Shown here piece by piece: positions 1 to 64,000 of a DNA stretch of 64,000 nucleotides. The stretch is from a virus. Its lineage: Duplodnaviria > Caudoviricetes. Numbering within the stretch: the first letter of the stretch is position 1; each line of letters begins with the position of its first letter. The notes beneath the pieces were generated by a model that ran no database searches, was not told where the DNA came from, and worked only from the letters and a program-made list of their open reading frames with translations. The stretch spans positions 14,219-78,218 of IMG/VR virus record IMGVR_UViG_2773857766_000003; one strand, written 5' to 3'. The position numbers and the translations under genes were made by a program.

Positions 1-1389
1 GGCCACGGTCACGGTGTTGCTTGGCTGATCGCGCAGATCTGGGACAGGCACAGTGCGGACCATGGCCTGCTCGGCCTGCGCCTGGGCCTTGCGGGAGACG
101 CCAGCCACCGCCATGCCGACCTGCGGGAGGTCGCAGATCACGGAGCGAGCAGTGCCCCGCCAGGTCACCACCGCGGCGCAGTCCGCCAGGCGCTGGAACT
201 TGTAGCCCATAGTGACCAGGTCAGCGTCCGTGACCGTGAAAACCGGTTGACCGTTTTGGGACACCGCGATGACGCAAGACGACTTGCCGCCCATGGTCAT
301 GCAGCCGGCGAGGTGCAAGCCGCGCGCCTCCATGGGCTCAAGAGGGCCTGCAGGGACGACCACGGCAGCAAGCGACGAGGCAGCAGGAGCCGAGGCGGCG
401 ACTGTCTGAGCTCCAGCTGGAGCAGCAGTGGCCACGACGGCCTGCGGGCGGGCTGCAGGGGACGCAGAGGCAGTTGGATCCACCAGCTTGCCACCCTGCA
501 TAACCATGAGCTTTGCCGGCTGTTGCACTGGCTTTTTGGGCTCCGGCGCAGGGCCGAAAATCTGCCAGCCCAACCAGATGAAGCCCACGCCGGACAGCGC
601 GAACATGATGCGCGAGGCACGACGCCATTTGACCGTGGACGGGGCGACATCCTGCGCGGCAGCTTCGATCACCGCAGCGCCCTGCGTATGGCTCTTGTAG
701 AAGCCGAAGAACTCGGGCTTGTAGGGCCGAATGTCACTGGACACCTCGCCACCGCGCAGGCCGGCGAAGACCTTGCGGACATACTCGTTCGGGCGGCCCA
801 GGAAGGCGACTTTGCGCACGCGGATGTGCATCTCGGCCAGGCCGGCGACGTCCTCTTCGAGAGCGCGCATGCGCTGGGTCATGAGCAGCACGTCGGCGCC
901 GAAATGCCGGCTGATCTTGAACCACTGGATGACCTCATCGGGCGTCATCTTGCCCTTGCGCAACTGCTCGCGAGGGAAAGACACATGGCACTCGTCGATG
1001 ACGTAGAGCGGGCCAATGTTGCCCTCGCCGCGCCAGGTGTCGTAGAAGTCCCAAACGCCAGCGAACAGGCGCTGATTGGACGGTGGAGGCACAGCCGGCA
1101 AGCCCTTGTGCGTGAGCTCGGGCACCACGCCATCGGGGAAGGTTCCGACCAGGTAGGCGGGCTCACCGCGGTTGGCGGCCTCCGCATCCCATGACCCAAG
1201 CACCGGCTGAGGGCCGCGGCGGATTTCCAGGAGCTCGGCCCAGTCCGGATTCACAGCGCGGATCGCCTCCAGGTTAAGGGGCAGGTTGGTCACGACCTTG
1301 CGGCCGGACTTAAGGGCCGGAATGACGTGGTAGGCCACGGCCTCATAGCTCTTCCCCGACCCGGGGACGCCTTCGAGCAAATTGATCAT
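1..1389 (-). CDS. Zot/pI-like assembly ATPase (3' end runs off the window)
   Basis: Translated by hand from ATG 1389: MINLLEGVPGSGKSYEAV (Walker A), RKVVTNLPLN, later YVIDECH (Walker B); absent from the ORF track, consistent with no stop inside the window. Confidence 0.93.
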   Translation of the reverse strand, partial: MINLLEGVPGSGKSYEAVAYHVIPALKSGRKVVTNLPLNLEAIRAVNPDWAELLEIRRGPQPVLGSWDAEAANRGEPAYLVGTFPDGVVPELTHKGLPAVPPPSNQRLFAGVWDFYDTWRGEGNIGPLYVIDECHVSFPREQLRKGKMTPDEVIQWFKISRHFGADVLLMTQRMRALEEDVAGLAEMHIRVRKVAFLGRPNEYVRKVFAGLRGGEVSSDIRPYKPEFFGFYKSHTQGAAVIEAAAQDVAPSTVKWRRASRIMFALSGVGFIWLGWQIFGPAPEPKKPVQQPAKLMVMQGGKLVDPTASASPAARPQAVVATAAPAGAQTVAASAPAASSLAAVVVPAGPLEPMEARGLHLAGCMTMGGKSSCVIAVSQNGQPVFTVTDADLVTMGYKFQRLADCAAVVTWRGTARSVICDLPQVGMAVAGVSRKAQAQAEQAMVRTVPVPDLRDQPSNTVTVA

Positions 1390-1769
1390 GATCCCAACCT
1401 CACGAACGGGATGAGCTGGAGCACCAGGCGGATGGCGATGGCCGCGGTGACGATGCCAAGGGCGGTGCCGAGGCCGATGGACTGCAACACGGTGATAACG
1501 TCGGGCGGCACGAGCGCCCATGTCTTTGCTGCTTCGGCGGCCATAGCGTCAAGACCGGTGATGCCATCGAGTGCTGATTTCGCGAGGGAGAGGCACTGCT
1601 CGAAGGCCCAAAGAAACACGTCCTGCAGGAGCGTGAGCCCTGCCTTGAACATGCGCGGGAAGAGCTCGAAGAACCAGTCGACGAACTGGTCCAGCTTGTC
1701 CACTACCTTCTGGATGCCCTTCACAACGGCGCTGATCGCCGCGGCTATACCCGAACTTTCTTCTGCCAT
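1386..1769 (-). CDS. pVI-like minor coat protein (DUF2523-like)
   Basis: MAEESSG...AIRLVLQLIPFVRLGS, hydrophobic; ATGA overlap with zot; lies between pIII and zot. Confidence 0.85.
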   Translation of the reverse strand: MAEESSGIAAAISAVVKGIQKVVDKLDQFVDWFFELFPRMFKAGLTLLQDVFLWAFEQCLSLAKSALDGITGLDAMAAEAAKTWALVPPDVITVLQSIGLGTALGIVTAAIAIRLVLQLIPFVRLGS

Positions 1770-1771
1770 TT

Positions 1772-3136
1772 TTACCCTCCAAACACGAGTGCGCGCGCGA
1801 GCCAGAGCGCGGTGATCAAGATGCACAGACGGATGAACGACCACACCATGGGAGGCGGGCTCACGTCGTAGGTGCCGAAGTTGACGATGCCGAGGTCCAG
1901 AGGCACGCGGAAGGACACGGGCGCGCCGTTGGTGTCGCGGATGGAAGGGGCAAAGGAGCCGGCCAACGTGGAAAGCTTGCCCTGTGAGCCGCCGAGACCG
2001 GATGCGTCCCACACGCCTTTGATGCCACCTGGATACTTGGTCTGGTAGAGGTCTGGCTGCTTGTGGTCTTTGCCACCAGTGACGCTGCCAGGGTCGCCGC
2101 CATTCCCGCAGTTTTCCTTGCAGTCGCCACCGCCTGTGCCACCGCCTGTGCCACCGCCCGTGCCACCGCCTGTGCCTCCGCCTGTGCCGCCGCCCGTGCC
2201 ACCGCCCGTGCCGCCGCCCGTGCCACCGCCCGTGCCACCGCCAGTGCCACCGCCCGTGCCACCGCCTGTGCCGCCGCCCGTGCCACCGCCCGTGCCACCG
2301 CCAGTGCCTCCGCCAGTGCCTCCGCCAGTGCCGCCGCCAGTACCGCCGCCAGTACCGCCGCCAGTACCGCCCCCAGTGCCATCACCGGACCCGGTGCCGC
2401 CACCTGTACTACCACCAGTGCCACCGCCTGACCCGTCACCGGAACCAGTACCACCGCCAGTGCCGCCGCCAGTGCCGCCGCCCGTGCCGCCGCCCGTGCC
2501 GCCGCCTGTGCCGTCGCCGGACCCGGTACCGCCGCCAGTGCCACCGCCAGTGCTGCCACCGCTCCCCGAGTTGGGGACGCAGGCCTCAACGCCGTTGACG
2601 TAGCCACCGGACATGCCGGACGGGCATGGTGGCGGGTTGGTGGTGGGCGGATCGCCAGATGCGGAGCTGCACGATGCGCCGGTCAGCTTGCCGGACATGC
2701 GGGTCTTGTAGGTGCACGCGCTGGTGCCAGTGCCTGAGCACTCAAGCACGGGAGTAACGGCGCTCATGTCCGCCAGACAGCCCTGGACACAAGTCCTGAA
2801 CGAGCCGCGAGAACCGGGGTAGTCGAGCTCGCCAGTTGACTCACCTGCTGTGCACGCGGTCTCTTCGCGGCCGACGGTCAAACGATCGGTCCACGATCCA
2901 TTTGCGCTGGAGGAGGAGATAGTGCAAACCGCAGTGGTAGCGAACTCCTGCACCGCAGAGACCGACGACGAAACGCCCGGATTCGAAGATGCGTTCTTCG
3001 TTATGTGGGCCTGACAAGCAGCGGTCGCACTGGGGTACCAGGCGTCGCCATATTGGTACCGCACACCGGCGTTTGACGTGCCAACACCGGCCAGGAGCAC
3101 GACCAGGAGAGACAAGAACTTTGACGATCTAAGCAT
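1772..3136 (-). CDS. pIII-like adsorption protein
   Basis: Signal peptide MLRSSKFLSLLVVLLAGVGTSNA, Cys-rich N domain, long Gly/Thr linker, C-terminal TM anchor. Confidence 0.9.
   Translation of the reverse strand: MLRSSKFLSLLVVLLAGVGTSNAGVRYQYGDAWYPSATAACQAHITKNASSNPGVSSSVSAVQEFATTAVCTISSSSANGSWTDRLTVGREETACTAGESTGELDYPGSRGSFRTCVQGCLADMSAVTPVLECSGTGTSACTYKTRMSGKLTGASCSSASGDPPTTNPPPCPSGMSGGYVNGVEACVPNSGSGGSTGGGTGGGTGSGDGTGGGTGGGTGGGTGGGTGGGTGSGDGSGGGTGGSTGGGTGSGDGTGGGTGGGTGGGTGGGTGGGTGGGTGGGTGGGTGGGTGGGTGGGTGGGTGGGTGGGTGGGTGGGTGGGTGGGTGGGTGGGTGGGDCKENCGNGGDPGSVTGGKDHKQPDLYQTKYPGGIKGVWDASGLGGSQGKLSTLAGSFAPSIRDTNGAPVSFRVPLDLGIVNFGTYDVSPPPMVWSFIRLCILITALWLARALVFGG
2125..2560 (-). repeat. 12-bp tandem repeat encoding a (GGGT)n linker of pIII
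   Basis: gtgccaccgccc-type units, about 21 uninterrupted plus further units broken by GSGD. Confidence 0.95.
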
Positions 3137-3227
3137 TGCGCACCTGCAGAGCAAAAACAAGGGCGCTGACCGCCCCAATCACGGCCACCAGGGCCAGGAA
3201 GAGAGCGAGCAGCGCCCCTATCAGCAT
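3129..3227 (-). CDS. 32-aa hydrophobic protein, probable minor coat (pVII/pIX-like)
   Basis: MLIGALLALFLALVAVIGAVSALVFALQVRNA; purine-rich RBS upstream; fills the gap between pVIII and pIII; below the ORF-track cutoff. Confidence 0.7.
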   Translation of the reverse strand: MLIGALLALFLALVAVIGAVSALVFALQVRNA

Positions 3228-3237
3228 GGGCCTACCC

Positions 3238-3372
3238 TCAGGCCTTTTTCACGCCACGCTTGCCCAGGTCGATGCCCTTGAAGGCCATGTGGATGCCGAT
3301 GACGGCGACACCGATGACACCCACGGCCGCGGCGACGGTCTTGAAATCCACTGCTGCAAAGATTGCGTCCAT
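3238..3372 (-). CDS. Major coat protein pVIII-like (44 aa, no leader peptide)
   Basis: MDAIFAAVDF, hydrophobic core, basic tail KRGVKKA; GGAG RBS. Confidence 0.88.
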   Translation of the reverse strand: MDAIFAAVDFKTVAAAVGVIGVAVIGIHMAFKGIDLGKRGVKKA

Positions 3373-3457
3373 TTTCAAACTCCAGAAAAAAATCGGTGTT
3401 CCGGGGAATCCGGTTTGCACCCATCAACCCCGCACGCGAGGCTGATAGTTGCATTGG

Positions 3458-3670
3458 TCAGGCCTTGGAAATCAGCTTGATCGCGAGGCTGATGCAGTAG
3501 CCGAGGAACCACCACAGGACCACGCTGCCGGCGCCAAACACGTATGCCGCAGCCACCACCTCGGGTGTGAGGCCCAGGGCGGCGAAGTCCTCCGCCTGGG
3601 TGAAGCTCAGCAAGGCTTGCTGATCGGGCGGGCACGGCGCCTGTGCGACGTTGCAAACGAGGATGTGCAT
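3458..3670 (-). CDS. Minor coat protein (pVII/pIX-like)
   Basis: 70 aa with C-terminal TM, immediately upstream of pVIII. Confidence 0.7.
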   Translation of the reverse strand: MHILVCNVAQAPCPPDQQALLSFTQAEDFAALGLTPEVVAAAYVFGAGSVVLWWFLGYCISLAIKLISKA

Positions 3671-3672
3671 GG

Positions 3673-3819
3673 TCAGCCGGTGAAGTCGTCCAACATGCCG
3701 CCAGAGCCGCAGTCAGGGCAGACGAGCCAGTCCTCGCCGCCCGCGCTGTCGTCGCCATCGAAAAATTCATCCAGCGGGCCTTTGTGGTCGCAATGCGGGC
3801 ATTCCGCCTGATCATCCAT
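3673..3819 (-). CDS. 48-aa acidic zinc-ribbon microprotein
   Basis: MDDQAECPHC...VCPDCG; strong GGGAGG RBS before ATG 3819. Confidence 0.7.
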   Translation of the reverse strand: MDDQAECPHCDHKGPLDEFFDGDDSAGGEDWLVCPDCGSGGMLDDFTG

Positions 3820-3886
3820 GGGTACCTCCCTCTGCCGTGCAAATGCACTCGGAGGCCCTCCCGGGCGGGAGGGCAACCGGCTGCAC

Positions 3887-4195
3887 TCAGGCGGCACGGG
3901 GAGCGGCTGCAGGCTGCTGCGCAGCAGCCTTGACGGGCACCACGGACACGATCTCCTGGCGGCGTTGGCCGTAGCGCATAACGTCCTGCATTTCGAGCTC
4001 GCAGACGACGGGGAGCTCGATGCCATCGAGCTTGCGCAGCACCACAGGTTCGCATTGGTACTCACTGCCCATGAGGCCGCGTGCCCCCTTCCCCACGATG
4101 GGGAGCGCGCAGAACAGCTTGCCGATGGCATAGGGCTGCCCTGTCTTCTTGCTGACGCCCTCGGAAATCTCGATACCGATCACATGTGCTTTCAT
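3887..4195 (-). CDS. ssDNA-binding protein (pV-like)
   Basis: GVSKKTGQPY hairpin motif, 102 aa, follows rep with ATGA overlap. Confidence 0.85.
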   Translation of the reverse strand: MKAHVIGIEISEGVSKKTGQPYAIGKLFCALPIVGKGARGLMGSEYQCEPVVLRKLDGIELPVVCELEMQDVMRYGQRRQEIVSVVPVKAAAQQPAAAPRAA

Positions 4196-5217
4196 GGCCT
4201 TTTCTCCTGTGATGCGACAGACGACGCCGCGATGAATCCGGCCAGGGTGGCCTTTTCCAGTCGTCTTGGGACGCCTGGCCGGTCAAATAAGTCGAGGATT
4301 TGGTCAGCGGGCACGTGGCCGCGCATGACGTGCACGAGCTTTCCGTAGCCGACGCTGGCGTGGTGGACCATCGTTTCGAGGCTGAGCTCGCCTTCCTTCT
4401 GGTGGGTGGCGATGCGCTCGCCAGCGGCAGGCAGCAGGCGCTGCAGGCACTCGTAGGCGCCGACGAAGTACTCATCACAGCGGGTGAGCACGTCGAGCGG
4501 CACGTCGCGATCCTTGTTGCGGATTTCGACCTCGAAGCGCGTCCACTTGTCGCCGCTACCTGGTGCGAGCTGGAGGCCCTTTTCGTAGGCGCGGAGCATC
4601 TTTCCGTTCTCGCGGCGGCCAATCTCCAGCGTGCGGCCGTAGAACGGTTCGGGTGACAGCCAGTCGCCGGGTGTGCTGTGGCGCGGCGGGCGGCCCTCGC
4701 CGGCGGTGAACTCGCCGGCCTCCATCCAGGCCCGGGCGTCCTCGACGGTGAACTCGCCATTGAGGCAATCGACGGCCAAGTCAACGCGCGTGATCGTCGT
4801 TTCCCACTGGCGGCCCAGCCACTCCTGCATGCCCTGCCAGTCGCTGATGCGGCTGCAGGCAGTGCCGGAGAGGTCCAGGCGCGCACGGCCACGCATGCGC
4901 TCACCGCCCCAGTCGAGGAGCGCCACCTGGTGGCGTGCGCCATCGTCCAGGCGGACGTACAGGCGGGCTCCCTCGGCGAAACCGAAATGGCCACGGCCAG
5001 CCTCGGCCTCCACCTTGAGCCCGAAGCCATGGAGCAGGTCCAGAACCGTCGCCACGACGTGTTCGTCGGGCTCGGGCTTCCACGTCGCGGTCAACCAATC
5101 GACCTTCGCGCGCTGCTTGGAGGTTTCCCCTAGTGTTACAGCACTAGGGGACGGGGCGGCGCGCAGCGCCTCCCCGCTGCGCGGGGCCCCTCCGCGCGCC
5201 GCCATGCGGCCGCTCAT
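4192..5217 (-). CDS. Rolling-circle replication initiator, Rep_trans family
   Basis: VDWLT, ITRVDLAVD, LRAYEKG, WTRFEVE motifs; start chosen at the ATGA overlap (5217). Confidence 0.92.
   Translation of the reverse strand: MSGRMAARGGAPRSGEALRAAPSPSAVTLGETSKQRAKVDWLTATWKPEPDEHVVATVLDLLHGFGLKVEAEAGRGHFGFAEGARLYVRLDDGARHQVALLDWGGERMRGRARLDLSGTACSRISDWQGMQEWLGRQWETTITRVDLAVDCLNGEFTVEDARAWMEAGEFTAGEGRPPRHSTPGDWLSPEPFYGRTLEIGRRENGKMLRAYEKGLQLAPGSGDKWTRFEVEIRNKDRDVPLDVLTRCDEYFVGAYECLQRLLPAAGERIATHQKEGELSLETMVHHASVGYGKLVHVMRGHVPADQILDLFDRPGVPRRLEKATLAGFIAASSVASQEKRP
5127..5150 (-). promoter_or_regulatory. Probable double-strand origin (nick hairpin) inside rep
   Basis: Perfect IR CCCCTAGTG-ttacag-CACTAGGGG; GTAA-containing loop near the 5' end of rep, as for Rep_trans/MOBT nick sites. 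Confidence 0.7.
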
Positions 5218-5426
5218 CGGGTGGCCTCCACGGTGGCGGTAAAAGGCGTGTCCCAGCGGACAGTGCAGCCGCTCTTGCGCAGCTGTGCGACGTAGCCTTC
5301 GAAGGCCTGCAGGGACGTGAAGCGCTTGATGCGGTGGCCGTGGGCCAGCATGCCCGGCGGGCATGCAATCTCGTAGCTCTTGGGCATGTGGATAAGGGCC
5401 GAGCCGGCCATGGGTGCGGTGCTCAT
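5214..5426 (-). CDS. Hypothetical inovirus protein
   Basis: ATGA-coupled to neighbours on both sides. Confidence 0.65.
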   Translation of the reverse strand: MSTAPMAGSALIHMPKSYEIACPPGMLAHGHRIKRFTSLQAFEGYVAQLRKSGCTVRWDTPFTATVEATR

Positions 5427-5893
5427 GCGCGACGATCCCCAGGACGGGGAGGCATGCCATTGGCGCGGCGGCGGAACGCTGCGGCGCGCAGCAGATCAGG
5501 ATCGCCAGAGGCTTCCTCGTTGGTGATCAACTGCTCCACCATCAGGCGGCGATGCTTGGCAACCGTCATCGGCTTGCCTTCGTACATCTCCCCCACAGCG
5601 GGGAACACGCGGTCATCGACCAGGCGCGGCTCCAGGTCCTGCGCCTGGCTCTCCAGCAGATCGCGCTGACGGGCCAGGAACGCGAGCTGGGCCTCGCCGG
5701 GCTTGCGCTGCAGCTTGTGGCTATTGCAGATGCCGCCGCTGGTCACTTCGAGCTGGTGCAGCGTGCAGGCCGTGCGCGGGGCGATGATGGGCGAGTCATG
5801 GCGCGTCACCTCGAAGTGCGCGCAGTTGCGGCAGCCTGGCCGCTCTCCCGGGGTCTGGTAGCCAACCTGGTGGTGCTTGGCGACGAGCCTCAT
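5423..5893 (-). CDS. Hypothetical Cys-containing inovirus protein
   Basis: CRNCAHF...C...C motif; ATGA coupling. Confidence 0.65.
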   Translation of the reverse strand: MRLVAKHHQVGYQTPGERPGCRNCAHFEVTRHDSPIIAPRTACTLHQLEVTSGGICNSHKLQRKPGEAQLAFLARQRDLLESQAQDLEPRLVDDRVFPAVGEMYEGKPMTVAKHRRLMVEQLITNEEASGDPDLLRAAAFRRRANGMPPRPGDRRA

Positions 5894-6429
5894 GCTTCAC
5901 CCCAGCCATTACCATGTTCCCCTTTTTGGGGAGGGATAAAAATGGGGTTACTTGCCTTCGGATTGCTGTTGCCGCTTGCCGCTGCAATAGCTGGATTAAT
6001 GCTGACGTATTGGGTGCTGTACGCAGCGATCAAAAACGGCATGACAGCAGCCTTGAGCACCATCAGGTACCCAACGCAGCGGCCACTTGGTGCAATGGCG
6101 ACGCCATCGCGAGAAGCGCCACCTGGCTTCCGTTGGGTCCTGGTGCCGTCGGACGCAATGCCCGAAGCTGCAGTGCCAATGCAAGACATAAGAGCCGACA
6201 GGTGAATGCCCGCCCCCTGCCCGGCACCGGCCGCAGCCGCCAAGCTTTGAGCCGGTGCCGTTGGTGGCAGGGGTGGGCAAACCAGGGTCAGGCTGGAGAC
6301 GTGGCGGTAGCCGTACCAGGAGCCGTCGGCGGCCTGCAGTGCGGCTACGTTGCCCTCCAGGGCGCGGACTGTGAGCTCGATTTGGTCGGCGGTCAGGACG
6401 ACGGCGCCGGGGGTGATTTGGTGGTGCAT
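5890..6429 (-). CDS. First gene of the inovirus operon, hypothetical; 3' part overlaps an antisense ORF
   Basis: ATG just after the control region; stop coupled (ATGA) to the next gene. Confidence 0.45.
   Translation of the reverse strand: MHHQITPGAVVLTADQIELTVRALEGNVAALQAADGSWYGYRHVSSLTLVCPPLPPTAPAQSLAAAAGAGQGAGIHLSALMSCIGTAASGIASDGTRTQRKPGGASRDGVAIAPSGRCVGYLMVLKAAVMPFLIAAYSTQYVSINPAIAAASGNSNPKASNPIFIPPQKGEHGNGWGEA
5942..6205 (+). CDS. Small membrane protein, antisense accessory gene
   Basis: GGGAGGGA RBS, N-terminal TM (MGLLAFGLLLPLAAAIAGLMLTYWVLYAA), locally lower GC. Confidence 0.6.
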   Translation: MGLLAFGLLLPLAAAIAGLMLTYWVLYAAIKNGMTAALSTIRYPTQRPLGAMATPSREAPPGFRWVLVPSDAMPEAAVPMQDIRADR

Positions 6430-6435
6430 GGCGGC

Positions 6436-6513
6436 TGCTTAAAATTAGCAATCCGCTACCGGATGCAGATTGCAACCGGAATGTAACCTTACCTATTGCA
6501 ATTTGCAACCACC
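6436..6513. promoter_or_regulatory. Divergent promoter/operator region of the inovirus
   Basis: AT-richer intergenic segment with repeated TTGCAA/TTGCAACC boxes between divergent genes. Confidence 0.6.
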
Positions 6514-6846
6514 ATGACCCTCGAAGAACTCTCCGACCTGATCGAGCGAGCATCAACTGCAGCCGGCAGCCAACGCAAATTGGCGGCCATGCTCGACACC
6601 ACGGGGCCGACATTGATCCAAATGAAACAGGGGAAAAGGCCTGCGAACTGGCGTGTCCGGGGCAAGCTCCGCGCAATCCTGGGTGAAGACCCAGCGCACG
6701 CGTTCGTCGCGGCCATGGCGGAGGACTTAGCCATGTCCGAACATGAGGACGAAAAAAAAGCCGCCGATGGCCTTGAGGCCATGCTGGCAGCTTTTCCTGA
6801 TTGGCGGAAACGGAGGGATTCGAACCCTAGCGACCCCGAATCCTAG
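6514..6846 (+). CDS. Inovirus HTH repressor; C-terminus crosses the att site
   Basis: GSQRKLAAMLDTTGPTLIQMKQGKRP Cro/C1-type HTH; tail WRKRRDSNP is translated antisense tRNA sequence. Confidence 0.85.
   Translation: MTLEELSDLIERASTAAGSQRKLAAMLDTTGPTLIQMKQGKRPANWRVRGKLRAILGEDPAHAFVAAMAEDLAMSEHEDEKKAADGLEAMLAAFPDWRKRRDSNPSDPES
6802..6827 (-). other. att site: 3'-terminal 26 nt of a tRNA (probably Ser), not a full tRNA
   Basis: Reverse complement GGGTTCGAATCCCTCCGTTTCCGCCA = T-loop, acceptor strand, G73 and CCA; flanking sequence is not tRNA-like. Confidence 0.9.
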
Positions 6847-6904
6847 CGTACCGCAGCGTAGCTCCTAGAGGGATAGGGCTACGCCTGGGTACGCTGTAAT
6901 TCGC

Positions 6905-7183
6905 TCATTTTGGGGCAGATTTAGGGATGGCTCCCAGCCCCGACCCCGCCCGCAGGCGGGGGGCTACCCAGTACACCCAGAAGCCCCGGACCCACGCCAG
7001 GGCGTACAAGACCGACACCGCGAAGACGCCCCACTGGTCGGCGTGCCAGGACGCCCAGAACCAGAACGGCTGTCCCACGATGCCGAAGATGCAAGCCCAC
7101 CGGCGGGCCGCTTCCGTGCTGGCCTGCGACAGGAACGCGGCCGCAGCGCCGAGCAAGGCGATTGCAATCTGGTCGATGGTCAT
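6905..7183 (-). CDS. Small multi-TM membrane protein (PnuC-like fragment family)
   Basis: Three hydrophobic helices, G..GQPFWF motif. Confidence 0.7.
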   Translation of the reverse strand: MTIDQIAIALLGAAAAFLSQASTEAARRWACIFGIVGQPFWFWASWHADQWGVFAVSVLYALAWVRGFWVYWVAPRLRAGSGLGAIPKSAPK

Positions 7184-7216
7184 GAATGGATGATACTGGA
7201 CAAACATCCAGCATCA

Positions 7217-7612
7217 TCAACCCCACCAGCCAGCCCCGACCACCGAGAAGAAGATGCCCGGGATGAATAGAAGGCGGAACAGCCCATCTCGGGCTATTTC
7301 ATCTGGAAGGGAGCCATCCCAGGAGCCCATCCGCTCTTGGATCGCGAGCCATGTCCCCCACCCGGCGAGCCATATTCCGATGACGGAGCACAGTTTTCCC
7401 ACGTCCAGGGGAAATGATGGATGCGCCTTGCCTGCAGCGAACAGTGCGCACCATCCCAGAGCAGCCATCAACGCAACCCATCCTGCGCTCTTCCAGAGGT
7501 CAACGAACACAGCGCGTGAGCGTGCCACCTGTTTCGGGTTCTCATGTGCGCGGACGGACTGCATCCAGAAGGCATGCTGGAGAGCCTGGGCGAACATTCC
7601 GGAATTCTTCAT
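7217..7612 (-). CDS. Hypothetical 3-TM membrane protein
   Basis: Hydrophobic segments, lower GC, RBS GAGGG. Confidence 0.7.
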   Translation of the reverse strand: MKNSGMFAQALQHAFWMQSVRAHENPKQVARSRAVFVDLWKSAGWVALMAALGWCALFAAGKAHPSFPLDVGKLCSVIGIWLAGWGTWLAIQERMGSWDGSLPDEIARDGLFRLLFIPGIFFSVVGAGWWG

Positions 7613-7619
7613 GCCGCCC

Positions 7620-7880
7620 TCAGAACTGTGATGCCACGCTCAGCAGCTTCAGCGCCAGCGTTTCGGCATCGTGCCGCATGGCGGTCAGGGTGGTGGTGCC
7701 GATGCAGATGGCGCCGTACCAAATGTGGAAGCCCCGGGCGCCGTACCCACGGGCGGCCGCTTCCCGGATGGCGCCTGCGATGGTCGTTGCCGTGAACTCG
7801 TCCACTTCTGTGCCGCCGTCCTCAATGTGCACGTCGTAGATGCCGGAGCCAGCCTTGACGATATTGAGGGATGGGATCAT
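7620..7880 (-). CDS. Hypothetical protein
   Basis: ATGA-coupled to the upstream ORF. Confidence 0.65.
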   Translation of the reverse strand: MIPSLNIVKAGSGIYDVHIEDGGTEVDEFTATTIAGAIREAAARGYGARGFHIWYGAICIGTTTLTAMRHDAETLALKLLSVASQF

Positions 7881-8122
7881 TCGGCATCCTCGGCGGGGGC
7901 TTCCACCTCCTCCACACTGGTGATGGCGAAGCCTAACTCTGCAAGCCGCTCGACACGGGTTGCGCCGCGTCGTCCGTCCGGAGTCAGGTCTTGCGACCGC
8001 TGCGCTTGCTCAATAAGCCGCTGGGCCACGTCTTCGACGGTCCATTCCTCTTCGACGGGATGAGAAAACTCCAGCATGGCGCCGTCGGCGCGCATCGCGG
8101 TGTACACCTTGATCTTCGGCAT
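7877..8122 (-). CDS. Hypothetical acidic protein
   Basis: AGGAGGG RBS before ATG. Confidence 0.7.
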   Translation of the reverse strand: MPKIKVYTAMRADGAMLEFSHPVEEEWTVEDVAQRLIEQAQRSQDLTPDGRRGATRVERLAELGFAITSVEEVEAPAEDAE

Positions 8123-8154
8123 GTGCCCTCCTGTTGTGCCCAGAAGGATAGCTC

Positions 8155-8179
8155 AGCGGCAGGCACTATGCCTGCCGCT
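8155..8179. terminator. Hairpin after the giant gene
   Basis: Perfect 11-bp IR AGCGGCAGGCA-cta-TGCCTGCCGCT; no clear U-tract. Confidence 0.5.
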
Positions 8180-8182
8180 CCA

Positions 8183-11100
8183 TCACCGGCCGCGTTGCTC
8201 GGCCAGCACATCCTCCACGGCCTTGTTGAGCAGGTACATGCTGCGCTCGATTTCGGCATTCACCTCCTTCACGAGCTCGCGCTTGTTCGGGTCGCTGCCG
8301 GCCTGGATCTGCCGCCGCATCTTCACCAGGTCGGACACGCGCTTATCCAGCGCGCTGGCCGCCCCGTCCACGCGGGCCAGCGGCACGTCCAGCAGCACGG
8401 CCTCGGCCTCCTCACCTCTCGCCACGCGCCCCCTGGCCTCGGCCATGCTGGTGTTCACCCGCTTCAGGTTCTCGTAGTAGGACGTGCTCTGGCCGTTCAC
8501 GCCGCGGGTGTTGCCGTAAAACCGCCCCGCCAGGGTGATCTGATGCGGCGCCAGTTCCTCGCCCGTCACGGCGGCCGTCACCATGTTGCCGGCCTTGGTC
8601 AGCTCGCGGCCCACGCCTCCGGTGAACTGCCCGAACAGGTACTCCAGCGCGTCCGGGTTGGGGCTCCACTTCCCGGGCTGCCATTCGTTGCCGCCGGTGG
8701 CATCGTTGATGAGCCGGGCCACCCACCGCGCGGGAGGCGTCACCGAATCCTTGCCCATGGCGTGCCCGGGCTTCGGATCGAGCCCGCTGCGCTGCTCCTT
8801 GTAGATCTGCCGGCCGGTCCAGTCCTTGTTCTCCATCAGCGCCACCACCGGATCGAAGGGCGTGGGCGCCAGCATCTGCATGATGTTGTCGGCCCCGCCG
8901 AGCGGGTTATAGGCGTTCAGGGCGATCATGGCCATGTCCGCCAGGTGACCGGCGCGGCTCTTCGTCGGATCGTCATGCATGCCGAACTCCACCAGCTTGC
9001 GGCCGATGTTCGGGAAGACGTGGAACCCCAGCGGCATGGGGATCGCCACGTAGTCCTGACGCGACAGCGGGATGATGATGCTGCGCTCCTTCACGAAGTC
9101 GGGGATCTTCTTCCACTCGTCGTCGGCTCCGCCGCCGCCCATGATGAGCGCGCCCGCCAGCCCCGACAGCATGCCCAGGGCGACCCCGCCGGCCATGACC
9201 TTCCGCCCGGCGGGCCCGGCCAGGGTTTCCAGCATGCGCACGTTGCCCTGGATGGCGGCGTTCAGGAACGCGTAGTAGCTGCCCACCACGGACGTGTTCC
9301 GCCCTTTCCGGTTGAAGTTCACCGTGATGTTCTTGGCAAGGCTGGCCGCGGCCTCGCGCGACTGGCCGGCGTCCAGCGCAGCCTTGTAAGTCGCCAGGCG
9401 CGTGGAGGCCTCCAGCGTCTCATTGAAGTCGGACAGCCACTCCCCCACGCCGCGCACCATGGCCTTCGCGCCACCCTCGCCCTGCCGCTCGAGCGCCTTG
9501 CGCAGGGCCGCCGCGCGGTCCTCGGGCTTGGTGTAGAGGTCGCGATAGCCAGTAGTGCCGCCGTCCAGCTGCAGCTGCTCCCAGAGCCGGGCCCACGGCC
9601 CCTGCCCCGCCCCACTTTCGCGGCGCTCTCGCCGGAGATCCCGGTAGATGTCAAGCATGTTGCTGCGGATGTTCTTGAACACCTCGCGCTGCCGGCCCGC
9701 CAACGGGGTGGACGACAGCTGCAGCAGCGAACCCTGCACGTCGCGCGCCAGGTTAAGCACGCCGAAAATCGGGTTGTACTGGGTGTTTACCGCCGCGAAC
9801 CATCGCGTGAGGTGCCCCATCGTGCGGGTAAAGCGGTCCAGTTCCGTGGCGTCCAGGTTCTTCATGGCGAGCGCCAGGCGGGCCGCCCGCTCGTTGCGCT
9901 CGTTGAAGATGATGTGCTTGTCCTTGCCCCCGATGCGCAGCGTCAGCACGTTGTCGCGCAGGCGCGCCCCGATGTCCGGCATGGTGCGCACCAGCCCCGT
10001 ATCCGGGTCGATGGCCTTTTTCTTGGGCAGCTCCAGGGACCACAGGCTCTCGTCGGGGTTCTGCGCCGCGAGCACGTAGAGGCGCTTCATCACGTTGTTC
10101 TTCTCGCCGCGGGTCAGCGCCGCCTCGCGCTGCATCACCAGGTGGCTCAGGATGTTCGTCACCTTCTCGTTGGAGCCGGTGCGCCGCTTCGATGCGTCGC
10201 CCTTCGTCGAAAAGCCCTGCCCGATCGGATGAGCCTTGCTGTCCGGCCGGGCCTCGTCGCGGTGCAGCGGGACGTAGTGCTGGTAGGTCTTGCGCCAGGC
10301 CTCGATCGACAGGCGATCCATCAGGCCGTACTGCTCGAGCGTCTGCAGCGTGATGTTGTTCATCCGATCCACCCGGGTGGCCAAGGCGTCCATCACCTTG
10401 CGCTGCTCCGGGCTGTAGCCCCCCATGACGTTCTTGGCCTCGGCGTCGCTCATGCCGGACAGGGACAGGCGGTCCTCCTCCGTGCCCTTGAACGCTTCGG
10501 CGCTGTTCCAGCGGTCAGCCTCGGCCATGGCGAGCCCCAGCGAACGCTGGATGCCGCTGATGACCGAGCCGGACGCCCGGGCGTGCTGCAACTGCCGGCG
10601 CAGGTCCGCCACGGTCTTGGCGGCGTCGGCGCGCTTCTGGTCCAGCTCCTGCTTACTCGGGTTGCGCTCGGCCAGCACGCGGTTCGCCTCCGGAGCGTGC
10701 CGCGCGTGCAGGAAGCGCTCGAATTCCTCCATGCCCACCTTCGCGTCGTTCATGGCGGCCAGCAGCGGCCGCACCTCGTCGCGCAGGAAGTTGGCCGTGC
10801 GCTTCGCCACGCGCTTGTGGTACAGCTCCTCGCCGCGGTAGGCGTCGTTCGTCTCGCTGACGGTGCCGTTCAGAGCCTTGATCTGGTCCTGGATGCGCTT
10901 CAGGTCGATGAACTTGTCCTGCCAGTTGTAGAGCCAGCTGTCCACCGCCTCGGGGCTGGTCAGCTGGCGCACGCGGTCCTGCAGGCGGGCCAGCAGCCCC
11001 TGCGCCGGCTGCGCTGCCTGTGCGGCACCGGCCGGCGCACGGCTGAACATTGCCGGGCCCGCCTGCTCCCCCTTGAACGCTTCCAGATCCTTTGCGTACA

Positions 11101-14100
11101 ATACGCGCTGGACGAGGTTCGGTAAGCTATAACTGGTGCCAATTGCTTGCATCAGTCCTCTGGCTTCCTTGCCTCGTTTTTCTTTGGCGAAGCGCAACGC
11201 TTCCCGCATCTCCGCCTCGGAGATTCCCGCGATGGCACCCTCGCCAGCGTACATTGCCCCCCCTTCCCTCACCATGTCCAGGATCGCGCGCGGCTGCTTC
11301 TCCGTGACGGTGGCCACCCAGTGGAAGCGCCCCTTCACCGAGCCCCGGTTGGGCTTGATGGCGATCACGAACGGCTGACCCTGCGGGTTGCTCATCGACG
11401 TGACGAAATTCAGGCTCGCGTCGCCGCGGCTGCCCTTGTTCCAAACCATGACCATGCGCGGGTTCGCCAGCTCGTCCAGGATCTGCTTCATCTGCGACGG
11501 CTTCACGCCATGGTTGTAGAGCGCGTCCATGGCGTGCACACCGGCGTGCGCGGGCAGATCCGGCAGCCCCAACATCTTCATCACCGCCGTGGACGATGGC
11601 AGCACCTCGTAGGTCTTCGTTTCGTCCAGCCCGCCACGGACGAACTGATCGACCAGCCCGGCCCACTTCGCCCGGGCCTGGGCCAGCGCGTCAGCTGGCA
11701 GGCTGAAGGCCAGGGCGGGCGCGCCGCCAGCGGCTGCCGGCGCTGCGTCTGCCTGGCGCCCGCGCTCGACCCAGCCCCGGGCCGGCAGGATGAAGTCCCG
11801 GACGATCTCGGCGTCCGTCATCCGCAAGTCGGCGAAGCCCGGGATGTGCGCCCGCGCCCAGCTGCGCACGGCGGCCACCGCGCGCTGCACGAAGCCCAGC
11901 TCCGGACGGGCCTGCGCCATCTCGGCCAGCACCTCCTCGGCCGCCTGCATCCGCTGGGCCCGGTCGCCGTAGTCCAGACCGTACTCCGCCGCCTTGCGTC
12001 GCACCTCGGCGGGCCGCGCCTGGACGAGCTGCTGCAGCACCGCATCGAGCCCCGAGCCGAACACCCCGGCGAGCCCGTGGTGGCCTAGCGCCTCATGCAT
12101 GAGCACGCGGGCCACGTCTTGGTCGCGCGGCAACTGCTCGGCCAGCAGGTACACCTTCCCGCCGAAGTAGAACCCCTCCGGCGAGCCCCCGGCGCCGCGG
12201 CTGCGCTGGCTCAGGTCGGCATCGCGCACCTGCTGCGGCACCTTCGGGTCGGCCATGTCGAACGCCACGACCACCTCGGGGCCGTTCGCCCACGCGGAGC
12301 GGATCGCAGCCGCGGCGGATTCCGTGCGGGCCACGGCCTGGGCCTTCGCCTCGTCGGGCACGGCCGGGGCCTCCTGCATCGTGCGCAGGAACGCGTCCAC
12401 GTCGAAGTCATCGGCCGGCCCGGGCGCGCCGCGATCCTGCTGCACGTCCGGCAGGCGCATTTCGTGGCCGCCCACCACCACGATGGCCTCGGCCGGCGAC
12501 ACGTCCATGTCGGCCTGCACGGGCCGTGCACGGCGTTCTGCCTCCGTGAGCCCCTGCCGTGCCTGCGTGGTGCGCGCTTCTACCTCACCGGCGAGGGAGC
12601 GGTAGATGTCGTAGGGCGATCCGAACTCGAACTTCCGTTCCAGGGCCTCGGCTACCCGGGCCCGGCCCTCCTGCTCTCGCAGGGGCTCCAGCGCGGCGCG
12701 CGCCTTGTCGGCGTGCCGGCGCAGCGCGCCGATCATCCCTTTCATCGTGCGCTCGTCGGCCTTGAACGCTGCCAGGTTCTCAGGCGCGATGGTGCTTCGC
12801 AGCCACTTCTGCGCATCGAAGGCCATGTCCCGGATGTAGGCGTTGCGCTTTGCGCCGCTCTTGGGCATCCCGTAGAACCGCCGCTGCAGCTCGACCGCCA
12901 CCGGGTCAAGCCAGTGCGTCGTGTTGTAGATCCACTGCATCTCGTTGCGGATGAGCCGGAACACGCCGCTGGGCTTGTCGCGCTCCGAGTAGGACAGCAG
13001 CCGCTCCATGGATTCGTACATGAGGGCATCGCGCACCACGGCGGCCGCCTTCTCAGCGTTCTCCATCAAGTCCGGGTGCTTCGCCTTCCACGCCTCCACC
13101 GCCCGCGCTTCGCCCTCGGCCATCTCGCGCAGGGTCTTGCGCACGCTGCTCGTGAAGTCGGCGTCCATGTTGCCGCCCAGCGCGAAGCCTTCACGGTACT
13201 GGATCGCGTGCTGGAGTTCATGCAGCAGCGTGGACAGCACCTCTCCTGGAGCGCGATCCGCGTTCAGCGTGACGGCCCGGTGGGTCTCGTCGTAGGAGCC
13301 GAACTCGCGGGCGTCTCGCCCCCTGCGGAAGTAAACCTTCAGCCCCCGCAGAAACGGATAGGCGGCGAACAGCGCCGGATGCCGCAGCACGTCGGTCAGC
13401 GCCTCCACCTGTCCATCCTTCACCTTCGCGATGTCGAACTCCACGCCGAAGCGGGCCCGCGCCACGCGGTCCACAAGGTTGGCCAGCGCCCCCTCTCGGG
13501 TGGTGCTGTAGGCCCGCAGCACGCCGTCGCCTTCGTCCAGCTGGGCGGTGTGCAGTTCGTCGTCCTGGGTGACGGTCGCCGCCTCGCGCACCTGGCGCTC
13601 CACCTCCACGAGATCCTCCGGCCGCGTCTCGGCCCGGCGGAATTCGGCGGTGTCATCGCTGATCTCGAAGCGCCAGCGGCCATCCACGCCGCGGTGCCAG
13701 CCGGTTTCCTGCTGGATGACGGCGCTGGACATGCCGCTGCGCGCCATGGCCTCGGCGCGCTCCAGCTCGCCCAGGTCGGCGCTGCGTGCGTTCCTGCCGG
13801 CGAAGCTGAAGCGGATGTCCGGGTTCGACGGGTCGAACGTGCCGATGTTTCCAGTGGCCGACTTGACCTGAGCCTGTGCCAGCACCGCGAGCGATGCCCC
13901 ACCGTTCGACTCGGCAAACCAGATCCCGTCGTACTGAACACCAGCACGGTCCAGCCACTTTCGCAGTTCCGGCTCCTGCTGCCAGACCGGCAGCGCTCCG
14001 CGCTCCGTCCCCGAGGTGGCCCACGATGCCGCGCCCGTCTCCTCGGCGTACTTGCGCCACAGCGCGAGGCCTTCCCCACGGGAAGCGTCGAAGGGCCGTT

Positions 14101-17100
14101 CAGCCTTGACGTACAGCGGATAGGTGGCACCGCCGGCCGCGTAGTGCTCGGCAAACGCAGGGTCTGGCGACAGGAAGATAAGGGCCCCGGGCCGGGACGG
14201 GGCCGCGTTCTCGTTGGGCGATCCGCGGTACATCACGAGCGGGCGGCCACCCGGCTTGCCGCTCTCCGTCACCTTGCTGTCCCCGAACCACTTCTTGAAC
14301 GCCTCGCTCTCGGGCGCGGCTGCGCGGCTGAACATGGGGCGCTGCCCGCTCAGGGCGTCGTCCGCATCCTCGCCCAGCTCGAAGTTCTCGGCGCTGGCCT
14401 CCATCCGGGCGGATACCTCGCGGCGCTCGCGCTCGGCGCGCGCGTCGGCATCAGCCTTCGCGTCGGCTTTCGCCCGGGCCTGGGCGGACTCCTGCTGCGC
14501 GTCCTCGCGCGCTGTGACTTCCCGTGGGGTGTAGCTGGAAAGTTCGAGGTCTGGCGCTACTGCGCCACGGCCGTCTTCTGCAGCTCCGCGATCGCCTTGC
14601 CCATCCGGCTGTCCGCGGGGATCTTGGGCATCTTGCCCTTCGCCGCGTCCGCCATCTTCATCAGGGCGCGGCCCTGCTCGATCTGGTTCCGGTCGCCGTG
14701 CTTGCTGCCCTGGCTCATCAGCACCGCGGCCAGCAGGGTCGCGGCCAGGGGCTCCTCGCTCGCCTTGCGGGGCTGCGGGTGCGGATTGTCCGGAAGGTTG
14801 GGGGCTTGCTGCATTGGTGGTCTGGGTGGTTGGTTGGCCGCTCAACGCGGAAAGGATGGCGTCAGGGCCGACCTGCTCGCCGAACATATCACCGCCCGCG
14901 CGCGTCGCCAAGGCCGCGGCCATGTATTCGCGCAGGGAGTCGGCCAGCCGGTCCCGGCCCACGGCCCGCGTCAGGTACTGGCCGGAATAGAGCATGCGCA
15001 GCACGCCCACGGTCATGGGGTCGGGCACGTCGCCCGTCACCATGTCCACCTGGTTGATCGCGTCGTAGAGGGATGCGCGCTCGCGCCGCGCCTTCTGCAC
15101 CAGCCGGATGGCCTGAAGCAGGTTGCCCGTCACGTCCACCTGTGGGTTCACGGCGCCAGCGGCAGCCGCCTGGCGCAGATTCGCCCACTCGCCCGCCACG
15201 TCCTTCAGTGCCTCGCCGATGGCGCGGATGTCGTTGTCCGTGCTGCCGAACATGGATTCGACCAGATCGCCATCGCTGTAGGCCCTGTGCACGAGGGCAG
15301 CCTGCAGCCGCACCACGCCTGCGGGCGAGAGCGCGCCGCCGGCATCGAGCATGCCGGCCACGTCCTGGCCCTCGGCCTGCAGCTTGCCGACGAACGCCCG
15401 TGCGAAATCGCGGTTCGCGGCGCCGGCCAGGTCGCCCGCCTCGAGCACGTCGAGCACGCCGGTATCCAGCAGCGCGGCGTCCGTGGCGGCCTGCTCGGCG
15501 GCCGACAGCCCCAGGGCCTGGCTCTGGCTCTTGGCGCCCATGTTGGCCTGGTTGTCGCGCTCCGAGTAGAGGCGCACCAGCATGGGCGCGCGCATGCCGG
15601 CGATCACCTGCGGGTCGATGCCGTGCATGGCGCTGTCGGCCATCAGCTCCTGCCGGTAGCTGTCGGCCGTGCCGCGCTCGTATGCCGCGCGCAGCCCCGC
15701 GGTGCGCCCGTTGTTCAGCGCCTTCACCGTTCCCGGGTGTGCAGCGTCGAAGAGCGGGTTCACCCCGCCGTCGGCGAAGTTGGACGGCTGCACGTCGCCG
15801 GCTTCCATGACCGCGTACTGGAACGGCACGCGCTGGCCGTCGCTCATCACCGCCGTGTCGCCCCGGCCGATCGCGTGCGCGGCGTGCACCTGGTCGCCCA
15901 CGGCGAACACCATGGGCGCACCCGTCTCGGGGCTGCGCGACGGACCCAGGCGCATGTAGTCGGGGCTCTGGGCCATGCCCTGCATCTGCACCACGCTGGC
16001 GGGTCGGGCCCGGTCGCGGTTCTGGATCTCGGGGGTAGCCGCGCCCACGGCGCCAGTGCCCTCGGGGTTCGTGCCGGCGCGCTTCGTCTTCACGGCGGCC
16101 CACTCGTTCTGCAGGCGATCCCACGCGGGCGAGCCCCGGCGCAGCCGCGCCACGTTCTCGCCGCGTTCGGCCACGAACTGCGGCCAGGTCTTGGCGCGAA
16201 CTGCGCCAGGATCGAAGGCGTCCACCGCCGGCGCGGCGGCAGTCGATCGGGCACTTTCGGCAGCAGGCGCATACCCCGACCGGTCCCGGCTGCGCGCACG
16301 CGGCGCCCCGCGTTCCTGGATGAGCGCTTCCATGCTGCTGTTGTCCGCGCCCCAGTCCTCGGCCCGCTCCACGGGCTTGGGCAGGGGCGAGCGCTCGCGA
16401 GCCCCGCGAAAGCCGAAGTAGGCGTCCGCCACGCGGCGCACGGCCTGGCGCTCGCCGTCATCCAGCCCCGGCTCGCCGATCTTCTCCAGCGCGCCATCGA
16501 GCCGGCCCACGATCTGCACCGTGTTGCCCACGTCCTCGTCCAGCAGGTTCTGCAGGGCGTCGCGGATGCGCCGGGTGCGCAGCTGGGCGTCCACGCGGTG
16601 GATCGCCTCGCCGTCGATCTGCGCGGGCGCCGCCGCGGGCTGTTGCGTCTCGGTCGCCACGTTCAGCTCGAGCCAGGCGTCTTCCAACTGATCGCGCAGC
16701 TGCTGCACGTCGCCGGCCTGGGTGTAGGCCGAGCCAGCGCGCACGCGGTCCTGCAGCTCGCCCAGCGGGTCGGCTACCGGGCGGCGGTAGGCGCGCTCGA
16801 ATTCCTGGCGTTCCTGTGGGGTCAGCCGATCCGGGGCGGTCGGAGCCGCAGCAGCGCCCGGCGCAGCACCAGCAGCCTCGGCCGGCGCGGCCTGCGCAGT
16901 GGCCACCAGCTCGGCGGCCTCGCGCTCCACGAAACGTTGCACATGGGCCGGCATACCGCCGCCCTCCAGTCGGGCCAGCAGCTCCACCGCGTTGCGCCGC
17001 GTGTCGCCGCTCGATCGCTGGGCTACAGCCCGCAGCTCCTGCTGCAGCTGGCTGCCATCCTGGGAAGCTCCCGCTGCGCTGGCATCTCCGGGCTGGGCTG

Positions 17101-18388
17101 CTTCCGCCGCGGGCGCAGCTTCGGGCCGCGGTGCCGCAGCACCGGCCGCTTCCTCGGGCGTCTCGCCGATGGCCTCCAGCTCCTCCTCTCGCGCGGCGGC
17201 ACGCTCCACGCGCTCGGCCAGCACCGCCCGTTCGACCTTCTGCTCTTCGCTCAGGCCCACGCTGCCGTCGATGACCTCCAGCTCCGCCAGCCGCGTGACA
17301 GCCGCGGCCGTGTCGGCAGCGTCAGCCGCCGGGCCCGAGCGGCGCGCCGGCTGGTCCGGCAGCGAGTCGGGGAGCATGTCTTCCGCAGGCGTGCCCGCCT
17401 CTGCTGGTGGCGTGCCCTCTTCCGTCTTCGCAGCGGCGGCATCACCGCGGCGCAGCGCGGTCATAGCGCCCGACACGCCCGCGCCCGGCGCCGAACCGAT
17501 GGCCGTTTCCACGGCTGTGCGGCCTACGTTCCGGGATAGCGGCCGCTGGTCGATGTCGCTGGCCTGGTAGTTCGTCGCGACCTGGGGCAGCACCTCCTCC
17601 GCCTGCTCGCCCAGCAACTCCGCCGCCACCGAGCGCGCCCCGGCCGCCAGCCCGCCACGGGCGCCGCCGCCGCCCACCACGGCGTGCTCAAGCCCGATCT
17701 TCCCGGACAGGAAGCCGGTGGCCGCGCCAACGGCGGCCGGAATGCGCGAGCGCTCAAGCGCCATGCGCTCCGCCTCCTCGCGGCTATGGCCCTTCTTCAC
17801 GAGCGCGTCGCGGATGTCCTCGAAGGCCTCGCCCCGGGCTCCACCAGCATTGAGCACGGCATTGGTCACGCCCGCCGCCGTGGTGGCCGTGCCCGCCGCG
17901 ACGGCCGCGCTGGCGCCGCCCGCGAGACGCGCGACCTGCGCCGCCTTGGCCGCGGCCACGCCCGGGAGCATGCTGGGCAGGTTGGTGGTGACGAACCGCG
18001 CCGCCAGCGCCGGATCGCTGCTGTAGGCCTTCGCGGCGGCCACGGCCTGGTCCACGATGGAATCCTGGTTCGCCTGCGCGATCTGGGCGTCCGCGTCGGC
18101 GACCTTGCGGCGCAGGGCCTCGCTCTGCTCCCCGCGCCAGTGGTCGGCATTGTCCCGGAAGAAGGACGCAACCCCGGACTGCGGCGCGAACAGGTTGGGC
18201 ACAGCCCCGGCGATGTTGTTCACGCCCTCGGCCAGCTGCACCACGGTATCGGTCGCTGCCTCGCCCCAGGTGCGCTCTGCGGGCTTCTTGGGCTGGGGCC
18301 TGAAGCCGGCCATCTCGAAAAGGTCGGAGCCGCCGCCGGCCGCAGCATCGCCATCACCTCGCGCCATCGCGAGCAAATCCTGGGACAT
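8183..18388 (-). CDS. Large polyvalent / DarB-DdrB-like injected protein, 3401 aa
   Basis: QNRDR (DdrB/ParB-like), FKKWFGDSKV..MYRG (ART-like), TGWHRGVDGRWRFEISD (LPD23-like), two HExxH-type motifs, C-terminal LPD38-like region; start at MSQDLL after a GAGG RBS. Confidence 0.9.
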   Translation of the reverse strand: MSQDLLAMARGDGDAAAGGGSDLFEMAGFRPQPKKPAERTWGEAATDTVVQLAEGVNNIAGAVPNLFAPQSGVASFFRDNADHWRGEQSEALRRKVADADAQIAQANQDSIVDQAVAAAKAYSSDPALAARFVTTNLPSMLPGVAAAKAAQVARLAGGASAAVAAGTATTAAGVTNAVLNAGGARGEAFEDIRDALVKKGHSREEAERMALERSRIPAAVGAATGFLSGKIGLEHAVVGGGGARGGLAAGARSVAAELLGEQAEEVLPQVATNYQASDIDQRPLSRNVGRTAVETAIGSAPGAGVSGAMTALRRGDAAAAKTEEGTPPAEAGTPAEDMLPDSLPDQPARRSGPAADAADTAAAVTRLAELEVIDGSVGLSEEQKVERAVLAERVERAAAREEELEAIGETPEEAAGAAAPRPEAAPAAEAAQPGDASAAGASQDGSQLQQELRAVAQRSSGDTRRNAVELLARLEGGGMPAHVQRFVEREAAELVATAQAAPAEAAGAAPGAAAAPTAPDRLTPQERQEFERAYRRPVADPLGELQDRVRAGSAYTQAGDVQQLRDQLEDAWLELNVATETQQPAAAPAQIDGEAIHRVDAQLRTRRIRDALQNLLDEDVGNTVQIVGRLDGALEKIGEPGLDDGERQAVRRVADAYFGFRGARERSPLPKPVERAEDWGADNSSMEALIQERGAPRARSRDRSGYAPAAESARSTAAAPAVDAFDPGAVRAKTWPQFVAERGENVARLRRGSPAWDRLQNEWAAVKTKRAGTNPEGTGAVGAATPEIQNRDRARPASVVQMQGMAQSPDYMRLGPSRSPETGAPMVFAVGDQVHAAHAIGRGDTAVMSDGQRVPFQYAVMEAGDVQPSNFADGGVNPLFDAAHPGTVKALNNGRTAGLRAAYERGTADSYRQELMADSAMHGIDPQVIAGMRAPMLVRLYSERDNQANMGAKSQSQALGLSAAEQAATDAALLDTGVLDVLEAGDLAGAANRDFARAFVGKLQAEGQDVAGMLDAGGALSPAGVVRLQAALVHRAYSDGDLVESMFGSTDNDIRAIGEALKDVAGEWANLRQAAAAGAVNPQVDVTGNLLQAIRLVQKARRERASLYDAINQVDMVTGDVPDPMTVGVLRMLYSGQYLTRAVGRDRLADSLREYMAAALATRAGGDMFGEQVGPDAILSALSGQPTTQTTNAASPQPSGQSAPAAPQGERGAPGRDPAGRGADEPGQQARRPEPDRAGPRPDEDGGRGEGQDAQDPRGQPDGQGDRGAAEDGRGAVAPDLELSSYTPREVTAREDAQQESAQARAKADAKADADARAERERREVSARMEASAENFELGEDADDALSGQRPMFSRAAAPESEAFKKWFGDSKVTESGKPGGRPLVMYRGSPNENAAPSRPGALIFLSPDPAFAEHYAAGGATYPLYVKAERPFDASRGEGLALWRKYAEETGAASWATSGTERGALPVWQQEPELRKWLDRAGVQYDGIWFAESNGGASLAVLAQAQVKSATGNIGTFDPSNPDIRFSFAGRNARSADLGELERAEAMARSGMSSAVIQQETGWHRGVDGRWRFEISDDTAEFRRAETRPEDLVEVERQVREAATVTQDDELHTAQLDEGDGVLRAYSTTREGALANLVDRVARARFGVEFDIAKVKDGQVEALTDVLRHPALFAAYPFLRGLKVYFRRGRDAREFGSYDETHRAVTLNADRAPGEVLSTLLHELQHAIQYREGFALGGNMDADFTSSVRKTLREMAEGEARAVEAWKAKHPDLMENAEKAAAVVRDALMYESMERLLSYSERDKPSGVFRLIRNEMQWIYNTTHWLDPVAVELQRRFYGMPKSGAKRNAYIRDMAFDAQKWLRSTIAPENLAAFKADERTMKGMIGALRRHADKARAALEPLREQEGRARVAEALERKFEFGSPYDIYRSLAGEVEARTTQARQGLTEAERRARPVQADMDVSPAEAIVVVGGHEMRLPDVQQDRGAPGPADDFDVDAFLRTMQEAPAVPDEAKAQAVARTESAAAAIRSAWANGPEVVVAFDMADPKVPQQVRDADLSQRSRGAGGSPEGFYFGGKVYLLAEQLPRDQDVARVLMHEALGHHGLAGVFGSGLDAVLQQLVQARPAEVRRKAAEYGLDYGDRAQRMQAAEEVLAEMAQARPELGFVQRAVAAVRSWARAHIPGFADLRMTDAEIVRDFILPARGWVERGRQADAAPAAAGGAPALAFSLPADALAQARAKWAGLVDQFVRGGLDETKTYEVLPSSTAVMKMLGLPDLPAHAGVHAMDALYNHGVKPSQMKQILDELANPRMVMVWNKGSRGDASLNFVTSMSNPQGQPFVIAIKPNRGSVKGRFHWVATVTEKQPRAILDMVREGGAMYAGEGAIAGISEAEMREALRFAKEKRGKEARGLMQAIGTSYSLPNLVQRVLYAKDLEAFKGEQAGPAMFSRAPAGAAQAAQPAQGLLARLQDRVRQLTSPEAVDSWLYNWQDKFIDLKRIQDQIKALNGTVSETNDAYRGEELYHKRVAKRTANFLRDEVRPLLAAMNDAKVGMEEFERFLHARHAPEANRVLAERNPSKQELDQKRADAAKTVADLRRQLQHARASGSVISGIQRSLGLAMAEADRWNSAEAFKGTEEDRLSLSGMSDAEAKNVMGGYSPEQRKVMDALATRVDRMNNITLQTLEQYGLMDRLSIEAWRKTYQHYVPLHRDEARPDSKAHPIGQGFSTKGDASKRRTGSNEKVTNILSHLVMQREAALTRGEKNNVMKRLYVLAAQNPDESLWSLELPKKKAIDPDTGLVRTMPDIGARLRDNVLTLRIGGKDKHIIFNERNERAARLALAMKNLDATELDRFTRTMGHLTRWFAAVNTQYNPIFGVLNLARDVQGSLLQLSSTPLAGRQREVFKNIRSNMLDIYRDLRRERRESGAGQGPWARLWEQLQLDGGTTGYRDLYTKPEDRAAALRKALERQGEGGAKAMVRGVGEWLSDFNETLEASTRLATYKAALDAGQSREAAASLAKNITVNFNRKGRNTSVVGSYYAFLNAAIQGNVRMLETLAGPAGRKVMAGGVALGMLSGLAGALIMGGGGADDEWKKIPDFVKERSIIIPLSRQDYVAIPMPLGFHVFPNIGRKLVEFGMHDDPTKSRAGHLADMAMIALNAYNPLGGADNIMQMLAPTPFDPVVALMENKDWTGRQIYKEQRSGLDPKPGHAMGKDSVTPPARWVARLINDATGGNEWQPGKWSPNPDALEYLFGQFTGGVGRELTKAGNMVTAAVTGEELAPHQITLAGRFYGNTRGVNGQSTSYYENLKRVNTSMAEARGRVARGEEAEAVLLDVPLARVDGAASALDKRVSDLVKMRRQIQAGSDPNKRELVKEVNAEIERSMYLLNKAVEDVLAEQRGR

Positions 18389-18419
18389 AGACACACCTCT
18401 GAAGTGAACCCTGGAAGGC

Positions 18420-18434
18420 TGGCAGGCTTGGCAC
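18420..18434 (-). promoter_or_regulatory. Late-gene motif copy 1 (GTGCCAAGCCTGCCA)
   Basis: One of 8 copies, upstream of the giant gene. Confidence 0.8.
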
Positions 18435-18494
18435 GCAGCCCGTCGATAGGGGTCTGATACAGTTCCCGCGCACGAAAACTCAGGGGGAAGCAAG

Positions 18495-19202
18495 ATGCGC
18501 TACGCGATTTCGGCAATGGTTCTGGCGGTGCTGTCAGGCTGCGCAAGCACTGCGAAATGGCAGCACCCGGCGCGAGCGGGCGAAGGCCACGACGGCGCGA
18601 CGATGGCGCTGGCCGAGTGCGAAAGCTACGCTGCTGGACGAACGCCGATGCCCAAATTGCAGGCGTACATGCCCGCACCGGCGCCGACCGGATACAACAC
18701 CACGGGCACCGTTTCGAGCTATGGAAACGTCAGCACGTTCCAGGGAAACACCACGCCGTCCGGCGGTTTGGCTTCTGGATATGCGACGGGTGCGAATATG
18801 GGTGCGAATATCGCCAACGCCTACGCCGTGTCAGCCGCCCGCCAGCGCGAAGCAGAGCTAACCGGAGCGTGCATGCGAACTCAGGGCTGGATCGACACCA
18901 GCACTCCGGAGGGTCAGGAAAAATTCAGGGCGGCATCGGCCCAGCGCCAAGCCCCCAAAGGTCAGGCCACAGAGCAATCCGCCACGCGCGAATGGGCCAC
19001 TGCGGTTTCCACATTCTTGGACACGGAAGCAGCTCGCCCCGGCGGGATCGATTACCGAGCGGATGCTGTCAAGCAGGCGGCCCTCGACCGCTACGTGAAG
19101 GAGCTCGCCAACGATCCCAAGAACGACCATCAGAAAATGTCGTGGTTCCTCATCGAAGCCCACAAGCGGGTACTGGCCGACATCTCCAGCTCCGCCAAAT
19201 AA
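18495..19202 (+). CDS. Antisense lipoprotein moron
   Basis: MRYAISAMVLAVLSG-C lipobox; opposite strand inside the virion module; lower GC. Confidence 0.85.
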   Translation: MRYAISAMVLAVLSGCASTAKWQHPARAGEGHDGATMALAECESYAAGRTPMPKLQAYMPAPAPTGYNTTGTVSSYGNVSTFQGNTTPSGGLASGYATGANMGANIANAYAVSAARQREAELTGACMRTQGWIDTSTPEGQEKFRAASAQRQAPKGQATEQSATREWATAVSTFLDTEAARPGGIDYRADAVKQAALDRYVKELANDPKNDHQKMSWFLIEAHKRVLADISSSAK

Positions 19203-19225
19203 CCGCCAGCTTGGATCGGCAGGGA

Positions 19226-20785
19226 TTATTTTGAAATGCCCTGCTTCTGCAGTTCCTTGATTACCTCGTCCACCGTCATGCCATATTTTTTGGCCGTGGC
19301 GTCGAGGTTTTCCTGAGACATGGCATTTCGCACCTGGGCCTTGACAGCGTCGCCGGCTTGGCGCGAGGCGCGGTCTTTCTGGACCTTCGCGCGATTGAAA
19401 CGCACCAGGCCCTCGTCTGTGTCCCGGATGGAGGGGTTGTCCGCCATGAATTCCTGGAACTCCTGTTCCGCGGCCGGGTTCCGCTTGACCTTCTCCTTCC
19501 CAGAAAGCGGGTCGGTGGACGTTTCTCCGAACGCCTTCTGCACTTTGGTGGGGTCGTAGTCGTACTTCAGCTTGGAAGTGTCCGAGCCAGGGGTTTGCAG
19601 GATGCCCGCACGCACCGCGCGCAGTTGGGTCGGCGTCATCTTCGGATCGGTCTCCCGTGCCAGCGCCTCGCGCACGTCGCGAAGTTCGCGCTTCTCAGCC
19701 AGGCGCTCACCCCGGTCAGCCATGGCCAAGCCGTGCGCCGCCGCCGCCCGGCCGTCGGCGTTGTCGGCTCGGCGATCAGCATTGTCCGCGCGGGCCTCAG
19801 CGCGCAGCCGCAGTTGGTTCAGCAGCTCGTGCTGGCTGTATTGGTAGAGCGCCATCGGATCGTCCAGCGCCTTCAGCATGGCCAGCGCCTCGCCGCGGTC
19901 TTTGAGCGTGATAGGCGGCATCGGCTTCCCGTCCAGCCCCGTGCGCTGCACCAACAGCTGCCCGTCCTTCCCCGCCTCGATGCCCGTCACCTTATCGCCG
20001 CTGGGCACGAACCGGTTGTAGACGTCGGCCAGCTGGGTGTAGTCGCCCGCAGCCAGCGCCGCGGCGGCCTTCCCTGCAGCCTCCTTGCGGGCCGCCGCCT
20101 GCAGCTGGATCTGGATGTGACTCTGCGCCATGTGGTCCTTGGCCGCTTGATCCGCTTCCTTGGCATAGCCCGCCTGAGCAAGCGCCAGTGCGCGTTCCCG
20201 CGTGTTCGCCAGGTAGTCGTCCGCCGTGGCTTGCCGCGGTTGACCATCCGGGCCCACGAGAGCCTGCTTCAGCTTCGCCCCCATCTCCGCGTCGATCCGC
20301 TCCACGCCGTCCTCGCGCGCCCACTGTTTCTCCTCTCGCCCCTGCTTGCGCGCGGCGAACAGCCCCTGCTGCGCCTGCAGGCTCATTTGCAGGCCGCGGG
20401 CAGGATCGGTCCGACCGATGGCGTCCGCCATTGCCCGCATACGCAGGTTGTCCTGCTGATCGCGGCCCATGCTGCCGGCAGTACGCTCGCCCAAGAAGTC
20501 GGTGACGCCCTGCATGGCCACCGTCCGGGCCTCGCCGGCCGAGTTCTTCGCCACATAGGCCTTCGCGCCGTCATCGAATGTGATGTTGTCGAAACCCTGC
20601 TTCGCCAGACTTTCCAGCTGCTGGCCCTGGTCTGCCGTGAAGCCTGTAGATTCCACGGGCCGCGCGCTCGCCACTTCATCAAGCGCACGCTGCTGCTGTG
20701 CCTGCTGGAACTGCCCGTGGAAGTTCTGAAAAATCTGCTGGCCCTGCAGGATACCTGCCGCCAGTCCGCCGCGTGGTGCTGCCAT
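19226..20785 (-). CDS. Probable DNA-ejection/internal virion protein
   Basis: Ala/Gln-rich helical 519 aa next to the giant protein. Confidence 0.7.
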   Translation of the reverse strand: MAAPRGGLAAGILQGQQIFQNFHGQFQQAQQQRALDEVASARPVESTGFTADQGQQLESLAKQGFDNITFDDGAKAYVAKNSAGEARTVAMQGVTDFLGERTAGSMGRDQQDNLRMRAMADAIGRTDPARGLQMSLQAQQGLFAARKQGREEKQWAREDGVERIDAEMGAKLKQALVGPDGQPRQATADDYLANTRERALALAQAGYAKEADQAAKDHMAQSHIQIQLQAAARKEAAGKAAAALAAGDYTQLADVYNRFVPSGDKVTGIEAGKDGQLLVQRTGLDGKPMPPITLKDRGEALAMLKALDDPMALYQYSQHELLNQLRLRAEARADNADRRADNADGRAAAAHGLAMADRGERLAEKRELRDVREALARETDPKMTPTQLRAVRAGILQTPGSDTSKLKYDYDPTKVQKAFGETSTDPLSGKEKVKRNPAAEQEFQEFMADNPSIRDTDEGLVRFNRAKVQKDRASRQAGDAVKAQVRNAMSQENLDATAKKYGMTVDEVIKELQKQGISK

Positions 20786-22137
20786 TACTCCGCCTCCGAA
20801 AGTTCGTCGTCCAACTCCTGCATCCGCCGCGCCAGTTCAGCGCGGATCGTTTGCAGGCCAATCCTGTATTCCGGCAGCACCTCGGGGTGCCGCTGCTTGA
20901 GATATGCGGCCTTGCCGTCGTCCCACCACGCCGTGCAGTGCAGGCACTCTGGGGCGCTGATCGCCCGGAAGGTGTCGTACACCGGACTGCGCGGCGCGCC
21001 CACCTGATCGAGGTAGGCGAACACGTCGCCGTGGCTCCAGTCCAGCAGCGGCAGCAGCACGTCGTAGTGCTCGGTGGCGCCCACGGCGGGCACGCGGCCG
21101 GTGTCGGCCCGCTTCGTGCCGCGGATCACCAGGTCGATGCCGTCGGCCAGCATGCGCTCGTGCATCGGAAGCATGAGGTTGTGCCAGCAGCAGTCCATCC
21201 GCCCGACCAGAGCGACATCGCTCATGCTGTACTGGCGGCCGATCCAGCCGGATTGCGCGGTTGTCACGTCGCTGGGCATGCCGTGGGTGGCCTTCCACGC
21301 CAGGACATCCGCATGGATGACCCGGAAGTCCGGCACCCACGCTCGAGCCTCCTCTACCACTTCAACCGTCTCGGGGATCGTGTCGCCCGTGTGCGTCCAG
21401 TACACCGGCAGCCCCAGCTCCACGAAGGGGCGCAGCAGGAGCAGGCAGGCCTGCGAGTCCTTCCCGCCCGAGAACTGCAGGGCAGCACGGCGGCCGCGGA
21501 AAGCGTGGCCACGATCGCCGAGCCGGAACACCGCCACGCTGTGGTCGAAGCGGCCGAACACCGGAAGCGCGCCGGCCACCGTGGGGCCGGGCGCTCGGTG
21601 CTCATCCTGAAGCGCCACCACCAGATCGAACCCCACCAGCTGCGCCCACAAGCTGACCTCGGGGAAGGAGGCCAGGCGGTAGCCCAGCACCTCGCGGGCC
21701 AGGGTCTGCTCCTCGTGGCGCGCGGCGTACAGCTCATGGAGCACCAACTGCCCGCCGGGGGCCAGCAGCCGGGCCGCCTCTTCCAGCACGGCCACCGGAT
21801 TGCAGTAGCCCAAAGCGTAGGCCACCACCACCGCGTCCGCTCGCCCGGCCGGCAGCCCCGTCGCCACCATGTCGGTAGCAACGACCTCCGCCCAGTCGGG
21901 CGCCTGCGCCAGCTGCCAGTGATCGACGTTCACCAGCGTCCAGTGCAGGTCCGGCCGCACGGGCCGGCACAGCTCGGCCAGCCGGCCCGTGCCGCAGCCC
22001 AGGTCAACCACAAGAGCGCCGCGCGGGAGGGCCAGCAGGCGCAGTAACTCGGCTGCATGCTCCGGCTCGCTCTCGGCGAGGCGCCAGTAGGCCAGCAGCT
22101 CGACGCCCTCGGCGTTCAGGATTTGTTCGGGCCGCAT
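20785..22137 (-). CDS. Class I SAM methyltransferase fused to a PAPS-reductase-family (PP-loop) domain
   Basis: VVDLGCGTG (SAM motif I); LQFSGGKDS PP-loop; PLLDWS; CLHC; start MRPEQ follows the upstream stop. Confidence 0.88.
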   Translation of the reverse strand: MRPEQILNAEGVELLAYWRLAESEPEHAAELLRLLALPRGALVVDLGCGTGRLAELCRPVRPDLHWTLVNVDHWQLAQAPDWAEVVATDMVATGLPAGRADAVVVAYALGYCNPVAVLEEAARLLAPGGQLVLHELYAARHEEQTLAREVLGYRLASFPEVSLWAQLVGFDLVVALQDEHRAPGPTVAGALPVFGRFDHSVAVFRLGDRGHAFRGRRAALQFSGGKDSQACLLLLRPFVELGLPVYWTHTGDTIPETVEVVEEARAWVPDFRVIHADVLAWKATHGMPSDVTTAQSGWIGRQYSMSDVALVGRMDCCWHNLMLPMHERMLADGIDLVIRGTKRADTGRVPAVGATEHYDVLLPLLDWSHGDVFAYLDQVGAPRSPVYDTFRAISAPECLHCTAWWDDGKAAYLKQRHPEVLPEYRIGLQTIRAELARRMQELDDELSEAE

Positions 22138-22139
22138 CG

Positions 22140-23006
22140 TCAGATCGCGATCGCTGCGGAAACACCGATGCCCAGCATCGCGCCCGTGTTGGCGCCGGCC
22201 GTGGCCTGGCTCTGCTGGTGCGCCTGGCTCTGCGCGGACCATGCGTTGGTCGCCGAGTTGGTCGCGGCGTTCGCCGCCCCGGCGGCCTGACCGTAGCCGG
22301 CATTGAGCCCCGCAAGCCCCGTATTCGCGATGGTCTGCCCGGCTGCGCCGTAGCCCGCCGTGGCAGCGGTGGTCTGCATACCCATGGTGGGGTAGCCGGC
22401 CAGGGCGTTGCTCGCGCGATCGGTCAACGCGCGGCCCTCCGCGCGGGCGGCGGTGCGCGCCCCGTTCTTGGCCTGGGCGAGCGCGAGCCCCGTCTGCGCC
22501 ACCAGCGCATTGCCCGCGGCACCGTATTTCCCATCCGCAGGGTTGATGCCCATGCGCGACATCTCTGCGGCCTGGGTGCGCTGCGCGCCGGTGTAGGCCT
22601 GCGACACGTCCGCCGCGGCTTGGCCGGCCAGCTCCTCGCGCTTCGCCTCCGTGTTGAAGGTCGCCGCGTCTTGGATCATCCGGTCCTGCTGGCCGGTCAG
22701 CTGGTCGCGACGGCCCAGCGCGTAATCGCGGTCTGCCTGAGACTGCTCCCAGGCCTTGCGCGAGGTGTCCAGCGCGAACTGGGTCTGCTCCTTCTGGAGC
22801 GGAGCCATGTCGTTCGTGTTCTGGATGATCTGCCGGACCATATCGTCCTGCACGCCCAGGTTTCGCACCTGAGCCTCCACCAGCCGCGGATCGGGCGCGG
22901 GCGTGCCGCCACCCTTGCCGCCCTCCAGGGACATGCCTCCGCCGGCCCGGGGCCGGAAGGCCCGGTCCGGAAGGAGGTCGAAATCAGTTCGATGCCAGCG
23001 AGACAT
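22140..23006 (-). CDS. Probable ejection/pilot protein
   Basis: GGKGGG near the N-terminus, Ala/Gln/Gly-rich, hydrophobic C-terminal end. Confidence 0.7.
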   Translation of the reverse strand: MSRWHRTDFDLLPDRAFRPRAGGGMSLEGGKGGGTPAPDPRLVEAQVRNLGVQDDMVRQIIQNTNDMAPLQKEQTQFALDTSRKAWEQSQADRDYALGRRDQLTGQQDRMIQDAATFNTEAKREELAGQAAADVSQAYTGAQRTQAAEMSRMGINPADGKYGAAGNALVAQTGLALAQAKNGARTAARAEGRALTDRASNALAGYPTMGMQTTAATAGYGAAGQTIANTGLAGLNAGYGQAAGAANAATNSATNAWSAQSQAHQQSQATAGANTGAMLGIGVSAAIAI

Positions 23007-23415
23007 ACCTGCAATCCTTCTTCCACATCACGTACAGAATTACGTCGCCGCCGTCGGGCGCCGCGCCACGCAGCCGGGCCTCGGGCCGCCATCCCAGGTG
23101 TTCGTTCAGGCGCCGGGCCGCCAGGTTGTTCGCGTTCACGTAGCCGCTGATGCGCTCACACCCACACACGAGGAAGGGGTAGGCGAAGCCGGCCCGCAGG
23201 AACTCGCGTGTCATCCAGCGCGCGCCGGGCGCGCCGGCCAGGTGGACCCATAGGTTCCGGCCGTTGAACCCCTCGTACACGGCGCCGGCCACCAGCACGC
23301 CGTCGCGACGCAGCCCGATCGCCCGCTGGCCATCGCATGTGGCGAAGCCCGGGATGCGCTCGCGCATGAAGGGCAGCACCGCCTCGATGTCGTATTCCAG
23401 CGCGTGAACAGTCAT
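22984..23415 (-). CDS. GNAT-fold virion-associated protein
   Basis: N.AARRLNEHLGW..E GNAT motif; usual podovirus position before the ejection genes. Confidence 0.8.
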   Translation of the reverse strand: MTVHALEYDIEAVLPFMRERIPGFATCDGQRAIGLRRDGVLVAGAVYEGFNGRNLWVHLAGAPGARWMTREFLRAGFAYPFLVCGCERISGYVNANNLAARRLNEHLGWRPEARLRGAAPDGGDVILYVMWKKDCRYVSLASN

Positions 23416-23425
23416 GCCCGCAGGG

Positions 23426-23440
23426 TGGCAGGCTTGGTAC
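23426..23440 (-). promoter_or_regulatory. Late-gene motif copy 2
   Basis: GTACCAAGCCTGCCA, 10 nt before ATG 23415, no SD. Confidence 0.8.
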
Positions 23441-23457
23441 GGAGCCCAGAAACAACA

Positions 23458-23478
23458 AAGCCCGCGGAAGCGGGCTTT
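23458..23478. terminator. Intrinsic terminator downstream of the ParA-like gene
   Basis: AAGCCCGC-ggaa-GCGGGCTT with A/T tails. Confidence 0.8.
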
Positions 23479-23495
23479 GCGAAGCGGAAAGCTAC

Positions 23496-24536
23496 TTATA
23501 GGACGGCAGCCAAATACTCCAGTTCCTTGCGGTACTTGGTTTGTGATTGATTTACCTGCAGACGACTACCGTTAACAGTGTGGAACTGTCCTACCTTCAA
23601 TTTTGGAATGGGAATACCTTCTGCCCCACTGATGCGACCTGCAGACATGAAGTCGTCGGTGATTACGAAAGCATCGGCCGGATCTTCCACGTCGAACAGA
23701 TGTGGATACTTGGCCGCGGTGCCATACGCACGTTCCACATACATTTGCGATGCGCGGTCTTTGACCCCTTTTTTAGGACTCCGGGCGCCCACCATTGTCA
23801 TAACAATTGCCGCGACCTTGGGAGTTTCCATGCCACCGGCCCTCGCCCCCCAGACGTTAAAGTCGCTGGCAGGGTTTGAGAGCATGTCAAGCGTGATATC
23901 TAAAGACTCGATTGAGTGCTCGTCCACACGGACAGGGATGATGAGCGCGTCAGCGGCGCACCATGCCAGATGAGTACCGCCGCCATAGAAAGGGCTGCAA
24001 TCCATCAGAATCTTGCTGCAACTCTTCGATTCTGCCTCGTCGTTCAACACACCTTTCAGGCTCAGTAGGATGTTTCTCACGGCTTTTTCATTGCTCGACG
24101 CCATGGCCTGCTGGAGCTGCTGATATAGCGCAGAGGGGAAGGAAAAAAGCTGCCCATCGCCCGGCACAAAATACCCGGATTTAGCCCCTTTAAAATGATC
24201 GTTGAAGTTGCTAATACGGTAAGAAATATCCTCCGGAACTTCTCCAAATGCAGGACCCAGCACCTTTGGGCGCAGTGCATCGCCAATTGTGATTTCCGCT
24301 TTCTGACCGCGCATCAGAGATTCGGTCAAGTTCTTTTGTGGACACAGGTCAGCAACCAACGTGGCGTAGTGACGGGTGAAAAGCCATGCCAAGTTGAAAC
24401 TGAGAGTGGATTTACCAATGCCTCCGCGGAGATTTGAAACAGCGTACGAACGCCGCCCAAACTTCACAACTGCTTCGTAGCCCTCTTCTATCGACTGGTC
24501 ATGGTTGGCAATGATTCGGCTCAGTCCAGATCCCAT
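23496..24536 (-). CDS. Orphan ParA/Soj-family ATPase moron
   Basis: NLRGGIGKST deviant Walker A, ADLCPQKNLT, ILMDCSP, ADALIIP; visibly lower GC than flanks. Confidence 0.9.
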   Translation of the reverse strand: MGSGLSRIIANHDQSIEEGYEAVVKFGRRSYAVSNLRGGIGKSTLSFNLAWLFTRHYATLVADLCPQKNLTESLMRGQKAEITIGDALRPKVLGPAFGEVPEDISYRISNFNDHFKGAKSGYFVPGDGQLFSFPSALYQQLQQAMASSNEKAVRNILLSLKGVLNDEAESKSCSKILMDCSPFYGGGTHLAWCAADALIIPVRVDEHSIESLDITLDMLSNPASDFNVWGARAGGMETPKVAAIVMTMVGARSPKKGVKDRASQMYVERAYGTAAKYPHLFDVEDPADAFVITDDFMSAGRISGAEGIPIPKLKVGQFHTVNGSRLQVNQSQTKYRKELEYLAAVL

Positions 24537-24548
24537 AAAAAATTCCCC

Positions 24549-24667
24549 GCAGGTCGTTGAAGATGCTGCAGGTTACAAAAAATCTCGCAGGACGTCAACT
24601 TTTCCGCAGGCCGTCACGAAAGCTGCAGGTCGATCTAAAAAGTGCAGGCCTTTGACAGGTCAGCAGA
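24549..24667. repeat. Phased array: GCAGG every 19 bp
   Basis: GCAGG at 24549, 24568, 24587, 24606, 24625, 24644 and GCAGA at 24663. Confidence 0.92.
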
Positions 24668-24727
24668 TGAAGGCGGCTTGCGGTTGGGCCAAAGTACAGT
24701 CCGAAAGCGCTCCAAGCCATTCCTTCC

Positions 24728-25168
24728 TCATGACTCGAACGGTGCTACCGGCCACTCGATCGCGCGCGGGTCGCCCTGCCCCGTCACATCGCGCAGCGCC
24801 TGCCGGTAGTCCAGCCAGGCCTGTCGCATGTCGGCCGGCGTGGGCGCGTCAGGCAGCACCCGCCAATCGCACGCGCGCAGGAGCTCGTCCCGCCGCGCAC
24901 GCACGTAGCCCCACAGCTCGGCCGCGTCTGGCACCCACTCCAGGCGCCCGAAGTCGAACGCGTGACCCTGCCCGGGCCACGGAGGGAATGGCACAGGCGC
25001 CCCGGCCGTGTGGCTCCAGTAGTGCGTCATGGGAAGCACGTCGGCGCCCACCGCCACCCACCCGCTCGGCGCTCCCATGCCCACCGGCACGTCGGCAATG
25101 CGAAAGATGGTCGCAAGGTCCGGGCAGCCCGGTACATCCCGCAGCTCGGCGCAGCGGCGCTGGTTCAT
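24728..25168 (-). CDS. Tail fibre assembly chaperone
   Basis: RARRDELLRACDW..LPDAP..W.DYRQALRDV..Q..WP signature. Confidence 0.85.
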   Translation of the reverse strand: MNQRRCAELRDVPGCPDLATIFRIADVPVGMGAPSGWVAVGADVLPMTHYWSHTAGAPVPFPPWPGQGHAFDFGRLEWVPDAAELWGYVRARRDELLRACDWRVLPDAPTPADMRQAWLDYRQALRDVTGQGDPRAIEWPVAPFES

Positions 25169-27096
25169 CGCTTTCCTCCTGTGGCGGTAATGGTGGTGCG
25201 TGCCACGGTCAATTGTTGATTTGCACCGGGCCCGTAGTTCGGGCTCACCACCTCGATGTCGTAGAAGTGGGTGCCATCCCACCATGGCGCGTCGAAGCCC
25301 ACCACGAAAATCTGCGATGTCCACCCCCCGCGCATGGACGTGGCTGCGTGCGTGATTCGGGCGCCGTTACGGCGCAGGTACACCACCACGCTGGCATCGC
25401 CTCCCAGGGGATTCACCTCGGCGTAGGCCGACAACGTGACGCCCGACGAGTTCGCCGGCATGGCGAGGTAGATCCCCGCCCCACCAGAGCTGCCACCGCC
25501 CGGCACCACGAAACTGCCTGACTCTCCGAACGACATGGCCGTCACGGCCCCGCCCTGCACCTGCAGCGTGCCGATCGCGGCGTTGCCGATGTAGGCTGTG
25601 CCGATCGCGGCGGTGTCCATGAAGACGCCGATGTTGTTGCTGGTGATGCGCTGCAGGCGGTTGATGAAGTCGGAGGTGCCCATCACCGAGCCATCGGGGA
25701 AGGTCACCGTTTCCCCGATCCGCGCCGCGTCGCGCCGCGCCAACGTGCCGAGCCCGCCGACCTGGGCAGCCTGCAGGTTGCGCAACCACTGGGCGTCCAT
25801 GCCGTTGGCCGACAGGATGATGTTGCCGGCGCTGTCGCGCACCGTGAGCCCCCGCGTGTCCACCTTGCGCGCCGCCACCGTACCGTCCACCAGTAGGTCG
25901 CCGCTCAACACCGCACCGGGAATGGCCCAGTAATACCCCATCCAGTGCCTGGTCTGGGTGAACGCGCCGCCGTCGGTGATGGTGACGGCATCGCCCACCT
26001 GCAGGTGGTTGTTGTTGGGTGCGCTGCCGCCGTTGCCCAAGGCCTGCCAGACAGCCTGCCGGGCCGTGGCGTCGCTCCAGTAGCTGCCGCTCGCGGACAG
26101 CAACACCGAGCCCCGCATGCCGTCGGCGAGCGTACGGCCCTGCCCATCCACGCGCAGGTTGCCCTTCACATAGACGTTGTTCTGCAGGTAGATCCCATTG
26201 CCGTCCACGCCGAACACCACGTCCTGCGGCCGCGGCGTGCGCAGCAGCCCCCCGCTGTAGTTCGGCGCCACCACAGCGAACTTGTCGGCCATGATGATGA
26301 AGGCGCTGGTGGTCTGGCCGTTGCGCTCCTCGGCGGCGATCCCGAAGCCGGCCAGCGCGCCGCCGGCCTGCACCTTGAGCGTGTACTGCGCGCGCAGCCC
26401 GTCCGAGTAGCTGGCCAGCACGGTCATCTCCTGCTCCAGGCTCGCGCGCCCGGGCGTGCCGTCGCGGTAGTAGCGCCCGAGCGAGGCCTGCAGCTGCAGC
26501 ACGTTGGTGGCCATGGCGCGCTGCCCGTCGCTCCAGGCCGCCTGCGTGGCGCGGATGCCGGCGCTGGCCTGCTGCAGGCTGGCAGTCACCTCCCGCACCT
26601 GGCGCGCGAAACTGCGTTCGTTCGTCTGCACGATGGTCTGCAGGTCGCGCACCTCCGCGCCGCGCTTGGCGGCCTCGTCGGCAATCGAGCGCACCAGCTC
26701 GTCCCGGATCTCCTTCGCCAGGTGGTCGAACCGCGTGGGATCGTCCAGCGTCTTCGCGAGCGAGCGGAACAGGGCCGAGTCGATGATGGCCTGGGCGAAG
26801 CGGTCGATCTGCACCGTGGCCGACAGCCCCCCGCCCAGGTCGATCAACGTTTCCCCCGGCCCGGGCTTGCGGTCCTGCTCGAGGATCTGCACTAACCCCT
26901 GCACGCCTCCCATGGCCTCGCGCAGCTCGCGCACCGTCACGCCGCGCTCGAATTCGTTGCCGCGCGAGCCGGCGCGCACCTCCAGGTGCTCCGTCACCGC
27001 CTTGGCCCAGTCGGTGAGGGCCTTGTCCTGGGCATTGAGGCGCGGCAGGGCCGGCAGCCGGGCCACACCCGTGTCGATCTTGCGGCTGTTTGTCAT
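25165..27096 (-). CDS. Tail tip/fibre protein (DUF1983-like)
   Basis: AQYTLKVQAGG..AGFG..SAFIIMADKFAV motif after a coiled coil. Confidence 0.82.
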   Translation of the reverse strand: MTNSRKIDTGVARLPALPRLNAQDKALTDWAKAVTEHLEVRAGSRGNEFERGVTVRELREAMGGVQGLVQILEQDRKPGPGETLIDLGGGLSATVQIDRFAQAIIDSALFRSLAKTLDDPTRFDHLAKEIRDELVRSIADEAAKRGAEVRDLQTIVQTNERSFARQVREVTASLQQASAGIRATQAAWSDGQRAMATNVLQLQASLGRYYRDGTPGRASLEQEMTVLASYSDGLRAQYTLKVQAGGALAGFGIAAEERNGQTTSAFIIMADKFAVVAPNYSGGLLRTPRPQDVVFGVDGNGIYLQNNVYVKGNLRVDGQGRTLADGMRGSVLLSASGSYWSDATARQAVWQALGNGGSAPNNNHLQVGDAVTITDGGAFTQTRHWMGYYWAIPGAVLSGDLLVDGTVAARKVDTRGLTVRDSAGNIILSANGMDAQWLRNLQAAQVGGLGTLARRDAARIGETVTFPDGSVMGTSDFINRLQRITSNNIGVFMDTAAIGTAYIGNAAIGTLQVQGGAVTAMSFGESGSFVVPGGGSSGGAGIYLAMPANSSGVTLSAYAEVNPLGGDASVVVYLRRNGARITHAATSMRGGWTSQIFVVGFDAPWWDGTHFYDIEVVSPNYGPGANQQLTVARTTITATGGKR

Positions 27097-29669
27097 AACC
27101 CGCGCAGTTCCTCGGAGGTGGAGCACAGCACCACGGACGTGACGCGTGCGGCGCTCTGGATTTCTACCTGGTGCTCAAGCCAGCGCCCGGTCGGCAGGCG
27201 CTGGGGCTGCAGGTCCGTGAAGGTCGCCGTGTGCTGCAGCACGCCGTCGCCCCACAGGCGCAGCGTGACGGGGTGCGCTTCGTCCTGCTGGCCGTACACC
27301 TTCGCCCACGCGAGCGGCTGCTGGCGCGGCTGCGTGGCGATGCCCGTGCGCCACCGGCCCGCGCGGCCGGCCCCGCCCGTGAAGCACTCCAGGATGTCGG
27401 AGCCCCGAGCCAGGTACATCAGGTCGTTGAGCTTGTCCACCCACACGGCCGAGCCCGAGAGGTCGATGCGGCCCAGCTTCATCCCGTCCTGCATGTTGCA
27501 CGCAAGACAGCCCCCGCCCGCGCCAGCGTAGAACAGGTAGTAAACGCCCTCGTGCTCGGCTGCGAACATGCTGGCCGGCTGCATGGCCTGCCAGTCCTTC
27601 CGCGCGATCAGCTGCCGGGACACCACCTCCACGCCGCGGGCACTCGCCAGGCAGAGCCCGTCCGGAGAGGCGTAGAGCACGCCGCCCTGCACGCCCACCA
27701 CCGACCGCCGCGAGGCGCACGCCTGGTTGCTATCGAGCTTCTGGGCCGACATCGAGGCCGAGTGGGCACCGGTGACGAAGTATGGATTGCCGGCCGTGCC
27801 CACGAACAGGGTCTGGTCGAACACGGCCATGCCGACCACGGGGAATTCTGTCGTGACCTGGTACTCCACCGGCCAGGCATAGGGCACGTAGGGTTCGCAG
27901 AACGCCACCGTGTTGTCGATGAAGCCGGCCATGATCCCGTTGGGCATGCCCACCAGCCCGCGCAGATAGGGGTTCGCGCCCACGCTGGGCTTCAGCTCGC
28001 CGTCGAATTGCCCGTCCATCCGGTACGGCGGCGCGGCCCAGGTGAACTGCGGCTGCAGGCTTTCCAGCTCCTCGCTCGCCTTGTCGTCCAGGAAGGCCGC
28101 CACCGTGATGGGCATCTCTTGCACCAGTTGCCAGGCGGCGGCCGTGTCGCTGGTATTGCTGCGGTACAGCCGCCACTTCGCGATGAAGCGCTCTGCATAG
28201 CTCTCCCCCGTCATCAGGGCCGGCCGTTGAACGGTCACGGTGTCGTTCGCATCCGCCTCCAGCAACTCCGAGAGCGGCGACGGCTCCGACTCTTCACCCC
28301 AGTCGGTCACGAAGGCCACCACGTAGTAGCGCGAGGAAACCACGCGGTCCACCGTTTCGCCGGCCAGCTTCGCCACGCCGCCCAGCTTGTCCACCCAGGT
28401 GCCCACTACGGCCACGTCTTTGGTCAGGGCAGTGAACTGGCTGGCCAGCTGGGTCTGGATGCTCGCCACCAGGGTGGTACACCGCTGCTGGATCTCCACC
28501 AGCCGCGCATTCAGGCTCGCGGCCTGGGTGGATGCCGCGTCGCGGCCAGAGGTGTAGGCCTCCAGCGCAAGGTAGTAGGCCTCCAGGTCCTTGCGGTACT
28601 GCACCCAGGCTGCCGATTCCACGATATCGGTGCTGTCGCCGCCTGTGGACTGGTACTGCGGCACAGACGGTTCCTTCGGCCGCACGGGCGCGGAGGTGGG
28701 CGCGGCCCAGCTCTTCTCCAGCGCGAGCGTCGCGAACTCCTTCACCAGCTTGTCCAGCTCGGTGCGGGCGGCCGCGCACTCGGCGCCTGGGGCGGCGGCC
28801 TTCTCGGCGAGGTCGGCCACCTTGGCGGCCAAGTCGGCGGTCAGCACCGTCTCGCCCGCGCGCTCGCCCGCGGTGGCCGGGAATTCGTGCAGCTGCAGCG
28901 CCTCCACGAGCGCCGCGCGGCGCAGCGGGTAGCTCGCCGGCATGGCGGCCACCGGCACGGCCCAGCCCCCGCTGGTCTGGGTGGCGCCCAGTCGGGTCAT
29001 GTCCATCTCGGTGGCAGCCGCCCGCGCGGTGGTGATGATGGCGTAGAGGTTGCCCGGCGCCGCGCCCCCGCCCACGGCAGGGGATAGAGAGAGCCCGTAG
29101 TTCGACGTGGGTCCGGCGTAGGCCTTGCCCGAGGCGTCCCATCGCACGGCCTCCTGGTTGCCCTCGTGCTTCACGAACGTGGCGAGCAGGTCGTCCAGCA
29201 GCATCTGGGCGAAGTCACCATAGAGCCAGGTTTTCGCCTCCTCGGGCGTGAACTCGTCCACCACCTGCAGCTTCACGATCGGCTTCACTGGCCGCGGCAC
29301 GCCCAGCAGCCGGTCATTCCCGCGGGCGTCCACCACGCGCGGGCGAGCGCTGCCGTCGTCGGTGGTGCAGTAGGTTCGCTCCGTGGCCTCGTCGTTGATC
29401 TGGCCCTTCACGAATGAACGCTCGTCGGTATAGGAGCGGATGGGCGCGGCTGGATCCTTGACCACCTCGCCGTTCGCATTGCGCGCCATGCGGTGCAGCG
29501 TACGCGCGCCGGACACGCAGGCCGAGTGCCGGCGGTCGGCGGCCATGGGCCAGAACTCGCCGCTGGGCAGGAAGAGGTTTTCGTTCACCCGCGCGAAGTC
29601 ACTGCCCAGGGCGCGATCGGAAACGCTGGGGGCTTCGCCGCCGAACGCGGCCAGGCGGTAGATGGTCAT
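27093..29669 (-). CDS. Tail nozzle/stabilisation protein
   Basis: YVVAFVTDWGEESEPSP, FCEPYVPYAWP, beta-propeller-like C-terminus. Confidence 0.78.
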   Translation of the reverse strand: MTIYRLAAFGGEAPSVSDRALGSDFARVNENLFLPSGEFWPMAADRRHSACVSGARTLHRMARNANGEVVKDPAAPIRSYTDERSFVKGQINDEATERTYCTTDDGSARPRVVDARGNDRLLGVPRPVKPIVKLQVVDEFTPEEAKTWLYGDFAQMLLDDLLATFVKHEGNQEAVRWDASGKAYAGPTSNYGLSLSPAVGGGAAPGNLYAIITTARAAATEMDMTRLGATQTSGGWAVPVAAMPASYPLRRAALVEALQLHEFPATAGERAGETVLTADLAAKVADLAEKAAAPGAECAAARTELDKLVKEFATLALEKSWAAPTSAPVRPKEPSVPQYQSTGGDSTDIVESAAWVQYRKDLEAYYLALEAYTSGRDAASTQAASLNARLVEIQQRCTTLVASIQTQLASQFTALTKDVAVVGTWVDKLGGVAKLAGETVDRVVSSRYYVVAFVTDWGEESEPSPLSELLEADANDTVTVQRPALMTGESYAERFIAKWRLYRSNTSDTAAAWQLVQEMPITVAAFLDDKASEELESLQPQFTWAAPPYRMDGQFDGELKPSVGANPYLRGLVGMPNGIMAGFIDNTVAFCEPYVPYAWPVEYQVTTEFPVVGMAVFDQTLFVGTAGNPYFVTGAHSASMSAQKLDSNQACASRRSVVGVQGGVLYASPDGLCLASARGVEVVSRQLIARKDWQAMQPASMFAAEHEGVYYLFYAGAGGGCLACNMQDGMKLGRIDLSGSAVWVDKLNDLMYLARGSDILECFTGGAGRAGRWRTGIATQPRQQPLAWAKVYGQQDEAHPVTLRLWGDGVLQHTATFTDLQPQRLPTGRWLEHQVEIQSAARVTSVVLCSTSEELRGL

Positions 29670-29680
29670 GGCCCGGAATC

Positions 29681-29695
29681 TGGCAGGCTTGGCAC
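29681..29695 (-). promoter_or_regulatory. Late-gene motif copy 3
   Basis: GTGCCAAGCCTGCCA, 11 nt before ATG 29669, no SD. Confidence 0.8.
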
Positions 29696-29709
29696 CGCCG
29701 CGGCGCGTG

Positions 29710-30108
29710 CTACAGCCCCGCCGCGTGCGTGAAGATGTCGTCCAGCTCCCGTCGGGTCAGCCCGATGGCGGCACCCAGCTGGGCCACGAGCTGGCTGTCC
29801 CGGCGCACGGTCGGCCGGTAGTCCCATTCGATCTTCGCGCGCGTGCGCTCCGGCTCGGGCATCCCGGCCAGCACCGCCTCCACGGCCTGCAGCTTGCCGA
29901 TGTCGAGCAGCGCGAGCCGGGCTTGGCCCATCGTGACCTCCTCCGGCACGCGAACCACCGGCGCGGGCGGTTCGTAGGGCAGCGGCGTGTTGCCACGCGC
30001 CAGCCAGCCCAGGTAAATCTCGTAGTCGGCATTGCCCCGCACGGGCGGGAACGAAACTTCATCGGCAATGCGGAAGATCATGTCCCCCGCCGTGAGTCGG
30101 TATGGCAT
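29710..30108 (-). CDS. Tail fibre accessory protein
   Basis: NADYEIYLGWLARGNTP, VTMGQARLAL; TGATG-coupled to the fibre gene. Confidence 0.75.
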   Translation of the reverse strand: MPYRLTAGDMIFRIADEVSFPPVRGNADYEIYLGWLARGNTPLPYEPPAPVVRVPEEVTMGQARLALLDIGKLQAVEAVLAGMPEPERTRAKIEWDYRPTVRRDSQLVAQLGAAIGLTRRELDDIFTHAAGL

Positions 30109-32117
30109 CAGAACTCCGCGTTGATGTTGATCCGCGCATCGCCCGCCAGGACGCACAGGCACGCCTTGCTATCGCCCGCCAGGCCGGCGCTGGTGCTGGT
30201 GAGCACGATGTGGGCACGCTTCGTGCCGGCGGAATTTGCGTAGGGTCGATCGGTGCACGAGGGCGTCCCGCTCCCGATCTGGAATTGGAAGTTGGCCACG
30301 CTGCCGGGAAAACTCAGGCTCGGCGCCACTCGCTTCGTGTCGTACTCCAGCAGTGCCCACACCTGGGAATTGTTGGGAACCATGCCCATCGCGTACACAT
30401 TGGCATTGGCGTTGTTCAGCTGCTCGAAGTACCGCAGGCAGTCGTCCATCTCGTCGCCGATTTGCCGGTGTTCGAACGGCGTGGCCACCGCCCCCGACTC
30501 CAGCCGGAAGCCGGTCAGGGCGAAGACGTTGCCCGCGGTGTCCAGGCAATTCACCTGACTGGATGTGCCGAGGTACAGCCCATCGCGCCATGCGCCCGGC
30601 TGGGTGTGGTAGGTCGGGCCCACGCCCACGCACCAGCGAACATAAAGCCCCGGACCCCAGGACGTGTTCCAGCCGCCCGCGGCCGGCAACCCGCCCACCA
30701 GGGTGACGGACTTGAACTCCCAGGTGTTCGCATTTTGGACCGAGTATTCCGCCACGAACGACTTATCGAACCCGCCGTTGAAGAGCGCGAGGCAGTGAAC
30801 CCCCACCCGAGAGGAGCGCACCCAGAACGACACGGTGAAGGTGACGCCGAAGAGGTCGGCGATGTTGTAGCCCTCGATGATCTGCTGGAGCCCTGCGGAG
30901 TCGCCCCCTTCCATCGCGGGATCTGCCGTCGTCACGGTCAGCCGCGCGCACCGGCGCAAGCCAGGATCGAGAGCCGGGCCGTCGGTGGCCTGCTCCACCG
31001 TAGCCACGGCCGGGGTGTAGGACCCGGTGAACGCGAGCCGATCCACCGGATAGTTTCCCGTGCTGATGGACGCACCAGGGAAGCTCGTACCACGTTGCGC
31101 CACATTGCAACGTCCGTTGATGAGGCGGTTTCGCGTCCCCGCGAGGTGACTGCCGTTGAGGGTCTTCAGCGCCAGGTCGCCGGTCATCTGGTCGCCGGTC
31201 CGGTTGAGCCGCGCGGCGATCGCGGCAGCCTGGAGCACGCTGACGGGCTTCGCCGCGTCGGCCGTGTTGTCCACGCTCCCCAAGCCGACATCGCCGGGCA
31301 GAAGCACCACGTTGCCGCTGCGGCCCGCCACGGACAGCACCGCGTTGACCTGGGCCCCGGGCTGCACGCCCGCCAGCTTCACCTTCTCGGCGGTCGAGAA
31401 ATCCTCCGCGCTCAGCCCCTTGCCGGCCACCACGTCCACCTTCGTGGCGAGCGTTTCCGGCAACCCCATCACCGTGGCCATGGGCTGCGTGCCAGTGTGG
31501 GTACTGCGATCGCGCAACTGCGAGTCCGGTGCGTTCTTCGTGGCCTGTTCGGCAATGCCGGCGAGCTTGGCGAGGTCGGCGGTGGTGTAGTCGTTGGTGC
31601 TCAGGCCCTTGCCCGCCACCTTCTCCACGCGACCCTCCATCTGGGCCACCGTCGCCATGGGCTGGGCGAAGCCCGGGTTCGGGTAGTTTCCCGACAGCAC
31701 GCCGCCCGCGGCGCCGGTGGGCGTGCGCGGATCGGACATGCGCGGGTCGGTGGTCTGGGCGTACTGGCTGATCCCGCCGGCCGTCAGGCGCAGCTCCACC
31801 AGGTCGCCGGCCACGTAGGCCCGCGGCGTGGTGCCCTCCTGCCCGCGCAGCACGGTCAGCCGGCACTCGCCCACCACAGAGTTGTCCACCCCGGTGACGC
31901 GCAGGATCTCGTAGTCCGATTCCACGGTGCCGGCGCGCTTGAAGGCGGTCAGCACATACCAGCTGCCACCCGGCGGGTTGATGAGCGTGCCGGCGGCGCC
32001 GTCGGAGACTCGGAGCACGCCGTAGTCCAGTTCGCCCGCCGGGTTGGCGGTGGCCGGCGCGGCCTTGACGGACGCGATGAATTGCGTGGTGAAGTTGTTC
32101 AGGTAGAGCTGGGGCAT
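30108..32117 (-). CDS. Tail fibre protein
   Basis: GKGLSTNDYT repeats, RNRLING..VAQRG, G..ATPFEHR..CLRYF. Confidence 0.87.
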   Translation of the reverse strand: MPQLYLNNFTTQFIASVKAAPATANPAGELDYGVLRVSDGAAGTLINPPGGSWYVLTAFKRAGTVESDYEILRVTGVDNSVVGECRLTVLRGQEGTTPRAYVAGDLVELRLTAGGISQYAQTTDPRMSDPRTPTGAAGGVLSGNYPNPGFAQPMATVAQMEGRVEKVAGKGLSTNDYTTADLAKLAGIAEQATKNAPDSQLRDRSTHTGTQPMATVMGLPETLATKVDVVAGKGLSAEDFSTAEKVKLAGVQPGAQVNAVLSVAGRSGNVVLLPGDVGLGSVDNTADAAKPVSVLQAAAIAARLNRTGDQMTGDLALKTLNGSHLAGTRNRLINGRCNVAQRGTSFPGASISTGNYPVDRLAFTGSYTPAVATVEQATDGPALDPGLRRCARLTVTTADPAMEGGDSAGLQQIIEGYNIADLFGVTFTVSFWVRSSRVGVHCLALFNGGFDKSFVAEYSVQNANTWEFKSVTLVGGLPAAGGWNTSWGPGLYVRWCVGVGPTYHTQPGAWRDGLYLGTSSQVNCLDTAGNVFALTGFRLESGAVATPFEHRQIGDEMDDCLRYFEQLNNANANVYAMGMVPNNSQVWALLEYDTKRVAPSLSFPGSVANFQFQIGSGTPSCTDRPYANSAGTKRAHIVLTSTSAGLAGDSKACLCVLAGDARININAEF

Positions 32118-32118
32118 G

Positions 32119-33168
32119 TCACTGCTCCTTGATGGGTACGACCAGTTCCACCTCCTTGACGCGGCCGTCGTTGGTGGTCGCCGCGATGGAAATCTGGTAC
32201 TTCGTGCCGCTCTTGCCGCCCGCGTACACCCACACCTTCACGCGTTGGGCCGTGATTGCGTAACTGGGCGGCATGGGCATGGCCGGCATCACCTTGAGCG
32301 CCACGGCCACGATCTCGTCGCCGGGCGGAAACCACTCGGCGAATTCGATGTCGTAGTCCTGCACGTCGGCGGGCTGTTGTGGGGGGCTGGCTCTGAACAT
32401 GCTGGTGCCCTGGTCGGTCACATAGAAGGTGGTCATGGTGGGCGGCACGAGGAACGTGCGCGATTCGGGCGCGGGCTCGTCAAACGGCAACCGCTTGAAC
32501 ACATCGGGGTCGATCTCAATGACCGCTCGCCCGAGCACGGCAACTGGACCACGCGCGCCGACGTGGAAGCGGGCGGTGCCGGCCGCCGCGGCGCGCAGTA
32601 GCACCGCCAGCCGGGCAGAGGTCCGAGTGCGCGTCACGATGAAGGCCTGGGCCCTCGCATCGACAGGCGATCGGACGCGGCGGCGCGCGAACACCGTGCC
32701 GTCCGCAGTGATGCCGGCGAAGGGCGTGGACCGGACCGGGCCACGGCGGACAAGGCGCGTGGCCGGCGAGAGCTTGGCGCGGGCCGTGCCCGAGGCACCA
32801 CCCCGCGCCAGGACGTGTGCGCGCAGTCCAATGCTGGCGCGGGCCTTGGCGCTGACCACGCCACGCACAGGCGGCAGCGTCACCTTGATGACGGCGCGCC
32901 CACGCGCGGCGATCAGCCCATGGACCTCCGCGTGCCCGAGAGCCCCAACGACAGCCGCCCGCGCGATGGCGTCGGCACGGATGTGGGCCTCGACCCGGCC
33001 CAGGCGGCCCGCCAAGCTGGCAGCAGGCTCGCTGTGCACGCGCGCATAGGCAAGCACACGGCCGCCTGCGCGGATACGTGCGTAGCCCCGTGCATCAACG
33101 CGGACGCGAACAACCTGCTCCCCGGCGGGACCGTTGATCGCAAATCCGTTGAACCTTCCGCGGTTCAC
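32119..33168 (-). CDS. Virion structural protein with C-terminal fibre-adaptor-like domain
   Basis: FN..AING start, Ala/Arg-rich repeats, DVQDYDIEFAEW domain. Confidence 0.7.
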   Translation of the reverse strand: MNRGRFNGFAINGPAGEQVVRVRVDARGYARIRAGGRVLAYARVHSEPAASLAGRLGRVEAHIRADAIARAAVVGALGHAEVHGLIAARGRAVIKVTLPPVRGVVSAKARASIGLRAHVLARGGASGTARAKLSPATRLVRRGPVRSTPFAGITADGTVFARRRVRSPVDARAQAFIVTRTRTSARLAVLLRAAAAGTARFHVGARGPVAVLGRAVIEIDPDVFKRLPFDEPAPESRTFLVPPTMTTFYVTDQGTSMFRASPPQQPADVQDYDIEFAEWFPPGDEIVAVALKVMPAMPMPPSYAITAQRVKVWVYAGGKSGTKYQISIAATTNDGRVKEVELVVPIKEQ

Positions 33169-33186
33169 GTCCTGCCGCCCGCGCGG

Positions 33187-33603
33187 TTACATCAGCTGCA
33201 GGGTGAAGTCCCCCGTCAGCGTCTGGCTGTCCACCACGAACACGTCATTGATCTGGAGCGTGCGCGGGCTGGCCAGCGGCTCCGAATACATGAGCGTGGC
33301 AGTGGGATCGTTCAGGGAGTCGCCCTCCAGGATGCCAATGTGCGTCACCGTGACCTGGGCCCCGCTCACCGGCGGGAACTCGGCGCGCACCGCGTTGTAG
33401 GTGCCACCGTTCACGGGCGAGGCAAACGCGCCGGTGGGCACGCGGCGATACCACGATGCGGCAACCTCGGTTCCGGCCGTGAAGGCATCGGTAGGGTCGG
33501 CCGTGAACAGCGCGAAGTACGGGGTGCGGATCGCAGGGAACGCCTGCTGGCGCAGCGTGGCGTTGATGACCGCATTGGCGAGGGAGTTGGAGAAACCGGC
33601 CAT
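33187..33603 (-). CDS. Tail/fibre-associated structural protein
   Basis: YFALFTADP..EV..Y.R, VTHIGI motif; AGGAGG RBS. Confidence 0.75.
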   Translation of the reverse strand: MAGFSNSLANAVINATLRQQAFPAIRTPYFALFTADPTDAFTAGTEVAASWYRRVPTGAFASPVNGGTYNAVRAEFPPVSGAQVTVTHIGILEGDSLNDPTATLMYSEPLASPRTLQINDVFVVDSQTLTGDFTLQLM

Positions 33604-33621
33604 GGAGGCCTCCTGTGGTTT

Positions 33622-33643
33622 CGAGCACTCCAGCGCCCCGGTT
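33622..33643 (-). promoter_or_regulatory. 22-nt leader element with GGA-loop hairpin, copy A
   Basis: AACCGGGGCGCTGGAGTGCTCG, identical to 37003-37024. Confidence 0.8.
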
Positions 33644-33663
33644 ACGAAAATGTGCTGCCAGGA

Positions 33664-33678
33664 TGGCAGGCTTGTCAC
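33664..33678 (-). promoter_or_regulatory. Late-gene motif copy 4
   Basis: GTGACAAGCCTGCCA. Confidence 0.75.
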
Positions 33679-34304
33679 ATGGTCGGCGCCACCTCGTTGG
33701 ACGCCTTGACCTGCACGCCGAGCGCGCCCTGGAACAGCTCCAGATGCGAGGCGGCCAGCGCCTGGTTGCCAGCAAATTCGCCATCCACGGACCAGGCCCG
33801 GAACAGCATGAAGTGGCGCAGCGCATCCAGCCAGCGGGCCGGCACCCATGGCGCGGCGCTCTCGTCCGCCAGATCCACGGCAGCAGGCGCCACCACCGCA
33901 CGCACCTTCACGCCCGCGCGGGCCGGCGGGTATACCAGGTACTCCCGCGGCGTGCGCATGTCGTGCATGAAGTGCTGCACCTCCAGCGCGGGCGTCTGCG
34001 AGCGCCAGGCACCGGCCACGGCGTCCAGCGTCCACAGCGCGGTCTTCGTGATGCGGCGCTGCGCGGTGTTGGCGTTGTTGGTGATGTCGATGAGCGTCAG
34101 CACGTCGGGCGGTAGCTCCTGCTGCCAGCCGGCGGCCAGCACCAGCTCGCGGTCCTGCGCCAGCTGGTCGGGCCGGTACTCGGCGAACGCGCGCTGGGCC
34201 GCATTGAAGAAGTCGAGCAGGTCGGCTCGCGTCCAGCGGACGCTCCCCTTGTCCTGCAGTTCGCGCGCCACGTCGTCCAGCAGCTGCTTTACGTTCAGAG
34301 CCAT
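33675..34304 (-). CDS. Head-tail adaptor-like protein
   Basis: LQD...RW...LL.FFN.AQ; YLVYPP. Confidence 0.72.
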   Translation of the reverse strand: MALNVKQLLDDVARELQDKGSVRWTRADLLDFFNAAQRAFAEYRPDQLAQDRELVLAAGWQQELPPDVLTLIDITNNANTAQRRITKTALWTLDAVAGAWRSQTPALEVQHFMHDMRTPREYLVYPPARAGVKVRAVVAPAAVDLADESAAPWVPARWLDALRHFMLFRAWSVDGEFAGNQALAASHLELFQGALGVQVKASNEVAPTM

Positions 34305-34915
34305 TGCGCCCTCCCCCGCGGCGTGCTCGGCGTGTGCGAGCGCCACACGTCGGTGGTTGCGTCATCGATCGCGGCGCTGAACAGCGCGAGCGCCACGGCG
34401 GCCTGGTCGGGCCGGTAGTAGTCCGTGCCGGCGGTGGCCAGCAGCTCCGCCTTAGCGCCGTCACGGATCGCCTCGTGGTAGAGCCGCGCCACACTGTCGG
34501 GAACGCTGGTGCCGCGCGTGGAGGGGATGAGCGAGGCCCGCACCTGCACGGTGCCGCCAGCCCCGAGCGCGCCGACGGTGAAAGAGGCCAGGTCAGTGGT
34601 CACGAGGTAGGCGCAACCCGCTCGCGCGTGGCGCCAGGGGTCAGCGGGCAAGCTCCCCTCCTTCGCCACCTCCAGGGGCTTGCCGTCCAGCGTGGCCGCC
34701 TCGATGCGGCGCAGCTCGGCGCCCTGGGGCAGCTCGAACGCGTATTCGGCGAAGGGCGTGCCCGACACATCGACCGGCTCCAGCCATTCCTGCCACGCGC
34801 GCGTCTTCCGCAGGAACTGGCGCGCAGCCCGGTTGATGCACAGGTGGATGAGCGGCGCGGGCGCCGTGGGAGCAGCCAGCACCAGCTCGGGCATCCAGTT
34901 GTCCCACGATGCCAT
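34295..34915 (-). CDS. Head-tail adaptor-like protein
   Basis: Position after the capsid genes; AARQFLRKTRAW. Confidence 0.68.
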   Translation of the reverse strand: MASWDNWMPELVLAAPTAPAPLIHLCINRAARQFLRKTRAWQEWLEPVDVSGTPFAEYAFELPQGAELRRIEAATLDGKPLEVAKEGSLPADPWRHARAGCAYLVTTDLASFTVGALGAGGTVQVRASLIPSTRGTSVPDSVARLYHEAIRDGAKAELLATAGTDYYRPDQAAVALALFSAAIDDATTDVWRSHTPSTPRGRAQWL

Positions 34916-34921
34916 GGCGCG

Positions 34922-35293
34922 TCAGCCCTTCACCAGGGAGGCAGCACCCGCCTTGCGCACGCGTCCCGTGGGGGCGGTGTTGTCTTCCTTGGGTAGGCCG
35001 TCGCCGGTGGAGGCCGGCACGTCGTCGTCATCGTCGTCCTGGGCGGCTTGGGCCTTCTTCGCCTCGCGTTCGGCAATGCGCTCCGCGCGCTTGGCGGCCA
35101 CCTGCTGGAATTTCTGCTCGGCGTCGAACTCTTCCTTGGTCTGGAAGCCTTTGATCTGCAGCTCATCGACGTGATCCTCGTCCTGGACCTCGCACGACAG
35201 AGGGGTGCCCTTGAACACGTACGCGGTGCCGTCGTCCGTGCGGACGGTCAGCTCGCCGGTCTTGCGGGCGGGGAGCGCGGTCAAAAGAAGCAT
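34922..35293 (-). CDS. Hypothetical virion-module protein
   Basis: GGAG RBS; YVF..L.CEV.DEDH. Confidence 0.7.
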   Translation of the reverse strand: MLLLTALPARKTGELTVRTDDGTAYVFKGTPLSCEVQDEDHVDELQIKGFQTKEEFDAEQKFQQVAAKRAERIAEREAKKAQAAQDDDDDDVPASTGDGLPKEDNTAPTGRVRKAGAASLVKG

Positions 35294-35310
35294 GGGGTTC
35301 TCCGGAGTTC

Positions 35311-35364
35311 AAAAAGGCCCCGCCGGGCGTGAACCCGACAGGGTGGGAAAGACCCTTGCGGGCC
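35311..35364 (-). terminator. Branched hairpin with U-tract after the capsid genes
   Basis: GGCCC...GGGCC-TTTTT on the minus strand, enclosing two small hairpins. Confidence 0.6.
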
Positions 35365-35371
35365 AGCACAT

Positions 35372-35830
35372 TCAGGCGTTGGCGTACACCAGATCGACCG
35401 CGAGGAGGCCGGCGGGCGTGCCCGTGCCCACGCCGGTAATCTTCAGCAGCACGCGGCGGTCGTAGTCCTTGGGCGCCACCTTCGCGAAAGCAGCGGGCGT
35501 CAGCTGGACGTAGCCACCGGCCGCGCCGGTGTTGTTGTCCACCACCCAGACGGCGCCGCCGTCCTCGGCGGCCGTGCTGAAGTCCGTGCCAGCCGCGTTC
35601 GCGATACCGATGGAAGCGGTGAAGCCGGCGCCCAGGGCGGCCGGAGCGCGCACGTACAGGTGGACGGGCAGCGTGCCGGCGGGCAGCACGCCGATGATGC
35701 CCACGGTGCCGGCCACATGGTCGGCCGCGACCAGCTGCTGACCGCAGCGGGACACGACCAGCTCCGGGCCGCCGGGGGTGATGGCGTTGTCATAGCCCGC
35801 CAGTTGGGGGCTCTTGTTGGCGAAAGGCAT
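35372..35830 (-). CDS. Capsid decoration/cement-like protein
   Basis: Beta-rich 152 aa directly after the MCP; AAGGAG RBS. Confidence 0.7.
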   Translation of the reverse strand: MPFANKSPQLAGYDNAITPGGPELVVSRCGQQLVAADHVAGTVGIIGVLPAGTLPVHLYVRAPAALGAGFTASIGIANAAGTDFSTAAEDGGAVWVVDNNTGAAGGYVQLTPAAFAKVAPKDYDRRVLLKITGVGTGTPAGLLAVDLVYANA

Positions 35831-35865
35831 GTTCGACTCCTTCTATGGTTTCAGGGGGGACCGGA

Positions 35866-36981
35866 TCAGCGGGGGGCTGCAGCGGCATCCACGGCGAACA
35901 GGCCTTGGTCGTGGCTCACGCCGTCCCAGTTGAACGTGGTCTTCTTGAAGCCGAAGATGGAGGACGTGGTGATGACCACCTGGTTCCCGTTGTCGCGGGT
36001 TTCTTCGTGCCAGCCGTAGCGCATGCCGGTGCCCGGGCTGCCAAACGCCAGCACCCCCGCCTGTGCGCCCATGAAGAGAGCGCGCGCGGTGGACACGTTG
36101 CCGCCCGCGCCGTGGTTGTTGTGGCGGATGACGTTGCGATGGCTGTGCAGCACCACGTTGCGGTGCATGCCGAGGGCCGATCGGAACAGCGGAGACTTCG
36201 CGCCGAGCGATGCGGCGGCCGCCTTCTGCAAATCCATCCACGCGCCCGTGGAAGTGTCGTTGCGCAGGTCGTCCTCGTGCCAGGTGTGCATCACCATGAC
36301 GAAGACCTCCTCGCCGTCCACCACGCACGGCTGCAGAACCGGGATGTTGGTGGAGCCGCCGCCCTGAGTGTCGGCACGGGTGCGTGCGTCGCCCACGAGC
36401 TTCAGCGTCATCTTGTCGGTGGCGTCGATGTTGGCCGTGCTGGTGGCGTCGCCTGCGAACAGCTGGTGGTTGACCGTGGGAGCGGTCAGCTTGTTGTTCG
36501 CCCGGCCTTGGTAGCCCAGCGGCAGCAGGAAGTTCTCGTTCACGCCGCGCGAGCCCGAGAGGTAGGAGAACGACAGTTCGTCCTGGAAGCGGCCCCACCA
36601 GCCAGCCTGCTGCTGCTTGGCCCGCATGCGCAGATCGTGCAGCGTGCGCTTGCGCGACATACGGCCGCCGGTGTTCACGCCGGCGCGGGCCTGGTCGATA
36701 TACAGCTCATCGCTGTAGAACTTCTGCGCTTCTTCCTTGCCGGTGAGGGTGTTGTCACCTTCGACCGGCGCCATGCGCAGTTCGGTCAGCAGGTCGTAGG
36801 TGATGAGTTCACCGGCCTCGGATTCCAGTTCCGTGAGGATCTGGATGGGGGTCTTCGCGCCCTGGCCGACGGCCGCGAAACGGCGGCCGAAATAGGACTG
36901 CTGGGACACATCGAGGGCCAAGTCGCCGGAGAAGCGCTTGACGGCACGCGGGCTGTTCACGCCCGTGCTGGTTTTCGCCAT
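35866..36981 (-). CDS. Major capsid protein (N4-gp56/DUF4043-like)
   Basis: GDNTLTGKEE, IDQAR..V..GG.MS.KRT.HDLR, RALFMGAQA, G.KKT.F. Confidence 0.9.
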   Translation of the reverse strand: MAKTSTGVNSPRAVKRFSGDLALDVSQQSYFGRRFAAVGQGAKTPIQILTELESEAGELITYDLLTELRMAPVEGDNTLTGKEEAQKFYSDELYIDQARAGVNTGGRMSRKRTLHDLRMRAKQQQAGWWGRFQDELSFSYLSGSRGVNENFLLPLGYQGRANNKLTAPTVNHQLFAGDATSTANIDATDKMTLKLVGDARTRADTQGGGSTNIPVLQPCVVDGEEVFVMVMHTWHEDDLRNDTSTGAWMDLQKAAAASLGAKSPLFRSALGMHRNVVLHSHRNVIRHNNHGAGGNVSTARALFMGAQAGVLAFGSPGTGMRYGWHEETRDNGNQVVITTSSIFGFKKTTFNWDGVSHDQGLFAVDAAAAPR

Positions 36982-37002
36982 GGAATGCTCCTAGAGAGGA
37001 TG

Positions 37003-37024
37003 CGAGCACTCCAGCGCCCCGGTT
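37003..37024 (-). promoter_or_regulatory. 22-nt leader element with GGA-loop hairpin, copy B (capsid leader)
   Basis: Identical to 33622-33643; 21 nt before the MCP ATG. Confidence 0.8.
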
Positions 37025-37034
37025 GAAAAAAACT

Positions 37035-37238
37035 TCAGGCTTTCACGATGGCAGGCTTGGTACGGGCCGGCACCTTCTTGAAGGAAATTTCCGGCGCCGC
37101 GCACACCACCATGCGCGCGGTCTGGCCGGACTTCTCCACCATCTGGATCACCACGCCCGGCAACTCGAGAACGTCCCCGGTGCGCAGCTCCATGTGGACG
37201 CGGCGCACGGTGTCTTGTGAGGTGTTGGCAGTGGTCAT
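37035..37238 (-). CDS. CsrA/RsmA-fold-like small protein
   Basis: LRTGDVLEL..VVIQMVEKSGQTARMVVCAAPEISF aligns by eye with CsrA [34 protein letters not shown]. Confidence 0.65.
   Translation of the reverse strand: MTTANTSQDTVRRVHMELRTGDVLELPGVVIQMVEKSGQTARMVVCAAPEISFKKVPARTKPAIVKA
37049..37063 (-). promoter_or_regulatory. Late-gene motif copy 5 (capsid)
   Basis: GTACCAAGCCTGCCA in the 3' end of the CsrA-like gene. Confidence 0.8.
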
Positions 37239-38224
37239 CAGCCCCTCAGGTAGCGTTCGCGCTTGTCGGGCGAGAGGCCGGCCAGCGCGCGCTCGTACTC
37301 CAGGCCAGACAGCTTGTCCAGGTCCGAGAACTCGTCGCCGGATGGGTCAGCGTCACCGCCGCCACCGGGCACGTCCGCCAGGTTGGTGACCACGGCGCTG
37401 GCGTCCGGCTTGCGCGGCGCGGGAGCCGCCGTCTTGCCGGTCGCGATGCCATGCAGCGCCACCACGCGTTTGTGGCCTTCCTCGAGGAACCAGCGGTGCG
37501 GCTTCGCGGCGTTCTCCGGGGCGGCGGCCAGCGCTTTCACGAACACATCCAGATCGGCCGCTTTCGCCTGGTCCTTCGCATAGTCCACCAGGCCCAGCTC
37601 CGCCTTCGTCGCGGCGTCTGTGACGAAGGTGTTGATGGCCGACACCCACGCATTCGATTCCGCCTGCTCCTGCATCTCGCGTGCCACCTGCGCCCGGGTT
37701 TTGGCTTCGCGCAGGTCCGCACGCTGTTCCTGCAACTCGTCCAGTTTGGCGTGGTACTCGGACGCATCCACCTCTCCGTTGTCGAACTTCGTGCGCAGGT
37801 CGGTCAGCGCGGCCTTGTTGGCTGCCACCTTGTCATCGTAGTCCGCGGGCAGCTCGGCCTTGTAGGTGGGATGCGGAGCTGGGGCCGGCGCGGGCTTGGC
37901 ACCGGGGACTGCCGCTGCATCTTCAGCTGGCGCGGGCGCTGCAGCAGGCGCGGGCGCATCCGCCGCTGCAGCTGCAGGAGCTGGCGCAGGCGTAGGCGAA
38001 GGGGCTGCAGCCTGGGCAGGTGCGGGCGCGGGCGCGGCAGCGCGGCCCTTCTCGCCTTCGCCCTCGCCCTCGCCGCCCTCTTCGTCATCGTCTAACTCGC
38101 CGCGGCCAATCTCACGCAGTGCAGCGTCGTTGTCCTCGTCGGGGTTGTAGTCGTCGTCTTCCATCGCCGCGCGCTCGGCGTCGGAGAGCAGGCGCAGGCG
38201 ATCGTCGTCCTTGTCCATGGTCAT
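37238..38224 (-). CDS. Scaffolding protein
   Basis: Acidic N-terminus, Ala/Pro linker, coiled coil, upstream of the MCP. Confidence 0.75.
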   Translation of the reverse strand: MTMDKDDDRLRLLSDAERAAMEDDDYNPDEDNDAALREIGRGELDDDEEGGEGEGEGEKGRAAAPAPAPAQAAAPSPTPAPAPAAAAADAPAPAAAPAPAEDAAAVPGAKPAPAPAPHPTYKAELPADYDDKVAANKAALTDLRTKFDNGEVDASEYHAKLDELQEQRADLREAKTRAQVAREMQEQAESNAWVSAINTFVTDAATKAELGLVDYAKDQAKAADLDVFVKALAAAPENAAKPHRWFLEEGHKRVVALHGIATGKTAAPAPRKPDASAVVTNLADVPGGGGDADPSGDEFSDLDKLSGLEYERALAGLSPDKRERYLRG

Positions 38225-38253
38225 GTTTGGCTCCAGATTCGAAGTTGTGTGGG

Positions 38254-38901
38254 TCAGGCTTTGGGAGGTGCACCACAGCCGGCCAGAGGCAGGCGAGCCA
38301 CAAGCAGGCAGAAGATGTGCAGCAGCAGCGATACCGGCACCTCGGCAGCCTTGCCGCTCGCAGAGCGCGCGTCTTCAGAAAGGCGCAGCGCATGGAGCCT
38401 GTCGGCAGTGGTTCCATCGCCCTGGGTCAGGCCGTTGGCGAACTGGGCATGTGCGGCGGCGGACTTGCGCTGGATCTCGCGCTCGATCCAGTCGGCGCCG
38501 GGGTCAAGTACCGGCAGATTGATGGACGGAGCGCCCGACAGCTTGGCCCCCACACCGATCAACGCATAGACCAGCGCCGAATTTGCATCGACGTGGATAG
38601 GCGACTTCTTCGCCGCTTCGGCCTTCGTCGCCTGCCCCTTCTGGTAGGGCATCCACTCGCAGTAGGGGTAGGACGGAACCGGTTGCCCCTCCTGCACCAA
38701 TTCGACACAGCGAAAGCTGTGGACCGCACCGTCGGAGTCGAACACCGACAGATTCACGCGGCCGTCGTCCAGGACGCTCGTGATGATCGCGGCGCAAGGC
38801 TGCTCGCCGGGCTGACGGGTGAAGCTCGTCGGCCCGCGATGCTTCGAGAGATGAAACCAGACGACCCTACCGACGGTAGGCTGGATGATGGGATTGGTCA
38901 T
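38254..38901 (-). CDS. Conserved-looking phage protein (PTVGRVVWF..AAIIT..VNLSVF..WMPYQ)
   Basis: SH3-like motif pattern; follows late motif copy 6. Confidence 0.65.
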   Translation of the reverse strand: MTNPIIQPTVGRVVWFHLSKHRGPTSFTRQPGEQPCAAIITSVLDDGRVNLSVFDSDGAVHSFRCVELVQEGQPVPSYPYCEWMPYQKGQATKAEAAKKSPIHVDANSALVYALIGVGAKLSGAPSINLPVLDPGADWIEREIQRKSAAAHAQFANGLTQGDGTTADRLHALRLSEDARSASGKAAEVPVSLLLHIFCLLVARLPLAGCGAPPKA

Positions 38902-38937
38902 GCGATGTGCTGCTGTAGTTGTTGGCACGCGTGAAGA

Positions 38938-38952
38938 TGGCAGGCTTGGTAC
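38938..38952 (-). promoter_or_regulatory. Late-gene motif copy 6
   Basis: GTACCAAGCCTGCCA. Confidence 0.8.
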
Positions 38953-38995
38953 GGCGGCAACCGCCGCTCGCGAGCTGTCTTCAGCCCAGGCCGCG

Positions 38996-39343
38996 CTACT
39001 GACACGCCTCGCAGCCGCCCTCGCCCGACAGGTCGCAGGCCTTCCCCAGAGCGAAGTCGGCAGGATCCGGAGCGCTCGGCCCGGCTGCCGCCATCTCCTC
39101 GGCGGTGGGTGTCCCGCTCGACGGGCGGCGGCCACGAGTCACCGTGGTGGTGGTCACGACACGGCCGTGGTCGCTGTCATGCTCCGAGACCACCCCCTGC
39201 CCAATTCGTCCAGCCAGGAACAGGCGCGAGTGCGCCAGCTCCTGCACCGCATCGACCACGTAGGGCTGCACGGGCTCATGCTCGCCGACACCTCGCACGG
39301 TGATGCCGATGGTCAGGTGAAACTCGGTTTCTTGATGGGTCAT
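38996..39343 (-). CDS. Hypothetical protein ending ACDLSGEGGCEACQ
   Basis: ATGA-coupled to the spanin gene; Cys-rich tail. Confidence 0.7.
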   Translation of the reverse strand: MTHQETEFHLTIGITVRGVGEHEPVQPYVVDAVQELAHSRLFLAGRIGQGVVSEHDSDHGRVVTTTTVTRGRRPSSGTPTAEEMAAAGPSAPDPADFALGKACDLSGEGGCEACQ

Positions 39344-39852
39344 GGTGTGCTTCCCTGGGTGCCGGCATCCGGCCGGCCCGGCGGGATCACCGGCCAGGCG
39401 TCCCGGAGGGTTCGGACATCAGTTGCGTGGCCTGCAGCTTTTGCTGCCATGTCGCCATACGCTGCGCGGCAGTCGTCGTATACGGCGTTGACGGCAAGGG
39501 CGTAGTCACGGCTGGTGCTGGGGGGAGATGCGGCAAGTCGCCGGGCGGCATCTGCGGCTTGGTCGCGCAGGCCGTCAGAAGCAACACGCAGCAGGTCAAG
39601 CTCCTGGCGCAGCAGCGCCTCACGGGTTCGGGCGGCATTGAGGGCTCCTTGGTACTTGGTGCTGGTCGCGTTCTCGGCGACGCGGACTCGGGCGTCAGCG
39701 GCGCGCTGCGCGGTGCTCACGTCGAGTTGAAAGGTGGTGGCCCGCAGGTTGGCTTCGCCCACCTCCGCATCCATCCGCGCGCCTTGGAATGCCCAGGCGA
39801 GCGCGGCCGCCGCGCCGGCAGCAGCGAGGTGGGTGTAGAGCGAGGGAATCAC
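39340..39852 (-). CDS. i-spanin (Rz-like)
   Basis: N-terminal TM and coiled coil; GTG start overlapping the upstream stop. Confidence 0.75.
   Translation of the reverse strand: MIPSLYTHLAAAGAAAALAWAFQGARMDAEVGEANLRATTFQLDVSTAQRAADARVRVAENATSTKYQGALNAARTREALLRQELDLLRVASDGLRDQAADAARRLAASPPSTSRDYALAVNAVYDDCRAAYGDMAAKAAGHATDVRTLRDAWPVIPPGRPDAGTQGSTP
39387..39638 (-). CDS. Embedded o-spanin (Rz1-like) lipoprotein
   Basis: VLLLTA-C lipobox, Pro-rich, nested out of frame in Rz. Confidence 0.72.
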   Translation of the reverse strand: MPPEPVRRCCARSLTCCVLLLTACATKPQMPPGDLPHLPPAPAVTTPLPSTPYTTTAAQRMATWQQKLQATQLMSEPSGTPGR

Positions 39853-40070
39853 GGCTGACTCCCAGCGCACGCGGCGTACATGCGAACGATCGCCTGCGTG
39901 TGCAGCCGGCGCTCGAGGCTGGACGCTCCTGCGCGCAGCTCAGGCAGCGGCGGGCAGGGACTGCCCGAGAGTGCGGCCGCGGCCGACTCCGCCGGGACGG
40001 CAGGAGCCTGCGGTGGCGCAGCGCTGCATCCGGCCAGAAGCAGGGCCGCGAGGATGGTGGCGCGGGTCAT
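39849..40070 (-). CDS. Small lipoprotein (second o-spanin-like)
   Basis: MTRATILAALLLAG-C lipobox, CPPLP. Confidence 0.78.
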   Translation of the reverse strand: MTRATILAALLLAGCSAAPPQAPAVPAESAAAALSGSPCPPLPELRAGASSLERRLHTQAIVRMYAACAGSQP

Positions 40071-40480
40071 CGGACGGCCTCCTTCCGGATGCGCTCATTG
40101 GCACGCTGGATGGTGGCGTTGATGGCCTTGCGCTCATGCTCAGGCACTGCAGCAGGCACGCCTGCAGCTTTGGCCGCCTTACCAGCCGTGGCCGCCGCCG
40201 CTTGCGCCGTCTCCGCAGCCGTGGCCGCCGTGTCGGCCGCTGCGGCAGTGAGGTCCGCGGCATGCGCTACGCGACCCGAGAGCGCGCCCAGGGCAATGCG
40301 ATTGGCATCCTGCAATCGGGCGATCTCATCGAGGTGGTCCTGCCGGTCTTCGGCCAGCATCTCGCGCATGCGCTCGACGCCCGCCCAGTAGCCGATGCCG
40401 GCCCCGCCACCGACCATTCCAAGAAGCATTGCAGTCCCTGCCAGCACGGCGCGGGCCTGGTGAAGATCAGGTTTTCGCAT
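40067..40480 (-). CDS. TM + coiled-coil lysis-cassette protein (i-spanin-like)
   Basis: Single N-terminal TM, Ala-rich helix, coupled to the lipoprotein gene. Confidence 0.65.
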   Translation of the reverse strand: MRKPDLHQARAVLAGTAMLLGMVGGGAGIGYWAGVERMREMLAEDRQDHLDEIARLQDANRIALGALSGRVAHAADLTAAAADTAATAAETAQAAAATAGKAAKAAGVPAAVPEHERKAINATIQRANERIRKEAVR

Positions 40481-40856
40481 GGACTTGCTCCGTCAGTTCG
40501 CGCACCTGCGCCTGCAGGCTCGTGATTTCCTCAGTGGCGTGCTGCAGCTGGCGCTGCATGCCCTCCAGTTGCCCCTGCAGCTTCCCGAGCGCGGTCACTG
40601 CCTCGTTTCGCTCCTTGGCGAATTCGTCCGCCCGTTTGTCTGCCTGGGCGCGCGCGGCGCGCTCGGCCTCCAGCAGCTCCTTGTAGACGTTGATCGCCGA
40701 CACGCGGCCCGCGTCGTCGGCGCGGTCCGCTGCGCCCCGGCTGAGGTACTGCCGCAAGAACAGGAAGCCACTCGCGATAGCTGTCATCCCGGCGCCCAGA
40801 GCACCGAATGGCCCGCCTGGAAAATTGTTCAAGTCCGGCGAATCCATCGGCATCAC
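40467..40856 (-). CDS. Holin-like TM + coiled-coil protein
   Basis: One N-terminal TM, adjacent to the endolysin. Confidence 0.55.
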   Translation of the reverse strand: MMPMDSPDLNNFPGGPFGALGAGMTAIASGFLFLRQYLSRGAADRADDAGRVSAINVYKELLEAERAARAQADKRADEFAKERNEAVTALGKLQGQLEGMQRQLQHATEEITSLQAQVRELTEQVHAKT

Positions 40857-41275
40857 TCCAGCGCCAGGCGCACGGCCTGTTCGATGAGGTCATCGGGATA
40901 CGGTTGCTGTCCGTTCTCGTGCCCGACGATCGCCGACACGATGCGCGCGAGCAGGTTCGCGTCCTGGAGGTCCACCACGTCATCGACGCCTACGCCCAGG
41001 GCTCGGGCGACCTGACGCGCATAGGACCCGGTGTCGTTTTCGCTGGGCGGCGCCCAGCGGCCGATGATCTTGGCAGGGGTATTGAGGCCGTACTTCCGCT
41101 GGTACGAGAGCAGCACCTTGGCCAACGCGCGCAGACCCCAGATCGGTGCCGAAAACACCACGAACCGCGGATCGCTACTCTGGTCCGCGGCCATGCCTTG
41201 CCACCGTTCGGTGGTTCGATCGATGTTTCCGGGGTTGTGGTTGCGTATGCCCCGTGGCGTTGGGGTGGTAGTCAT
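40853..41275 (-). CDS. Endolysin/muralytic protein (RGIRNxNPGNI family)
   Basis: RGIRNHNPGNI, RWAPPSENDT.SY, HENG. Confidence 0.82.
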   Translation of the reverse strand: MTTTPTPRGIRNHNPGNIDRTTERWQGMAADQSSDPRFVVFSAPIWGLRALAKVLLSYQRKYGLNTPAKIIGRWAPPSENDTGSYARQVARALGVGVDDVVDLQDANLLARIVSAIVGHENGQQPYPDDLIEQAVRLALE

Positions 41276-41964
41276 CGGATGGACCTTTCAATGGCGGCGG
41301 CCAGCAGCACCGCCAATCTGTCGCTGGCCGCCTGTGTGCGGTGCACGTTGTCGATTACGTCCACGGGGCCGCGGTAGTCCTCGCCCCACCCTGCGTGTTG
41401 CAGCCCCAGCTCCGCCGCCAGGGCGAGAGTCACTGCGTTGAGTTCGGCCCGGCGCGCGACGCGCTCGGGGGTGAAGAGGTCGGCCACCGGGAGGTCCACG
41501 ATGCCGGCCAACACCGGTAGTCGGCCCTCCGCGCGCACGATCCGTATGGCCTCCCGCAGGTCCGCGCCGTACTGGGCCGGCGTGCGCATCTCCAGTGCGT
41601 CGTTGAGCCCGGCGGCCAGTACCACCACGCGAGCGGAGCGAGAGACCTGCGCAAACGGCGGCTGCGGGCCGCGCGGGTACGCGTCTGCCGGAGCGCCTGG
41701 CCAGGGCGCCGAATAGCCGGCGATGAGGTCCGCCAGCACCAGGCCCGACGCGCTGCGGTCATCGATCGCCCAGGCCGGGCGCAACGCCCGGAGGGTGGCC
41801 GGCATCGGCGTGGAGATCCCAGGGCCTCGCGCGATGCTGTCCCCGAAGATTTCGATCGATAGGGGCGTGGAACCCCCACCGCCACCACCGCCGCAGCCCA
41901 CGAGAAGCCCCAACACCATCGCGAAGACGGCAGGCAGAAGGAAGAGGTATTGAAGCCAGTTCAT
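41272..41964 (-). CDS. SGNH/GDSL hydrolase lipoprotein
   Basis: LLVG-C lipobox, FGDS, GLNDA, DNVH catalytic blocks. Confidence 0.85.
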   Translation of the reverse strand: MNWLQYLFLLPAVFAMVLGLLVGCGGGGGGGSTPLSIEIFGDSIARGPGISTPMPATLRALRPAWAIDDRSASGLVLADLIAGYSAPWPGAPADAYPRGPQPPFAQVSRSARVVVLAAGLNDALEMRTPAQYGADLREAIRIVRAEGRLPVLAGIVDLPVADLFTPERVARRAELNAVTLALAAELGLQHAGWGEDYRGPVDVIDNVHRTQAASDRLAVLLAAAIERSIR

Positions 41965-44300
41965 GCAGTTTTCTCCTGAGGCGCCGCCTCGAATGCGGCC
42001 AGCCGTTCGTCCATGGCTTGCAGCCGCTCCTTGCTCGCCGCCTGGATCTCGGCGACACGCTCGCGCGAATCGGCTTCGATCCGGGCAACCTGCATGCGCA
42101 CGTCGCCGTCAGCCTTGATCTGCAGGGTTTTGTTGGCCAGGTCGGCCTGCGCCTTGGCGAGCTGGCGGCGCACGTTTTCCAGCTCCAGGTCCGCATCGCG
42201 GCGGACCGTGGCGGCCACGCCCTCCAGTTGCTGCGCCTGGGCTCCATCCCCGCCAGCACGCAGCTGCTCGGCCTCTGCTTCCATCTTCTGGGCGCGGGCG
42301 TTGACCTCGCGGACGCGTGCCAACTGCTCGTCCAGCGCCGCACGCGCCGTGGCCTGCTGCATCTGCAGCGCCTCCGCCTGGGCCTGCATCTGCTGCTGCA
42401 TTTGCTGCTGCTCCTCGGGCGTGAGGGGCTTATTCGGGTCGCGCTCGCCGGTCAGCTTGCGCATTTCGGCAGCCATCTGCTCGTGGTTGGGCAGGTCCGA
42501 GTAGTCCATGGCCAGCGTCATCAGGCGCATGGCCGTCGCGGGATCCATGCGGCCGGCCAAGTTCACCATGGACTCGTACATCACCTGGCGCAGCGTGCCG
42601 GCATAGTCCTGTTCGGACACCACGAAATCCGCAACGCTGGCCGTGATGTCGTTCAGGTAGCGCACCGAACCGTCGGCCTGCTGCTCGGGCTGATTGATCT
42701 TCACCCAGTCGAGCTTTCCCTTGTGGCCGGACAGCCGGATGACCTTCTCTTCCGTGTACCACTGCTCGATGAGAGACAGCAGCTTCTCGCCTTGGGTCTG
42801 GGTCGCGAACCGCAAGTTGTCGAAGGGCTGGGTCGTGACCACGCTTCCCTGCATCTGCCGGGCCTTGATCGCCTCGCCGCTGCTTGCGTTGGTCTGCCGG
42901 CCCAGGTTCTCGTTTGAGATGCCCGCGTTGCGCTGGATGGCCTGGGCGTCCATGGTCATCATCTGCACCTGTCCCGCCGCCATCTCGGAGTCCCGGTGGA
43001 CCTCCAGCTTCTTCCCCGCCTTGTAGAGGATCACGCCGTCCGGCTGGTTTGCCTCCTCGCGCGTCTCATTGATGTCGTCCACCGCGCCGTGCTCGGCAAA
43101 AATCTGGTTCGTGCTCAGAGCGAACAGCGCCTTGCTCGCGCGCTTGTTCAGGTCGGCCTGCAGATCCCGCACGCGGCGGATCACGCCGTAAGGCTGCCGG
43201 TCTCGGCCGCGGCGGTAGCACCAGATCGGGGTCAGGCTGAAACTGTTGTGCCGCATTGGCATCGGGCCCAGCGCTAGGAGGTGGCCTTCCGTGAAGACGG
43301 CGATGTGCATCCGCATCAGCACGCGGTCCACGACGGAGCCCCCGAATGCGGCCACCACCGCCTGCAGGGCGTTGTCCCAGGGTTCTACGATCGAGCCCTT
43401 GAACGGGCCGGTGACCACCACGCGCGCCTGCACGGGCATGCGGAACTGGCATTCGATCAGCCGCACCCTGCGGCGCGGCTCACTGTCCGCCGAGCTTTGC
43501 CCGCTGGCCATGTAGCTGCCGCTGCGCGTCGAGCCCGCATAGCCCTGGTAGTTGAATTCGTCTTCCGCCCACTGCTGGGCGTTGTAGTCGCGGTCATGCT
43601 GCACGGCCCGGCGCACCACGTCTGCCCGCTCCGGGTACATGGCCGCGGCCACATCGTCATCCACCCATCGCGTGCGGAAGACGTAGCGGGCATCGCTCAG
43701 GTCCATCTCGATGGCCATGGAGTCCCACAGCACGTTCCGCCAGTCCTCGTACTTGTCGTAAATGATGTCCTTGGTCGGGTCGTTGCGCACGCCGGAATCG
43801 ACCCAGCCGATACCGACTTTCACAGCGTCCTCGAAGGCGCGCGAGCGGTTGAAGGCGGACCGGTTCACGTCGGTGACGTACTTCATCACCTTGGTCTTCA
43901 CGTCGGCCATCTGCACGTCGTCCTCGGTGCGCGGCAGGACGCTCCAGTCCACGCGCGACCGGCGCTCCGTGCCGATCATCCAGTCCGCCATCGGCGCCAC
44001 TTCGTTGAACACCAGGGGCACCTGGCCGCGCTCCTCCAGCACCGCCGCGTCGGCGGGGTCCCACTGGTCGCCGTCGTACATATCGGCGTCGATCGCCATG
44101 TCCATGCGGTTCACGGCCTGAATGTCGCGCTCGCGGTAGTACCAGCCCAGGCACTTCTTCAGGGTCGCCCGCGCTTCCGGCCCGTCCAGCGGATGCGGCT
44201 CTTTCCCGTCCTCGTCCTGGTCGAACTCCAGCGGCGCATCGTTCAGGATGTGCTCGCCCACCCCCGTGCGGCGATGGACGCGCACCTCAAGAGCGGACAT
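41961..44300 (-). CDS. Portal protein (P22-like)
   Basis: YDGDQW, PYGVIRRVRDLQ..LNKR.SK, SG.AI.ARQ.QG. Confidence 0.92.
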   Translation of the reverse strand: MSALEVRVHRRTGVGEHILNDAPLEFDQDEDGKEPHPLDGPEARATLKKCLGWYYRERDIQAVNRMDMAIDADMYDGDQWDPADAAVLEERGQVPLVFNEVAPMADWMIGTERRSRVDWSVLPRTEDDVQMADVKTKVMKYVTDVNRSAFNRSRAFEDAVKVGIGWVDSGVRNDPTKDIIYDKYEDWRNVLWDSMAIEMDLSDARYVFRTRWVDDDVAAAMYPERADVVRRAVQHDRDYNAQQWAEDEFNYQGYAGSTRSGSYMASGQSSADSEPRRRVRLIECQFRMPVQARVVVTGPFKGSIVEPWDNALQAVVAAFGGSVVDRVLMRMHIAVFTEGHLLALGPMPMRHNSFSLTPIWCYRRGRDRQPYGVIRRVRDLQADLNKRASKALFALSTNQIFAEHGAVDDINETREEANQPDGVILYKAGKKLEVHRDSEMAAGQVQMMTMDAQAIQRNAGISNENLGRQTNASSGEAIKARQMQGSVVTTQPFDNLRFATQTQGEKLLSLIEQWYTEEKVIRLSGHKGKLDWVKINQPEQQADGSVRYLNDITASVADFVVSEQDYAGTLRQVMYESMVNLAGRMDPATAMRLMTLAMDYSDLPNHEQMAAEMRKLTGERDPNKPLTPEEQQQMQQQMQAQAEALQMQQATARAALDEQLARVREVNARAQKMEAEAEQLRAGGDGAQAQQLEGVAATVRRDADLELENVRRQLAKAQADLANKTLQIKADGDVRMQVARIEADSRERVAEIQAASKERLQAMDERLAAFEAAPQEKTA

Positions 44301-44709
44301 ATTCCGCCCCCTTGTCCTCGATCACCACAGCCTCGGACGCGATCTCCTTGCCGTCGAGCTTCGCGATCAGCGTGCCTATTTCCTGGCCCGCGCGCTCCCA
44401 AGCTGGCTCACTGGGCATGGTGATGAGGTCCGGCAGCCCCTCATTGATGATGGTGGCCACCCGCACCCAGTTGGGACGGGAGGGTTCCAGCCCCAGGACT
44501 TCGCAGGCCACCCGGCACTGCCGCGCCAGGTACTCGGGGATGTCGTAGAGGTAGGCTGCGCTGTCCATCACCACGTACCAGGGGGCACGGGCGCGCAGGT
44601 GAGGAATCAGGACCATGGCGCGCTCGCCGTTGATCCAGGTGTAGATCGCCATCAGGTCGCCGTGCTGGCGGTGCAGGTGCGCTTTGCGCAGGTCGATACA
44701 TGCAGGCAT
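44287..44709 (-). CDS. Conserved protein between terminase and portal
   Basis: GLPDLI.MP..P motif; ATG 11 nt from the late motif. Confidence 0.78.
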   Translation of the reverse strand: MPACIDLRKAHLHRQHGDLMAIYTWINGERAMVLIPHLRARAPWYVVMDSAAYLYDIPEYLARQCRVACEVLGLEPSRPNWVRVATIINEGLPDLITMPSEPAWERAGQEIGTLIAKLDGKEIASEAVVIEDKGAEYVRS

Positions 44710-44720
44710 GGCCGGCAAGA

Positions 44721-44735
44721 TGGCAGGCTTGGTAC
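44721..44735 (-). promoter_or_regulatory. Late-gene motif copy 7
   Basis: GTACCAAGCCTGCCA, 11 nt before ATG 44709, no SD. Confidence 0.8.
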
Positions 44736-44782
44736 GGGCTCGGGCCGGGAAATGGTCACCTCGCGGTCGGCCAGAAGCCAGC

Positions 44783-46366
44783 TCAGCGCGCCATCCCGCC
44801 CCCGCGCCGCTTGACTTTCCCCGCCCTGCTGTGGGCCGCGCCCACCAAGCCAGCGTCCTTCGCCTGGGCGTACTGGCGGAAGGCGTCGGCCCCTTCAGTG
44901 CACCCGTTCGACTTGTCCGGCTTGTTGATGTACTTGCCGTCCGCCCGGCTGAACCTTTTCTTGTATCCCTCCAGCCGGCTGATGCCCTTTTTGCACCGCT
45001 CCTTATCCAGCACCACGGTCTTCATCCACTTCCGGGTCATGTAGATCCCGGTCATGAGGTCGGGGATCACGGGCAGCACCTCGAAGTCGTCATTCGGCAG
45101 CAGCTCCTCGAGCATGTCGCGGGTGGACTGGTTGCCGCGGCTGTTCAGGCGCTCCGCCGCGGCGTCGTGCGGCAGGAAGTGCGTGGCGTAGATGTAGGGC
45201 TTCTCCCGTAGCACCTGCACGTACTCCCGCAGGTCCAGCCCGTGGCCTTCCAGGTAGTCGATGAAGCGGTCTTGCCCGGCTACCGTCTGCATGAACCAGA
45301 TCGCCGTGCCGTCCGAGTTGCCGATGTCCCAGAAGGTGTAGACGGGGGAATCCGCCACGGGCACGGCCAGGATGCCGCCGCGCTTGCGCACGGCCGCCAT
45401 GTCCTTGGCGTAGTAGTGGCCCTCGGTGCTGATCTGGAAGGCCTCCGCCGGCGTGGACGGGTATTCCTGCCACATCTTTTCCGCGGCACCGCTGAAGTCC
45501 GCGTCCCGCGTCGCCACGTACCAGGTGCGCTGCTCCTCATCGATGACGCACGACATGGCGCCTTCGATCTCGTCGAAATATTCGTGGTCATCATCCGTGA
45601 GGTCCACAGAGCCCACGGGCAGCCGGTACTTCGGTTCCTGCCACCACGCATAGAAGTGGAAGCGGTAGTCCTTGGGCGTCAGGTCTGCCTTCGACAGGTG
45701 CATGCCCTGGCTGCGCTGGGTCATCGCGTAGAAGGGCCCCTCCCGCCCCTCCGCCGTGGACTCGATCACCAGAACGCCATTCGTGGGCACGGCGGGGATG
45801 GAGCCCGTCACCACCTCCTGCGCCTTGTCGGGGTACTTCGCGCAAATCTTGCCGAACTCTGAGACGTGCAGCCGGTGGATGGTGCCGCCGCGCAGGGAGG
45901 TTGCCACGCGCACGCTGCTGTTGTTGTGGGCGAAAAGCAGTTCGCTCGCACTGTCGCGCGCCAGGGGGAACCGCTCGCGCAGCGCCTCCGGCAGGTTCTG
46001 GTAGGCGAACTTCACCTTGTCGCGGAAGATCGCCTCCGCCGCCTCCCGGTCCTGCGCCACAATCCCGCACCGCTGGTCATCGTTGAACAGGGCATGGTCG
46101 AGCCACATGATCGCAATCAGCGTAGTGAACCCCAGCTGCCGGGCCTTCAGGATCAGGTTGCGATGCCACAGCCTGGCGATGAACCGGCGCTGGGCCCGGT
46201 TGGGTTTGAAGGGCAGCACGGCCGCGTCCTCGTCGCCGTCACCCTTCACCATGATCTTGTAGAGCACTCCACTGAAGAGGCGCCACTGCGGATCGGCCAG
46301 GCATTCGGCCAGCTCGGCGTCCGTTGCCGGCACGAAGTCGTGCGGGATGCTCTTGCGCTGGGCCAC
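44783..46366 (-). CDS. terL: Terminase large subunit
   Basis: LKARQLGFTT Walker A, HVSEFG, IESTAEG, WDIG..D nuclease, ADAFR. Confidence 0.95.
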   Translation of the reverse strand: MAQRKSIPHDFVPATDAELAECLADPQWRLFSGVLYKIMVKGDGDEDAAVLPFKPNRAQRRFIARLWHRNLILKARQLGFTTLIAIMWLDHALFNDDQRCGIVAQDREAAEAIFRDKVKFAYQNLPEALRERFPLARDSASELLFAHNNSSVRVATSLRGGTIHRLHVSEFGKICAKYPDKAQEVVTGSIPAVPTNGVLVIESTAEGREGPFYAMTQRSQGMHLSKADLTPKDYRFHFYAWWQEPKYRLPVGSVDLTDDDHEYFDEIEGAMSCVIDEEQRTWYVATRDADFSGAAEKMWQEYPSTPAEAFQISTEGHYYAKDMAAVRKRGGILAVPVADSPVYTFWDIGNSDGTAIWFMQTVAGQDRFIDYLEGHGLDLREYVQVLREKPYIYATHFLPHDAAAERLNSRGNQSTRDMLEELLPNDDFEVLPVIPDLMTGIYMTRKWMKTVVLDKERCKKGISRLEGYKKRFSRADGKYINKPDKSNGCTEGADAFRQYAQAKDAGLVGAAHSRAGKVKRRGGGMAR

Positions 46367-46368
46367 GG

Positions 46369-47037
46369 TCAGCCCTCGTCGTGCTCAGGATCGCGCGCCA
46401 CGGGCTGGAAGGCGGACGCGCCGCTGCCGGTGATCGCCTTCAGCATCCGGGTCAGGCCATCGACCGGCGCCGCTTCCTTGTCGTTCATCCCGAAGGCCTG
46501 GCGCTCCATGTCCACCAGCTTCTGCAGGCTCTCGGCCAGCACCTTCATGGTCTTGGACCGCTCGGGCAGGCTGATCACCGCCTGATACACCTCGTTCAGG
46601 CGATCGCGTCCGGTCTTCTCGTCCGGGTTCTTCAGCAGCTCGCCCAGCTCCTCCAGCAGCACCAGGGTATCCGGGTCGGTCTGGCGTTCCAGCTCATCCA
46701 GCAGCGCGTTCGTCAGCCGGCGCGCACGGTGGATGTCGCGACGGTGCGCCAGCCGCACGTCGGCGACGGCGTGGGCGTTGGCATCCACCACCGCCTGCTC
46801 TTTGATCCTGGTATCCGCGGATACCGGAGTGGATACCGCCGCCCTGGATACCAGGGCGTCCGCCTTGGCGTGGATCTTCTCGGACAGGTCGCGCTCCCAT
46901 CCGTCCCGCTTCGCGCGCTTGTTGATGGCGCCGTGCGTGATGCCGTGCTCCTCCGCGATCTGGCGCAGGGTCTTGATGCCGGCCCGGTAGTCCAGCTCGA
47001 TGCGCTCCCAGTCCGGCGCGGGCTTCGAATTGCTCAT
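46369..47037 (-). CDS. terS: Terminase small subunit
   Basis: PDWERIELDYRAG..TLRQIA HTH, KRAKRDGW. Confidence 0.85.
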   Translation of the reverse strand: MSNSKPAPDWERIELDYRAGIKTLRQIAEEHGITHGAINKRAKRDGWERDLSEKIHAKADALVSRAAVSTPVSADTRIKEQAVVDANAHAVADVRLAHRRDIHRARRLTNALLDELERQTDPDTLVLLEELGELLKNPDEKTGRDRLNEVYQAVISLPERSKTMKVLAESLQKLVDMERQAFGMNDKEAAPVDGLTRMLKAITGSGASAFQPVARDPEHDEG

Positions 47038-47047
47038 GAGCCGAAGC

Positions 47048-47062
47048 TGTCAGGCTTGGCAC
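47048..47062 (-). promoter_or_regulatory. Late-gene motif copy 8
   Basis: GTGCCAAGCCTGACA, 10 nt before the terS ATG, no SD. Confidence 0.78.
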
Positions 47063-47218
47063 GGAGACAGAGCCGAAAAGGCAACCGCGGGCGCTGACAG
47101 TCGCGCAAGGAACCCCAACCCATCCGAGACTAAAGAAAAACTCCCTATAGCCAAAAAAGTGCAGTAGAATCCACAAAACCAACTATCCAACCTTTAAACC
47201 ATATAAGGATGACCTAAC

Positions 47219-47524
47219 ATGAGCCTTACGATGCACCAACTTGACGATTTCATTGATACGACCATCAATCGGATGTCTGGCGAGAGCGGTGTTAAGACCG
47301 GCCGTTTCTATGTTGAACTCCGTTCTCTCCAGCAGCGCGTCACCCAGAATTTGGTGGACCAGTGCATTGCTCTGTGCGCTCGCCGCGGCCTTCAAGCTGA
47401 ACGCGACGGCGACGGCCTGATTGTCCACGTCAATTTGGACACCTGCGCCTTGAACCCGCAGCAGTCGGCAGCCTACAACGTGGCTCTTAATTACACGCGA
47501 CGCATTCACGGCAACTTCATTTGA
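47219..47524 (+). CDS. Antisense moron, hypothetical 101 aa
   Basis: AT-rich upstream region, TAAGGA RBS, lower GC, own terminator. Confidence 0.75.
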   Translation: MSLTMHQLDDFIDTTINRMSGESGVKTGRFYVELRSLQQRVTQNLVDQCIALCARRGLQAERDGDGLIVHVNLDTCALNPQQSAAYNVALNYTRRIHGNFI

Positions 47525-47582
47525 AATGTCTTGCCAGCGGTATCTTCTTCACTATTTTTGAACGGAGTGGTTGGCACCGCGC

Positions 47583-48185
47583 CTACGCCCTATACCAGCC
47601 CGCCTGTGCGGGCTTTTTCGCGCCCTCCTGCCGCCGTACTCGCGCGAGCACCTGCGCTAACTGCCGGGCGATCTCCATTCCCAGCCGCCTTTCCAGCCAA
47701 TCGGTTGGCGCGCGGTAGAGGGCGTCTTCGGAAATGGCGTAAACCACATCCCCGCCGTCCAGCGTCACACGCATGTGAATCTGGGAATCGAGGTCTCGCG
47801 AGCCGGGCGGGCGGCTCTCGAGGTCCACCAGCAGCGTGCACATGCGTTGGACCTTCAGCGTAGCGTCTTCCTTGGCGACGTTCGCTGTGATGTCGTCCAC
47901 ATCCATCCGCATCTGCGGCCCCGGCCGCGGCACGGCCTCGAAGTCACCGCCAGCTCGGCCGAAGGGATGCCGGCCCGCATGTTTCGGCGGCAGGGCGATG
48001 GAGGTGCCCAGCATCTCGCGCGCCTCGTCCAGCACGTCCTCGAGGGCGTGCACCTCCTGCCGCATCTTTTCGGCGCGGCTGGCCTGGCCGCGCGCCGCTT
48101 CAAGGCGGGTTTCCGCCAGCTGCTGCGCCGCCTGCAGGGCCTCTCGGGCCCGGCGCCGCTGGTTGCGGCCGAATCTCTGTGCCAT
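47583..48185 (-). CDS. Hypothetical protein
   Basis: RFGRNQRRRARE N-terminus; RBS AAGGA. Confidence 0.72.
   Translation of the reverse strand: MAQRFGRNQRRRAREALQAAQQLAETRLEAARGQASRAEKMRQEVHALEDVLDEAREMLGTSIALPPKHAGRHPFGRAGGDFEAVPRPGPQMRMDVDDITANVAKEDATLKVQRMCTLLVDLESRPPGSRDLDSQIHMRVTLDGGDVVYAISEDALYRAPTDWLERRLGMEIARQLAQVLARVRRQEGAKKPAQAGWYRA
47597..47618 (+). terminator. Intrinsic terminator for the antisense moron
   Basis: AGCCCGC-ctgt-GCGGGCT-TTTT. Confidence 0.7.
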
Positions 48186-48188
48186 CGC

Positions 48189-48506
48189 TCAATTTCCTTT
48201 CAACTTGTAGCGCGCCACAGGCTTGCGCCCGGGCAGTTCGGCCGTCTCGGCCAGGATGAAGCCCTGCCCCGCCAGGTACTGCAGGGCCCAATCCACCTCT
48301 CCCTTGGAGCGGCCCAGGGCCAGCACCAGTTCGACGTGAAAGAACCAGCGGAGGGGATGCAGGCGGAGGAAGCGCAGCAGCACGTCCGTCCCGCTGCCCG
48401 GACGGATCACGCCGGCCGGCCGAGGGTTCGTGTGCTGCGGACGCGGGGGTTCCTGGCGGGCACCAATCTGGGCCGCCAGCCAATCCATGGGGTCATTCAT
48501 CGTCAT
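48189..48506 (-). CDS. Winged-helix DNA-binding protein
   Basis: ELVLALGRSKGEVDWALQYLAGQGFI..RYKL; TGATG-coupled. Confidence 0.7.
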   Translation of the reverse strand: MTMNDPMDWLAAQIGARQEPPRPQHTNPRPAGVIRPGSGTDVLLRFLRLHPLRWFFHVELVLALGRSKGEVDWALQYLAGQGFILAETAELPGRKPVARYKLKGN

Positions 48507-49000
48507 CAGGAAGGAAGGTCCACGAAAACAGGCGTCCGCAGGGACTTCGGCCAAAGCCCCAGCGCCCAAATCTGCCGTTGGGTGTCCGCTACCCAGGCGC
48601 GTTCGATCTCACGGCGAGCCAGCTTCGTGAACAAAGCCCCCTGATCGAACAGCGCATGGCAACCGCGCACGCCGGGCCGGTCCATGCAGAGAGGGAAGCT
48701 CTCGAGGTCGCACACCTTGAGCGATGCGCCCTTGCCCGTGTTCGCGTGCGCACACTGGCTCAGCCCGGGCACGCCACAGAACTTGCAGGGCAGCTGGGCC
48801 ACCAGGTGCCGGTAGAGGCGGCTGCGCACGAACACAGTCTTGGGCACCGCGAGCGCTGGCGAACCACACGGCGCGTGCACCGCCGCCCGTGGCGTCACCT
48901 CCGCCATGGCGCGCGCAGCGCGGGCGGCCAGGCGCACCTCGCGATCAGGTGCCGGAGCGGCCGGCCGGGGCGCGCGGCGAAACCCAGTGCGGCGCATCAC
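48506..49000 (-). CDS. Zn/HNH-like nin-region protein (DUF968/DUF1364-like)
   Basis: LPCKFCG..CAHAN.GKG..K..D..PLC..CH..FD. Confidence 0.75.
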   Translation of the reverse strand: MMRRTGFRRAPRPAAPAPDREVRLAARAARAMAEVTPRAAVHAPCGSPALAVPKTVFVRSRLYRHLVAQLPCKFCGVPGLSQCAHANTGKGASLKVCDLESFPLCMDRPGVRGCHALFDQGALFTKLARREIERAWVADTQRQIWALGLWPKSLRTPVFVDLPS

Positions 49001-49260
49001 GCTGCACCTCCGCCGCCCTGCTCTGCCGCCTTGAGCCGTTCCAGCTCCTTTCGCGCGCGCTCCACCAGGTTGGCGTTGATCTGCCGCTGGAAGCGGATGA
49101 CGCAGCTGGCCAGGTACTTCGACTGGGCGGGCGTGAGCTGCTTGCCGCGCCGCGTCTGGGAGAACCAGACCATCGAATCCACGAACTTCAAGCAGCTGCA
49201 GCGCGGCGGGAACTTGACGCGGGCCAGCGCGGTTGTGAAGGTCAGCTCCGTGTCGGTCAT
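48997..49260 (-). CDS. Hypothetical protein
   Basis: MTDTEL start, overlapping-stop coupling on both sides. Confidence 0.62.
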   Translation of the reverse strand: MTDTELTFTTALARVKFPPRCSCLKFVDSMVWFSQTRRGKQLTPAQSKYLASCVIRFQRQINANLVERARKELERLKAAEQGGGGAA

Positions 49261-49721
49261 CGAGCAGCCCCCGAGGCGGCCGCGATGCGCTGCCGAGGCA
49301 ACCGTGGCCGCGGGGGACGGCACGCCGCGAAGTAGACGTAGGCCACCAGCCCCACGCCGCTGACGACGCTGAACAGCATGTACCGCCGGACCTCCAAGCC
49401 AGATGCGAGTAGCAGCACCAGCAACGTCAGGCGGACCAGCAGCAAGGCCAGAAGCCCCCAACGCAGGCCGCTCCTGGCCCCCATGGCGGCGAGCACTACG
49501 GGTTCGCGCGCCACGAGGAACAGGACCACGATGCAGCCCAGAGAGAGCCCGACCAGCGCCAGGCCCACAGCTCCCCAATCCTGCTCCAGCGCAGCGCCAA
49601 CCAGCGTCAGCACGGCCATCATGAGCGCGCACTGCTCGGAGAGCCATCCGGGGCTGCGCTGCACCCAGTCCACGACGTGCTGGTGCTGCGCCAACAGCCA
49701 GCGATCGAATTCACGCACCAT
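49257..49721 (-). CDS. 4-TM membrane protein
   Basis: Hydrophobic helices, YFAACRPPRP end. Confidence 0.68.
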   Translation of the reverse strand: MVREFDRWLLAQHQHVVDWVQRSPGWLSEQCALMMAVLTLVGAALEQDWGAVGLALVGLSLGCIVVLFLVAREPVVLAAMGARSGLRWGLLALLLVRLTLLVLLLASGLEVRRYMLFSVVSGVGLVAYVYFAACRPPRPRLPRQRIAAASGAAR

Positions 49722-50217
49722 TCGTCATACCTCCCAAGATTTCTCCGGTGTCCGGATCGACGTTCATCTGCTCCCACTGGTCGAACGTCGCTGGGAAGAT
49801 GACGCCCAGCTCTGTCGCCGCCCAGGCGCTCACGCGGTCGATGTATTCGCTGTACGCCCGCACGCCCAGGTCTTCGGTGCTCACCCGCTGCCGGCGCCGC
49901 GACTTCCGCCCCGTCACCGGGTTGATGGTGGTCACGGTCTTGTGGCCCAGGAACTCGCGGCGGATGTGCTCCTTCCAGACGGCCAAGGGGAAGCGCTGCC
50001 CGCCCGGCATGGCCTGCCGGGCGATGCTCTGCAGCACCACGCCGTGCAGGTAGCGGCGCTGCCGGTCGGTCTTGTCGTCCTCGTACAGCCGGGCCTCGAT
50101 CACCAGGCGGCGGCCGGCGCGCAGCTGCTCGCCCGCCCAGGGCAGGAAAGAGGCCTTGCAGTTGCGGGCGCCCTGCTCGGCGTTGTGCCAAGTGGCACGG
50201 AACTGGATGTCAGGCAT
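49711..50217 (-). CDS. NinB/Orf-like recombination protein
   Basis: T.RQRRYLHG, WKE, STEDL....SEYI..V.AWA..LGV.F. Confidence 0.78.
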   Translation of the reverse strand: MPDIQFRATWHNAEQGARNCKASFLPWAGEQLRAGRRLVIEARLYEDDKTDRQRRYLHGVVLQSIARQAMPGGQRFPLAVWKEHIRREFLGHKTVTTINPVTGRKSRRRQRVSTEDLGVRAYSEYIDRVSAWAATELGVIFPATFDQWEQMNVDPDTGEILGGMTNGA

Positions 50218-50422
50218 GCGCGCCCTCCTCGAAAAGATCCCGGGTCCGCCGATCGGCAACCGGGGATGGAACAGCGGAGGCGCCGGCAAGCCGCAAAGCC
50301 CCAGCACCCTTCCGGGCCTTGTCCATGAGCCCCGCGCGGCGCGCGCAATGCGGGCCGACGGGCATCAGGCCGATGAACAGCGTGGGCCGGGCCATGGGCC
50401 GCCCGCACAGGCAGCAGTGCAT
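50210..50422 (-). CDS. Small zinc-finger protein
   Basis: CCLCGRP...VGPHCAR. Confidence 0.68.
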   Translation of the reverse strand: MHCCLCGRPMARPTLFIGLMPVGPHCARRAGLMDKARKGAGALRLAGASAVPSPVADRRTRDLFEEGAHA

Positions 50423-50865
50423 CACCGGCCTCCCTTGCGCAGGTCGGCGGCGCGGCGGTAGGGCCATGCGACCATGCCGGCATCGCGGCTGTGCTCGTTC
50501 GATGGGCCCGCCCACCCGGTGATGCGCGCGAACGCATCCGCGTTCAGCTTGCCGCCCTTCCCGGCGGGGCTGATGCTGTGGGCGGGTATGCCCAACTCGC
50601 CGCACACTTCGGTGATGAGGCCGCACCACGCGTCAACGGTGCCCACGTTGCGGGCCATCTTGGCGCTCGCCGCCGCGCTCTTGGCGCGCGTCCAGACGTG
50701 GCTCTGCAGCCGGGAGTCCTCGAAGACAACCCGGTCCGGCATGCGGTCGCGGATGGTCCGCTCGATGTGATGCGGCGGAATCGTCTCCAGGCGGGTCAGC
50801 TCGCCGTCCACGTAGGTGGCAACGCCCGTGTGAGCCCCCGGATCCATTCCAAGGATCAGCGACAT
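50422..50865 (-). CDS. RuvC-like Holliday junction resolvase
   Basis: ILGMDPG..TG, VVFED, NEHSRDA. Confidence 0.8.
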   Translation of the reverse strand: MSLILGMDPGAHTGVATYVDGELTRLETIPPHHIERTIRDRMPDRVVFEDSRLQSHVWTRAKSAAASAKMARNVGTVDAWCGLITEVCGELGIPAHSISPAGKGGKLNADAFARITGWAGPSNEHSRDAGMVAWPYRRAADLRKGGR

Positions 50866-51038
50866 GGGGCCCTCCCGCAGAAGAGCGCCAGCGCTTCGTT
50901 CTGACGCGCCTTCATGTCTCGCAGGGCTGCGCTGGGCGTTGCACCGCAGCCGGTGATGGACAAGGCGAACAACCCACGCTCCACGCATATCCACCGGCCG
51001 CCCACGAAGCGGATCAGGGGCTTCGGTCGCTTCAGCAT
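50856..51038 (-). CDS. Hypothetical protein
   Basis: KP.IR...GRWIC..G.G.TP..A; overlaps both neighbours by a few nt. Confidence 0.6.
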   Translation of the reverse strand: MLKRPKPLIRFVGGRWICVERGLFALSITGCGATPSAALRDMKARQNEALALFCGRAPCR

Positions 51039-52171
51039 GCCGACCTCCCGCCCAGCCCCGCGAACGGGCTCGCCACCACGTAGTCGCGATAGCTCCGGCC
51101 GGCGCGGGCGTCCTGCACCACCGATTTGGTCTTCCCCAACTGGCGCGCCAGCTCGGCACCCGTGAGGGGGCTGGTGCGGATCAGCTCCACCTGCTCGGGG
51201 GACAGCGACCCGACCTTGTGCCGGATGGCGGCCGACACCAGCCGGCCATGCTTTTCGCCGCCGAAGCCGATGGAGGCGAAGGCCTTGCGCATCGCAGCGC
51301 CGCGCGTCACCTGCTTGTGGTGCTCATGGTTGCAGCAGCCCGGCGTCTCGCACGTCCCGGTGAGCGTGTGGCCTTTCTTCAGCTCTTTCCCGTGCACGGC
51401 CGTCCACAGCACGATGTCCACGCGTTTGACGTTGCCGTCGTGGCGCGTCAGGGGGTGGCCCTGCGGGCTGCGCGCGCCGCTCCAGCGCAGGCAGTCGCAT
51501 CCCACTGGCTCGCACCGCAGCAGGATTTCCTGCTCGATGTCGGCGGGCGTGCGCACGTAGTCCGGCAGCACGTAGCGCCAGCTGCCGTCCACGCCGCGGA
51601 TGTTGACCTTGCCCGCGCGGCGCAGCTTGTGCACGCGCTGCCGGGTGTACACGCGGCCGCGCCCCGTCAGCTCCGCCAGGTGCTCCAGCCGCATGGGCTG
51701 GTGCTGGGCGATCAACGCGAGCAGATCACCGTCGTAGGGCTCGGGCCGCGAGCCCCCGGGCGCGATGTAGCGGCCGAAGGGCACCCACTTCCGATGTCCA
51801 TTGAACGCCGCCAGCTTGATCCGCTGGGCCCGCGCCATCCTGCGCAGCACCAGCCCCATTGCCAGCTCTGGGGACTGTGCCAGCTCCGCCAGCTCGCGGG
51901 TGCTCATCTCCTGGCCGGTAAGGGCCTTGAGGATTCGGGCAGGCTTCCAGGGGCACCGTGCGATCAGCACGTCCACGGCCACCCATGCGGTGTCCTTCTG
52001 GGGCTTCGTGGCGACCGGCCGGGCCAGCAGGCGCTCGCGCGCGTCTTCCAACACGATGGCCAGGCGCTCAGCGTCCCAGCCCGTCGCGGCGCGCAGCTCG
52101 CTCTCGCGGGCGGAGCCCCCGGCAGCCGTCAGCGCCTGCAGCAACTGCGTGCGGGCCTTCTTCGTAGTCAT
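51032..52171 (-). CDS. Multi-wHTH protein with degenerate HNH-like domain and C-terminal HTH
   Basis: Three wHTH-like repeats; CLRWSGA..G.P..CETPGCCNHEH. Confidence 0.72.
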   Translation of the reverse strand: MTTKKARTQLLQALTAAGGSARESELRAATGWDAERLAIVLEDARERLLARPVATKPQKDTAWVAVDVLIARCPWKPARILKALTGQEMSTRELAELAQSPELAMGLVLRRMARAQRIKLAAFNGHRKWVPFGRYIAPGGSRPEPYDGDLLALIAQHQPMRLEHLAELTGRGRVYTRQRVHKLRRAGKVNIRGVDGSWRYVLPDYVRTPADIEQEILLRCEPVGCDCLRWSGARSPQGHPLTRHDGNVKRVDIVLWTAVHGKELKKGHTLTGTCETPGCCNHEHHKQVTRGAAMRKAFASIGFGGEKHGRLVSAAIRHKVGSLSPEQVELIRTSPLTGAELARQLGKTKSVVQDARAGRSYRDYVVASPFAGLGGRSAC

Positions 52172-52213
52172 GCATGCCCCCTCTCGCGCGAGTTCGCAGC
52201 CAGGGCGAGCACT

Positions 52214-52471
52214 TCAGCCATGGCTCGCCTCCTTTTGGGCCACGTCCACAGTGACCCACTCGCCCGTTTCCTTGATCTGCAGCTTCACCTGCGTGCACTC
52301 GCCTACTGCTCCATCGTCCACCCAGGTGAAGCCGATAGACTGCGCACCCTCTTGAACAGCGCACCGCGCATAAATGCGCCAAACCACCAGATCCGGCAGC
52401 AGCCGGGCGAACTGTTCGTCATCAAACTGCAGCAGGTCGTTGATGCTGCGGATCTCGTACTGCTCAGCCAT
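52214..52471 (-). CDS. Hypothetical protein
   Basis: AGGAGG RBS, YEIRSINDLL..FTWVDDG. Confidence 0.7.
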   Translation of the reverse strand: MAEQYEIRSINDLLQFDDEQFARLLPDLVVWRIYARCAVQEGAQSIGFTWVDDGAVGECTQVKLQIKETGEWVTVDVAQKEASHG

Positions 52472-52703
52472 GAGCAACCTCCTTGCGCACGAAGCGCAGC
52501 TTCCCCACGGCGTTGCGCTCGAGCAGGCCGTGGCGAATGAGTGCGGCGACGTGGGTGTCCGCCGCGTTAGAGGATTTCCAGCCGAACTCCTTGGCGACGA
52601 ACGCCACGGGCGGGAGCTGGTCGTTCTCCGTGAAGAACTTGCGCATGAAGGCAAGCACCTCCAGTTGCCGAGGCGACGGCCCGACGTCGGGTTGCTGGGT
52701 CAC
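52464..52703 (-). CDS. LexA N-terminal-like wHTH protein
   Basis: SPRQLEVL.F....END.LPP...A..FG.KS.NAA..H..AL...G.LER. Confidence 0.8.
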   Translation of the reverse strand: MTQQPDVGPSPRQLEVLAFMRKFFTENDQLPPVAFVAKEFGWKSSNAADTHVAALIRHGLLERNAVGKLRFVRKEVAHG

Positions 52704-53491
52704 GCTGCACCTCCTGCCTGCTGGGCCGCCAAGTGCTCGTTCACCTGGCGCTGAATCTCGGCCTTCCTCTCCTGCAGAGCGCGGTGTTCTTCCCGGACTG
52801 CGCGATCGCGGGCTTCCTCGTCCGCGCGCCGGCGGTCGGCCAGGGTTGCACGCAGTTCAGCCAGGCGGGCGCGCACATTCGGCGGCGCGCCCGGAAAATC
52901 CACCGCCTTGCCCTCCAGCAGCGCCACGGCATCGATGGCGGGCGCCGCGAGCTTCAGCACGCGGTGCTTGTCCGCGGCCTCCGCGCTGATCCGGCCCAGC
53001 TGCACCGCCTTGTCCAGCGCCACCTCGCGGCCGTCCTTGTCCCAGCCCAGGGATACGCTTACCTCCGGTGGGGTGCGGCTGTCGCGGGCAATCCGCACCA
53101 GCCGCTCGTAGGCCGCGATGAAGGCCATGCGGGCGCCCACCATGTCGCCTTCGGCGGCGAGAGACTTCGCCACCAGCCACGCATCCGACATTTCGTTGGT
53201 CCACACAACTGTGGCCCGCTCGTCCATCGCCTCGACCGCCAGGGCCCAAGCCTCGTTCGCAGCCGGCCGGCCCATAACCTCATCGATGCGGTCCAGGATC
53301 GACTTCGGCGTGAGGCGGCCGGTGTGCTCGTTCCGCAGGCGGGACAGCGCCCGGCCCAGCACCTCCTTCGGATAGCTGCTCAGGTCATCGGCCAGCATCG
53401 CCGCCGCAGGGGGCGTTATGGGGAAGCCGAGCAATTCGGCAGTGCCCACCAGCTGCTCCAGCAGCCATTCCATGTCGTTCTCGTTCAGCAT
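52700..53491 (-). CDS. Replication partner protein (helicase loader/P-like position)
   Basis: P.ANEAW..A, ARMAF..AYERLV; follows the initiator. Confidence 0.7.
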   Translation of the reverse strand: MLNENDMEWLLEQLVGTAELLGFPITPPAAAMLADDLSSYPKEVLGRALSRLRNEHTGRLTPKSILDRIDEVMGRPAANEAWALAVEAMDERATVVWTNEMSDAWLVAKSLAAEGDMVGARMAFIAAYERLVRIARDSRTPPEVSVSLGWDKDGREVALDKAVQLGRISAEAADKHRVLKLAAPAIDAVALLEGKAVDFPGAPPNVRARLAELRATLADRRRADEEARDRAVREEHRALQERKAEIQRQVNEHLAAQQAGGAA

Positions 53492-54387
53492 GCGTTCGCC
53501 TCCGCGCGGCGTTGCCGCAGGATCGTCATGGCCTCACCGGCCGTGTCGTAGTTGGCTTGGGATTGGTCCACCTGCTTGGCGCGGGTGCTGGTGATCGCCG
53601 CACCGTTGAACCACTGGGTGCGGTAGCCCTCGGCGCGTGTCAGGAGCTGGCCGAAGTCGTGGACCAGGCGCACGACAAATGCCTCGTTCACGGCGTCCAC
53701 GAAGAAGGCAGCCACGGCCGGTGATTCGTCATGCCCGATGCGCTGCACGAACTGCTTCACCTTGGCGTTCACCGCCTGATTGCGCACGGGCTTGGTCTTG
53801 TAGCGTCGCTGGTAGGCCTCGCTGTACGCCGCCCAGGTCTGCCGGCATGCAGCCTGCAGAGCGGTTTCCTTCTCGTCCACCGGCTCGGCCTTGACCTTCG
53901 GCGCGGTCGGCGCAGCCGGCTGCAAGATGGTCAGTTCATTGGTCTGTTCAATGGTCTGTTCTTTGCCCCTAGCCGCATCGGCTACGGGGGGGGTAGCCGA
54001 TTGGGCTACGGGTGGGGTAGCCGGATCGGCTACCGTAGCCGATTGGGCTACCGTAGCTTCTTCGGCTACCGTAGCCGGATGGGCTACCGTAGCCTGTTCG
54101 GCTACGGTTTCTTCAGGGCTGCACAAGGTGTAGCGGCTGGCCTTCGAGTGCCCACCGCTGCCTACCTTTTTCAGCCAGCCGAGCCCCACCAGCGCGGTGG
54201 TGGCGGCGCTGATGTTCGATGGGTGCATGCCGGTGCGCTCGGAAATCTTCGCGCGGGAAGGCCACACGGTGTCCGTGACCTTGTTCCGGAACGAAAAGAG
54301 CGCGATCAGCACACGCGTCTGCTCCAACGTCAGCCGCTTGTCCAGAATCACCTCGATAGGCACCAGGGAGAATTGGCCTTCCGTCAC
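53485..54387 (-). CDS. Replication initiator (O-like, N-terminal HTH)
   Basis: WPSRAKISERTG..L...GWL; internal iterons. Confidence 0.82.
   Translation of the reverse strand: MTEGQFSLVPIEVILDKRLTLEQTRVLIALFSFRNKVTDTVWPSRAKISERTGMHPSNISAATTALVGLGWLKKVGSGGHSKASRYTLCSPEETVAEQATVAHPATVAEEATVAQSATVADPATPPVAQSATPPVADAARGKEQTIEQTNELTILQPAAPTAPKVKAEPVDEKETALQAACRQTWAAYSEAYQRRYKTKPVRNQAVNAKVKQFVQRIGHDESPAVAAFFVDAVNEAFVVRLVHDFGQLLTRAEGYRTQWFNGAAITSTRAKQVDQSQANYDTAGEAMTILRQRRAEANAC
53969..54108. repeat. Replication origin iterons inside the initiator gene
   Basis: Seven palindromic (G)TAGC-N-GGCTAC units; GGCTAC at 53980, 54004, 54028, 54046, 54064, 54082, 54100 (spacing 24,24,18,18,18,18). Confidence 0.85.
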
Positions 54388-54740
54388 GCGAGCGACCTCC
54401 CGCGGGCGTACACGCGCCCGCCGGCCGTACCGTGGCCCTTCACCCTGGGCGCGTAGCCCACGGGCTCCAGCAGCCCCTGCTTGATCGCCTTCGCGAACAC
54501 CGGGCCAAAGGCGCGATCGTCCGGCGGCCGTAGGCCGGCCAGCTTGGCGGAGTTGGTGATGTCCTCGCCGCGCAGCGTGGCGCCGGCAGGGGCTGCCAGC
54601 ATCGTCTCGCGGATGTGCGCCAGCGCCAGCTCGCTGAAGCCGGGGGCGTCCTCGTTGGCGCGCTGCTCCGCCCGGGCTCCGGCCTCAGTCCCGAGCTTGC
54701 GCGCCATGCGCGTGCGGGTGATGAAAGGTACGCCAGCCAT
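54384..54740 (-). CDS. Hypothetical protein
   Basis: PPDDRAFGPVF..A...G motif; coupled to neighbours. Confidence 0.7.
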   Translation of the reverse strand: MAGVPFITRTRMARKLGTEAGARAEQRANEDAPGFSELALAHIRETMLAAPAGATLRGEDITNSAKLAGLRPPDDRAFGPVFAKAIKQGLLEPVGYAPRVKGHGTAGGRVYARGRSLA

Positions 54741-55039
54741 CACGCCACCTCGCCCGATTCGGGGGCCCCAAACGGCCCTACCAGCTTCGCGATGGCGTCT
54801 GCACACTGCGCCTCATGACTGATTTTTTCAATCACCATCTGTCGGTAGGTCTTACCGTGCACCAGCGCGTACACGCAGTCGCGCAGCACGTTGGCGGTGT
54901 CGGTGCGACGCAAGGCGCAGTGCTGCAGGAACAGCGCATGCGTGTGCTCATCGACCTTCGTCTTCAGGTCGTTCTCGAGCTTTCCGAGTGGCCCGGAAAT
55001 GCCGCGTGCGAATTGAGGAACGTGGTTCCGGTTAGGCAT
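54740..55039 (-). CDS. CII-position regulator (ribbon-helix-helix-like)
   Basis: Follows cro; GGAGG RBS. Confidence 0.6.
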   Translation of the reverse strand: MPNRNHVPQFARGISGPLGKLENDLKTKVDEHTHALFLQHCALRRTDTANVLRDCVYALVHGKTYRQMVIEKISHEAQCADAIAKLVGPFGAPESGEVA

Positions 55040-55292
55040 GAACCACCTCCCCAGCCGGTGGCGCTGCTGGCTCCGCTGCAGACGATCTGATGTAGGCCCA
55101 GTCCACGTCCGGGCGCAGGTCTTCACAGCGCACTGCCCCATCGTTGAGGCGTTCGAGCACGGGGCAGTGCTCGGCCGGTAGCTGGCGCTTCCCATCGCGC
55201 CAGAAGCACACGGCCTGCACCGTGCACCGCAGCTCGTGGGCCACCTTTGCGGGGCCGCCCGCCCCTTGGATCGCTCGTTGAATCGCGTTCAT
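55032..55292 (-). CDS. cro: Cro-like regulator (YdaS-type)
   Basis: GGPAKVA..L....AV..W..G, EDLRPDVDW. Confidence 0.88.
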   Translation of the reverse strand: MNAIQRAIQGAGGPAKVAHELRCTVQAVCFWRDGKRQLPAEHCPVLERLNDGAVRCEDLRPDVDWAYIRSSAAEPAAPPAGEVVHA

Positions 55293-55300
55293 GCGCGAAT

Positions 55301-55361
55301 TCTACATGTGTAGATGTGCAATTTCAACGAATGTATCTGGCGCTGGTTCTACATTTGTTTA
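55301..55361. promoter_or_regulatory. Three operators between cro and cI (OR-like)
   Basis: TCTACatgtGTAGA (55301), TCAACgaatGTATC (55324), TCTACatttGTTTA (55348). Confidence 0.82.
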
Positions 55362-55371
55362 GTCTTCGGGT

Positions 55372-56109
55372 ATGGCACTCGGCGCACGCATCAGGTACTA
55401 CCGCAACAAGGCAGGGCTCACGCTCGACCAACTCTCCGAGCTTTCAGGCGTGGAAATGGGCACGATCAGCGCCCTCGAGGTCCGCGACAGCACCCGCTCG
55501 GCATACGCGCGCAAGATCGCTTCAGCGCTGGGGCTCACGGTGGATCAATTGGAGGACGAGTCCGCGGACCACGACGTGGGCCCAGTGAAGGCAGCTCCGG
55601 TGCGTGCAGCCGAGCCTGACCCCCCCTATCTCGAATTGCCGGGCGATGGCCACGAGGCCGGCGAACTGGTCATCACCCAGTACCAGGACATCGGCGGCGC
55701 GATGGGGCATGGCTTCAATCTCACCGACAATCCGCCCGGGCATATCCGATCGTGGCGCGTGACGCCCGAATGGTTGAGGCTCAATGTTCCCAACCACACC
55801 GGGGTGAAAAACCTCTCCATCGTGACGGGGTTCGGCCCATCGATGAAGCCGATGTTCAACCCCGGCGACCCGCTCCTAGTGGACACCGGCATTCGAGTCA
55901 TCGACCACGAGGGCGTCTACTTCTTCCGAGTCGGGGACGAGGGCTTCATCAAGATCATCCAGCGTGTGCCCCAGTTCGACGGGCCGGGCATCATCCTGCG
56001 GGTCATCTCGAAGAACCCGGACTATCCCCCCTACGACCTTTCCCCCAAGAACCCGCACTTCGAGGTTCTGGGCAAAGTCCTGACCGTCTGGCGAAGCGAG
56101 CAATACTGA
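55372..56109 (+). CDS. cI: CI repressor (HTH + S24 peptidase)
   Basis: N-terminal HTH, GPSMKPMFNPGD, FIK, VLGKV. Confidence 0.93.
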   Translation: MALGARIRYYRNKAGLTLDQLSELSGVEMGTISALEVRDSTRSAYARKIASALGLTVDQLEDESADHDVGPVKAAPVRAAEPDPPYLELPGDGHEAGELVITQYQDIGGAMGHGFNLTDNPPGHIRSWRVTPEWLRLNVPNHTGVKNLSIVTGFGPSMKPMFNPGDPLLVDTGIRVIDHEGVYFFRVGDEGFIKIIQRVPQFDGPGIILRVISKNPDYPPYDLSPKNPHFEVLGKVLTVWRSEQY

Positions 56110-56117
56110 ACAGCGCC

Positions 56118-56345
56118 ATGAAAAAGCTGAGCAGCACAGGTATTGCCGTTGCCGGGATAGTCTGGCTCGCCCTGGTGTTCGCTCTATCTGGCGAAGCGGC
56201 CTGCCTTCCCCGGGCCTGCGATCGAGGCGACCTGATCCTTGCAGGGATTGCCGGGGCAGCCATGGTGGCACCAGCCTACTTCGCCACCCGGATGCTGGCG
56301 TCCGTCTTTCCTCGCCTCAACGATCCTGGCGACCCTTCGCGTTGA
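56118..56345 (+). CDS. Small 2-TM protein co-transcribed with cI
   Basis: Two hydrophobic helices flanking CLPRAC; followed by a terminator. Confidence 0.62.
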   Translation: MKKLSSTGIAVAGIVWLALVFALSGEAACLPRACDRGDLILAGIAGAAMVAPAYFATRMLASVFPRLNDPGDPSR

Positions 56346-56364
56346 CGGGTGCCCGCTCCAACCC

Positions 56365-56387
56365 ACCGCCCTCGGGCGGTTTTTTTT
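56365..56387 (+). terminator. Intrinsic terminator of the cI operon
   Basis: ACCGCCC-tc-GGGCGGT followed by a T-run. Confidence 0.8.
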
Positions 56388-56394
56388 CGCCTTC

Positions 56395-56444
56395 TCAACA
56401 ATTGTTTCTACACTTGTTGACGAACCAACTTCTACGTTTGTAGA
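56395..56444. promoter_or_regulatory. Three operators (OL-like)
   Basis: TCAACaattGTTTC (56395), TCTACacttGTTGA (56407), TCTACgtttGTAGA (56431); same consensus as OR. Confidence 0.82.
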
Positions 56445-56520
56445 ATTCATCCCAGGCAGTGACACCTCGTCACCCGCCCAGGGCCCATCGATCGCGAGCA
56501 GCCCTCTGGATCTTTAAAAA

Positions 56521-56688
56521 GAGAGCGATGTGATGGGCGGCGGCGTGGAAGCCAAGTCTTTGGGGTTCGACTTCAGGGAAAGACACGCACGGCAGATTGA
56601 CGTAAAGAGCCCGGCTCGCCGGGAAATTCATCCGGTCCGTACACGCGGGAGCAGGAGTAGCGCCCTGCCCGCCCTTCACATCGTTCTC
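56521..56688 (+). ncRNA. Candidate structured, tRNA-like leader RNA
   Basis: 20-bp closing stem 56521-56540/56669-56688, GCGTG/CACGC arm, GCAGG-8nt-CCTGC arm stacked on the 3' strand. Confidence 0.6.
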
Positions 56689-56884
56689 GCACTGGAACCT
56701 GCGGATCGCAACCCGGTGGAAATCCACCAGATTGCGGCAGCCCTTCGATGGGAAGTGGGCGTACACCGGTGGCGTGACGTACCGGGTGAGGCGGCAGAGA
56801 AGCGCGCGGCCAAGAACAGCAACACGCAACCAGGTGGTGTACAGCGGAGGTCGTTCCCTCCCACCTGCAGCCCTCCACGAGGGC

Positions 56885-56925
56885 AAAAACCGAAGCCACC
56901 TTTCCCCGAGCCGGCTTCGGTTTTT
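56885..56925. terminator. 13-bp inverted repeat / terminator
   Basis: AAAAACCGAAGCC...GGCTTCGGTTTTT. Confidence 0.7.
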
Positions 56926-56938
56926 CCAGGAGATGAAC

Positions 56939-57172
56939 ATGCAGATCAGCGAAGCGAAGATGGCCGGCGTCGAGGCCTTCCGGGCGGGCAAGGGCAGAGC
57001 CCCGGCCCTGAACCCCGGATTCGTCACGCGTGCCATCGAGGCCGGCAACCTGTTGAACCTGATGGATGCCTACCTGCACGGGTGGACCATCGCTTCGCTG
57101 GCGCACGATGCGCCGCTGCCTACCATGCCCAGTGTGGTGGAGCTGGCCCAGATCGAAGCCGCGGCGGCCTGA
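56939..57172 (+). CDS. Hypothetical early protein
   Basis: CAGGAG RBS. Confidence 0.7.
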   Translation: MQISEAKMAGVEAFRAGKGRAPALNPGFVTRAIEAGNLLNLMDAYLHGWTIASLAHDAPLPTMPSVVELAQIEAAAA

Positions 57173-57327
57173 CGGCGGCCGCCTCTCCCAACAGTTTCCA
57201 GCCGCGCCGGGGGCTCTCCTCCCTCCCTCTCTCTTTCCCCGGCGAGGTCGCATCCCGCGATCACGGCTCTTTTACACCGCAGTGCGCACCTGTCGCGCAG
57301 CGAACTCTTTTTTCGGAGGCTGAAACT

Positions 57328-57984
57328 ATGCCAGAAGGAAATAAAAGAAGTAGGTTCGAATGGAATGATGTCGCTTTAGAAATACTGCGATCAGGGTATG
57401 GATCCGTTGCTGCCGATGTTCTTGCTGAACGTATTGGATGCACCGTCAGCGCCGTTTACCAAGCCGCCAACAAGCGGGGGATTCGCAAGTTGGAGCGCAG
57501 TGTCGGAAACCCCGGGATTGATGGTTATCCGATTGGTCACGTCCGGCGGGACCGCCATCACGGTTTCTACGAAAAAAAGATTGCCGCCACCGGAAACCGC
57601 CGCTCCGACTGGCGACGGTTGGACTTGCTGGAATGGGAAGAAAAAAACGGCCCGGTCCCCGAAGGATTCATTGTTTACTGCCCCCCCGGCTTGGAGAGAA
57701 CCCCTGAAAATCTGTCAATCCGGAGGGCGAAAATCTCGACAGAAGAGAAGGAACTCCTTCATCTAAAGGCGGAGTTCAGCAGGAGAATTGCCGAGCTAAA
57801 GCGGCTGAGTAGGACGCCAGTCGCCCTAACCACGCCCCAGCCTTGCCAAACCTACACCGCCGCCGATGACGCGCTGATAGAGCAGTTATGCGATACGCAT
57901 ACCCACGCCCAAATCGCCGAGCGACTGGGGCGCAGCACTAAGTCCGTAGGAAACAGAATTTACCGCCTCCAAGGAAAGCGGTAA
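57328..57984 (+). CDS. HTH + degenerate HNH-like protein
   Basis: PIGHVR..GF, W..L..WEEKNGPVPEG; HTH at both ends; lower GC; GGAGG RBS. Confidence 0.72.
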   Translation: MPEGNKRSRFEWNDVALEILRSGYGSVAADVLAERIGCTVSAVYQAANKRGIRKLERSVGNPGIDGYPIGHVRRDRHHGFYEKKIAATGNRRSDWRRLDLLEWEEKNGPVPEGFIVYCPPGLERTPENLSIRRAKISTEEKELLHLKAEFSRRIAELKRLSRTPVALTTPQPCQTYTAADDALIEQLCDTHTHAQIAERLGRSTKSVGNRIYRLQGKR

Positions 57985-57987
57985 TTT

Positions 57988-58254
57988 ATGGACAGCACTG
58001 ATTTCTTAATCACCAAACAGCGTTTGGAAAAAGCGCTTGCTGCGATGGACAGCGGCAATTCCAGCATCGAGAAAGCACTTTTGATTGGAGAAGTTGCGCG
58101 AACTGCAATAGACGCGCTACTCCTCGACACACGCAACCCATTACCCAGGAGGAACCATGACCCCGAGCAAGACCAAAGGCAAGAACATCGATCACCTGCG
58201 CGAGACGCTTTTCCGGCAGCTCGACAACTTGGTGGACCAGGACAAGCCGGTTGA
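57988..58254 (+). CDS. Hypothetical protein, weakly similar to its downstream neighbour
   Basis: IEKALLIGEVARTAID vs LDRARLVCDTSRLLIE; 3' end overlaps the next gene. Confidence 0.5.
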   Translation: MDSTDFLITKQRLEKALAAMDSGNSSIEKALLIGEVARTAIDALLLDTRNPLPRRNHDPEQDQRQEHRSPARDAFPAARQLGGPGQAG

Positions 58255-58540
58255 CCTCGACCGGGCCCGCCTCGTGTGCGACACGTCGCGCCTGCTCATC
58301 GAAATGTCCAAGGTTGAAGTGGAATACGCCCGCGTGGTCCAGGGCGCAATCACGCTGCCCTTCATCGAGCAGCAGGAAGGCAGCGAAGAGCGGGCCCACC
58401 CGGAGTTGCCTCCCCCGCCGCCCGGAACCGATCCGGCCCTGTCTCCGGAGGACCGGACGATCCAGGCCCTGAACGCGGGCCCAGCGCCGAACCATCCGTG
58501 GCGCAACCTGGGCTCTCGCGTGCACCGCATGGAGCACTGA
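58157..58540 (+). CDS. Conserved-looking phage protein
   Basis: LRETLF..L..L....DLDRAR.....I...KVEVEY; AGGAGG RBS. Confidence 0.78.
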   Translation: MTPSKTKGKNIDHLRETLFRQLDNLVDQDKPVDLDRARLVCDTSRLLIEMSKVEVEYARVVQGAITLPFIEQQEGSEERAHPELPPPPPGTDPALSPEDRTIQALNAGPAPNHPWRNLGSRVHRMEH

Positions 58541-58583
58541 GCGCCCCACCCTCTCCTCCCTCGGCGGCCCCGTGCCGCCTTTC

Positions 58584-58611
58584 GCCCGGCCTTCGTGCCG
58601 GGCTTTTTTTT
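58584..58611 (+). terminator. Intrinsic terminator
   Basis: GCCCGGC-cttcgt-GCCGGGC-T8. Confidence 0.82.
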
Positions 58612-58631
58612 ACCCCCCCCCGGAGAACCCG

Positions 58632-58868
58632 ATGCGCTCCACCCCCAGCCCCAACTACACCACCGCCGCCGGCCTGGTCCTCGTGCTGCTCGCATTCCTC
58701 TGGGCGCAGCACGACGACACGCGGGCCGCAGAGGCCGAAGCGAACGCCCCGGTAGTGGCCGCCGCCCAGGCACACCGCGACCTGACGGCGCAACGCGCGT
58801 GCGAGCCCGGCGCCACCGCCGTGTGGATCGACCGCAGCACCGTCGAATGCCTGCGCGAGCGGCCTTGA
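58632..58868 (+). CDS. Small single-TM protein
   Basis: GGAG RBS, TM, C..G....W.....VEC. Confidence 0.68.
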   Translation: MRSTPSPNYTTAAGLVLVLLAFLWAQHDDTRAAEAEANAPVVAAAQAHRDLTAQRACEPGATAVWIDRSTVECLRERP

Positions 58869-58889
58869 CCAGCACCAGGAGGCACCCCC

Positions 58890-59381
58890 ATGCACCAGAC
58901 TGCCACCACCCCCGGCTACGCCGCCGCATCCGTCCTGCCGGGCGGGCGCGGGCCCGCACTCCACGTCACCGGCTTCCAGCTGCGCGATGCCCTGAGCCTG
59001 ATCGCTCCCGATGGAACCGCAGAACAGCTGTCCGCAATGCTCTGCATCCAGGCCGGGCCCGAGCGCCAAACGGCGCGTGGCGTTGAGCCCCAGGGGCTCT
59101 ACTGCTGGATGAGCCAGTACCCCGAAGAGGGCACCGTCCGGCTGGACGAAACGGCCAATCCAGACGTGGAGCAAGCCAGCCACGGCTCGGATGCCGTGCG
59201 CGTGGCGCGCCGCCTGATCGCCGCGGCCCGCTGGCTGAACCGCCATGTCGATTTCCGCAACCTGTCCGACGCACGGGAAGACGCCCACGCGCTGGCGAAC
59301 CTCATCTTGCGCGAGACGAAACCGCTGATGGACGCCCACATGCGCACTCTCACCAGCATCAGGACGGAGGGGGCAGGCTGA
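58890..59381 (+). CDS. Hypothetical protein
   Basis: AGGAGG RBS; GLY.W..YPEEG motif. Confidence 0.72.
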   Translation: MHQTATTPGYAAASVLPGGRGPALHVTGFQLRDALSLIAPDGTAEQLSAMLCIQAGPERQTARGVEPQGLYCWMSQYPEEGTVRLDETANPDVEQASHGSDAVRVARRLIAAARWLNRHVDFRNLSDAREDAHALANLILRETKPLMDAHMRTLTSIRTEGAG

Positions 59382-60001
59382 TGAGCACACGCATTTCCAT
59401 GTACCCGCCTGGCGGATCCGCCGGCCGACGCAGCGAGCAACCCGAACGCCGCCGCGAGCAGCAGCCCCCTGTGGCTCCGCCGCCTGCGGATAGTGCACCC
59501 GCGATCGCCGCCATGCAGGCACGGGGCTACGCCGCAATCGGACTACACCGTCCGAAGAACGTGCTGAACATGGGCGAGGTGATGCGGGCGGCGGGGTGCT
59601 ACGACGTTCGCCTCGTGGCCGTGGCGGGCCATCGCTTCGCCCGCGCACCCACCGATACGCAGGAGGCCTGGAAGCACATCCCCACCATCGAGGTGCCGGC
59701 GTTGCTGGATGCCATGCCGGTGGGCGCCGTCCCCGTGGCCGTGGAGTTCATCCCCAGCGCCACGCCCCTGCCGCAATTCGTGCACCCGGAGCGCGCCTTC
59801 TACATCCTCGGCCCGGAGGACGGCAGCCTGCCGGCGGAGATCGTGCAGCAGTGCCGCCATGTCGTATTCGTGCCCACGCGGTTCTGCATGAACCTCGCCG
59901 CCACGGTCAACGTGCTGCTGTACGACCGCCTGGCCAAGCAGCCCCGGCGGCCAGGCGTTCGCCACAGCAGCAGCTCCGAAGCCCCGGTCGCGACGGCCTG
60001 A
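59381..60001 (+). CDS. SpoU/TrmH-family RNA methyltransferase
   Basis: PKN..N.G..MRAA, YILGPEDGSL, CMNLAA.VN..LYDR (SPOUT motifs 1-3). Confidence 0.88.
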   Translation: MSTRISMYPPGGSAGRRSEQPERRREQQPPVAPPPADSAPAIAAMQARGYAAIGLHRPKNVLNMGEVMRAAGCYDVRLVAVAGHRFARAPTDTQEAWKHIPTIEVPALLDAMPVGAVPVAVEFIPSATPLPQFVHPERAFYILGPEDGSLPAEIVQQCRHVVFVPTRFCMNLAATVNVLLYDRLAKQPRRPGVRHSSSSEAPVATA

Positions 60002-60067
60002 CCGCCCTCCCCCCCCCGCCTGACCCGCGCGGGCCGGGCGAAACCCCACCTTCAAGAAAGCCCATCC

Positions 60068-60760
60068 ATGAATACCAGCGCACACGCCGCCCCGGAGGCT
60101 GCGACCCACACGACGGCCGAACTGCTCCTCCACCTGACCCTCGCCTACAGCGAACCCGGCAACGCGGCGTTCCCCGACGCACAGGCGCGGATCCGCAAGG
60201 GGTTCGATGCCGTCATTGCCGCACTGCGGCGGCAGCCCGGCATCCCCGCGGCCGACATCGCCGCGCTGGTCGATGCCGCCGCGGCGGGCGCGCGGTTCGA
60301 TGAGATCGCCGCGCCTGTCGCGGGGCTCACGAGCAAGCTCCCCGATGAGGAGTTCTTCAACGCCCTGCGCGAATCGGGCATGTTGGACGGGCTGGACTTG
60401 CGCGAGCGGCCGGCACCGGCCCTGCCGCCCCACCACCCGAAGTTCGTGGAAGCGATGGAGCGCCTGAACGAACTGCAGGAACTGCATGGCGACGCCGTGG
60501 TGCAGATGCCGGAGAACCGGCAGCTGTGGGACCAGGCTGTGCGGCACGCGCCGCCGCTGTTCCTGCAGGCCATTCGTGAGGTCGCCGCGGAAATGAAGAT
60601 GCTGCCCGAGACGAAATTCGTGGACGCCAGCGGCCAGCCCGTCTACTCCGCCGAGCAGATCGCGGACATGTTGGGCATGCCGGTGAACGAAGTGCTGAAC
60701 GACATCGCAGAGCTGTTCGGCGATCGACTGCCCGAGCGCGACGTGTTCCCGGTGCAATGA
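60068..60760 (+). CDS. Hypothetical protein with C-terminal HTH-like segment
   Basis: YSAEQIADMLGM. Confidence 0.7.
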   Translation: MNTSAHAAPEAATHTTAELLLHLTLAYSEPGNAAFPDAQARIRKGFDAVIAALRRQPGIPAADIAALVDAAAAGARFDEIAAPVAGLTSKLPDEEFFNALRESGMLDGLDLRERPAPALPPHHPKFVEAMERLNELQELHGDAVVQMPENRQLWDQAVRHAPPLFLQAIREVAAEMKMLPETKFVDASGQPVYSAEQIADMLGMPVNEVLNDIAELFGDRLPERDVFPVQ

Positions 60761-60791
60761 GCCCCGTGAGCCCCAGCAGAAGGAGCAAATC

Positions 60792-61649
60792 ATGATTCCC
60801 CACACCACTGATGCACGCGCGCGCCAGGCGCTGCGCGACCTCGAGCATGCCGTCGGTGCGTTGGAGCGCCTGCGCACCGATGACCAGCACAAAGACATGG
60901 TGCTGGCCGGCCAAGGCCCCGCCATGGACCTTCTGGCGGAGGCTCGGCGGAATGCGCGCGCCGTTCTGAACGACACAGCCCCGCGGCATGCCGAGAAGCC
61001 CGCCGAAACGGCGATGGTCGATGCTGCCATGACCGAGATGCAGCACATCGTCCCGCCTCTGACGCGCACCCAGTGCAGCCGGCTGGTCCGCGCGGCCATG
61101 GCGGCAGCCGGCGGTGCGGCAGCAGCAGCCCCCCAGCGCCCCGCCCTCCCCAGCACCGGCGAGCAGACCGAGGCGCGGAAAGCAGCGGCAGCGCTGGCCA
61201 CCCTCATCGAGGAAGCTCAGGGCCACGCCATCGCCATCCCGCCAATGGCCGCCACCGCGCTACGCACGGTGCTCCACGCCGCGCCGCCGGCTCGCGAGAA
61301 GGTCTACCCCCTGCTGCCCAAGCCTGACCATTCCGTTGACGGTGGCACGCAGACCTTCTACCGCCCAGACCAGATGCGCCGGTACGCGGACGACACGGAA
61401 GCGCTCCGTGATGCCTCCGCCGAGCACGGGCCCGTGTACGTCACCCGGCTGCACGTCACCGAACTGCACGGCACGCACCACCGGGATGGCAGTGTGCGCG
61501 GCGCGTGGTCGCGGTCCTACGACACGCTGATGCAGAGCCGGCTGCCGCCGCGCTGGATAGACCGGCTCCCACAGCGCGCGGCCCGGGCGGACATGGCAAG
61601 CAAGGCGGGCGCCGCAGCCTGCCCTTCGGACACTGAAAGGACCATATGA
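60792..61649 (+). CDS. Hypothetical mosaic early protein
   Basis: AAGGAG RBS; coupled to the next gene. Confidence 0.65.
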   Translation: MIPHTTDARARQALRDLEHAVGALERLRTDDQHKDMVLAGQGPAMDLLAEARRNARAVLNDTAPRHAEKPAETAMVDAAMTEMQHIVPPLTRTQCSRLVRAAMAAAGGAAAAAPQRPALPSTGEQTEARKAAAALATLIEEAQGHAIAIPPMAATALRTVLHAAPPAREKVYPLLPKPDHSVDGGTQTFYRPDQMRRYADDTEALRDASAEHGPVYVTRLHVTELHGTHHRDGSVRGAWSRSYDTLMQSRLPPRWIDRLPQRAARADMASKAGAAACPSDTERTI

Positions 61650-62425
61650 ACGACAGCAGCACCACCGCCAGCGGCGCAGCGCAGCCCGACCTGCGGACCG
61701 TAGTGAACTTCCTGTGCGGGAACGGCATGCTCCTCGGCCGCTGGTTTTTCGACGGCCCGCCGGCTGGAGAGAAGGACAGGTATTGGTGGCGGAACCACCT
61801 CCGAGCCTCGTTCGCGGCAGCGGAGCGGAAGGCGTATTCGCTCGACGCAGATCCGGACGGCATCCGTGCGCGCGCCGCCGACGCGATCATGGGGGCCCTG
61901 GCCTTCAGCGCCCAGGGCGCTGACCCGCCTCCGGAGGGCCACTGGCTCACCCCCTTCTGGGAAGCCGCGCAGGCAGAGGTTGCTGCACGCGCGCGCCTCG
62001 CGGCGGCCGGCCGGGAGGTCGGGCCCGCCTCAGACGCACGGGAGCCGGCATGCAAAGCCTGCGACGACACCGGGATGGCTGTTCGCTGCTACGACGGCGC
62101 GAGCATCACCCATGTGTTCGATTGCGATCAGTGCTCGCGGCCCGCTCCCGCGCCGGCTTCCCTCACGCAGGACATGGAATCCGTGTTGATCGACGGCGTG
62201 GCCTACCAGACGCCGGCGCCGGTGGCCGCCGAGCTGCTGGGCCTGCACCTGGAGGTCCGGGCGCTTACCGCCTTGGCAGCAGAGGCCTCCGATGCCCCTC
62301 CGACGGCGCGCAAGCCGCTGACGGATGAGCAGATCGATGGCTTGGCGGTTGACTCGGACGGGCTGCCAAACAGCCACCTGGAGTTCGCCCGCGCCATTGA
62401 GGCCGCCCACGGCATCGAGCCATGA
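61646..62425 (+). CDS. Hypothetical mosaic early protein
   Basis: CxxC..CxxC; PLTDEQI..FARAIEAAHGI terminal motif common in these genes. Confidence 0.7.
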   Translation: MNDSSTTASGAAQPDLRTVVNFLCGNGMLLGRWFFDGPPAGEKDRYWWRNHLRASFAAAERKAYSLDADPDGIRARAADAIMGALAFSAQGADPPPEGHWLTPFWEAAQAEVAARARLAAAGREVGPASDAREPACKACDDTGMAVRCYDGASITHVFDCDQCSRPAPAPASLTQDMESVLIDGVAYQTPAPVAAELLGLHLEVRALTALAAEASDAPPTARKPLTDEQIDGLAVDSDGLPNSHLEFARAIEAAHGIEP

Positions 62426-62631
62426 AGAGCCCCACTACAAACCGCCTGCGGCTCTCGCACGCCCAGCGCAACCTGCTGCACGCCCGGCTGCAGGGCCGCA
62501 TGCCAGCTCACCGACCCGAGACGATGCAGGCGCTTCATCGGCGCTGCCTCATCGCGGGGATTGACCATCAACCCACCCCGGCCGGGGCGGCGATCTTCGC
62601 CCCCAGGCCTGCTCCACCAGGAGGACCGTGA
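62422..62631 (+). CDS. Small hypothetical protein
   Basis: Overlapping start/stop coupling on both sides. Confidence 0.6.
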   Translation: MKSPTTNRLRLSHAQRNLLHARLQGRMPAHRPETMQALHRRCLIAGIDHQPTPAGAAIFAPRPAPPGGP

Positions 62632-62840
62632 TGGCGCGATTCATCCGAATCCCCAAGTTCTGCCTCGACACCGGCTACACCGACCGCGCAGTGGAAACCA
62701 AGATCCACCGCGGCGTGTGGGTCGAAGGCAAAGAGTACGTCCGGGCCCCGGACGGGAATGTTCTGATCGATATGGAGGGATACAACCGATGGGCCGCAAA
62801 GCATCATCCGGAGGTGTTAGACCACGCGGCAACCGCATAG
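62631..62840 (+). CDS. xis: Excisionase
   Basis: KFC..TGYT..AV..KI..GVW.EG.EY.RAPDG..LID..GY.RW. Confidence 0.88.
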   Translation: MARFIRIPKFCLDTGYTDRAVETKIHRGVWVEGKEYVRAPDGNVLIDMEGYNRWAAKHHPEVLDHAATA

Positions 62841-64000
62841 AGGTCCGCTTCACCTGGGAGGGCAAACAGGTTTCGCCCACGCTGGACCTGCGGCCCACGG
62901 CCGCCAACCTGAAGCACGCGGCGCGACTGCGCGCGACGATCGTGGAGGAGATCAACCAGGGCAAGTTCCGCTTCGCCGAGCACTTCCCCGACTACAAGAA
63001 CCTGACGGCCGTGCAGCCCGCCACGGATGAGGAATCCCGCCTCTTCCGCGACTGGGCGAAGGTGTGGGGCCGGCTTTCGGCCCGTGGGCTGGAGCACTCC
63101 TCGCACGCCGTCTACCTCCGCCATCTGGCCGCCTACTGGCTCCCGGTCTTCGGCCACCTGCCGCCGGAGCGCATTACGCACGTCATGGTGCTCGAGCGAC
63201 TGGCCGACCTGTCAGCCCCCCGCCTGGACGAGAAGACGGGCAAAACACGCCGCGCGCTGGCACGCAAGACGCAGAACAACATCTTGATCCCGCTGCGGGG
63301 GGTGTTCGAGCTGATCTGCAAGGCCCGCACCGAGGTGGTGGACCCTACCGACGGCATCGACAACCAGAAGGTGCAGAAGGCCATGCCCGACCCCTTCTCC
63401 CCCGATGAGGTGGAGGTGATCCTGCGCGCGCTGGAGGAGCAGGCCGGAAGCACATGGGCGGATTACTTCGAGTTCTCCTTCTTCGCCGGCTTCCGTGCGA
63501 GCGAGCAGATCGCACTCCTCTGGGAGGATGTGGATCATCGCAGCCGGACGGCGCTGGTGTGGCGAACCAGGGTGCTGACCAAGGACAAGGACCGCACCAA
63601 GACCAATGTGGAACGGCAGGTGGAGCTGAACGATCGGGCCTACAACGCCATCCGGCGCCAGCGGGCCCGCACCGAGGCCGCCGGCCGGGAGGTGTTCTGG
63701 AACCCGAACACCGGCAAGCCCTTCATCGATGAGCAGTCGCAGCGTCGCGTCTGGCGCGCCGCCCTCCGGAAGGCGGGGGTGCGATACCGGGCGCCGAAGG
63801 AATGCCGCGACACCAGCGTGACGCTCGCGCTGATGGCCGGGGCGAACCCGATGTGGGTGGCCCTGCAGCATGGCCACAGCGTGCAGGTGATGATGCGGGA
63901 CTATGCGAAGTGGATCCCGTCGGCCGACCGCGGGGCGAATCGCGCCGCCGTGAACGCTGCGATTTCTGGCCCGGCGCAGGACCAGAAAAAAGCGATTTAG
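62789..64000 (+). CDS. int: Tyrosine integrase with arm-binding N-terminal domain
   Basis: GFRASE (R), TKT (K), KECRDT, GHS, YAKWI (Y); GGAGG RBS before ATG 62789. Confidence 0.93.
   Translation: MGRKASSGGVRPRGNRIEVRFTWEGKQVSPTLDLRPTAANLKHAARLRATIVEEINQGKFRFAEHFPDYKNLTAVQPATDEESRLFRDWAKVWGRLSARGLEHSSHAVYLRHLAAYWLPVFGHLPPERITHVMVLERLADLSAPRLDEKTGKTRRALARKTQNNILIPLRGVFELICKARTEVVDPTDGIDNQKVQKAMPDPFSPDEVEVILRALEEQAGSTWADYFEFSFFAGFRASEQIALLWEDVDHRSRTALVWRTRVLTKDKDRTKTNVERQVELNDRAYNAIRRQRARTEAAGREVFWNPNTGKPFIDEQSQRRVWRAALRKAGVRYRAPKECRDTSVTLALMAGANPMWVALQHGHSVQVMMRDYAKWIPSADRGANRAAVNAAISGPAQDQKKAI

What the first reader, a model, noticed from the sequence alone, without database searches (positions are those of the whole stretch)
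23458..24727. Lone ParA-family ATPase preceded by a GCAGG array with exact 19-bp periodicity
Seen: GCAGG starts at 24549, 24568, 24587, 24606, 24625 and 24644, with GCAGA at 24663. The period is invariant while the 14-nt spacers all differ (tcgttgaagatgct, ttacaaaaaatctc, acgtcaacttttcc, ccgtcacgaaagct, tcgatctaaaaagt, cctttgacaggtca), several with A/T tracts. The array ends 12 nt before the ATG of a lower-GC 346-aa ParA-like gene that has its own terminator and sits inside the tail module. Its Walker A reads LRGGIGKST, with Arg at the signature Lys. Known: ParA partition ATPases need a ParB or RHH adaptor and a centromere; no adaptor gene is adjacent, and an integrase-encoding prophage does not need partitioning. 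Inference: a self-contained one-gene-plus-array module. 19 bp is about 1.8 helical turns, so the sites spiral around DNA, fitting a cooperative nucleoprotein filament. Alternatively the (CCUGC-N14)n leader RNA is a repeated ligand or antitoxin. Moron context suggests an undescribed defence or regulatory system.
Basis: partly seen in the sequence, partly recalled or inferred. Interest (0 to 1): 0.9.

Follow-up and report, generated by a model that had tools for sequence, protein, structure and literature searches.

The report
Solo ParA-like gene, phased CCTGC operator
A prophage carries a 1.3-kb one-gene cassette, an unusual ParA-type ATP-binding protein whose promoter region is a strictly spaced row of CCTGC boxes; the same gene-plus-boxes unit recurs across bacterial phyla, sits here in a slot where related phages carry anti-phage defence genes, and its function is still untested.

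Summary
In detail: six CCTGC boxes plus one TCTGC at exactly 19 bp, ending 12 nt before a 346-aa ParA-fold gene with Arg in the Walker A signature position and its own terminator. This scan found the cassette before on other DNA; I tested it again independently and added to it.

The pairing is family-wide. 37 of 38 homologue loci have at least 3 boxes upstream, spaced 19, 9, 28 or 38 bp (a lattice of about 9.5 bp). On a 94-protein tree, all 54 members of the window's clade carry CCTGC arrays. Sister clades carry other motifs on 28-29-bp periods.

No ParB or adaptor gene recurs beside it. The only recurrent neighbour is an IS1-type transposase.

In this phage lineage the cassette is a 1.3-kb insert (window 23443-24750) in a variable slot. 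0 of 25 relatives carry it, and two of the four with other cargo match TIR-type and PDC-M31 defence models.

New and unexplained: CCTGC lattices with variable spacers also occur in temperate phages that lack the gene (0 of 42 records hold it).

Best reading: a mobile, self-regulated accessory cassette whose own product binds the array. This is inferred, not shown. The function is unknown; exclusion or defence is plausible.

The parts
23443..24750 (-). The inserted cassette: low-G+C segment that is absent from the closest related prophages
   Evidence: Alignment to the empty-slot relatives L132 and L134 breaks at window 24748-24751 and resumes at 23442. G+C is 0.50-0.59 here against about 0.70 outside.
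24549..24667 (-). Array of seven boxes at exact 19-bp spacing (TCTGC, then six CCTGC), with non-conserved 14-nt spacers that are often T-rich
   Evidence: Family logo: A preferred before the box, CCTGC, A after it, T-rich at +9..+13.
24570..24598 (-). Inferred promoter inside the array: -35 TTGACG (24598..24593), 17-nt spacer holding one box, -10 TAACCT (24575..24570) overlapping the next box
   Evidence: My own hexamer scoring gives 8 of 12 matches. The same TTGACG-17-TA[AG]CCT arrangement occurs in the close relatives L002, L003, L005, L006 and L085. The tool's stricter scan found no promoter here, so this is inference only.
23496..24536 (-). CDS of 346 aa: ParA/Soj-fold ATPase with Arg-type deviant Walker A (RGGIGKST), a 30-residue N-terminal helix and about 95 residues beyond the Soj core
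   Evidence: AlphaFold2 model pLDDT 83.5. VIA-align Z 23.9 to McdA 6non_A (rmsd 2.7, 248 aligned) and Z 23.5 to H. pylori Soj.
23455..23480 (-). Intrinsic-terminator-like hairpin closing the cassette
   Evidence: 11 pairs, 7 of them G-C, followed by a T-rich tail.
24728..25324 (-). Upstream flank: tail-fibre assembly gene, whose last few codons are replaced by the insert
   Evidence: PHROG 4912 at 2.2e-16. Homology to relatives ends at 24748-24751, before the stop codon.
22984..23415 (-). Downstream flank: acyl-CoA N-acyltransferase-like gene (the other edge of the slot)
   Evidence: PHROG 4470 at 1.7e-45. Used to find 25 related phage loci.

Best explanation
The cassette is a self-contained, horizontally mobile accessory ('moron') unit. 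One gene for a ParA/Soj-fold ATPase, with an Arg-type deviant Walker A, is expressed from its own promoter, and that promoter is embedded in a row of CCTGC boxes set on a lattice of about 9.5 bp (spacings of 9, 19 or 28 bp).

The most likely mechanism is that the protein itself, probably as ATP-dependent dimers that line up cooperatively, occupies the boxes. In the window these lie upstream of the -35, inside the spacer, over the -10 and at about +10. Binding there would repress the protein's own transcription, so the array acts as an autoregulatory operator.

What the protein does in trans is not known. Its positions in prophages make a lysogen-expressed exclusion or defence role the leading guess.

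Shown: the anatomy, the family-wide gene-array linkage, the quantised spacing, the clade-specific motifs, the lack of a recurrent partner gene, the insertion into a variable slot, and the ParA fold. Inferred: promoter position, binding by the gene's own product, repression, and any defence role.
For: (1) The array is real and beyond chance.

(2) Gene and array travel together. 37 of 38 full-length homologue loci from many phyla have at least 3 boxes on the coding strand within 300 bp upstream. Totals are 217 boxes upstream, against 25 on the opposite strand there and 25 in 300 bp downstream.

(3) Spacing is quantised: 19 bp 112 times, 9 bp 41 times, 28 bp 8 times, 38 bp 3 times, out of 180 intervals. 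Spacers are not conserved.

(4) On a 94-row tree the window's clade (54 rows, SH-aLRT 99) is 54 of 54 CCTGC. A sister clade carries CGACA-N3-TGTCG palindromes on a 28-bp period (9 of 10 rows), one row carries TCTGC on 29 bp, and further clades carry GGTCAAG-type or TAGTTTT inverted repeats. The motif label needs 14 changes on the tree against a shuffled mean of 36.1 (0 of 200 shuffles as low).

(5) There is no recurrent adaptor. Of 100 immediate neighbours, the IS1 DDE transposase occurs 14 times and every other Pfam family at most 4 times.

(6) Boxes lie in or next to the best promoter candidates, for example TTGACG-17-TAACCT in the window and five close relatives, and TTGCAC-17-TATAGT in L027.

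(7) The fold is ParA/Soj/McdA, Z 23-24. Walker A GK[ST] and the Asp residues at positions 63 and 179 are invariant across clades.

(8) It is accessory cargo. It is a 1.3-kb insert in a slot that is empty in 17 of 21 relatives. Two of the four other cargos match defence models: 2TM-TIR plus 1TM-TIR, and PDC-M31A/B at 1e-102. In E. coli A41 a homologue lies directly downstream of the cI-type repressor gene. In Ralstonia phage RsoM1USA a homologue lies beside attP.
Against: No experiment and no computation here shows that the protein binds the boxes. It has no recognisable sequence-reading domain: only a 14-residue N-terminal helix and insertions in the ParA core.

Clade-specific residues are scattered rather than clustered along the sequence.

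Motif and protein are inherited together, so their agreement on the tree is expected from descent alone, whoever binds the boxes.

The window's promoter is weak (8 of 12 hexamer matches) and the tool's own scan reports none. Across the clade only 5 of 54 loci reach 9 of 12.

CCTGC lattices also occur in phages that lack the gene. So another factor might read the boxes, or the boxes may have a role beyond autoregulation.

PADLOC has no model for the protein, and the defence reading rests on location only.
Confidence: 0.55

Rival explanations
1. One-protein partition module: the array is a centromere, and the ATPase both binds it and rides the nucleoid, stabilising whatever replicon or excised element carries it.
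For: The ParA/Soj fold. An iteron array upstream of the gene, as in type Ib and type II par loci (recalled knowledge). The cassette rides in 3.1-3.2-kb IS1-type units that could land on plasmids.
Against: The cassette sits in integrated prophages and chromosomes. Only 5 of 72,556 plasmid records hold a relative at E <= 1e-30, all at 36-37% identity, and in the two of these records that I opened each carries a separate small parA with an 80-aa gene beside it. All 5 E. coli copies are chromosomal. No second array was seen in the 9-kb neighbourhoods or in the 64-kb window.
Confidence: 0.1
2. The boxes are read by some other protein (a host factor, or a product of the carrying element), and the ParA-like gene is merely regulated cargo.
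For: Orphan CCTGC lattices exist in 42 viral records that lack the gene (0 of 42; the positive control found it in 5 of 5). A small ORF ending ...EIAKKAAAKRW lies next to arrays in a minority of loci, and next to one orphan array.
Against: The cassette works as a unit in Pseudomonadota, Actinomycetota, Verrucomicrobiota, Planctomycetota, Myxococcota and a Peptococcaceae MAG, so no single host factor is likely. The motif changes with the protein clade. The small ORF is found in only 9 of 94 loci by motif, or 10 of 36 by BLAST cluster, in varying position and strand, and it is absent from the window.
Confidence: 0.15
3. The repeats act as RNA: a (CCUGC-N14)n leader that is a ligand, decoy or antitoxin for the protein.
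For: In the window, one or two boxes would lie in the 5' UTR if the inferred promoter is right. Read-through from the tail-fibre assembly gene would transcribe the whole array.
Against: There is no fold beyond shuffles (z +0.63; 151 of 200 shuffles fold at least as well) and no Rfam family above its threshold. In several homologues the best -10 hexamer follows the last boxes, so most boxes would not be transcribed from the cassette's promoter. Sister clades use DNA-type palindromes.
Confidence: 0.03

Closest known systems
Type Ib plasmid partition loci with an upstream repeat centromere-operator (TP228 parFG-parH, pB171, pSM19035 delta/omega, pTAR parA)
   Same: A small ParA without an N-terminal HTH domain. 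An array of short direct repeats spans the promoter of the ATPase gene. The array is expected to give autoregulation. The group is described in passages of PMC3235114.
   Different: Those loci encode a small ParB/RHH adaptor that binds the repeats and represses (PMC3235114 passages). Here no adaptor recurs, the element is an integrated prophage or an IS, the protein has about 95 extra residues, and Arg replaces the signature Lys. I recall that pTAR ParA itself binds its repeats; PMC101871 is not held, so this could not be checked.
R1 parC / pSK41 parC segrosome arrays (type II par)
   Same: Phased iterons flank or cover the par promoter, set on a lattice of about 10-11 bp or 20 bp that lets a protein scaffold wrap the DNA. 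This is recalled; only the title of the R1 parC paper was seen, in a reference list.
   Different: Those arrays are read by RHH ParR proteins and serve an actin-like ParM. Here the only cassette protein is a ParA-fold ATPase and the lattice is about 9.5 bp.
Type Ia ParA (P1 ParA, F SopA) as autorepressor
   Same: A ParA ATPase that itself binds its operator and represses its own operon (stated for type Ia in PMC3235114 passages).
   Different: [quoted passage not shown] This protein has only about 30 residues before the Walker A.
BcsQ (cellulose secretion regulator of the ParA/MinD class)
   Same: A ParA/MinD-fold protein. I recall that it also has Arg at the signature position. Structural match to BcsRQ at Z 17.1.
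   Different: Pfam CBP_BcsQ scores only 12.1 bits against a cut-off of 21.3, and no bcs genes appear among the neighbours.
Prophage exclusion cargo in fixed slots (lambda rexAB; BstA with its aba DNA element)
   Same: A lysogen-expressed single cassette in a variable prophage slot. A homologue lies downstream of a cI-type repressor gene in E. coli A41. The analogy of a cis DNA element paired with the protein gene (BstA/aba) is recalled.
   Different: There is no sequence or fold relation, and no phenotype has been tested.

Membership tests
ParA/MinD/Soj deviant-Walker-A ATPase superfamily | The Soj/MinD-type P-loop fold | tested here: met
   VIA-align Z 23.9 (6non_A, rmsd 2.7, 248 aligned) and Z 23.5 (6iub_A) over model residues 27-346. 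Foldseek E 2e-10 to Soj.
ParA/MinD/Soj deviant-Walker-A ATPase superfamily | Walker A GK[ST], plus the Walker A' and Walker B aspartates | tested here: met
   G41, K42, D63 and D179 are invariant in the 23-row alignment of distant relatives and conserved in all four clades.
ParA/MinD/Soj deviant-Walker-A ATPase superfamily | Signature lysine at the start of the deviant Walker A (KGGxxGK[ST]) | tested here: not met
   It is Arg (RGGIGKST) in 22 of 22 close homologues and in nearly all rows of the wider family. A distant subgroup keeps NNKGGVGKS.
Type I ParABS partition system | Adjacent ParB or RHH adaptor gene | tested here: not met
   None in the window: the flanks are the tail-fibre assembly and acyltransferase-like genes. 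Among 100 immediate neighbours of 53 clade members, no family other than the IS1 DDE transposase occurs more than 4 times.
Type I ParABS partition system | A cis-acting centromere that confers stable inheritance | not testable with these tools
   A repeat array is present, but centromere activity needs a plasmid-stability assay.
Type I ParABS partition system | Resides on a replicon that needs partition | tested here: not met
   The window lies in a provirus record. Relatives occur in 5 of 72,556 plasmids, all distant. All 5 E. coli copies are chromosomal.
Type Ia ParA (P1/F) | N-terminal HTH DNA-binding domain of about 100 residues | tested here: not met
   There are 36 residues before the Walker A, modelled as one helix at residues 3-16.
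Known anti-phage defence systems (PADLOC-DB 2.0.0) | Match to a defence protein model | tested here: not met
   0 families at E <= 1 for P0001. 0 for three mid-distance relatives; only P-loop-level hits at E >= 8e-5 for the K-type relatives.
BcsQ family | Pfam CBP_BcsQ or TIGR03371 above the curated cut-off | tested here: not met
   12.1 bits against a cut-off of 21.3. 27.4 bits against 157.85.

The most novel reading that the evidence does not exclude
The ATPase and the CCTGC lattice form a trans-acting recognition pair between competing mobile elements. The protein assembles on any DNA that carries the lattice. The copy over its own promoter sets its level. The 'orphan' lattices found in temperate phages of the same host groups (enterobacterial lambdoid phages, and Pseudomonas phages like phi297, JBD44 and D3) are then either its targets, giving silencing or exclusion of incoming phage DNA, or decoys that titrate it, in the manner recalled for BstA and aba.
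Probability: 0.2. Interest if true: 0.85.

Novelty: new variant of a known kind. Interest (0 to 1): 0.68.

Why it matters
ParA-type ATPases are understood as two-component machines: an ATPase plus a ParB-like or other partner. Here a widespread clade travels alone across at least six phyla, on prophages and IS1-type units. Each subclade carries its own strictly phased DNA array.

If the protein reads the array itself, it would be a ParA-fold sequence-specific DNA binder with no known reading domain, and a compact autoregulated expression module.

The cassette also occupies slots where related phages carry defence systems, and matching arrays exist in other phages that lack the gene. Together these make a concrete idea testable with a handful of standard assays: array-directed interference between mobile elements. 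I found no paper describing the family. The RsoM1USA paper only names its homologue as a ParA family protein (passage seen).

Tried and rejected
RNA evidence. 14 RNA-labelled runs hold the stretch. Four were laid, but all are contigs, so they show no start, end, strand or level. Contigs of three runs (three studies) bridge the gene, the array and both flanks. A fall in contig depth upstream of about 25500-25850 was seen in two runs. A fourth run, of another organism, had only three low-depth contigs inside the gene. None of this is used as evidence.

I used the search for related loci on metagenome contigs instead.

Dimerisation is therefore untested.

Specificity-determining residues. 29 positions are conserved in the CCTGC clade and differ in at least two other clades, but they are spread over the whole sequence. 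No reading head could be named.

Promoter tally. Only 5 of 54 clade members reach 9 of 12 hexamer matches, so I make no statistical claim about box positions relative to promoters.

Other dead ends:
- The ESM Atlas gave only ParA-type clusters.
- DNA homology between cassettes is confined to the CDS, and in one relative (L002) also 48 bp of the array, so no cassette ends could be defined.
- Megablast with the 97-nt orphan-array module hit mainly its 3' non-repeat part, so I give no prevalence figure for E. coli genomes or named phages.
- The control at period 18 saturated at 120 stretches. As 18 is a multiple of three it probably picks up coding repeats; I did not classify it.
- NCBIfam and Pfam have no model for the small ...AAAKRW ORF.
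- Supplementary files of papers were not consulted. The RsoM1USA ORF table may hold more on ORF57.

Considered and rejected: a CRISPR array (weak CRISPR-DR28 hit of 24.9 bits against 35, which lies on the terminator hairpin), a satellite or tandem repeat (the spacers all differ), and coding repeats (the array is intergenic in the window).
Full report
**Observation.** Read on the minus strand, window 24667-24549 holds TCTGC followed by six CCTGC boxes, each exactly 19 bp from the last. The 14-nt spacers are all different and often T-rich. A three-box pattern at this spacing matched four overlapping times and never in 100 dinucleotide-preserving shuffles. It is the only such array in the 78-kb provirus record that holds the window. 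The last box ends 12 nt before the ATG of ORF 23496-24536 (-), 346 aa. A terminator-like hairpin follows at 23480-23455. G+C drops to 0.50-0.59 from about 0.70.

**The protein.** Pfam AAA_31 and CbiA and PHROG 164 place it in the ParA class. NCBIfam partition models match only the P-loop region, far below their cut-offs. PADLOC gives nothing. An AlphaFold2 model (pLDDT 83.5) aligns over residues 27-346 with McdA (Z 23.9), H. pylori Soj (Z 23.5) and Thermus Soj (Z 23.0), with about 250 residues aligned. That leaves an N-terminal helix (residues 3-16) and about 95 residues of insertions. The Walker A is RGGIGKST. The Arg at the signature-Lys position is invariant in 22 of 22 homologues of 60-100% identity.

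**Family-wide linkage of gene and array.** The family is large: 1215 proteins at E <= 1e-10 among the candidates.

- A scan of one genome per species returned 45 loci from many phyla.
- I dropped nine whose match was partial or lacked 300 bp upstream (L017, L025, L031, L037, L040, L042, L044, L045, L046).
- Adding the window and Ralstonia phage RsoM1USA gave 38 loci.
- 37 of the 38 have at least three CCTGC boxes on the coding strand within 300 bp upstream. L012 has none.
- Box totals: 217 on the coding strand upstream, 25 on the other strand there, 47 and 48 inside the genes (coding and opposite strand), and 25 and 14 downstream.
- Of 180 intervals between successive boxes, 112 are 19 bp, 41 are 9 bp, 8 are 28 bp and 3 are 38 bp.

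The underlying lattice is therefore about 9.5 bp, not 19. The unit logo is A-CCTGC-A with a T-rich stretch at +9 to +13 and little else conserved. In a cluster scan of all loci then held and the 64-kb window, regularly phased arrays occur essentially only at this position.

**Motif changes with protein clade.** An exhaustive profile-free search gave distant full-length relatives of 25-47% identity. These share the architecture.

Their upstream regions carry other repeats:

- CGACA-N3-TGTCG palindromes on an exact 28-bp period: three intervals each in L069 and L070, one each in L075 and L117, and 56 bp in L066 and L074.
- TCTGC on a 29-bp period (L067).
- GGTCAAG / TTGACC[CT]GC dyads.
- In a low-G+C clade, a TAGTTTT...AAAACTA inverted repeat just after a good -10 hexamer.

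I built a tree of 94 proteins. 99 were detected by a Walker-A pattern, and five were dropped for length under 300 aa or under 150 nt of upstream DNA. L012 and L041 were not picked up by the pattern. On this tree the window's clade (54 rows, SH-aLRT 99) is 54 of 54 CCTGC, and the CGACA type fills 9 of 10 rows of another clade. All labels together need 14 changes, against 36.1 in shuffles (0 of 200 as low). Because the array and the gene are inherited together, this agreement does not prove who binds. It does show that the phased-repeat design is kept while the word changes, which is what a co-evolving protein-operator pair would give.

**No partner gene.** I took the nearest ORF on each side of 53 clade members, 100 proteins in all, and scanned them against Pfam. 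The IS1 DDE transposase occurs 14 times. HTH_3 and HTH_31 occur 4 times each and S24 peptidase 3 times. Everything else occurs twice or less. No ParB or RHH family recurs.

In five of five loci tested, 17-26-nt inverted repeats that are 3.07-3.20 kb apart enclose the transposase and the cassette, so it is a passenger of an IS1-type unit. A small ORF ending ...EIAKKAAAKRW belongs to these units: 10 of 36 loci by BLAST cluster and 9 of 94 by motif. Its position and strand vary, it has no family model, and it is absent from the window.

**The slot in this phage lineage.** Using the downstream acyltransferase-like gene I collected 25 related viral loci. None holds the ParA-like gene. In 21 of them both flanking genes are detectable. 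In 17 of those the two genes are 34-121 bp apart, and in four they are separated by 0.78-2.5 kb of other cargo.

- L136 carries two ORFs matching PADLOC 2TM-TIR (4.5e-23) and 1TM-TIR (1.1e-21).
- L152 carries PDC-M31A (1.1e-102) and PDC-M31B (8.6e-17).
- The ORFs tested in L133 and L150 match nothing.

Alignment to the empty-slot relatives puts the insert at window 23443-24750. It replaces the last few codons of the tail-fibre assembly gene.

Elsewhere, the homologue in E. coli A41 lies directly downstream of the cI-type (LexA family) repressor gene, with cro and cII divergent. 5 of 5426 E. coli genomes hold it, all on chromosomes. In RsoM1USA it lies between attP and the genome end. These are positions typical of lysogen-expressed accessory or exclusion genes; that last point is established knowledge, recalled.

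**Against a partition role.** Only 5 of 72,556 plasmids hold a relative at E <= 1e-30. All five are Aeromonas plasmids at 36-37% identity. The two records I opened each encode a separate 214-aa ParA with an 80-aa gene beside it.

**Against an RNA role.** The 144-nt leader folds no better than shuffles (z +0.63), and no Rfam family reaches its threshold.

**Promoter.** The tool's scan finds no consensus promoter. My own scoring finds TTGACG-17-TAACCT at 24598-24570 in the window. The identical layout occurs in five close relatives, and layouts such as TTGCAC-17-TATAGT, with two boxes in the spacer, occur in others. But only 5 of 54 loci reach 9 of 12 matches. That the array overlaps the promoter is therefore an inference.

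**An unexpected result: orphan arrays.**

Of the 80 loci listed, 16 are followed by the gene, 11 lie at a locus edge and 53 have no family gene in the locus.
- Ten of the 53 are true satellites with identical units.
- The other 43 have variable spacers, CCTGCA boxes, T-rich spacers and 9/19 spacing, like the operator.
- Their 42 viral records, 22 of them at least 90% complete, hold no family member at E <= 1e-5 (0 of 42). The same search found the gene in 5 of 5 control records.
- With the stricter CCTGCA x4 pattern, period 19 gives 62 stretches: 15 gene-linked, 37 orphan, 3 at an edge and 7 satellites. Period 20 gives 6, all satellites. Period 18 saturates.
- The 40 orphan and edge arrays fall into five sequence families of 33, 3, 2, 1 and 1. 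The looser scan adds a Pseudomonas type, among others.
- The largest family lies on the opposite strand inside a DUF551/EaA-like gene of enterobacterial lambdoid phages. There, three extra units (57 nt) keep the reading frame.
- Over 34 distinct sequences of this family the boxes are 100% conserved, the spacers 80% and the flanks 62-64%.
- The Pseudomonas type lies at the 5' end of phi297 gene 00066, downstream of the endolysin gene and near the integrase gene.

I cannot say whether these orphan arrays are relics, targets or decoys.

**Comparison with known systems.** The design is closest to type Ib and type II par loci, whose iterons span the par promoter. But those need an adaptor protein (PMC3235114, passages). 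In self-repression it resembles type Ia ParA, but it lacks that protein's DNA-binding domain. It is a member of the ParA/MinD superfamily by fold and catalytic residues, and departs from it at the signature Lys. It fails the tests for a ParABS system, for BcsQ and for any PADLOC family. Literature searches and the RsoM1USA paper (passage) gave no description of the family.

Earlier agents of this scan reported the same cassette on other genomes. I re-derived the linkage, the IS1 association and the repressor-adjacent position. I added the lattice statistics, the clade-specific operators, the slot analysis and the orphan arrays.

**Verdict.** This is a real, widespread and apparently undescribed solo ParA-like cassette with a phased operator. 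Self-binding and autorepression are likely but unproven. The function is unknown; exclusion or defence is the leading guess.

Noticed in passing
L160, L163, L166, L178, L190, L208, L214, L235 and others (type X); L165, L169, L175, L176, L184 and others (type Y); L177, L200 and L220; L179; L181; L182; L192 and L232; L241, L284 and L308; L304 and L307: Orphan CCTGC lattices occur in temperate-phage contigs that lack the ParA-like gene (0 of 42 records). They have variable spacers, 9/19-bp spacing and CCTGCA boxes. Type X lies in frame inside a DUF551/EaA-like gene on the opposite strand. Type Y lies at the 5' end of phi297 gene 00066, next to the lysis genes. In L304 the array is followed directly by a terminator-like hairpin.
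   Followed up: partly
L007:3580-6752, L009:3071-6228, L018:2770-5963, L022:2672-5923, L036:2812-5916: Units of 3.1-3.2 kb bounded by 17-26-nt inverted repeats (GGTAGTG...TCAGTTTGAA type). Each holds an IS1-type DDE transposase, the ParA-like cassette (in either orientation relative to the transposase) and a small ORF ending ...EIAKKAAAKRW.
   Followed up: partly
L179:2885-3118 (-) and L007:3594-3917 (+): The small ...AAAKRW ORF (47% identical between these two, E 7e-9) sits directly upstream of an orphan array in L179 and upstream of the array-plus-gene in L007. It matches no Pfam or NCBIfam family.
   Followed up: partly
L069, L070, L075, L117 (upstream of the gene); L067: Sister clades of the ATPase have ATCGACA-N3-TGTCGAT palindromes repeated every 28 bp, or TCTGC boxes every 29 bp, in place of CCTGC boxes.
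   Followed up: yes
L136:3010-3929 and L152:1711-3695: The same slot (between the tail-fibre assembly and acyltransferase genes) holds a 2TM-TIR plus 1TM-TIR pair in one related phage and a PDC-M31A/B pair in another. It is a defence hotspot of this phage lineage.
   Followed up: yes
L158 (Aeromonas plasmid AP022266.1) 2902-2989 and 2585-2625: A 5.9-kb plasmid carries a 36%-identical relative preceded by a TAGTTTTCC...GGAAAACTA inverted repeat. About 330 bp further upstream are six copies of an 11-bp-period repeat. The plasmid also has a separate small parA with an 80-aa gene beside it, and no annotated rep gene.
   Followed up: no
window 24728-24751: The insertion replaced the last few codons of the tail-fibre assembly gene, giving it a different C-terminus from the empty-slot relatives L132 and L134.
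   Followed up: partly
window 8183-18493 (-): A 3436-aa ORF lies downstream in the same prophage, together with a PAPS-reductase-like gene (20785-22242) and an internal-virion-protein gene (27093-29669). The latter's best named-phage relatives are podovirus-type phages at 28-40% identity over part of the protein.
   Followed up: no

Follow-up and report, generated by a model that had tools for sequence, protein, structure and literature searches.

A conserved leader hairpin as putative operator for a divergent CsrA-like protein in Bcep22-like phages

Introduction

CsrA is built from five β-strands and a C-terminal helix and forms an interlocked homodimer in which Arg44 is a conserved RNA-contacting residue; canonical CsrA needs GGA, and its canonical sites take the form of a hexaloop. 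Phages also possess small proteins that act on leader hairpins. Com of phage Mu opens the sequestered ribosome-binding site of the mom mRNA, and the coat protein of MS2 covers a start codon held in the replicase start hairpin. The likeness of these two systems to the one described here is a matter of logic only, the folds being unrelated.

CsrA activates translation of ymdA in E. coli by destabilising a structure that sequesters the Shine-Dalgarno (SD) sequence (Renda et al., 2020; PMC7492729), and CsrA-like genes of Bcep22-like phages were recognised by PSI-BLAST (Sobrero and Valverde, 2020; PMC7366521). The gene annotation is already known in these phages, where 'CsrA-like regulator' genes are recorded for BcepIL02 (gp49), GP4 (gp04), Parlo (gp62), PEp14 (gp9), SJM3 and Itty13 (gp22). 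The records and the accessible parts of the papers name the gene only; no published target, operator or leader structure for a phage CsrA-like gene was found in them.

The locus described here lies in a stretch of 64,000 nucleotides (the window) of a prophage from a Comamonadaceae-type bacterium. It resembles CsrA, RsmA and RsmE in encoding an all-β protein of the ~60–70 aa class with remote but significant profile similarity to that family, and it resembles CsrA operators in having a short leader stem-loop with GGA in the loop and a second GGA in the SD. As in Bcep22-like phages, the gene stands between scaffold-like and capsid genes and the same leader box is present. Unlike in CsrA systems, the regulator is phage-borne and encoded in cis beside its presumed target, and the hosts examined have no Csr. 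A preliminary description of this DNA had proposed a CsrA-fold gene with matching hairpins, which is partly supported by the present analysis. Beyond that reading, we report loops other than GGA in relatives, and a second helix that could hide the capsid SD/AUG and co-varies with the hairpin. We propose, with a probability of roughly 0.55, that the hairpin is a putative operator at which the CsrA-like protein of the phage itself acts, probably as an activator of capsid translation.

Results

A 22-mer is repeated in two late leaders

The 22-mer AACCGGGGCGCTGGAGTGCTCG occurs in exactly two copies in the window, both on the minus strand (Table 1; 0 expected), and the whole 78-kb provirus record contains the same two only. 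No third copy was present in the window with up to 3 mismatches allowed, and 100 dinucleotide-preserving shuffles gave 0 matches. Each copy is preceded by the 13-mer CAAGCCTGCCATC, the core of the late motif (37047–37059 and 33662–33674), and followed by a strong SD (AGGAG or AGGAGG) and an ATG, so that the coordinates confirm the placement between late motif and SD which had been described earlier. The second GGA noted in each SD is indeed present, but is simply the SD itself. In relatives, the late motif uses a different reading frame than in the window.

Table 1. Features of the capsid and tail-fibre leaders and their neighbourhood (window coordinates).
Feature	Position	Strand	Basis or remark
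Scaffold-like gene, 328 aa	37238..38224	-	5' of CsrA-like gene, overlapping its start; PHROG 8246, E=3.4e-90
CsrA-like gene P0001, 67 aa	37035..37238	-	ORF; PHROG 8397
Late motif CCGTACCAAGCCTGCCATC 5' of copy A	37047..37065	-	inside 3' end of CsrA-like gene
22-mer copy A, capsid leader	37003..37024	-	hairpin I: 5' arm GGGCGC 37019-37014, loop UGGA 37013-37010, 3' arm GUGCUC 37009-37004
Capsid SD AGGAG (36992-36988) to A of AUG	36981..36992	-	36990-36981 = 3' strand of helix II; start codon 36981-36979
Major capsid protein gene, 371 aa	35866..36981	-	Pfam PF13252, E=1.9e-55; PHROG 334, E=1.5e-110
Terminator-like hairpin and T-run, after 152-aa gene	35318..35343	-	likely end of capsid transcript
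Late-motif core CAAGCCTGCCATC 5' of copy B	33662..33674	-	13-mer, also 5' of copy A at 37047-37059
22-mer copy B, virion/tail-fibre operon leader	33622..33643	-	hairpin I 33638-33623, loop UGGA 33632-33629
SD AGGAGG and AUG of 138-aa gene	33601..33613	-	RNAalifold: SD pairs with codons 3-4 (GGUUUC), not with box; start codon 33603-33601
138-aa virion protein gene, first behind copy B	33187..33603	-	PHROG 240 'head protein', E=2.6e-25

Next behind copy B, after the 138-aa gene, come a 349-aa gene and then a 669-aa tail-fibre-like gene (30108–32117; PHROG 6427/4492, tail fibre). In cultured relatives too, the scaffold-like gene lies between the portal gene and the CsrA-like gene. The start of the CsrA-like gene and the stop of the scaffold-like gene share bases (ATG and TGA in TGATG), which suggests translational coupling.

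Hairpin I is conserved and covaries

Folded alone, the 16-nt hairpin GGGCGC-UGGA-GUGCUC (hairpin I) has a free energy of −6.3 kcal/mol. A covariance model, whose training sequences include near-identical relatives, scored the two sites at 29.6 and 29.3 bits and the next window match, within a coding region, at 17 bits; an Rfam covariance-model search of positions 33000–38500 on both strands at E≤1 returned 0 matches. All 69 IMG/VR relatives whose loci reach at least 80 nt upstream, and all 12 genome contigs, have the box GCGC-(A/U)NGA(N)-GUGC 5′ of the capsid gene, in each case 34–52 nt upstream of the AUG. It is likewise present in all seven cultured CsrA-like-positive phages (BcepIL02, GP4, POI1126, Parlo, PEp14, SJM3 and Itty13), in six of which identity to the window's capsid protein is down to 42–46%.

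Covariation was analysed in 40 distinct sequences. Pair 6–22 is GC in 31, CG in 4, AU in 3 and unpaired in 2; pair 7–21 is GU in 14, AU in 12, UG in 3, CG and GC in one each, and unpaired in 9; pair 8–20 is GC in 39 and AU in one. The inner pairs C-G, G-U and C-G are unchanged in 40/40. The covariation score was 0.199 versus 0.128 for shuffled alignments, and none of 500 shuffles scored as high. The hairpin of the preliminary description is therefore real, and the covariation among related phages by which it was to be checked is found in its outer pairs. Because its G-U pair is invariant, the element is strand-specific, which speaks for RNA rather than DNA; on these comparative data hairpin I is an RNA element that is specific to one strand and conserved in evolution.

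These exchanges also bear on a DNA-level signal, in which the 22-mer would be part of a late promoter or the operator of a DNA-binding late activator. Its position 25–29 bp downstream of the late motif would suit such a role, as would the outcome of the promoter search, which predicted no sigma70-type promoter between 33400 and 38400. The invariant G-U and the exchanges among G-U, A-U and G-C are, however, meaningful only in the sense-strand RNA, and the box co-varies with the ribosome-binding region. In cultured relatives, moreover, it lies ~10–18 nt after a sigma70-like −10 and should thus be transcribed. We consider a DNA signal most improbable.

The loops differ among relatives, in contrast to the stem GCGC/GUGC, which is nearly invariant. 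The capsid-leader loops AUGA, AUGAA, AUGAC, AAGA, AAGAC and AGAAG occur in 12 of the 40 aligned sequences. GGA had been taken for the conserved feature of the loop, which it is not, because UGA and AGA are found as well; and since the loops vary while GCGC/GUGC is kept, the element is not a canonical CsrA GGA site. Unlike in CsrA operators, the conserved part is the stem together with an NGA loop of 4–5 nt. A second box, GCGCAUGAGUGC, was found in 13 of 58 relatives with the scaffold start codon sitting in its loop, an arrangement like that of the MS2 coat operator. These scaffold-start boxes read AUGA and are without outer stems; the capsid box of the same phage has AGGA(N). In Parlo and POI1126, second boxes are found elsewhere among the late leaders. 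The recurrence of a single recognised core in several settings is an argument for a factor acting in trans.

A predicted alternative helix covers the capsid ribosome-binding site

With full capsid leaders, RNAalifold recovers only the 4-bp inner hairpin. In both the MFE and the centroid fold of the window's capsid leader, the loop of hairpin I and its 3′ arm pair with the SD/AUG (37013–37004 with 36990–36981), forming a helix of 10 bp with one G-U (helix II). This pairing of UGGAGUGCUC with the SD/AUG region exceeds hairpin I in stability by 6.8 kcal/mol (constrained folds, −20.1 versus −13.3 kcal/mol), so that hairpin I is not the predicted equilibrium fold of the capsid leader. RNAduplex gave −17.4 kcal/mol for helix II, a value that none of 300 shuffles attained.

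Not every leader has helix II: of 35 unique capsid leaders, 28 surpass 95% of shuffles in this pairing, and the other 7 do no better than shuffles. The cognate ribosome-binding region beats all other GGAG-N4-10-ATG sites of its locus in 24 of the 35 leaders, a performance reached by 21 of 165 such background sites when pooled. When partners were swapped, the cognate combination gave −12.0 versus −9.07 ± 0.47 kcal/mol for swapped ones (0/5000 permutations equal), with the cognate partner ranking best in only 5/22. Compensatory pairs are seen in GP4 (GGAGUGUG/CACACUCC), BcepIL02 (GGAUGUGC/GCACAUCC) and POI1126 (AUGACGUG/CACGUCAU). The capsid leader thus has a predicted alternative helix over the SD and AUG that is conserved and co-varies.

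Copy B is without helix II, and according to constrained folds and RNAalifold a different helix holds the SD of the tail leader. Here hairpin I is part of the MFE structure, with a mean pair probability of 0.63. Among IMG/VR relatives with enough downstream sequence, 26 of 52 have an identical box in the tail leader.

Both folds being supported by covariation or pairing tests, the leader might work as an RNA device that needs no protein, whether as a kinetic or thermodynamic switch between hairpin I and helix II or as an mRNA-stability or thermosensing device. Hairpin I would fold first during transcription and allow a burst of translation before helix II closes the ribosome-binding site, and conservation would stem only from two pairings and the SD sharing the same bases. 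Loop and 3′ arm are complementary to the constrained SD, and the need to satisfy both pairings could by itself account for some of the sequence conservation. Any complementary 5′ arm would serve such a device, yet GCGC with its G-U is invariant across three proteobacterial classes, and the 12-nt core recurs without helix II in tail leaders and without outer stems at scaffold starts, for which a switch confined to the capsid gives no reason. A protein-free switch therefore appears unlikely.

The 67-aa protein is a divergent CsrA relative

P0001 matched PHROG 8397 ('CsrA-like regulator') with E=4.6e-8 over residues 14–61. Searched alone against Pfam it gave no family at E≤1, so that PF02599 was not matched directly, and the profile of its near clade (A1) found no CsrA chain at E≤10 among solved structures. 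The near clade can, however, be connected through a syntenic distant clade (A5), with which hhalign aligned it over 49 columns at 98.1% probability (E=1.1e-13). All 7 matches of the A5 profile to solved structures at E≤0.01 are CsrA/RsmE (best E=1.5e-5), as are the top 7 matches of the A2 profile (E=3e-5 to 3.4e-4); the chains matched include the RsmE–RNA complex 2jpp and CsrA 1y00. In addition, 17 of 35 family members match Pfam CsrA (PF02599; best E=8.2e-8). Judged by these profiles, the protein is a CsrA relative by transitive homology only, and a very divergent one. The proposed CsrA membership stands in this transitive sense; a direct Pfam match or retrieval by monomer fold search does not back it.

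Compared with the annotated phage proteins, that of the window falls in a more divergent clade, which has an N-terminal RR extension. In the profile alignment, F-K-K-V stands opposite V-H-R-E of CsrA, in agreement with the earlier remark that the HREE motif is absent. Arg44 of CsrA aligns with Lys55, which is invariant in 15 close homologues; most distant homologues have K or R there. The AF2 monomer (pLDDT 79.8) shows strands at 12–18, 23–26, 29–32, 41–47 and 54–56 and, unlike CsrA, no C-terminal helix. CsrA was not retrieved in two fold comparisons with this model, which say little because a monomer model was set against chains of a strand-swapped dimer.

Gene and box occur together

All 67 IMG/VR loci that extend at least 420 nt upstream have a CsrA-like ORF, as do all 11 genome-contig loci examined in this way; the HMM used for detection contains many of the counted sequences. 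Gene and hairpin occur together without exception in all relatives examined. Paracoccus phage KLEP18-1, the only relative examined with a capsid homologue but no CsrA-like gene, is also without the box. This co-occurrence is syntenic and could reflect shared descent rather than function, and since loop type and protein clade change together, no independent protein–RNA covariation can be claimed.

In five host genomes with such prophages, the sole PF02599 match lies inside the prophage itself and no csrA of the host's own was found; run as a control, the same search finds PF02599 in E. coli, B. subtilis and T. maritima. The hairpin might be read by another trans factor, be it a host ribonuclease, with the hairpin as processing or stabilising site, a different RNA-binding protein of the host or some other conserved phage protein; the CsrA-like gene would then be a mere syntenic neighbour with other targets such as host mRNAs. 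The non-GGA loops do not suit canonical CsrA specificity, and published discussion takes manipulation of the host to be the role of phage CsrA homologues (PMC11879866, PMC7366521). RNA-library contigs of two studies also end at 33638, where hairpin I of copy B begins, and one ends at 37013, a weak hint of RNA ends. The beta-proteobacterial hosts examined, however, have no Csr system to manipulate, and the CsrA-like protein is the only annotated RNA-binding gene product among the module genes scanned. As the hosts of box-bearing phages span alpha-, beta- and gamma-proteobacteria and the core is constant, a phage-borne partner fits better, and we regard another factor as quite unlikely.

Discussion

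We envisage hairpin I, placed in the 5′ leaders of late virion messages in many Bcep22-like phages and prophages, as a candidate operator whose partner would be the strongly diverged CsrA-family protein encoded immediately upstream and coupled to the scaffold gene. The two form a candidate pair, and the protein probably binds the hairpin. Helix II, as the predicted default fold, would block ribosome binding at the capsid SD/AUG. By holding on to hairpin I, the protein would shield the loop bases at which helix II could nucleate, so that the ribosome-binding site would be kept open and capsid translation activated. Given binding, we infer activation to be the likelier outcome and repression the less likely one. 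Capsid synthesis would then depend on prior expression of scaffold and CsrA-like protein.

This arrangement is reminiscent of ymdA in that the default fold sequesters the SD and CsrA-type binding upstream would favour the open form. Unlike at ymdA, where the inhibitory hairpin is destabilised directly, the protein is here predicted to stabilise a competing hairpin that has one strand in common with the inhibitory helix. The same hairpin has no such competitor in the tail-fibre leader, where a separate SD-containing helix lies beside it, and binding there might have either outcome. The capsid transcript itself likely ends at the terminator-like hairpin listed in Table 1.

The repeated 22-mer and its setting

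The IMG/VR record is a provirus of 78 kb (67% G+C), most of which lies in the window. The 22-mer AACCGGGGCGCTGGAGTGCTCG was found on the minus strand twice, as copy A in the capsid leader and copy B in the leader of an operon for virion and tail-fibre proteins; no further copy turned up in the window with 3 mismatches allowed, nor any match in 100 shuffles. The motif CAAGCCTGCCATC is repeated upstream of both copies, and a Shine-Dalgarno sequence (SD) with its ATG follows each. This confirms the identical 22-mer in two late leaders that the preliminary description had reported.

Positions and settings of the 22-mer copies, the genes behind them and the box at the scaffold start
Feature	Position	Strand	Setting
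Copy A	37003-37024	minus	between the stop codon of the 67-aa ORF 37035-37238 and AGGAG/ATG of the capsid gene
Major capsid gene	35866-36981	minus	PF13252, E=1.9e-55
Copy B	33622-33643	minus	between the SU10-adaptor-like gene (33675-34307) and AGGAGG/ATG of the 138-aa virion gene
138-aa virion gene	33187-33603	minus	followed by a 349-aa gene, then a tail-fibre-like gene
Scaffold-start box GCGCAUGAGUGC	about -1100 to -1900 from the capsid start		related loci L034, L037, L048, L051, L053, L055, L059, L067

A strong terminator-like hairpin with a T-run (35318-35343, minus strand) follows the 152-aa gene downstream of the capsid gene and suggests a capsid transcript of two genes. At copy B, the CUGCCA of the late motif pairs with the next UGGCAG, with UUUU a few bases on; this small terminator-like hairpin (33654-33672, minus strand) lies directly upstream of the 22-mer and has no counterpart at copy A.

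Conservation of hairpin I

Searching IMG/VR with the capsid protein yielded 75 loci (56-98% identity), and a second search of genome contigs yielded 15 from Acidovorax, Comamonas, Delftia, Roseateles, Mitsuaria, Rubrivivax, Undibacterium and metagenome-assembled genomes. Wherever at least 80 nt of upstream sequence was available (69/69 IMG/VR and 12/12 genome loci), the box GCGC-(A/U)NGA(N)-GUGC, the core of hairpin I (GGGCGC-UGGA-GUGCUC, within the 22-mer), was located 34-52 nt before the capsid start. The cultured phages BcepIL02, GP4, POI1126, Parlo, PEp14 and SJM3, with a capsid identity of only 42-46%, carry it as well, as does Itty13; in the cultured phages it lies about 10-18 nt downstream of a sigma70-like -10 element. 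The one capsid relative without a CsrA-like gene that was examined, Paracoccus phage KLEP18-1, lacks the box too. In the close clade (at least 78% capsid identity) GGGGCGCTGGAGTGCTCG is unchanged in both the capsid and the tail-operon leaders, with drifting flanks, and 26 of the 52 IMG/VR loci with enough downstream sequence carry a copy in the tail leader.

In an alignment of 40 distinct hairpins the inner three pairs (C-G, G-U, C-G) showed no variation and the fourth was G-C in 39 and A-U in one, while the two outer pairs swapped among G-U, A-U, U-G, C-G and G-C. Covariation across relatives, proposed earlier as a check on the hairpin, is thus found at the outer pairs, with a score of 0.199 vs 0.128 for shuffles that none of 500 reached. 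An invariant G-U pair together with G-U/A-U exchanges is sensible only for RNA of the coding strand, which makes a signal read in the DNA itself highly improbable. A covariance model scored the window copies at 29.6 and 29.3 bits, the next match (17 bits) lying within a coding region, and Rfam returned no match in 33000-38500. The box-like GCGCTGGAGGTGC in the adaptor-like gene (33970-33996, minus strand; 17 bits, E=0.035) lacks outer pairing and was attributed to chance; the four closest relatives also carry it. The second-best matches in GP4 (56497) and BcepIL02 (11400), inside coding regions and again without outer pairing, were likewise rejected.

The CsrA-like protein

P0001, the 67-aa product of the gene between the scaffold-like and capsid genes, had no Pfam match, and only 14 close homologues were found in a large protein collection. 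It matched PHROG 8397, ‘CsrA-like regulator’, at E=4.6e-8. A small homologue follows the scaffold-like gene at 67/67 and 11/11 related loci with enough upstream sequence, the search HMM including many of these homologues. The more distant homologues bear a closer resemblance to CsrA: 17 of 35 reached PF02599 (best E=8.2e-8), and when their profile was compared with solved structures all seven matches at E<=0.01 were CsrA/RsmE (best 1.5e-5). The window clade aligned to these distant homologues with 98.1% probability (E=1.1e-13); its own profile did not reach CsrA.

In the AF2 monomer of P0001 the five strands follow the expected order and a C-terminal helix is missing. With this monomer as the only query, Foldseek found nothing in the PDB at E<=0.001, its best hit being the YqeH GTPase (E=0.4), and VIA-align, run against 48,161 chains, reached a maximum Z of 3.6 without retrieving CsrA. 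CsrA is a strand-swapped dimer, and because a monomer was modelled these searches were not counted against CsrA membership. The VHRE of CsrA aligns to FKKV in P0001, and Lys55 is invariant in the clade. Of the CsrA-fold gene proposed earlier, superfamily membership is therefore supported through the profile of distant homologues; a Pfam hit of P0001 itself and a CsrA match from the monomer fold search were not obtained. Judged by these comparisons, P0001 is a divergent CsrA-superfamily protein and not a canonical CsrA.

The available text of Sobrero and Valverde (2020; PMC7366521) lists CsrA-like genes identified by PSI-BLAST in Bcep22, BcepIL02, DC1, GP4, Parlo, PEp14 and SopranoGao, notes that Burkholderia hosts lack csrA, and urges loss-of-function tests; that of a review gives only the annotation of the DC1 gene (PMC8310193). 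The gene described here is a new divergent member of this annotated group. PTXU04 was not among the relatives found. The ATG of the CsrA-like gene overlaps the stop codon of the scaffold gene (TGATG), which probably couples the synthesis of the two proteins.

An alternative pairing in the capsid leader

In copy A the local hairpin is missing from the minimum-free-energy fold, where the loop and 3' arm of hairpin I, UGGAGUGCUC (37013-37004), are paired with GAGCAUUCCA (36990-36981). The resulting helix occupies most of the SD and extends as far as the A of the AUG. With this helix II the leader folds at -20.1 kcal/mol vs -13.3 kcal/mol with hairpin I enforced. The same arrangement is found with different letters in GP4 (GGAGUGUG / CACACUCC), BcepIL02 (GGAUGUGC / GCACAUCC), POI1126 (AUGACGUG / CACGUCAU) and the related locus L033 (GGAGGUGCUC / GGAGUAUCUCC); in PEp14 and SJM3 the partner strand is just upstream of the SD, not on it. 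In the tail leader (copy B) the minimum-free-energy fold retains hairpin I, at a probability of 0.63, with the SD paired to codons 3-4.

Owing to a variable MAFFT register around the ribosome-binding region, RNAalifold on an alignment of 25 full capsid leaders recovered nothing beyond the 4-bp inner hairpin; helix II was therefore assessed by register-free duplex tests. It beat 95% of shuffled partners in 28 of 35 unique leaders (mean z = -3.0) and was no better than shuffles in the other 7. Since shuffling destroys the SD, the other GGAG-N4-10-ATG sites of each locus, restricted to those with an open frame, served as an additional background: the cognate site was better than every such site in 24/35 leaders, a standing equalled by 21 of 165 background sites. 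When partners were swapped among 22 distinct boxes, cognate pairs gave -12.0 vs -9.07 +/- 0.47 kcal/mol for swapped ones; 0/5000 permutations reached the cognate value, the cognate being the single best partner in only 5/22. The last loop base paired as A-U in 21, C-G in 4, G-C in 2, U-A in 2 and G-U in 1 and was unpaired in 5, in a register set by the optimiser that biases towards pairing. Single-sequence folds of 76-80 nt were no more stable than shuffles (z = -0.71, -0.29).

Further box positions, loop types and hosts

In 13 of 58 more distant IMG/VR loci the loop of a second box contains the ATG with which the scaffold-like gene starts. In the spacer ahead of that ATG the GCGC is conserved and the remaining bases vary. 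The scaffold start of the window itself (38224) is without such a box. In Parlo another gene, whose first residues resemble an endolysin by eye, is preceded by a second box that has a promoter-like -10 element of its own, and in POI1126 a second box precedes a homologue of the window gene starting near 29669.

Loops without GGA (AAGAC or AUGAC) were found in the capsid leaders of L081 (Parlo), L082 (PEp14), L083 (SJM3) and L104 (Itty13), whose hosts we take to have a CsrA/RsmA of their own. GGA loops predominate in phages of Burkholderiales (the cultured relatives L003 and L004, Comamonadaceae prophages), and csrA was absent from the host genomes tested. The non-GGA loops may insulate the phages from the host regulator, a rule that neither the UGGAC of the second Parlo box nor the AUGAC of POI1126 (Ochrobactrum) fits. 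Residue-level covariation of protein and loop was dropped as evidence, loop type simply tracking clade. The loop consensus in these alignments is A/U-N-G-A(-N), with GGA common but not required. The original interpretation, a CsrA-type protein reading GGA loops in the two leaders, is thus supported in part: the divergent CsrA-superfamily gene and the conserved hairpin stand, the need for GGA in the loop does not.

Four of five host genomes with such prophages had no PF02599 match at E<=0.01 and the single match in the fifth was inside the prophage; the control search was positive in E. coli, B. subtilis and T. maritima. Hence, these phages do not plug into a host Csr system.

Transcription and the late motif

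The region is present as contigs in RNA-seq libraries of three studies, which is compatible with transcription and no proof of it. In the contig sets X2 and X3 the whole region lies within contigs of 13-19 kb, which may represent DNA carry-over or induced prophage; X8 and X11 are fragmentary. As contigs cannot reveal transcript ends or levels, uncovered parts were left uninterpreted. At copy B, contigs of X8 and X11, two different studies, terminate at the base that opens hairpin I (33638); at copy A, one X11 contig terminates at the base that opens the loop (37013). No loose ends were reported at these sites, and the pattern hints only weakly at RNA ends or a drop in coverage at the structure.

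The late motif CCGTRCCAAGCCTGCCAKC occurs 8-9 times in the window, on the minus strand at 18430, 23436, 29691, 33674, 37059, 38948, 44731, 47058 and, weaker, 50218 (11 matches at up to 2 mismatches vs 3.2 expected). At 23436, 29691, 44731 and 47058 an ATG follows 8-9 nt on without an SD. Inside the CsrA-like gene the frame of the motif differs among relatives (..RTKPAIVKA* in the window, ..RPVPSLPS* elsewhere), hence the nucleotides and not the peptide are conserved. Distant relatives have the dyad form GTGCCAAG-N3-TGGCA. The motif may serve as a promoter, as an activator site, or as a start signal for leaderless or short-leader messages. A sigma54 or sigma70 reading of late motif and 22-mer was rejected, no match convincing by eye, and a scan of 33400-38400 gave 0 sigma70-like promoters. 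In cultured relatives the box is immediately preceded by a TTGCAA-N17-TATAAT-like promoter; compared with L003, L004, L081-L083 and L104, the window clade seems to have swapped its promoter type and kept the leader hairpin.

A proposed mechanism

Phages of three proteobacterial classes share the invariant core, which turns up in leaders with and without helix II and also around a start codon. This points to a phage-borne trans factor reading the sequence. The adjacent CsrA-fold protein is the obvious candidate; that some other trans factor reads the hairpin is quite unlikely in our estimate. A switch of the RNA alone would draw on the support for both helix II and hairpin I as predicted alternative folds of the same leader, and we rate it as rather unlikely.

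Because folding predicts a closed capsid ribosome-binding region at equilibrium and large amounts of capsid protein are needed, we favour activation of capsid translation by the CsrA-like protein through hairpin I. Bound there, the protein would cover the loop, where the ribosome-binding strand could begin invading, and the SD would stay free. The logic parallels activation of ymdA by E. coli CsrA as described in the available text of PMC7492729. Repression by bridging the GGA of the loop and that of the SD, 18-21 nt apart, is in our view less likely.

A more far-reaching reading, to which we give a tentative probability of about 0.3, extends activation to opposite outcomes of one hairpin according to its location. 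The CsrA-fold protein would have shifted from GGA to GCGC-ANGA-GUGC and would run a phage-owned circuit that adjusts the stoichiometry of assembly in Csr-free hosts. Made in step with the scaffold protein, it would lock hairpin I in the capsid leader, keep the ribosome-binding region from starting an invasion at the loop (helix II) and thereby turn capsid translation on. Where the scaffold start codon is in the loop, it would act as a repressor of the scaffold gene and, by way of translational coupling, of its own production. In the window clade the tail-fibre operon would be gated as well, and non-GGA loops in phages of CsrA/RsmA hosts would provide insulation from the host regulator.

CsrA homologues of phages and plasmids have been on record for years with no known target. 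The literature searched in full text returned no description of the hairpin, the switch or any target of phage CsrA-like genes; as far as these searches reach, the operator-like hairpin and the capsid-leader switch are unpublished. More than 80 related phages and prophages now offer a concrete, conserved candidate operator beside a CsrA-like gene, and the two-state leader gives a clear directional prediction by which the function of the gene becomes directly testable. If this is confirmed, a CsrA-fold protein with altered RNA specificity would be a dedicated regulator of virion protein synthesis, and the pair would provide a compact orthogonal protein-RNA switch for Csr-free hosts.

Other repeats in the window

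At 2066-2578 a G+C-rich unit of 12 nt (CACCGCCNGTGC on the plus strand) is repeated in tandem about 40 times, presumably encoding a glycine-rich stretch of a structural or fibre protein. At 54006-54113, four to six 18-nt repeats around the palindrome GGCTACCGTAGCC look like iterons or operators.
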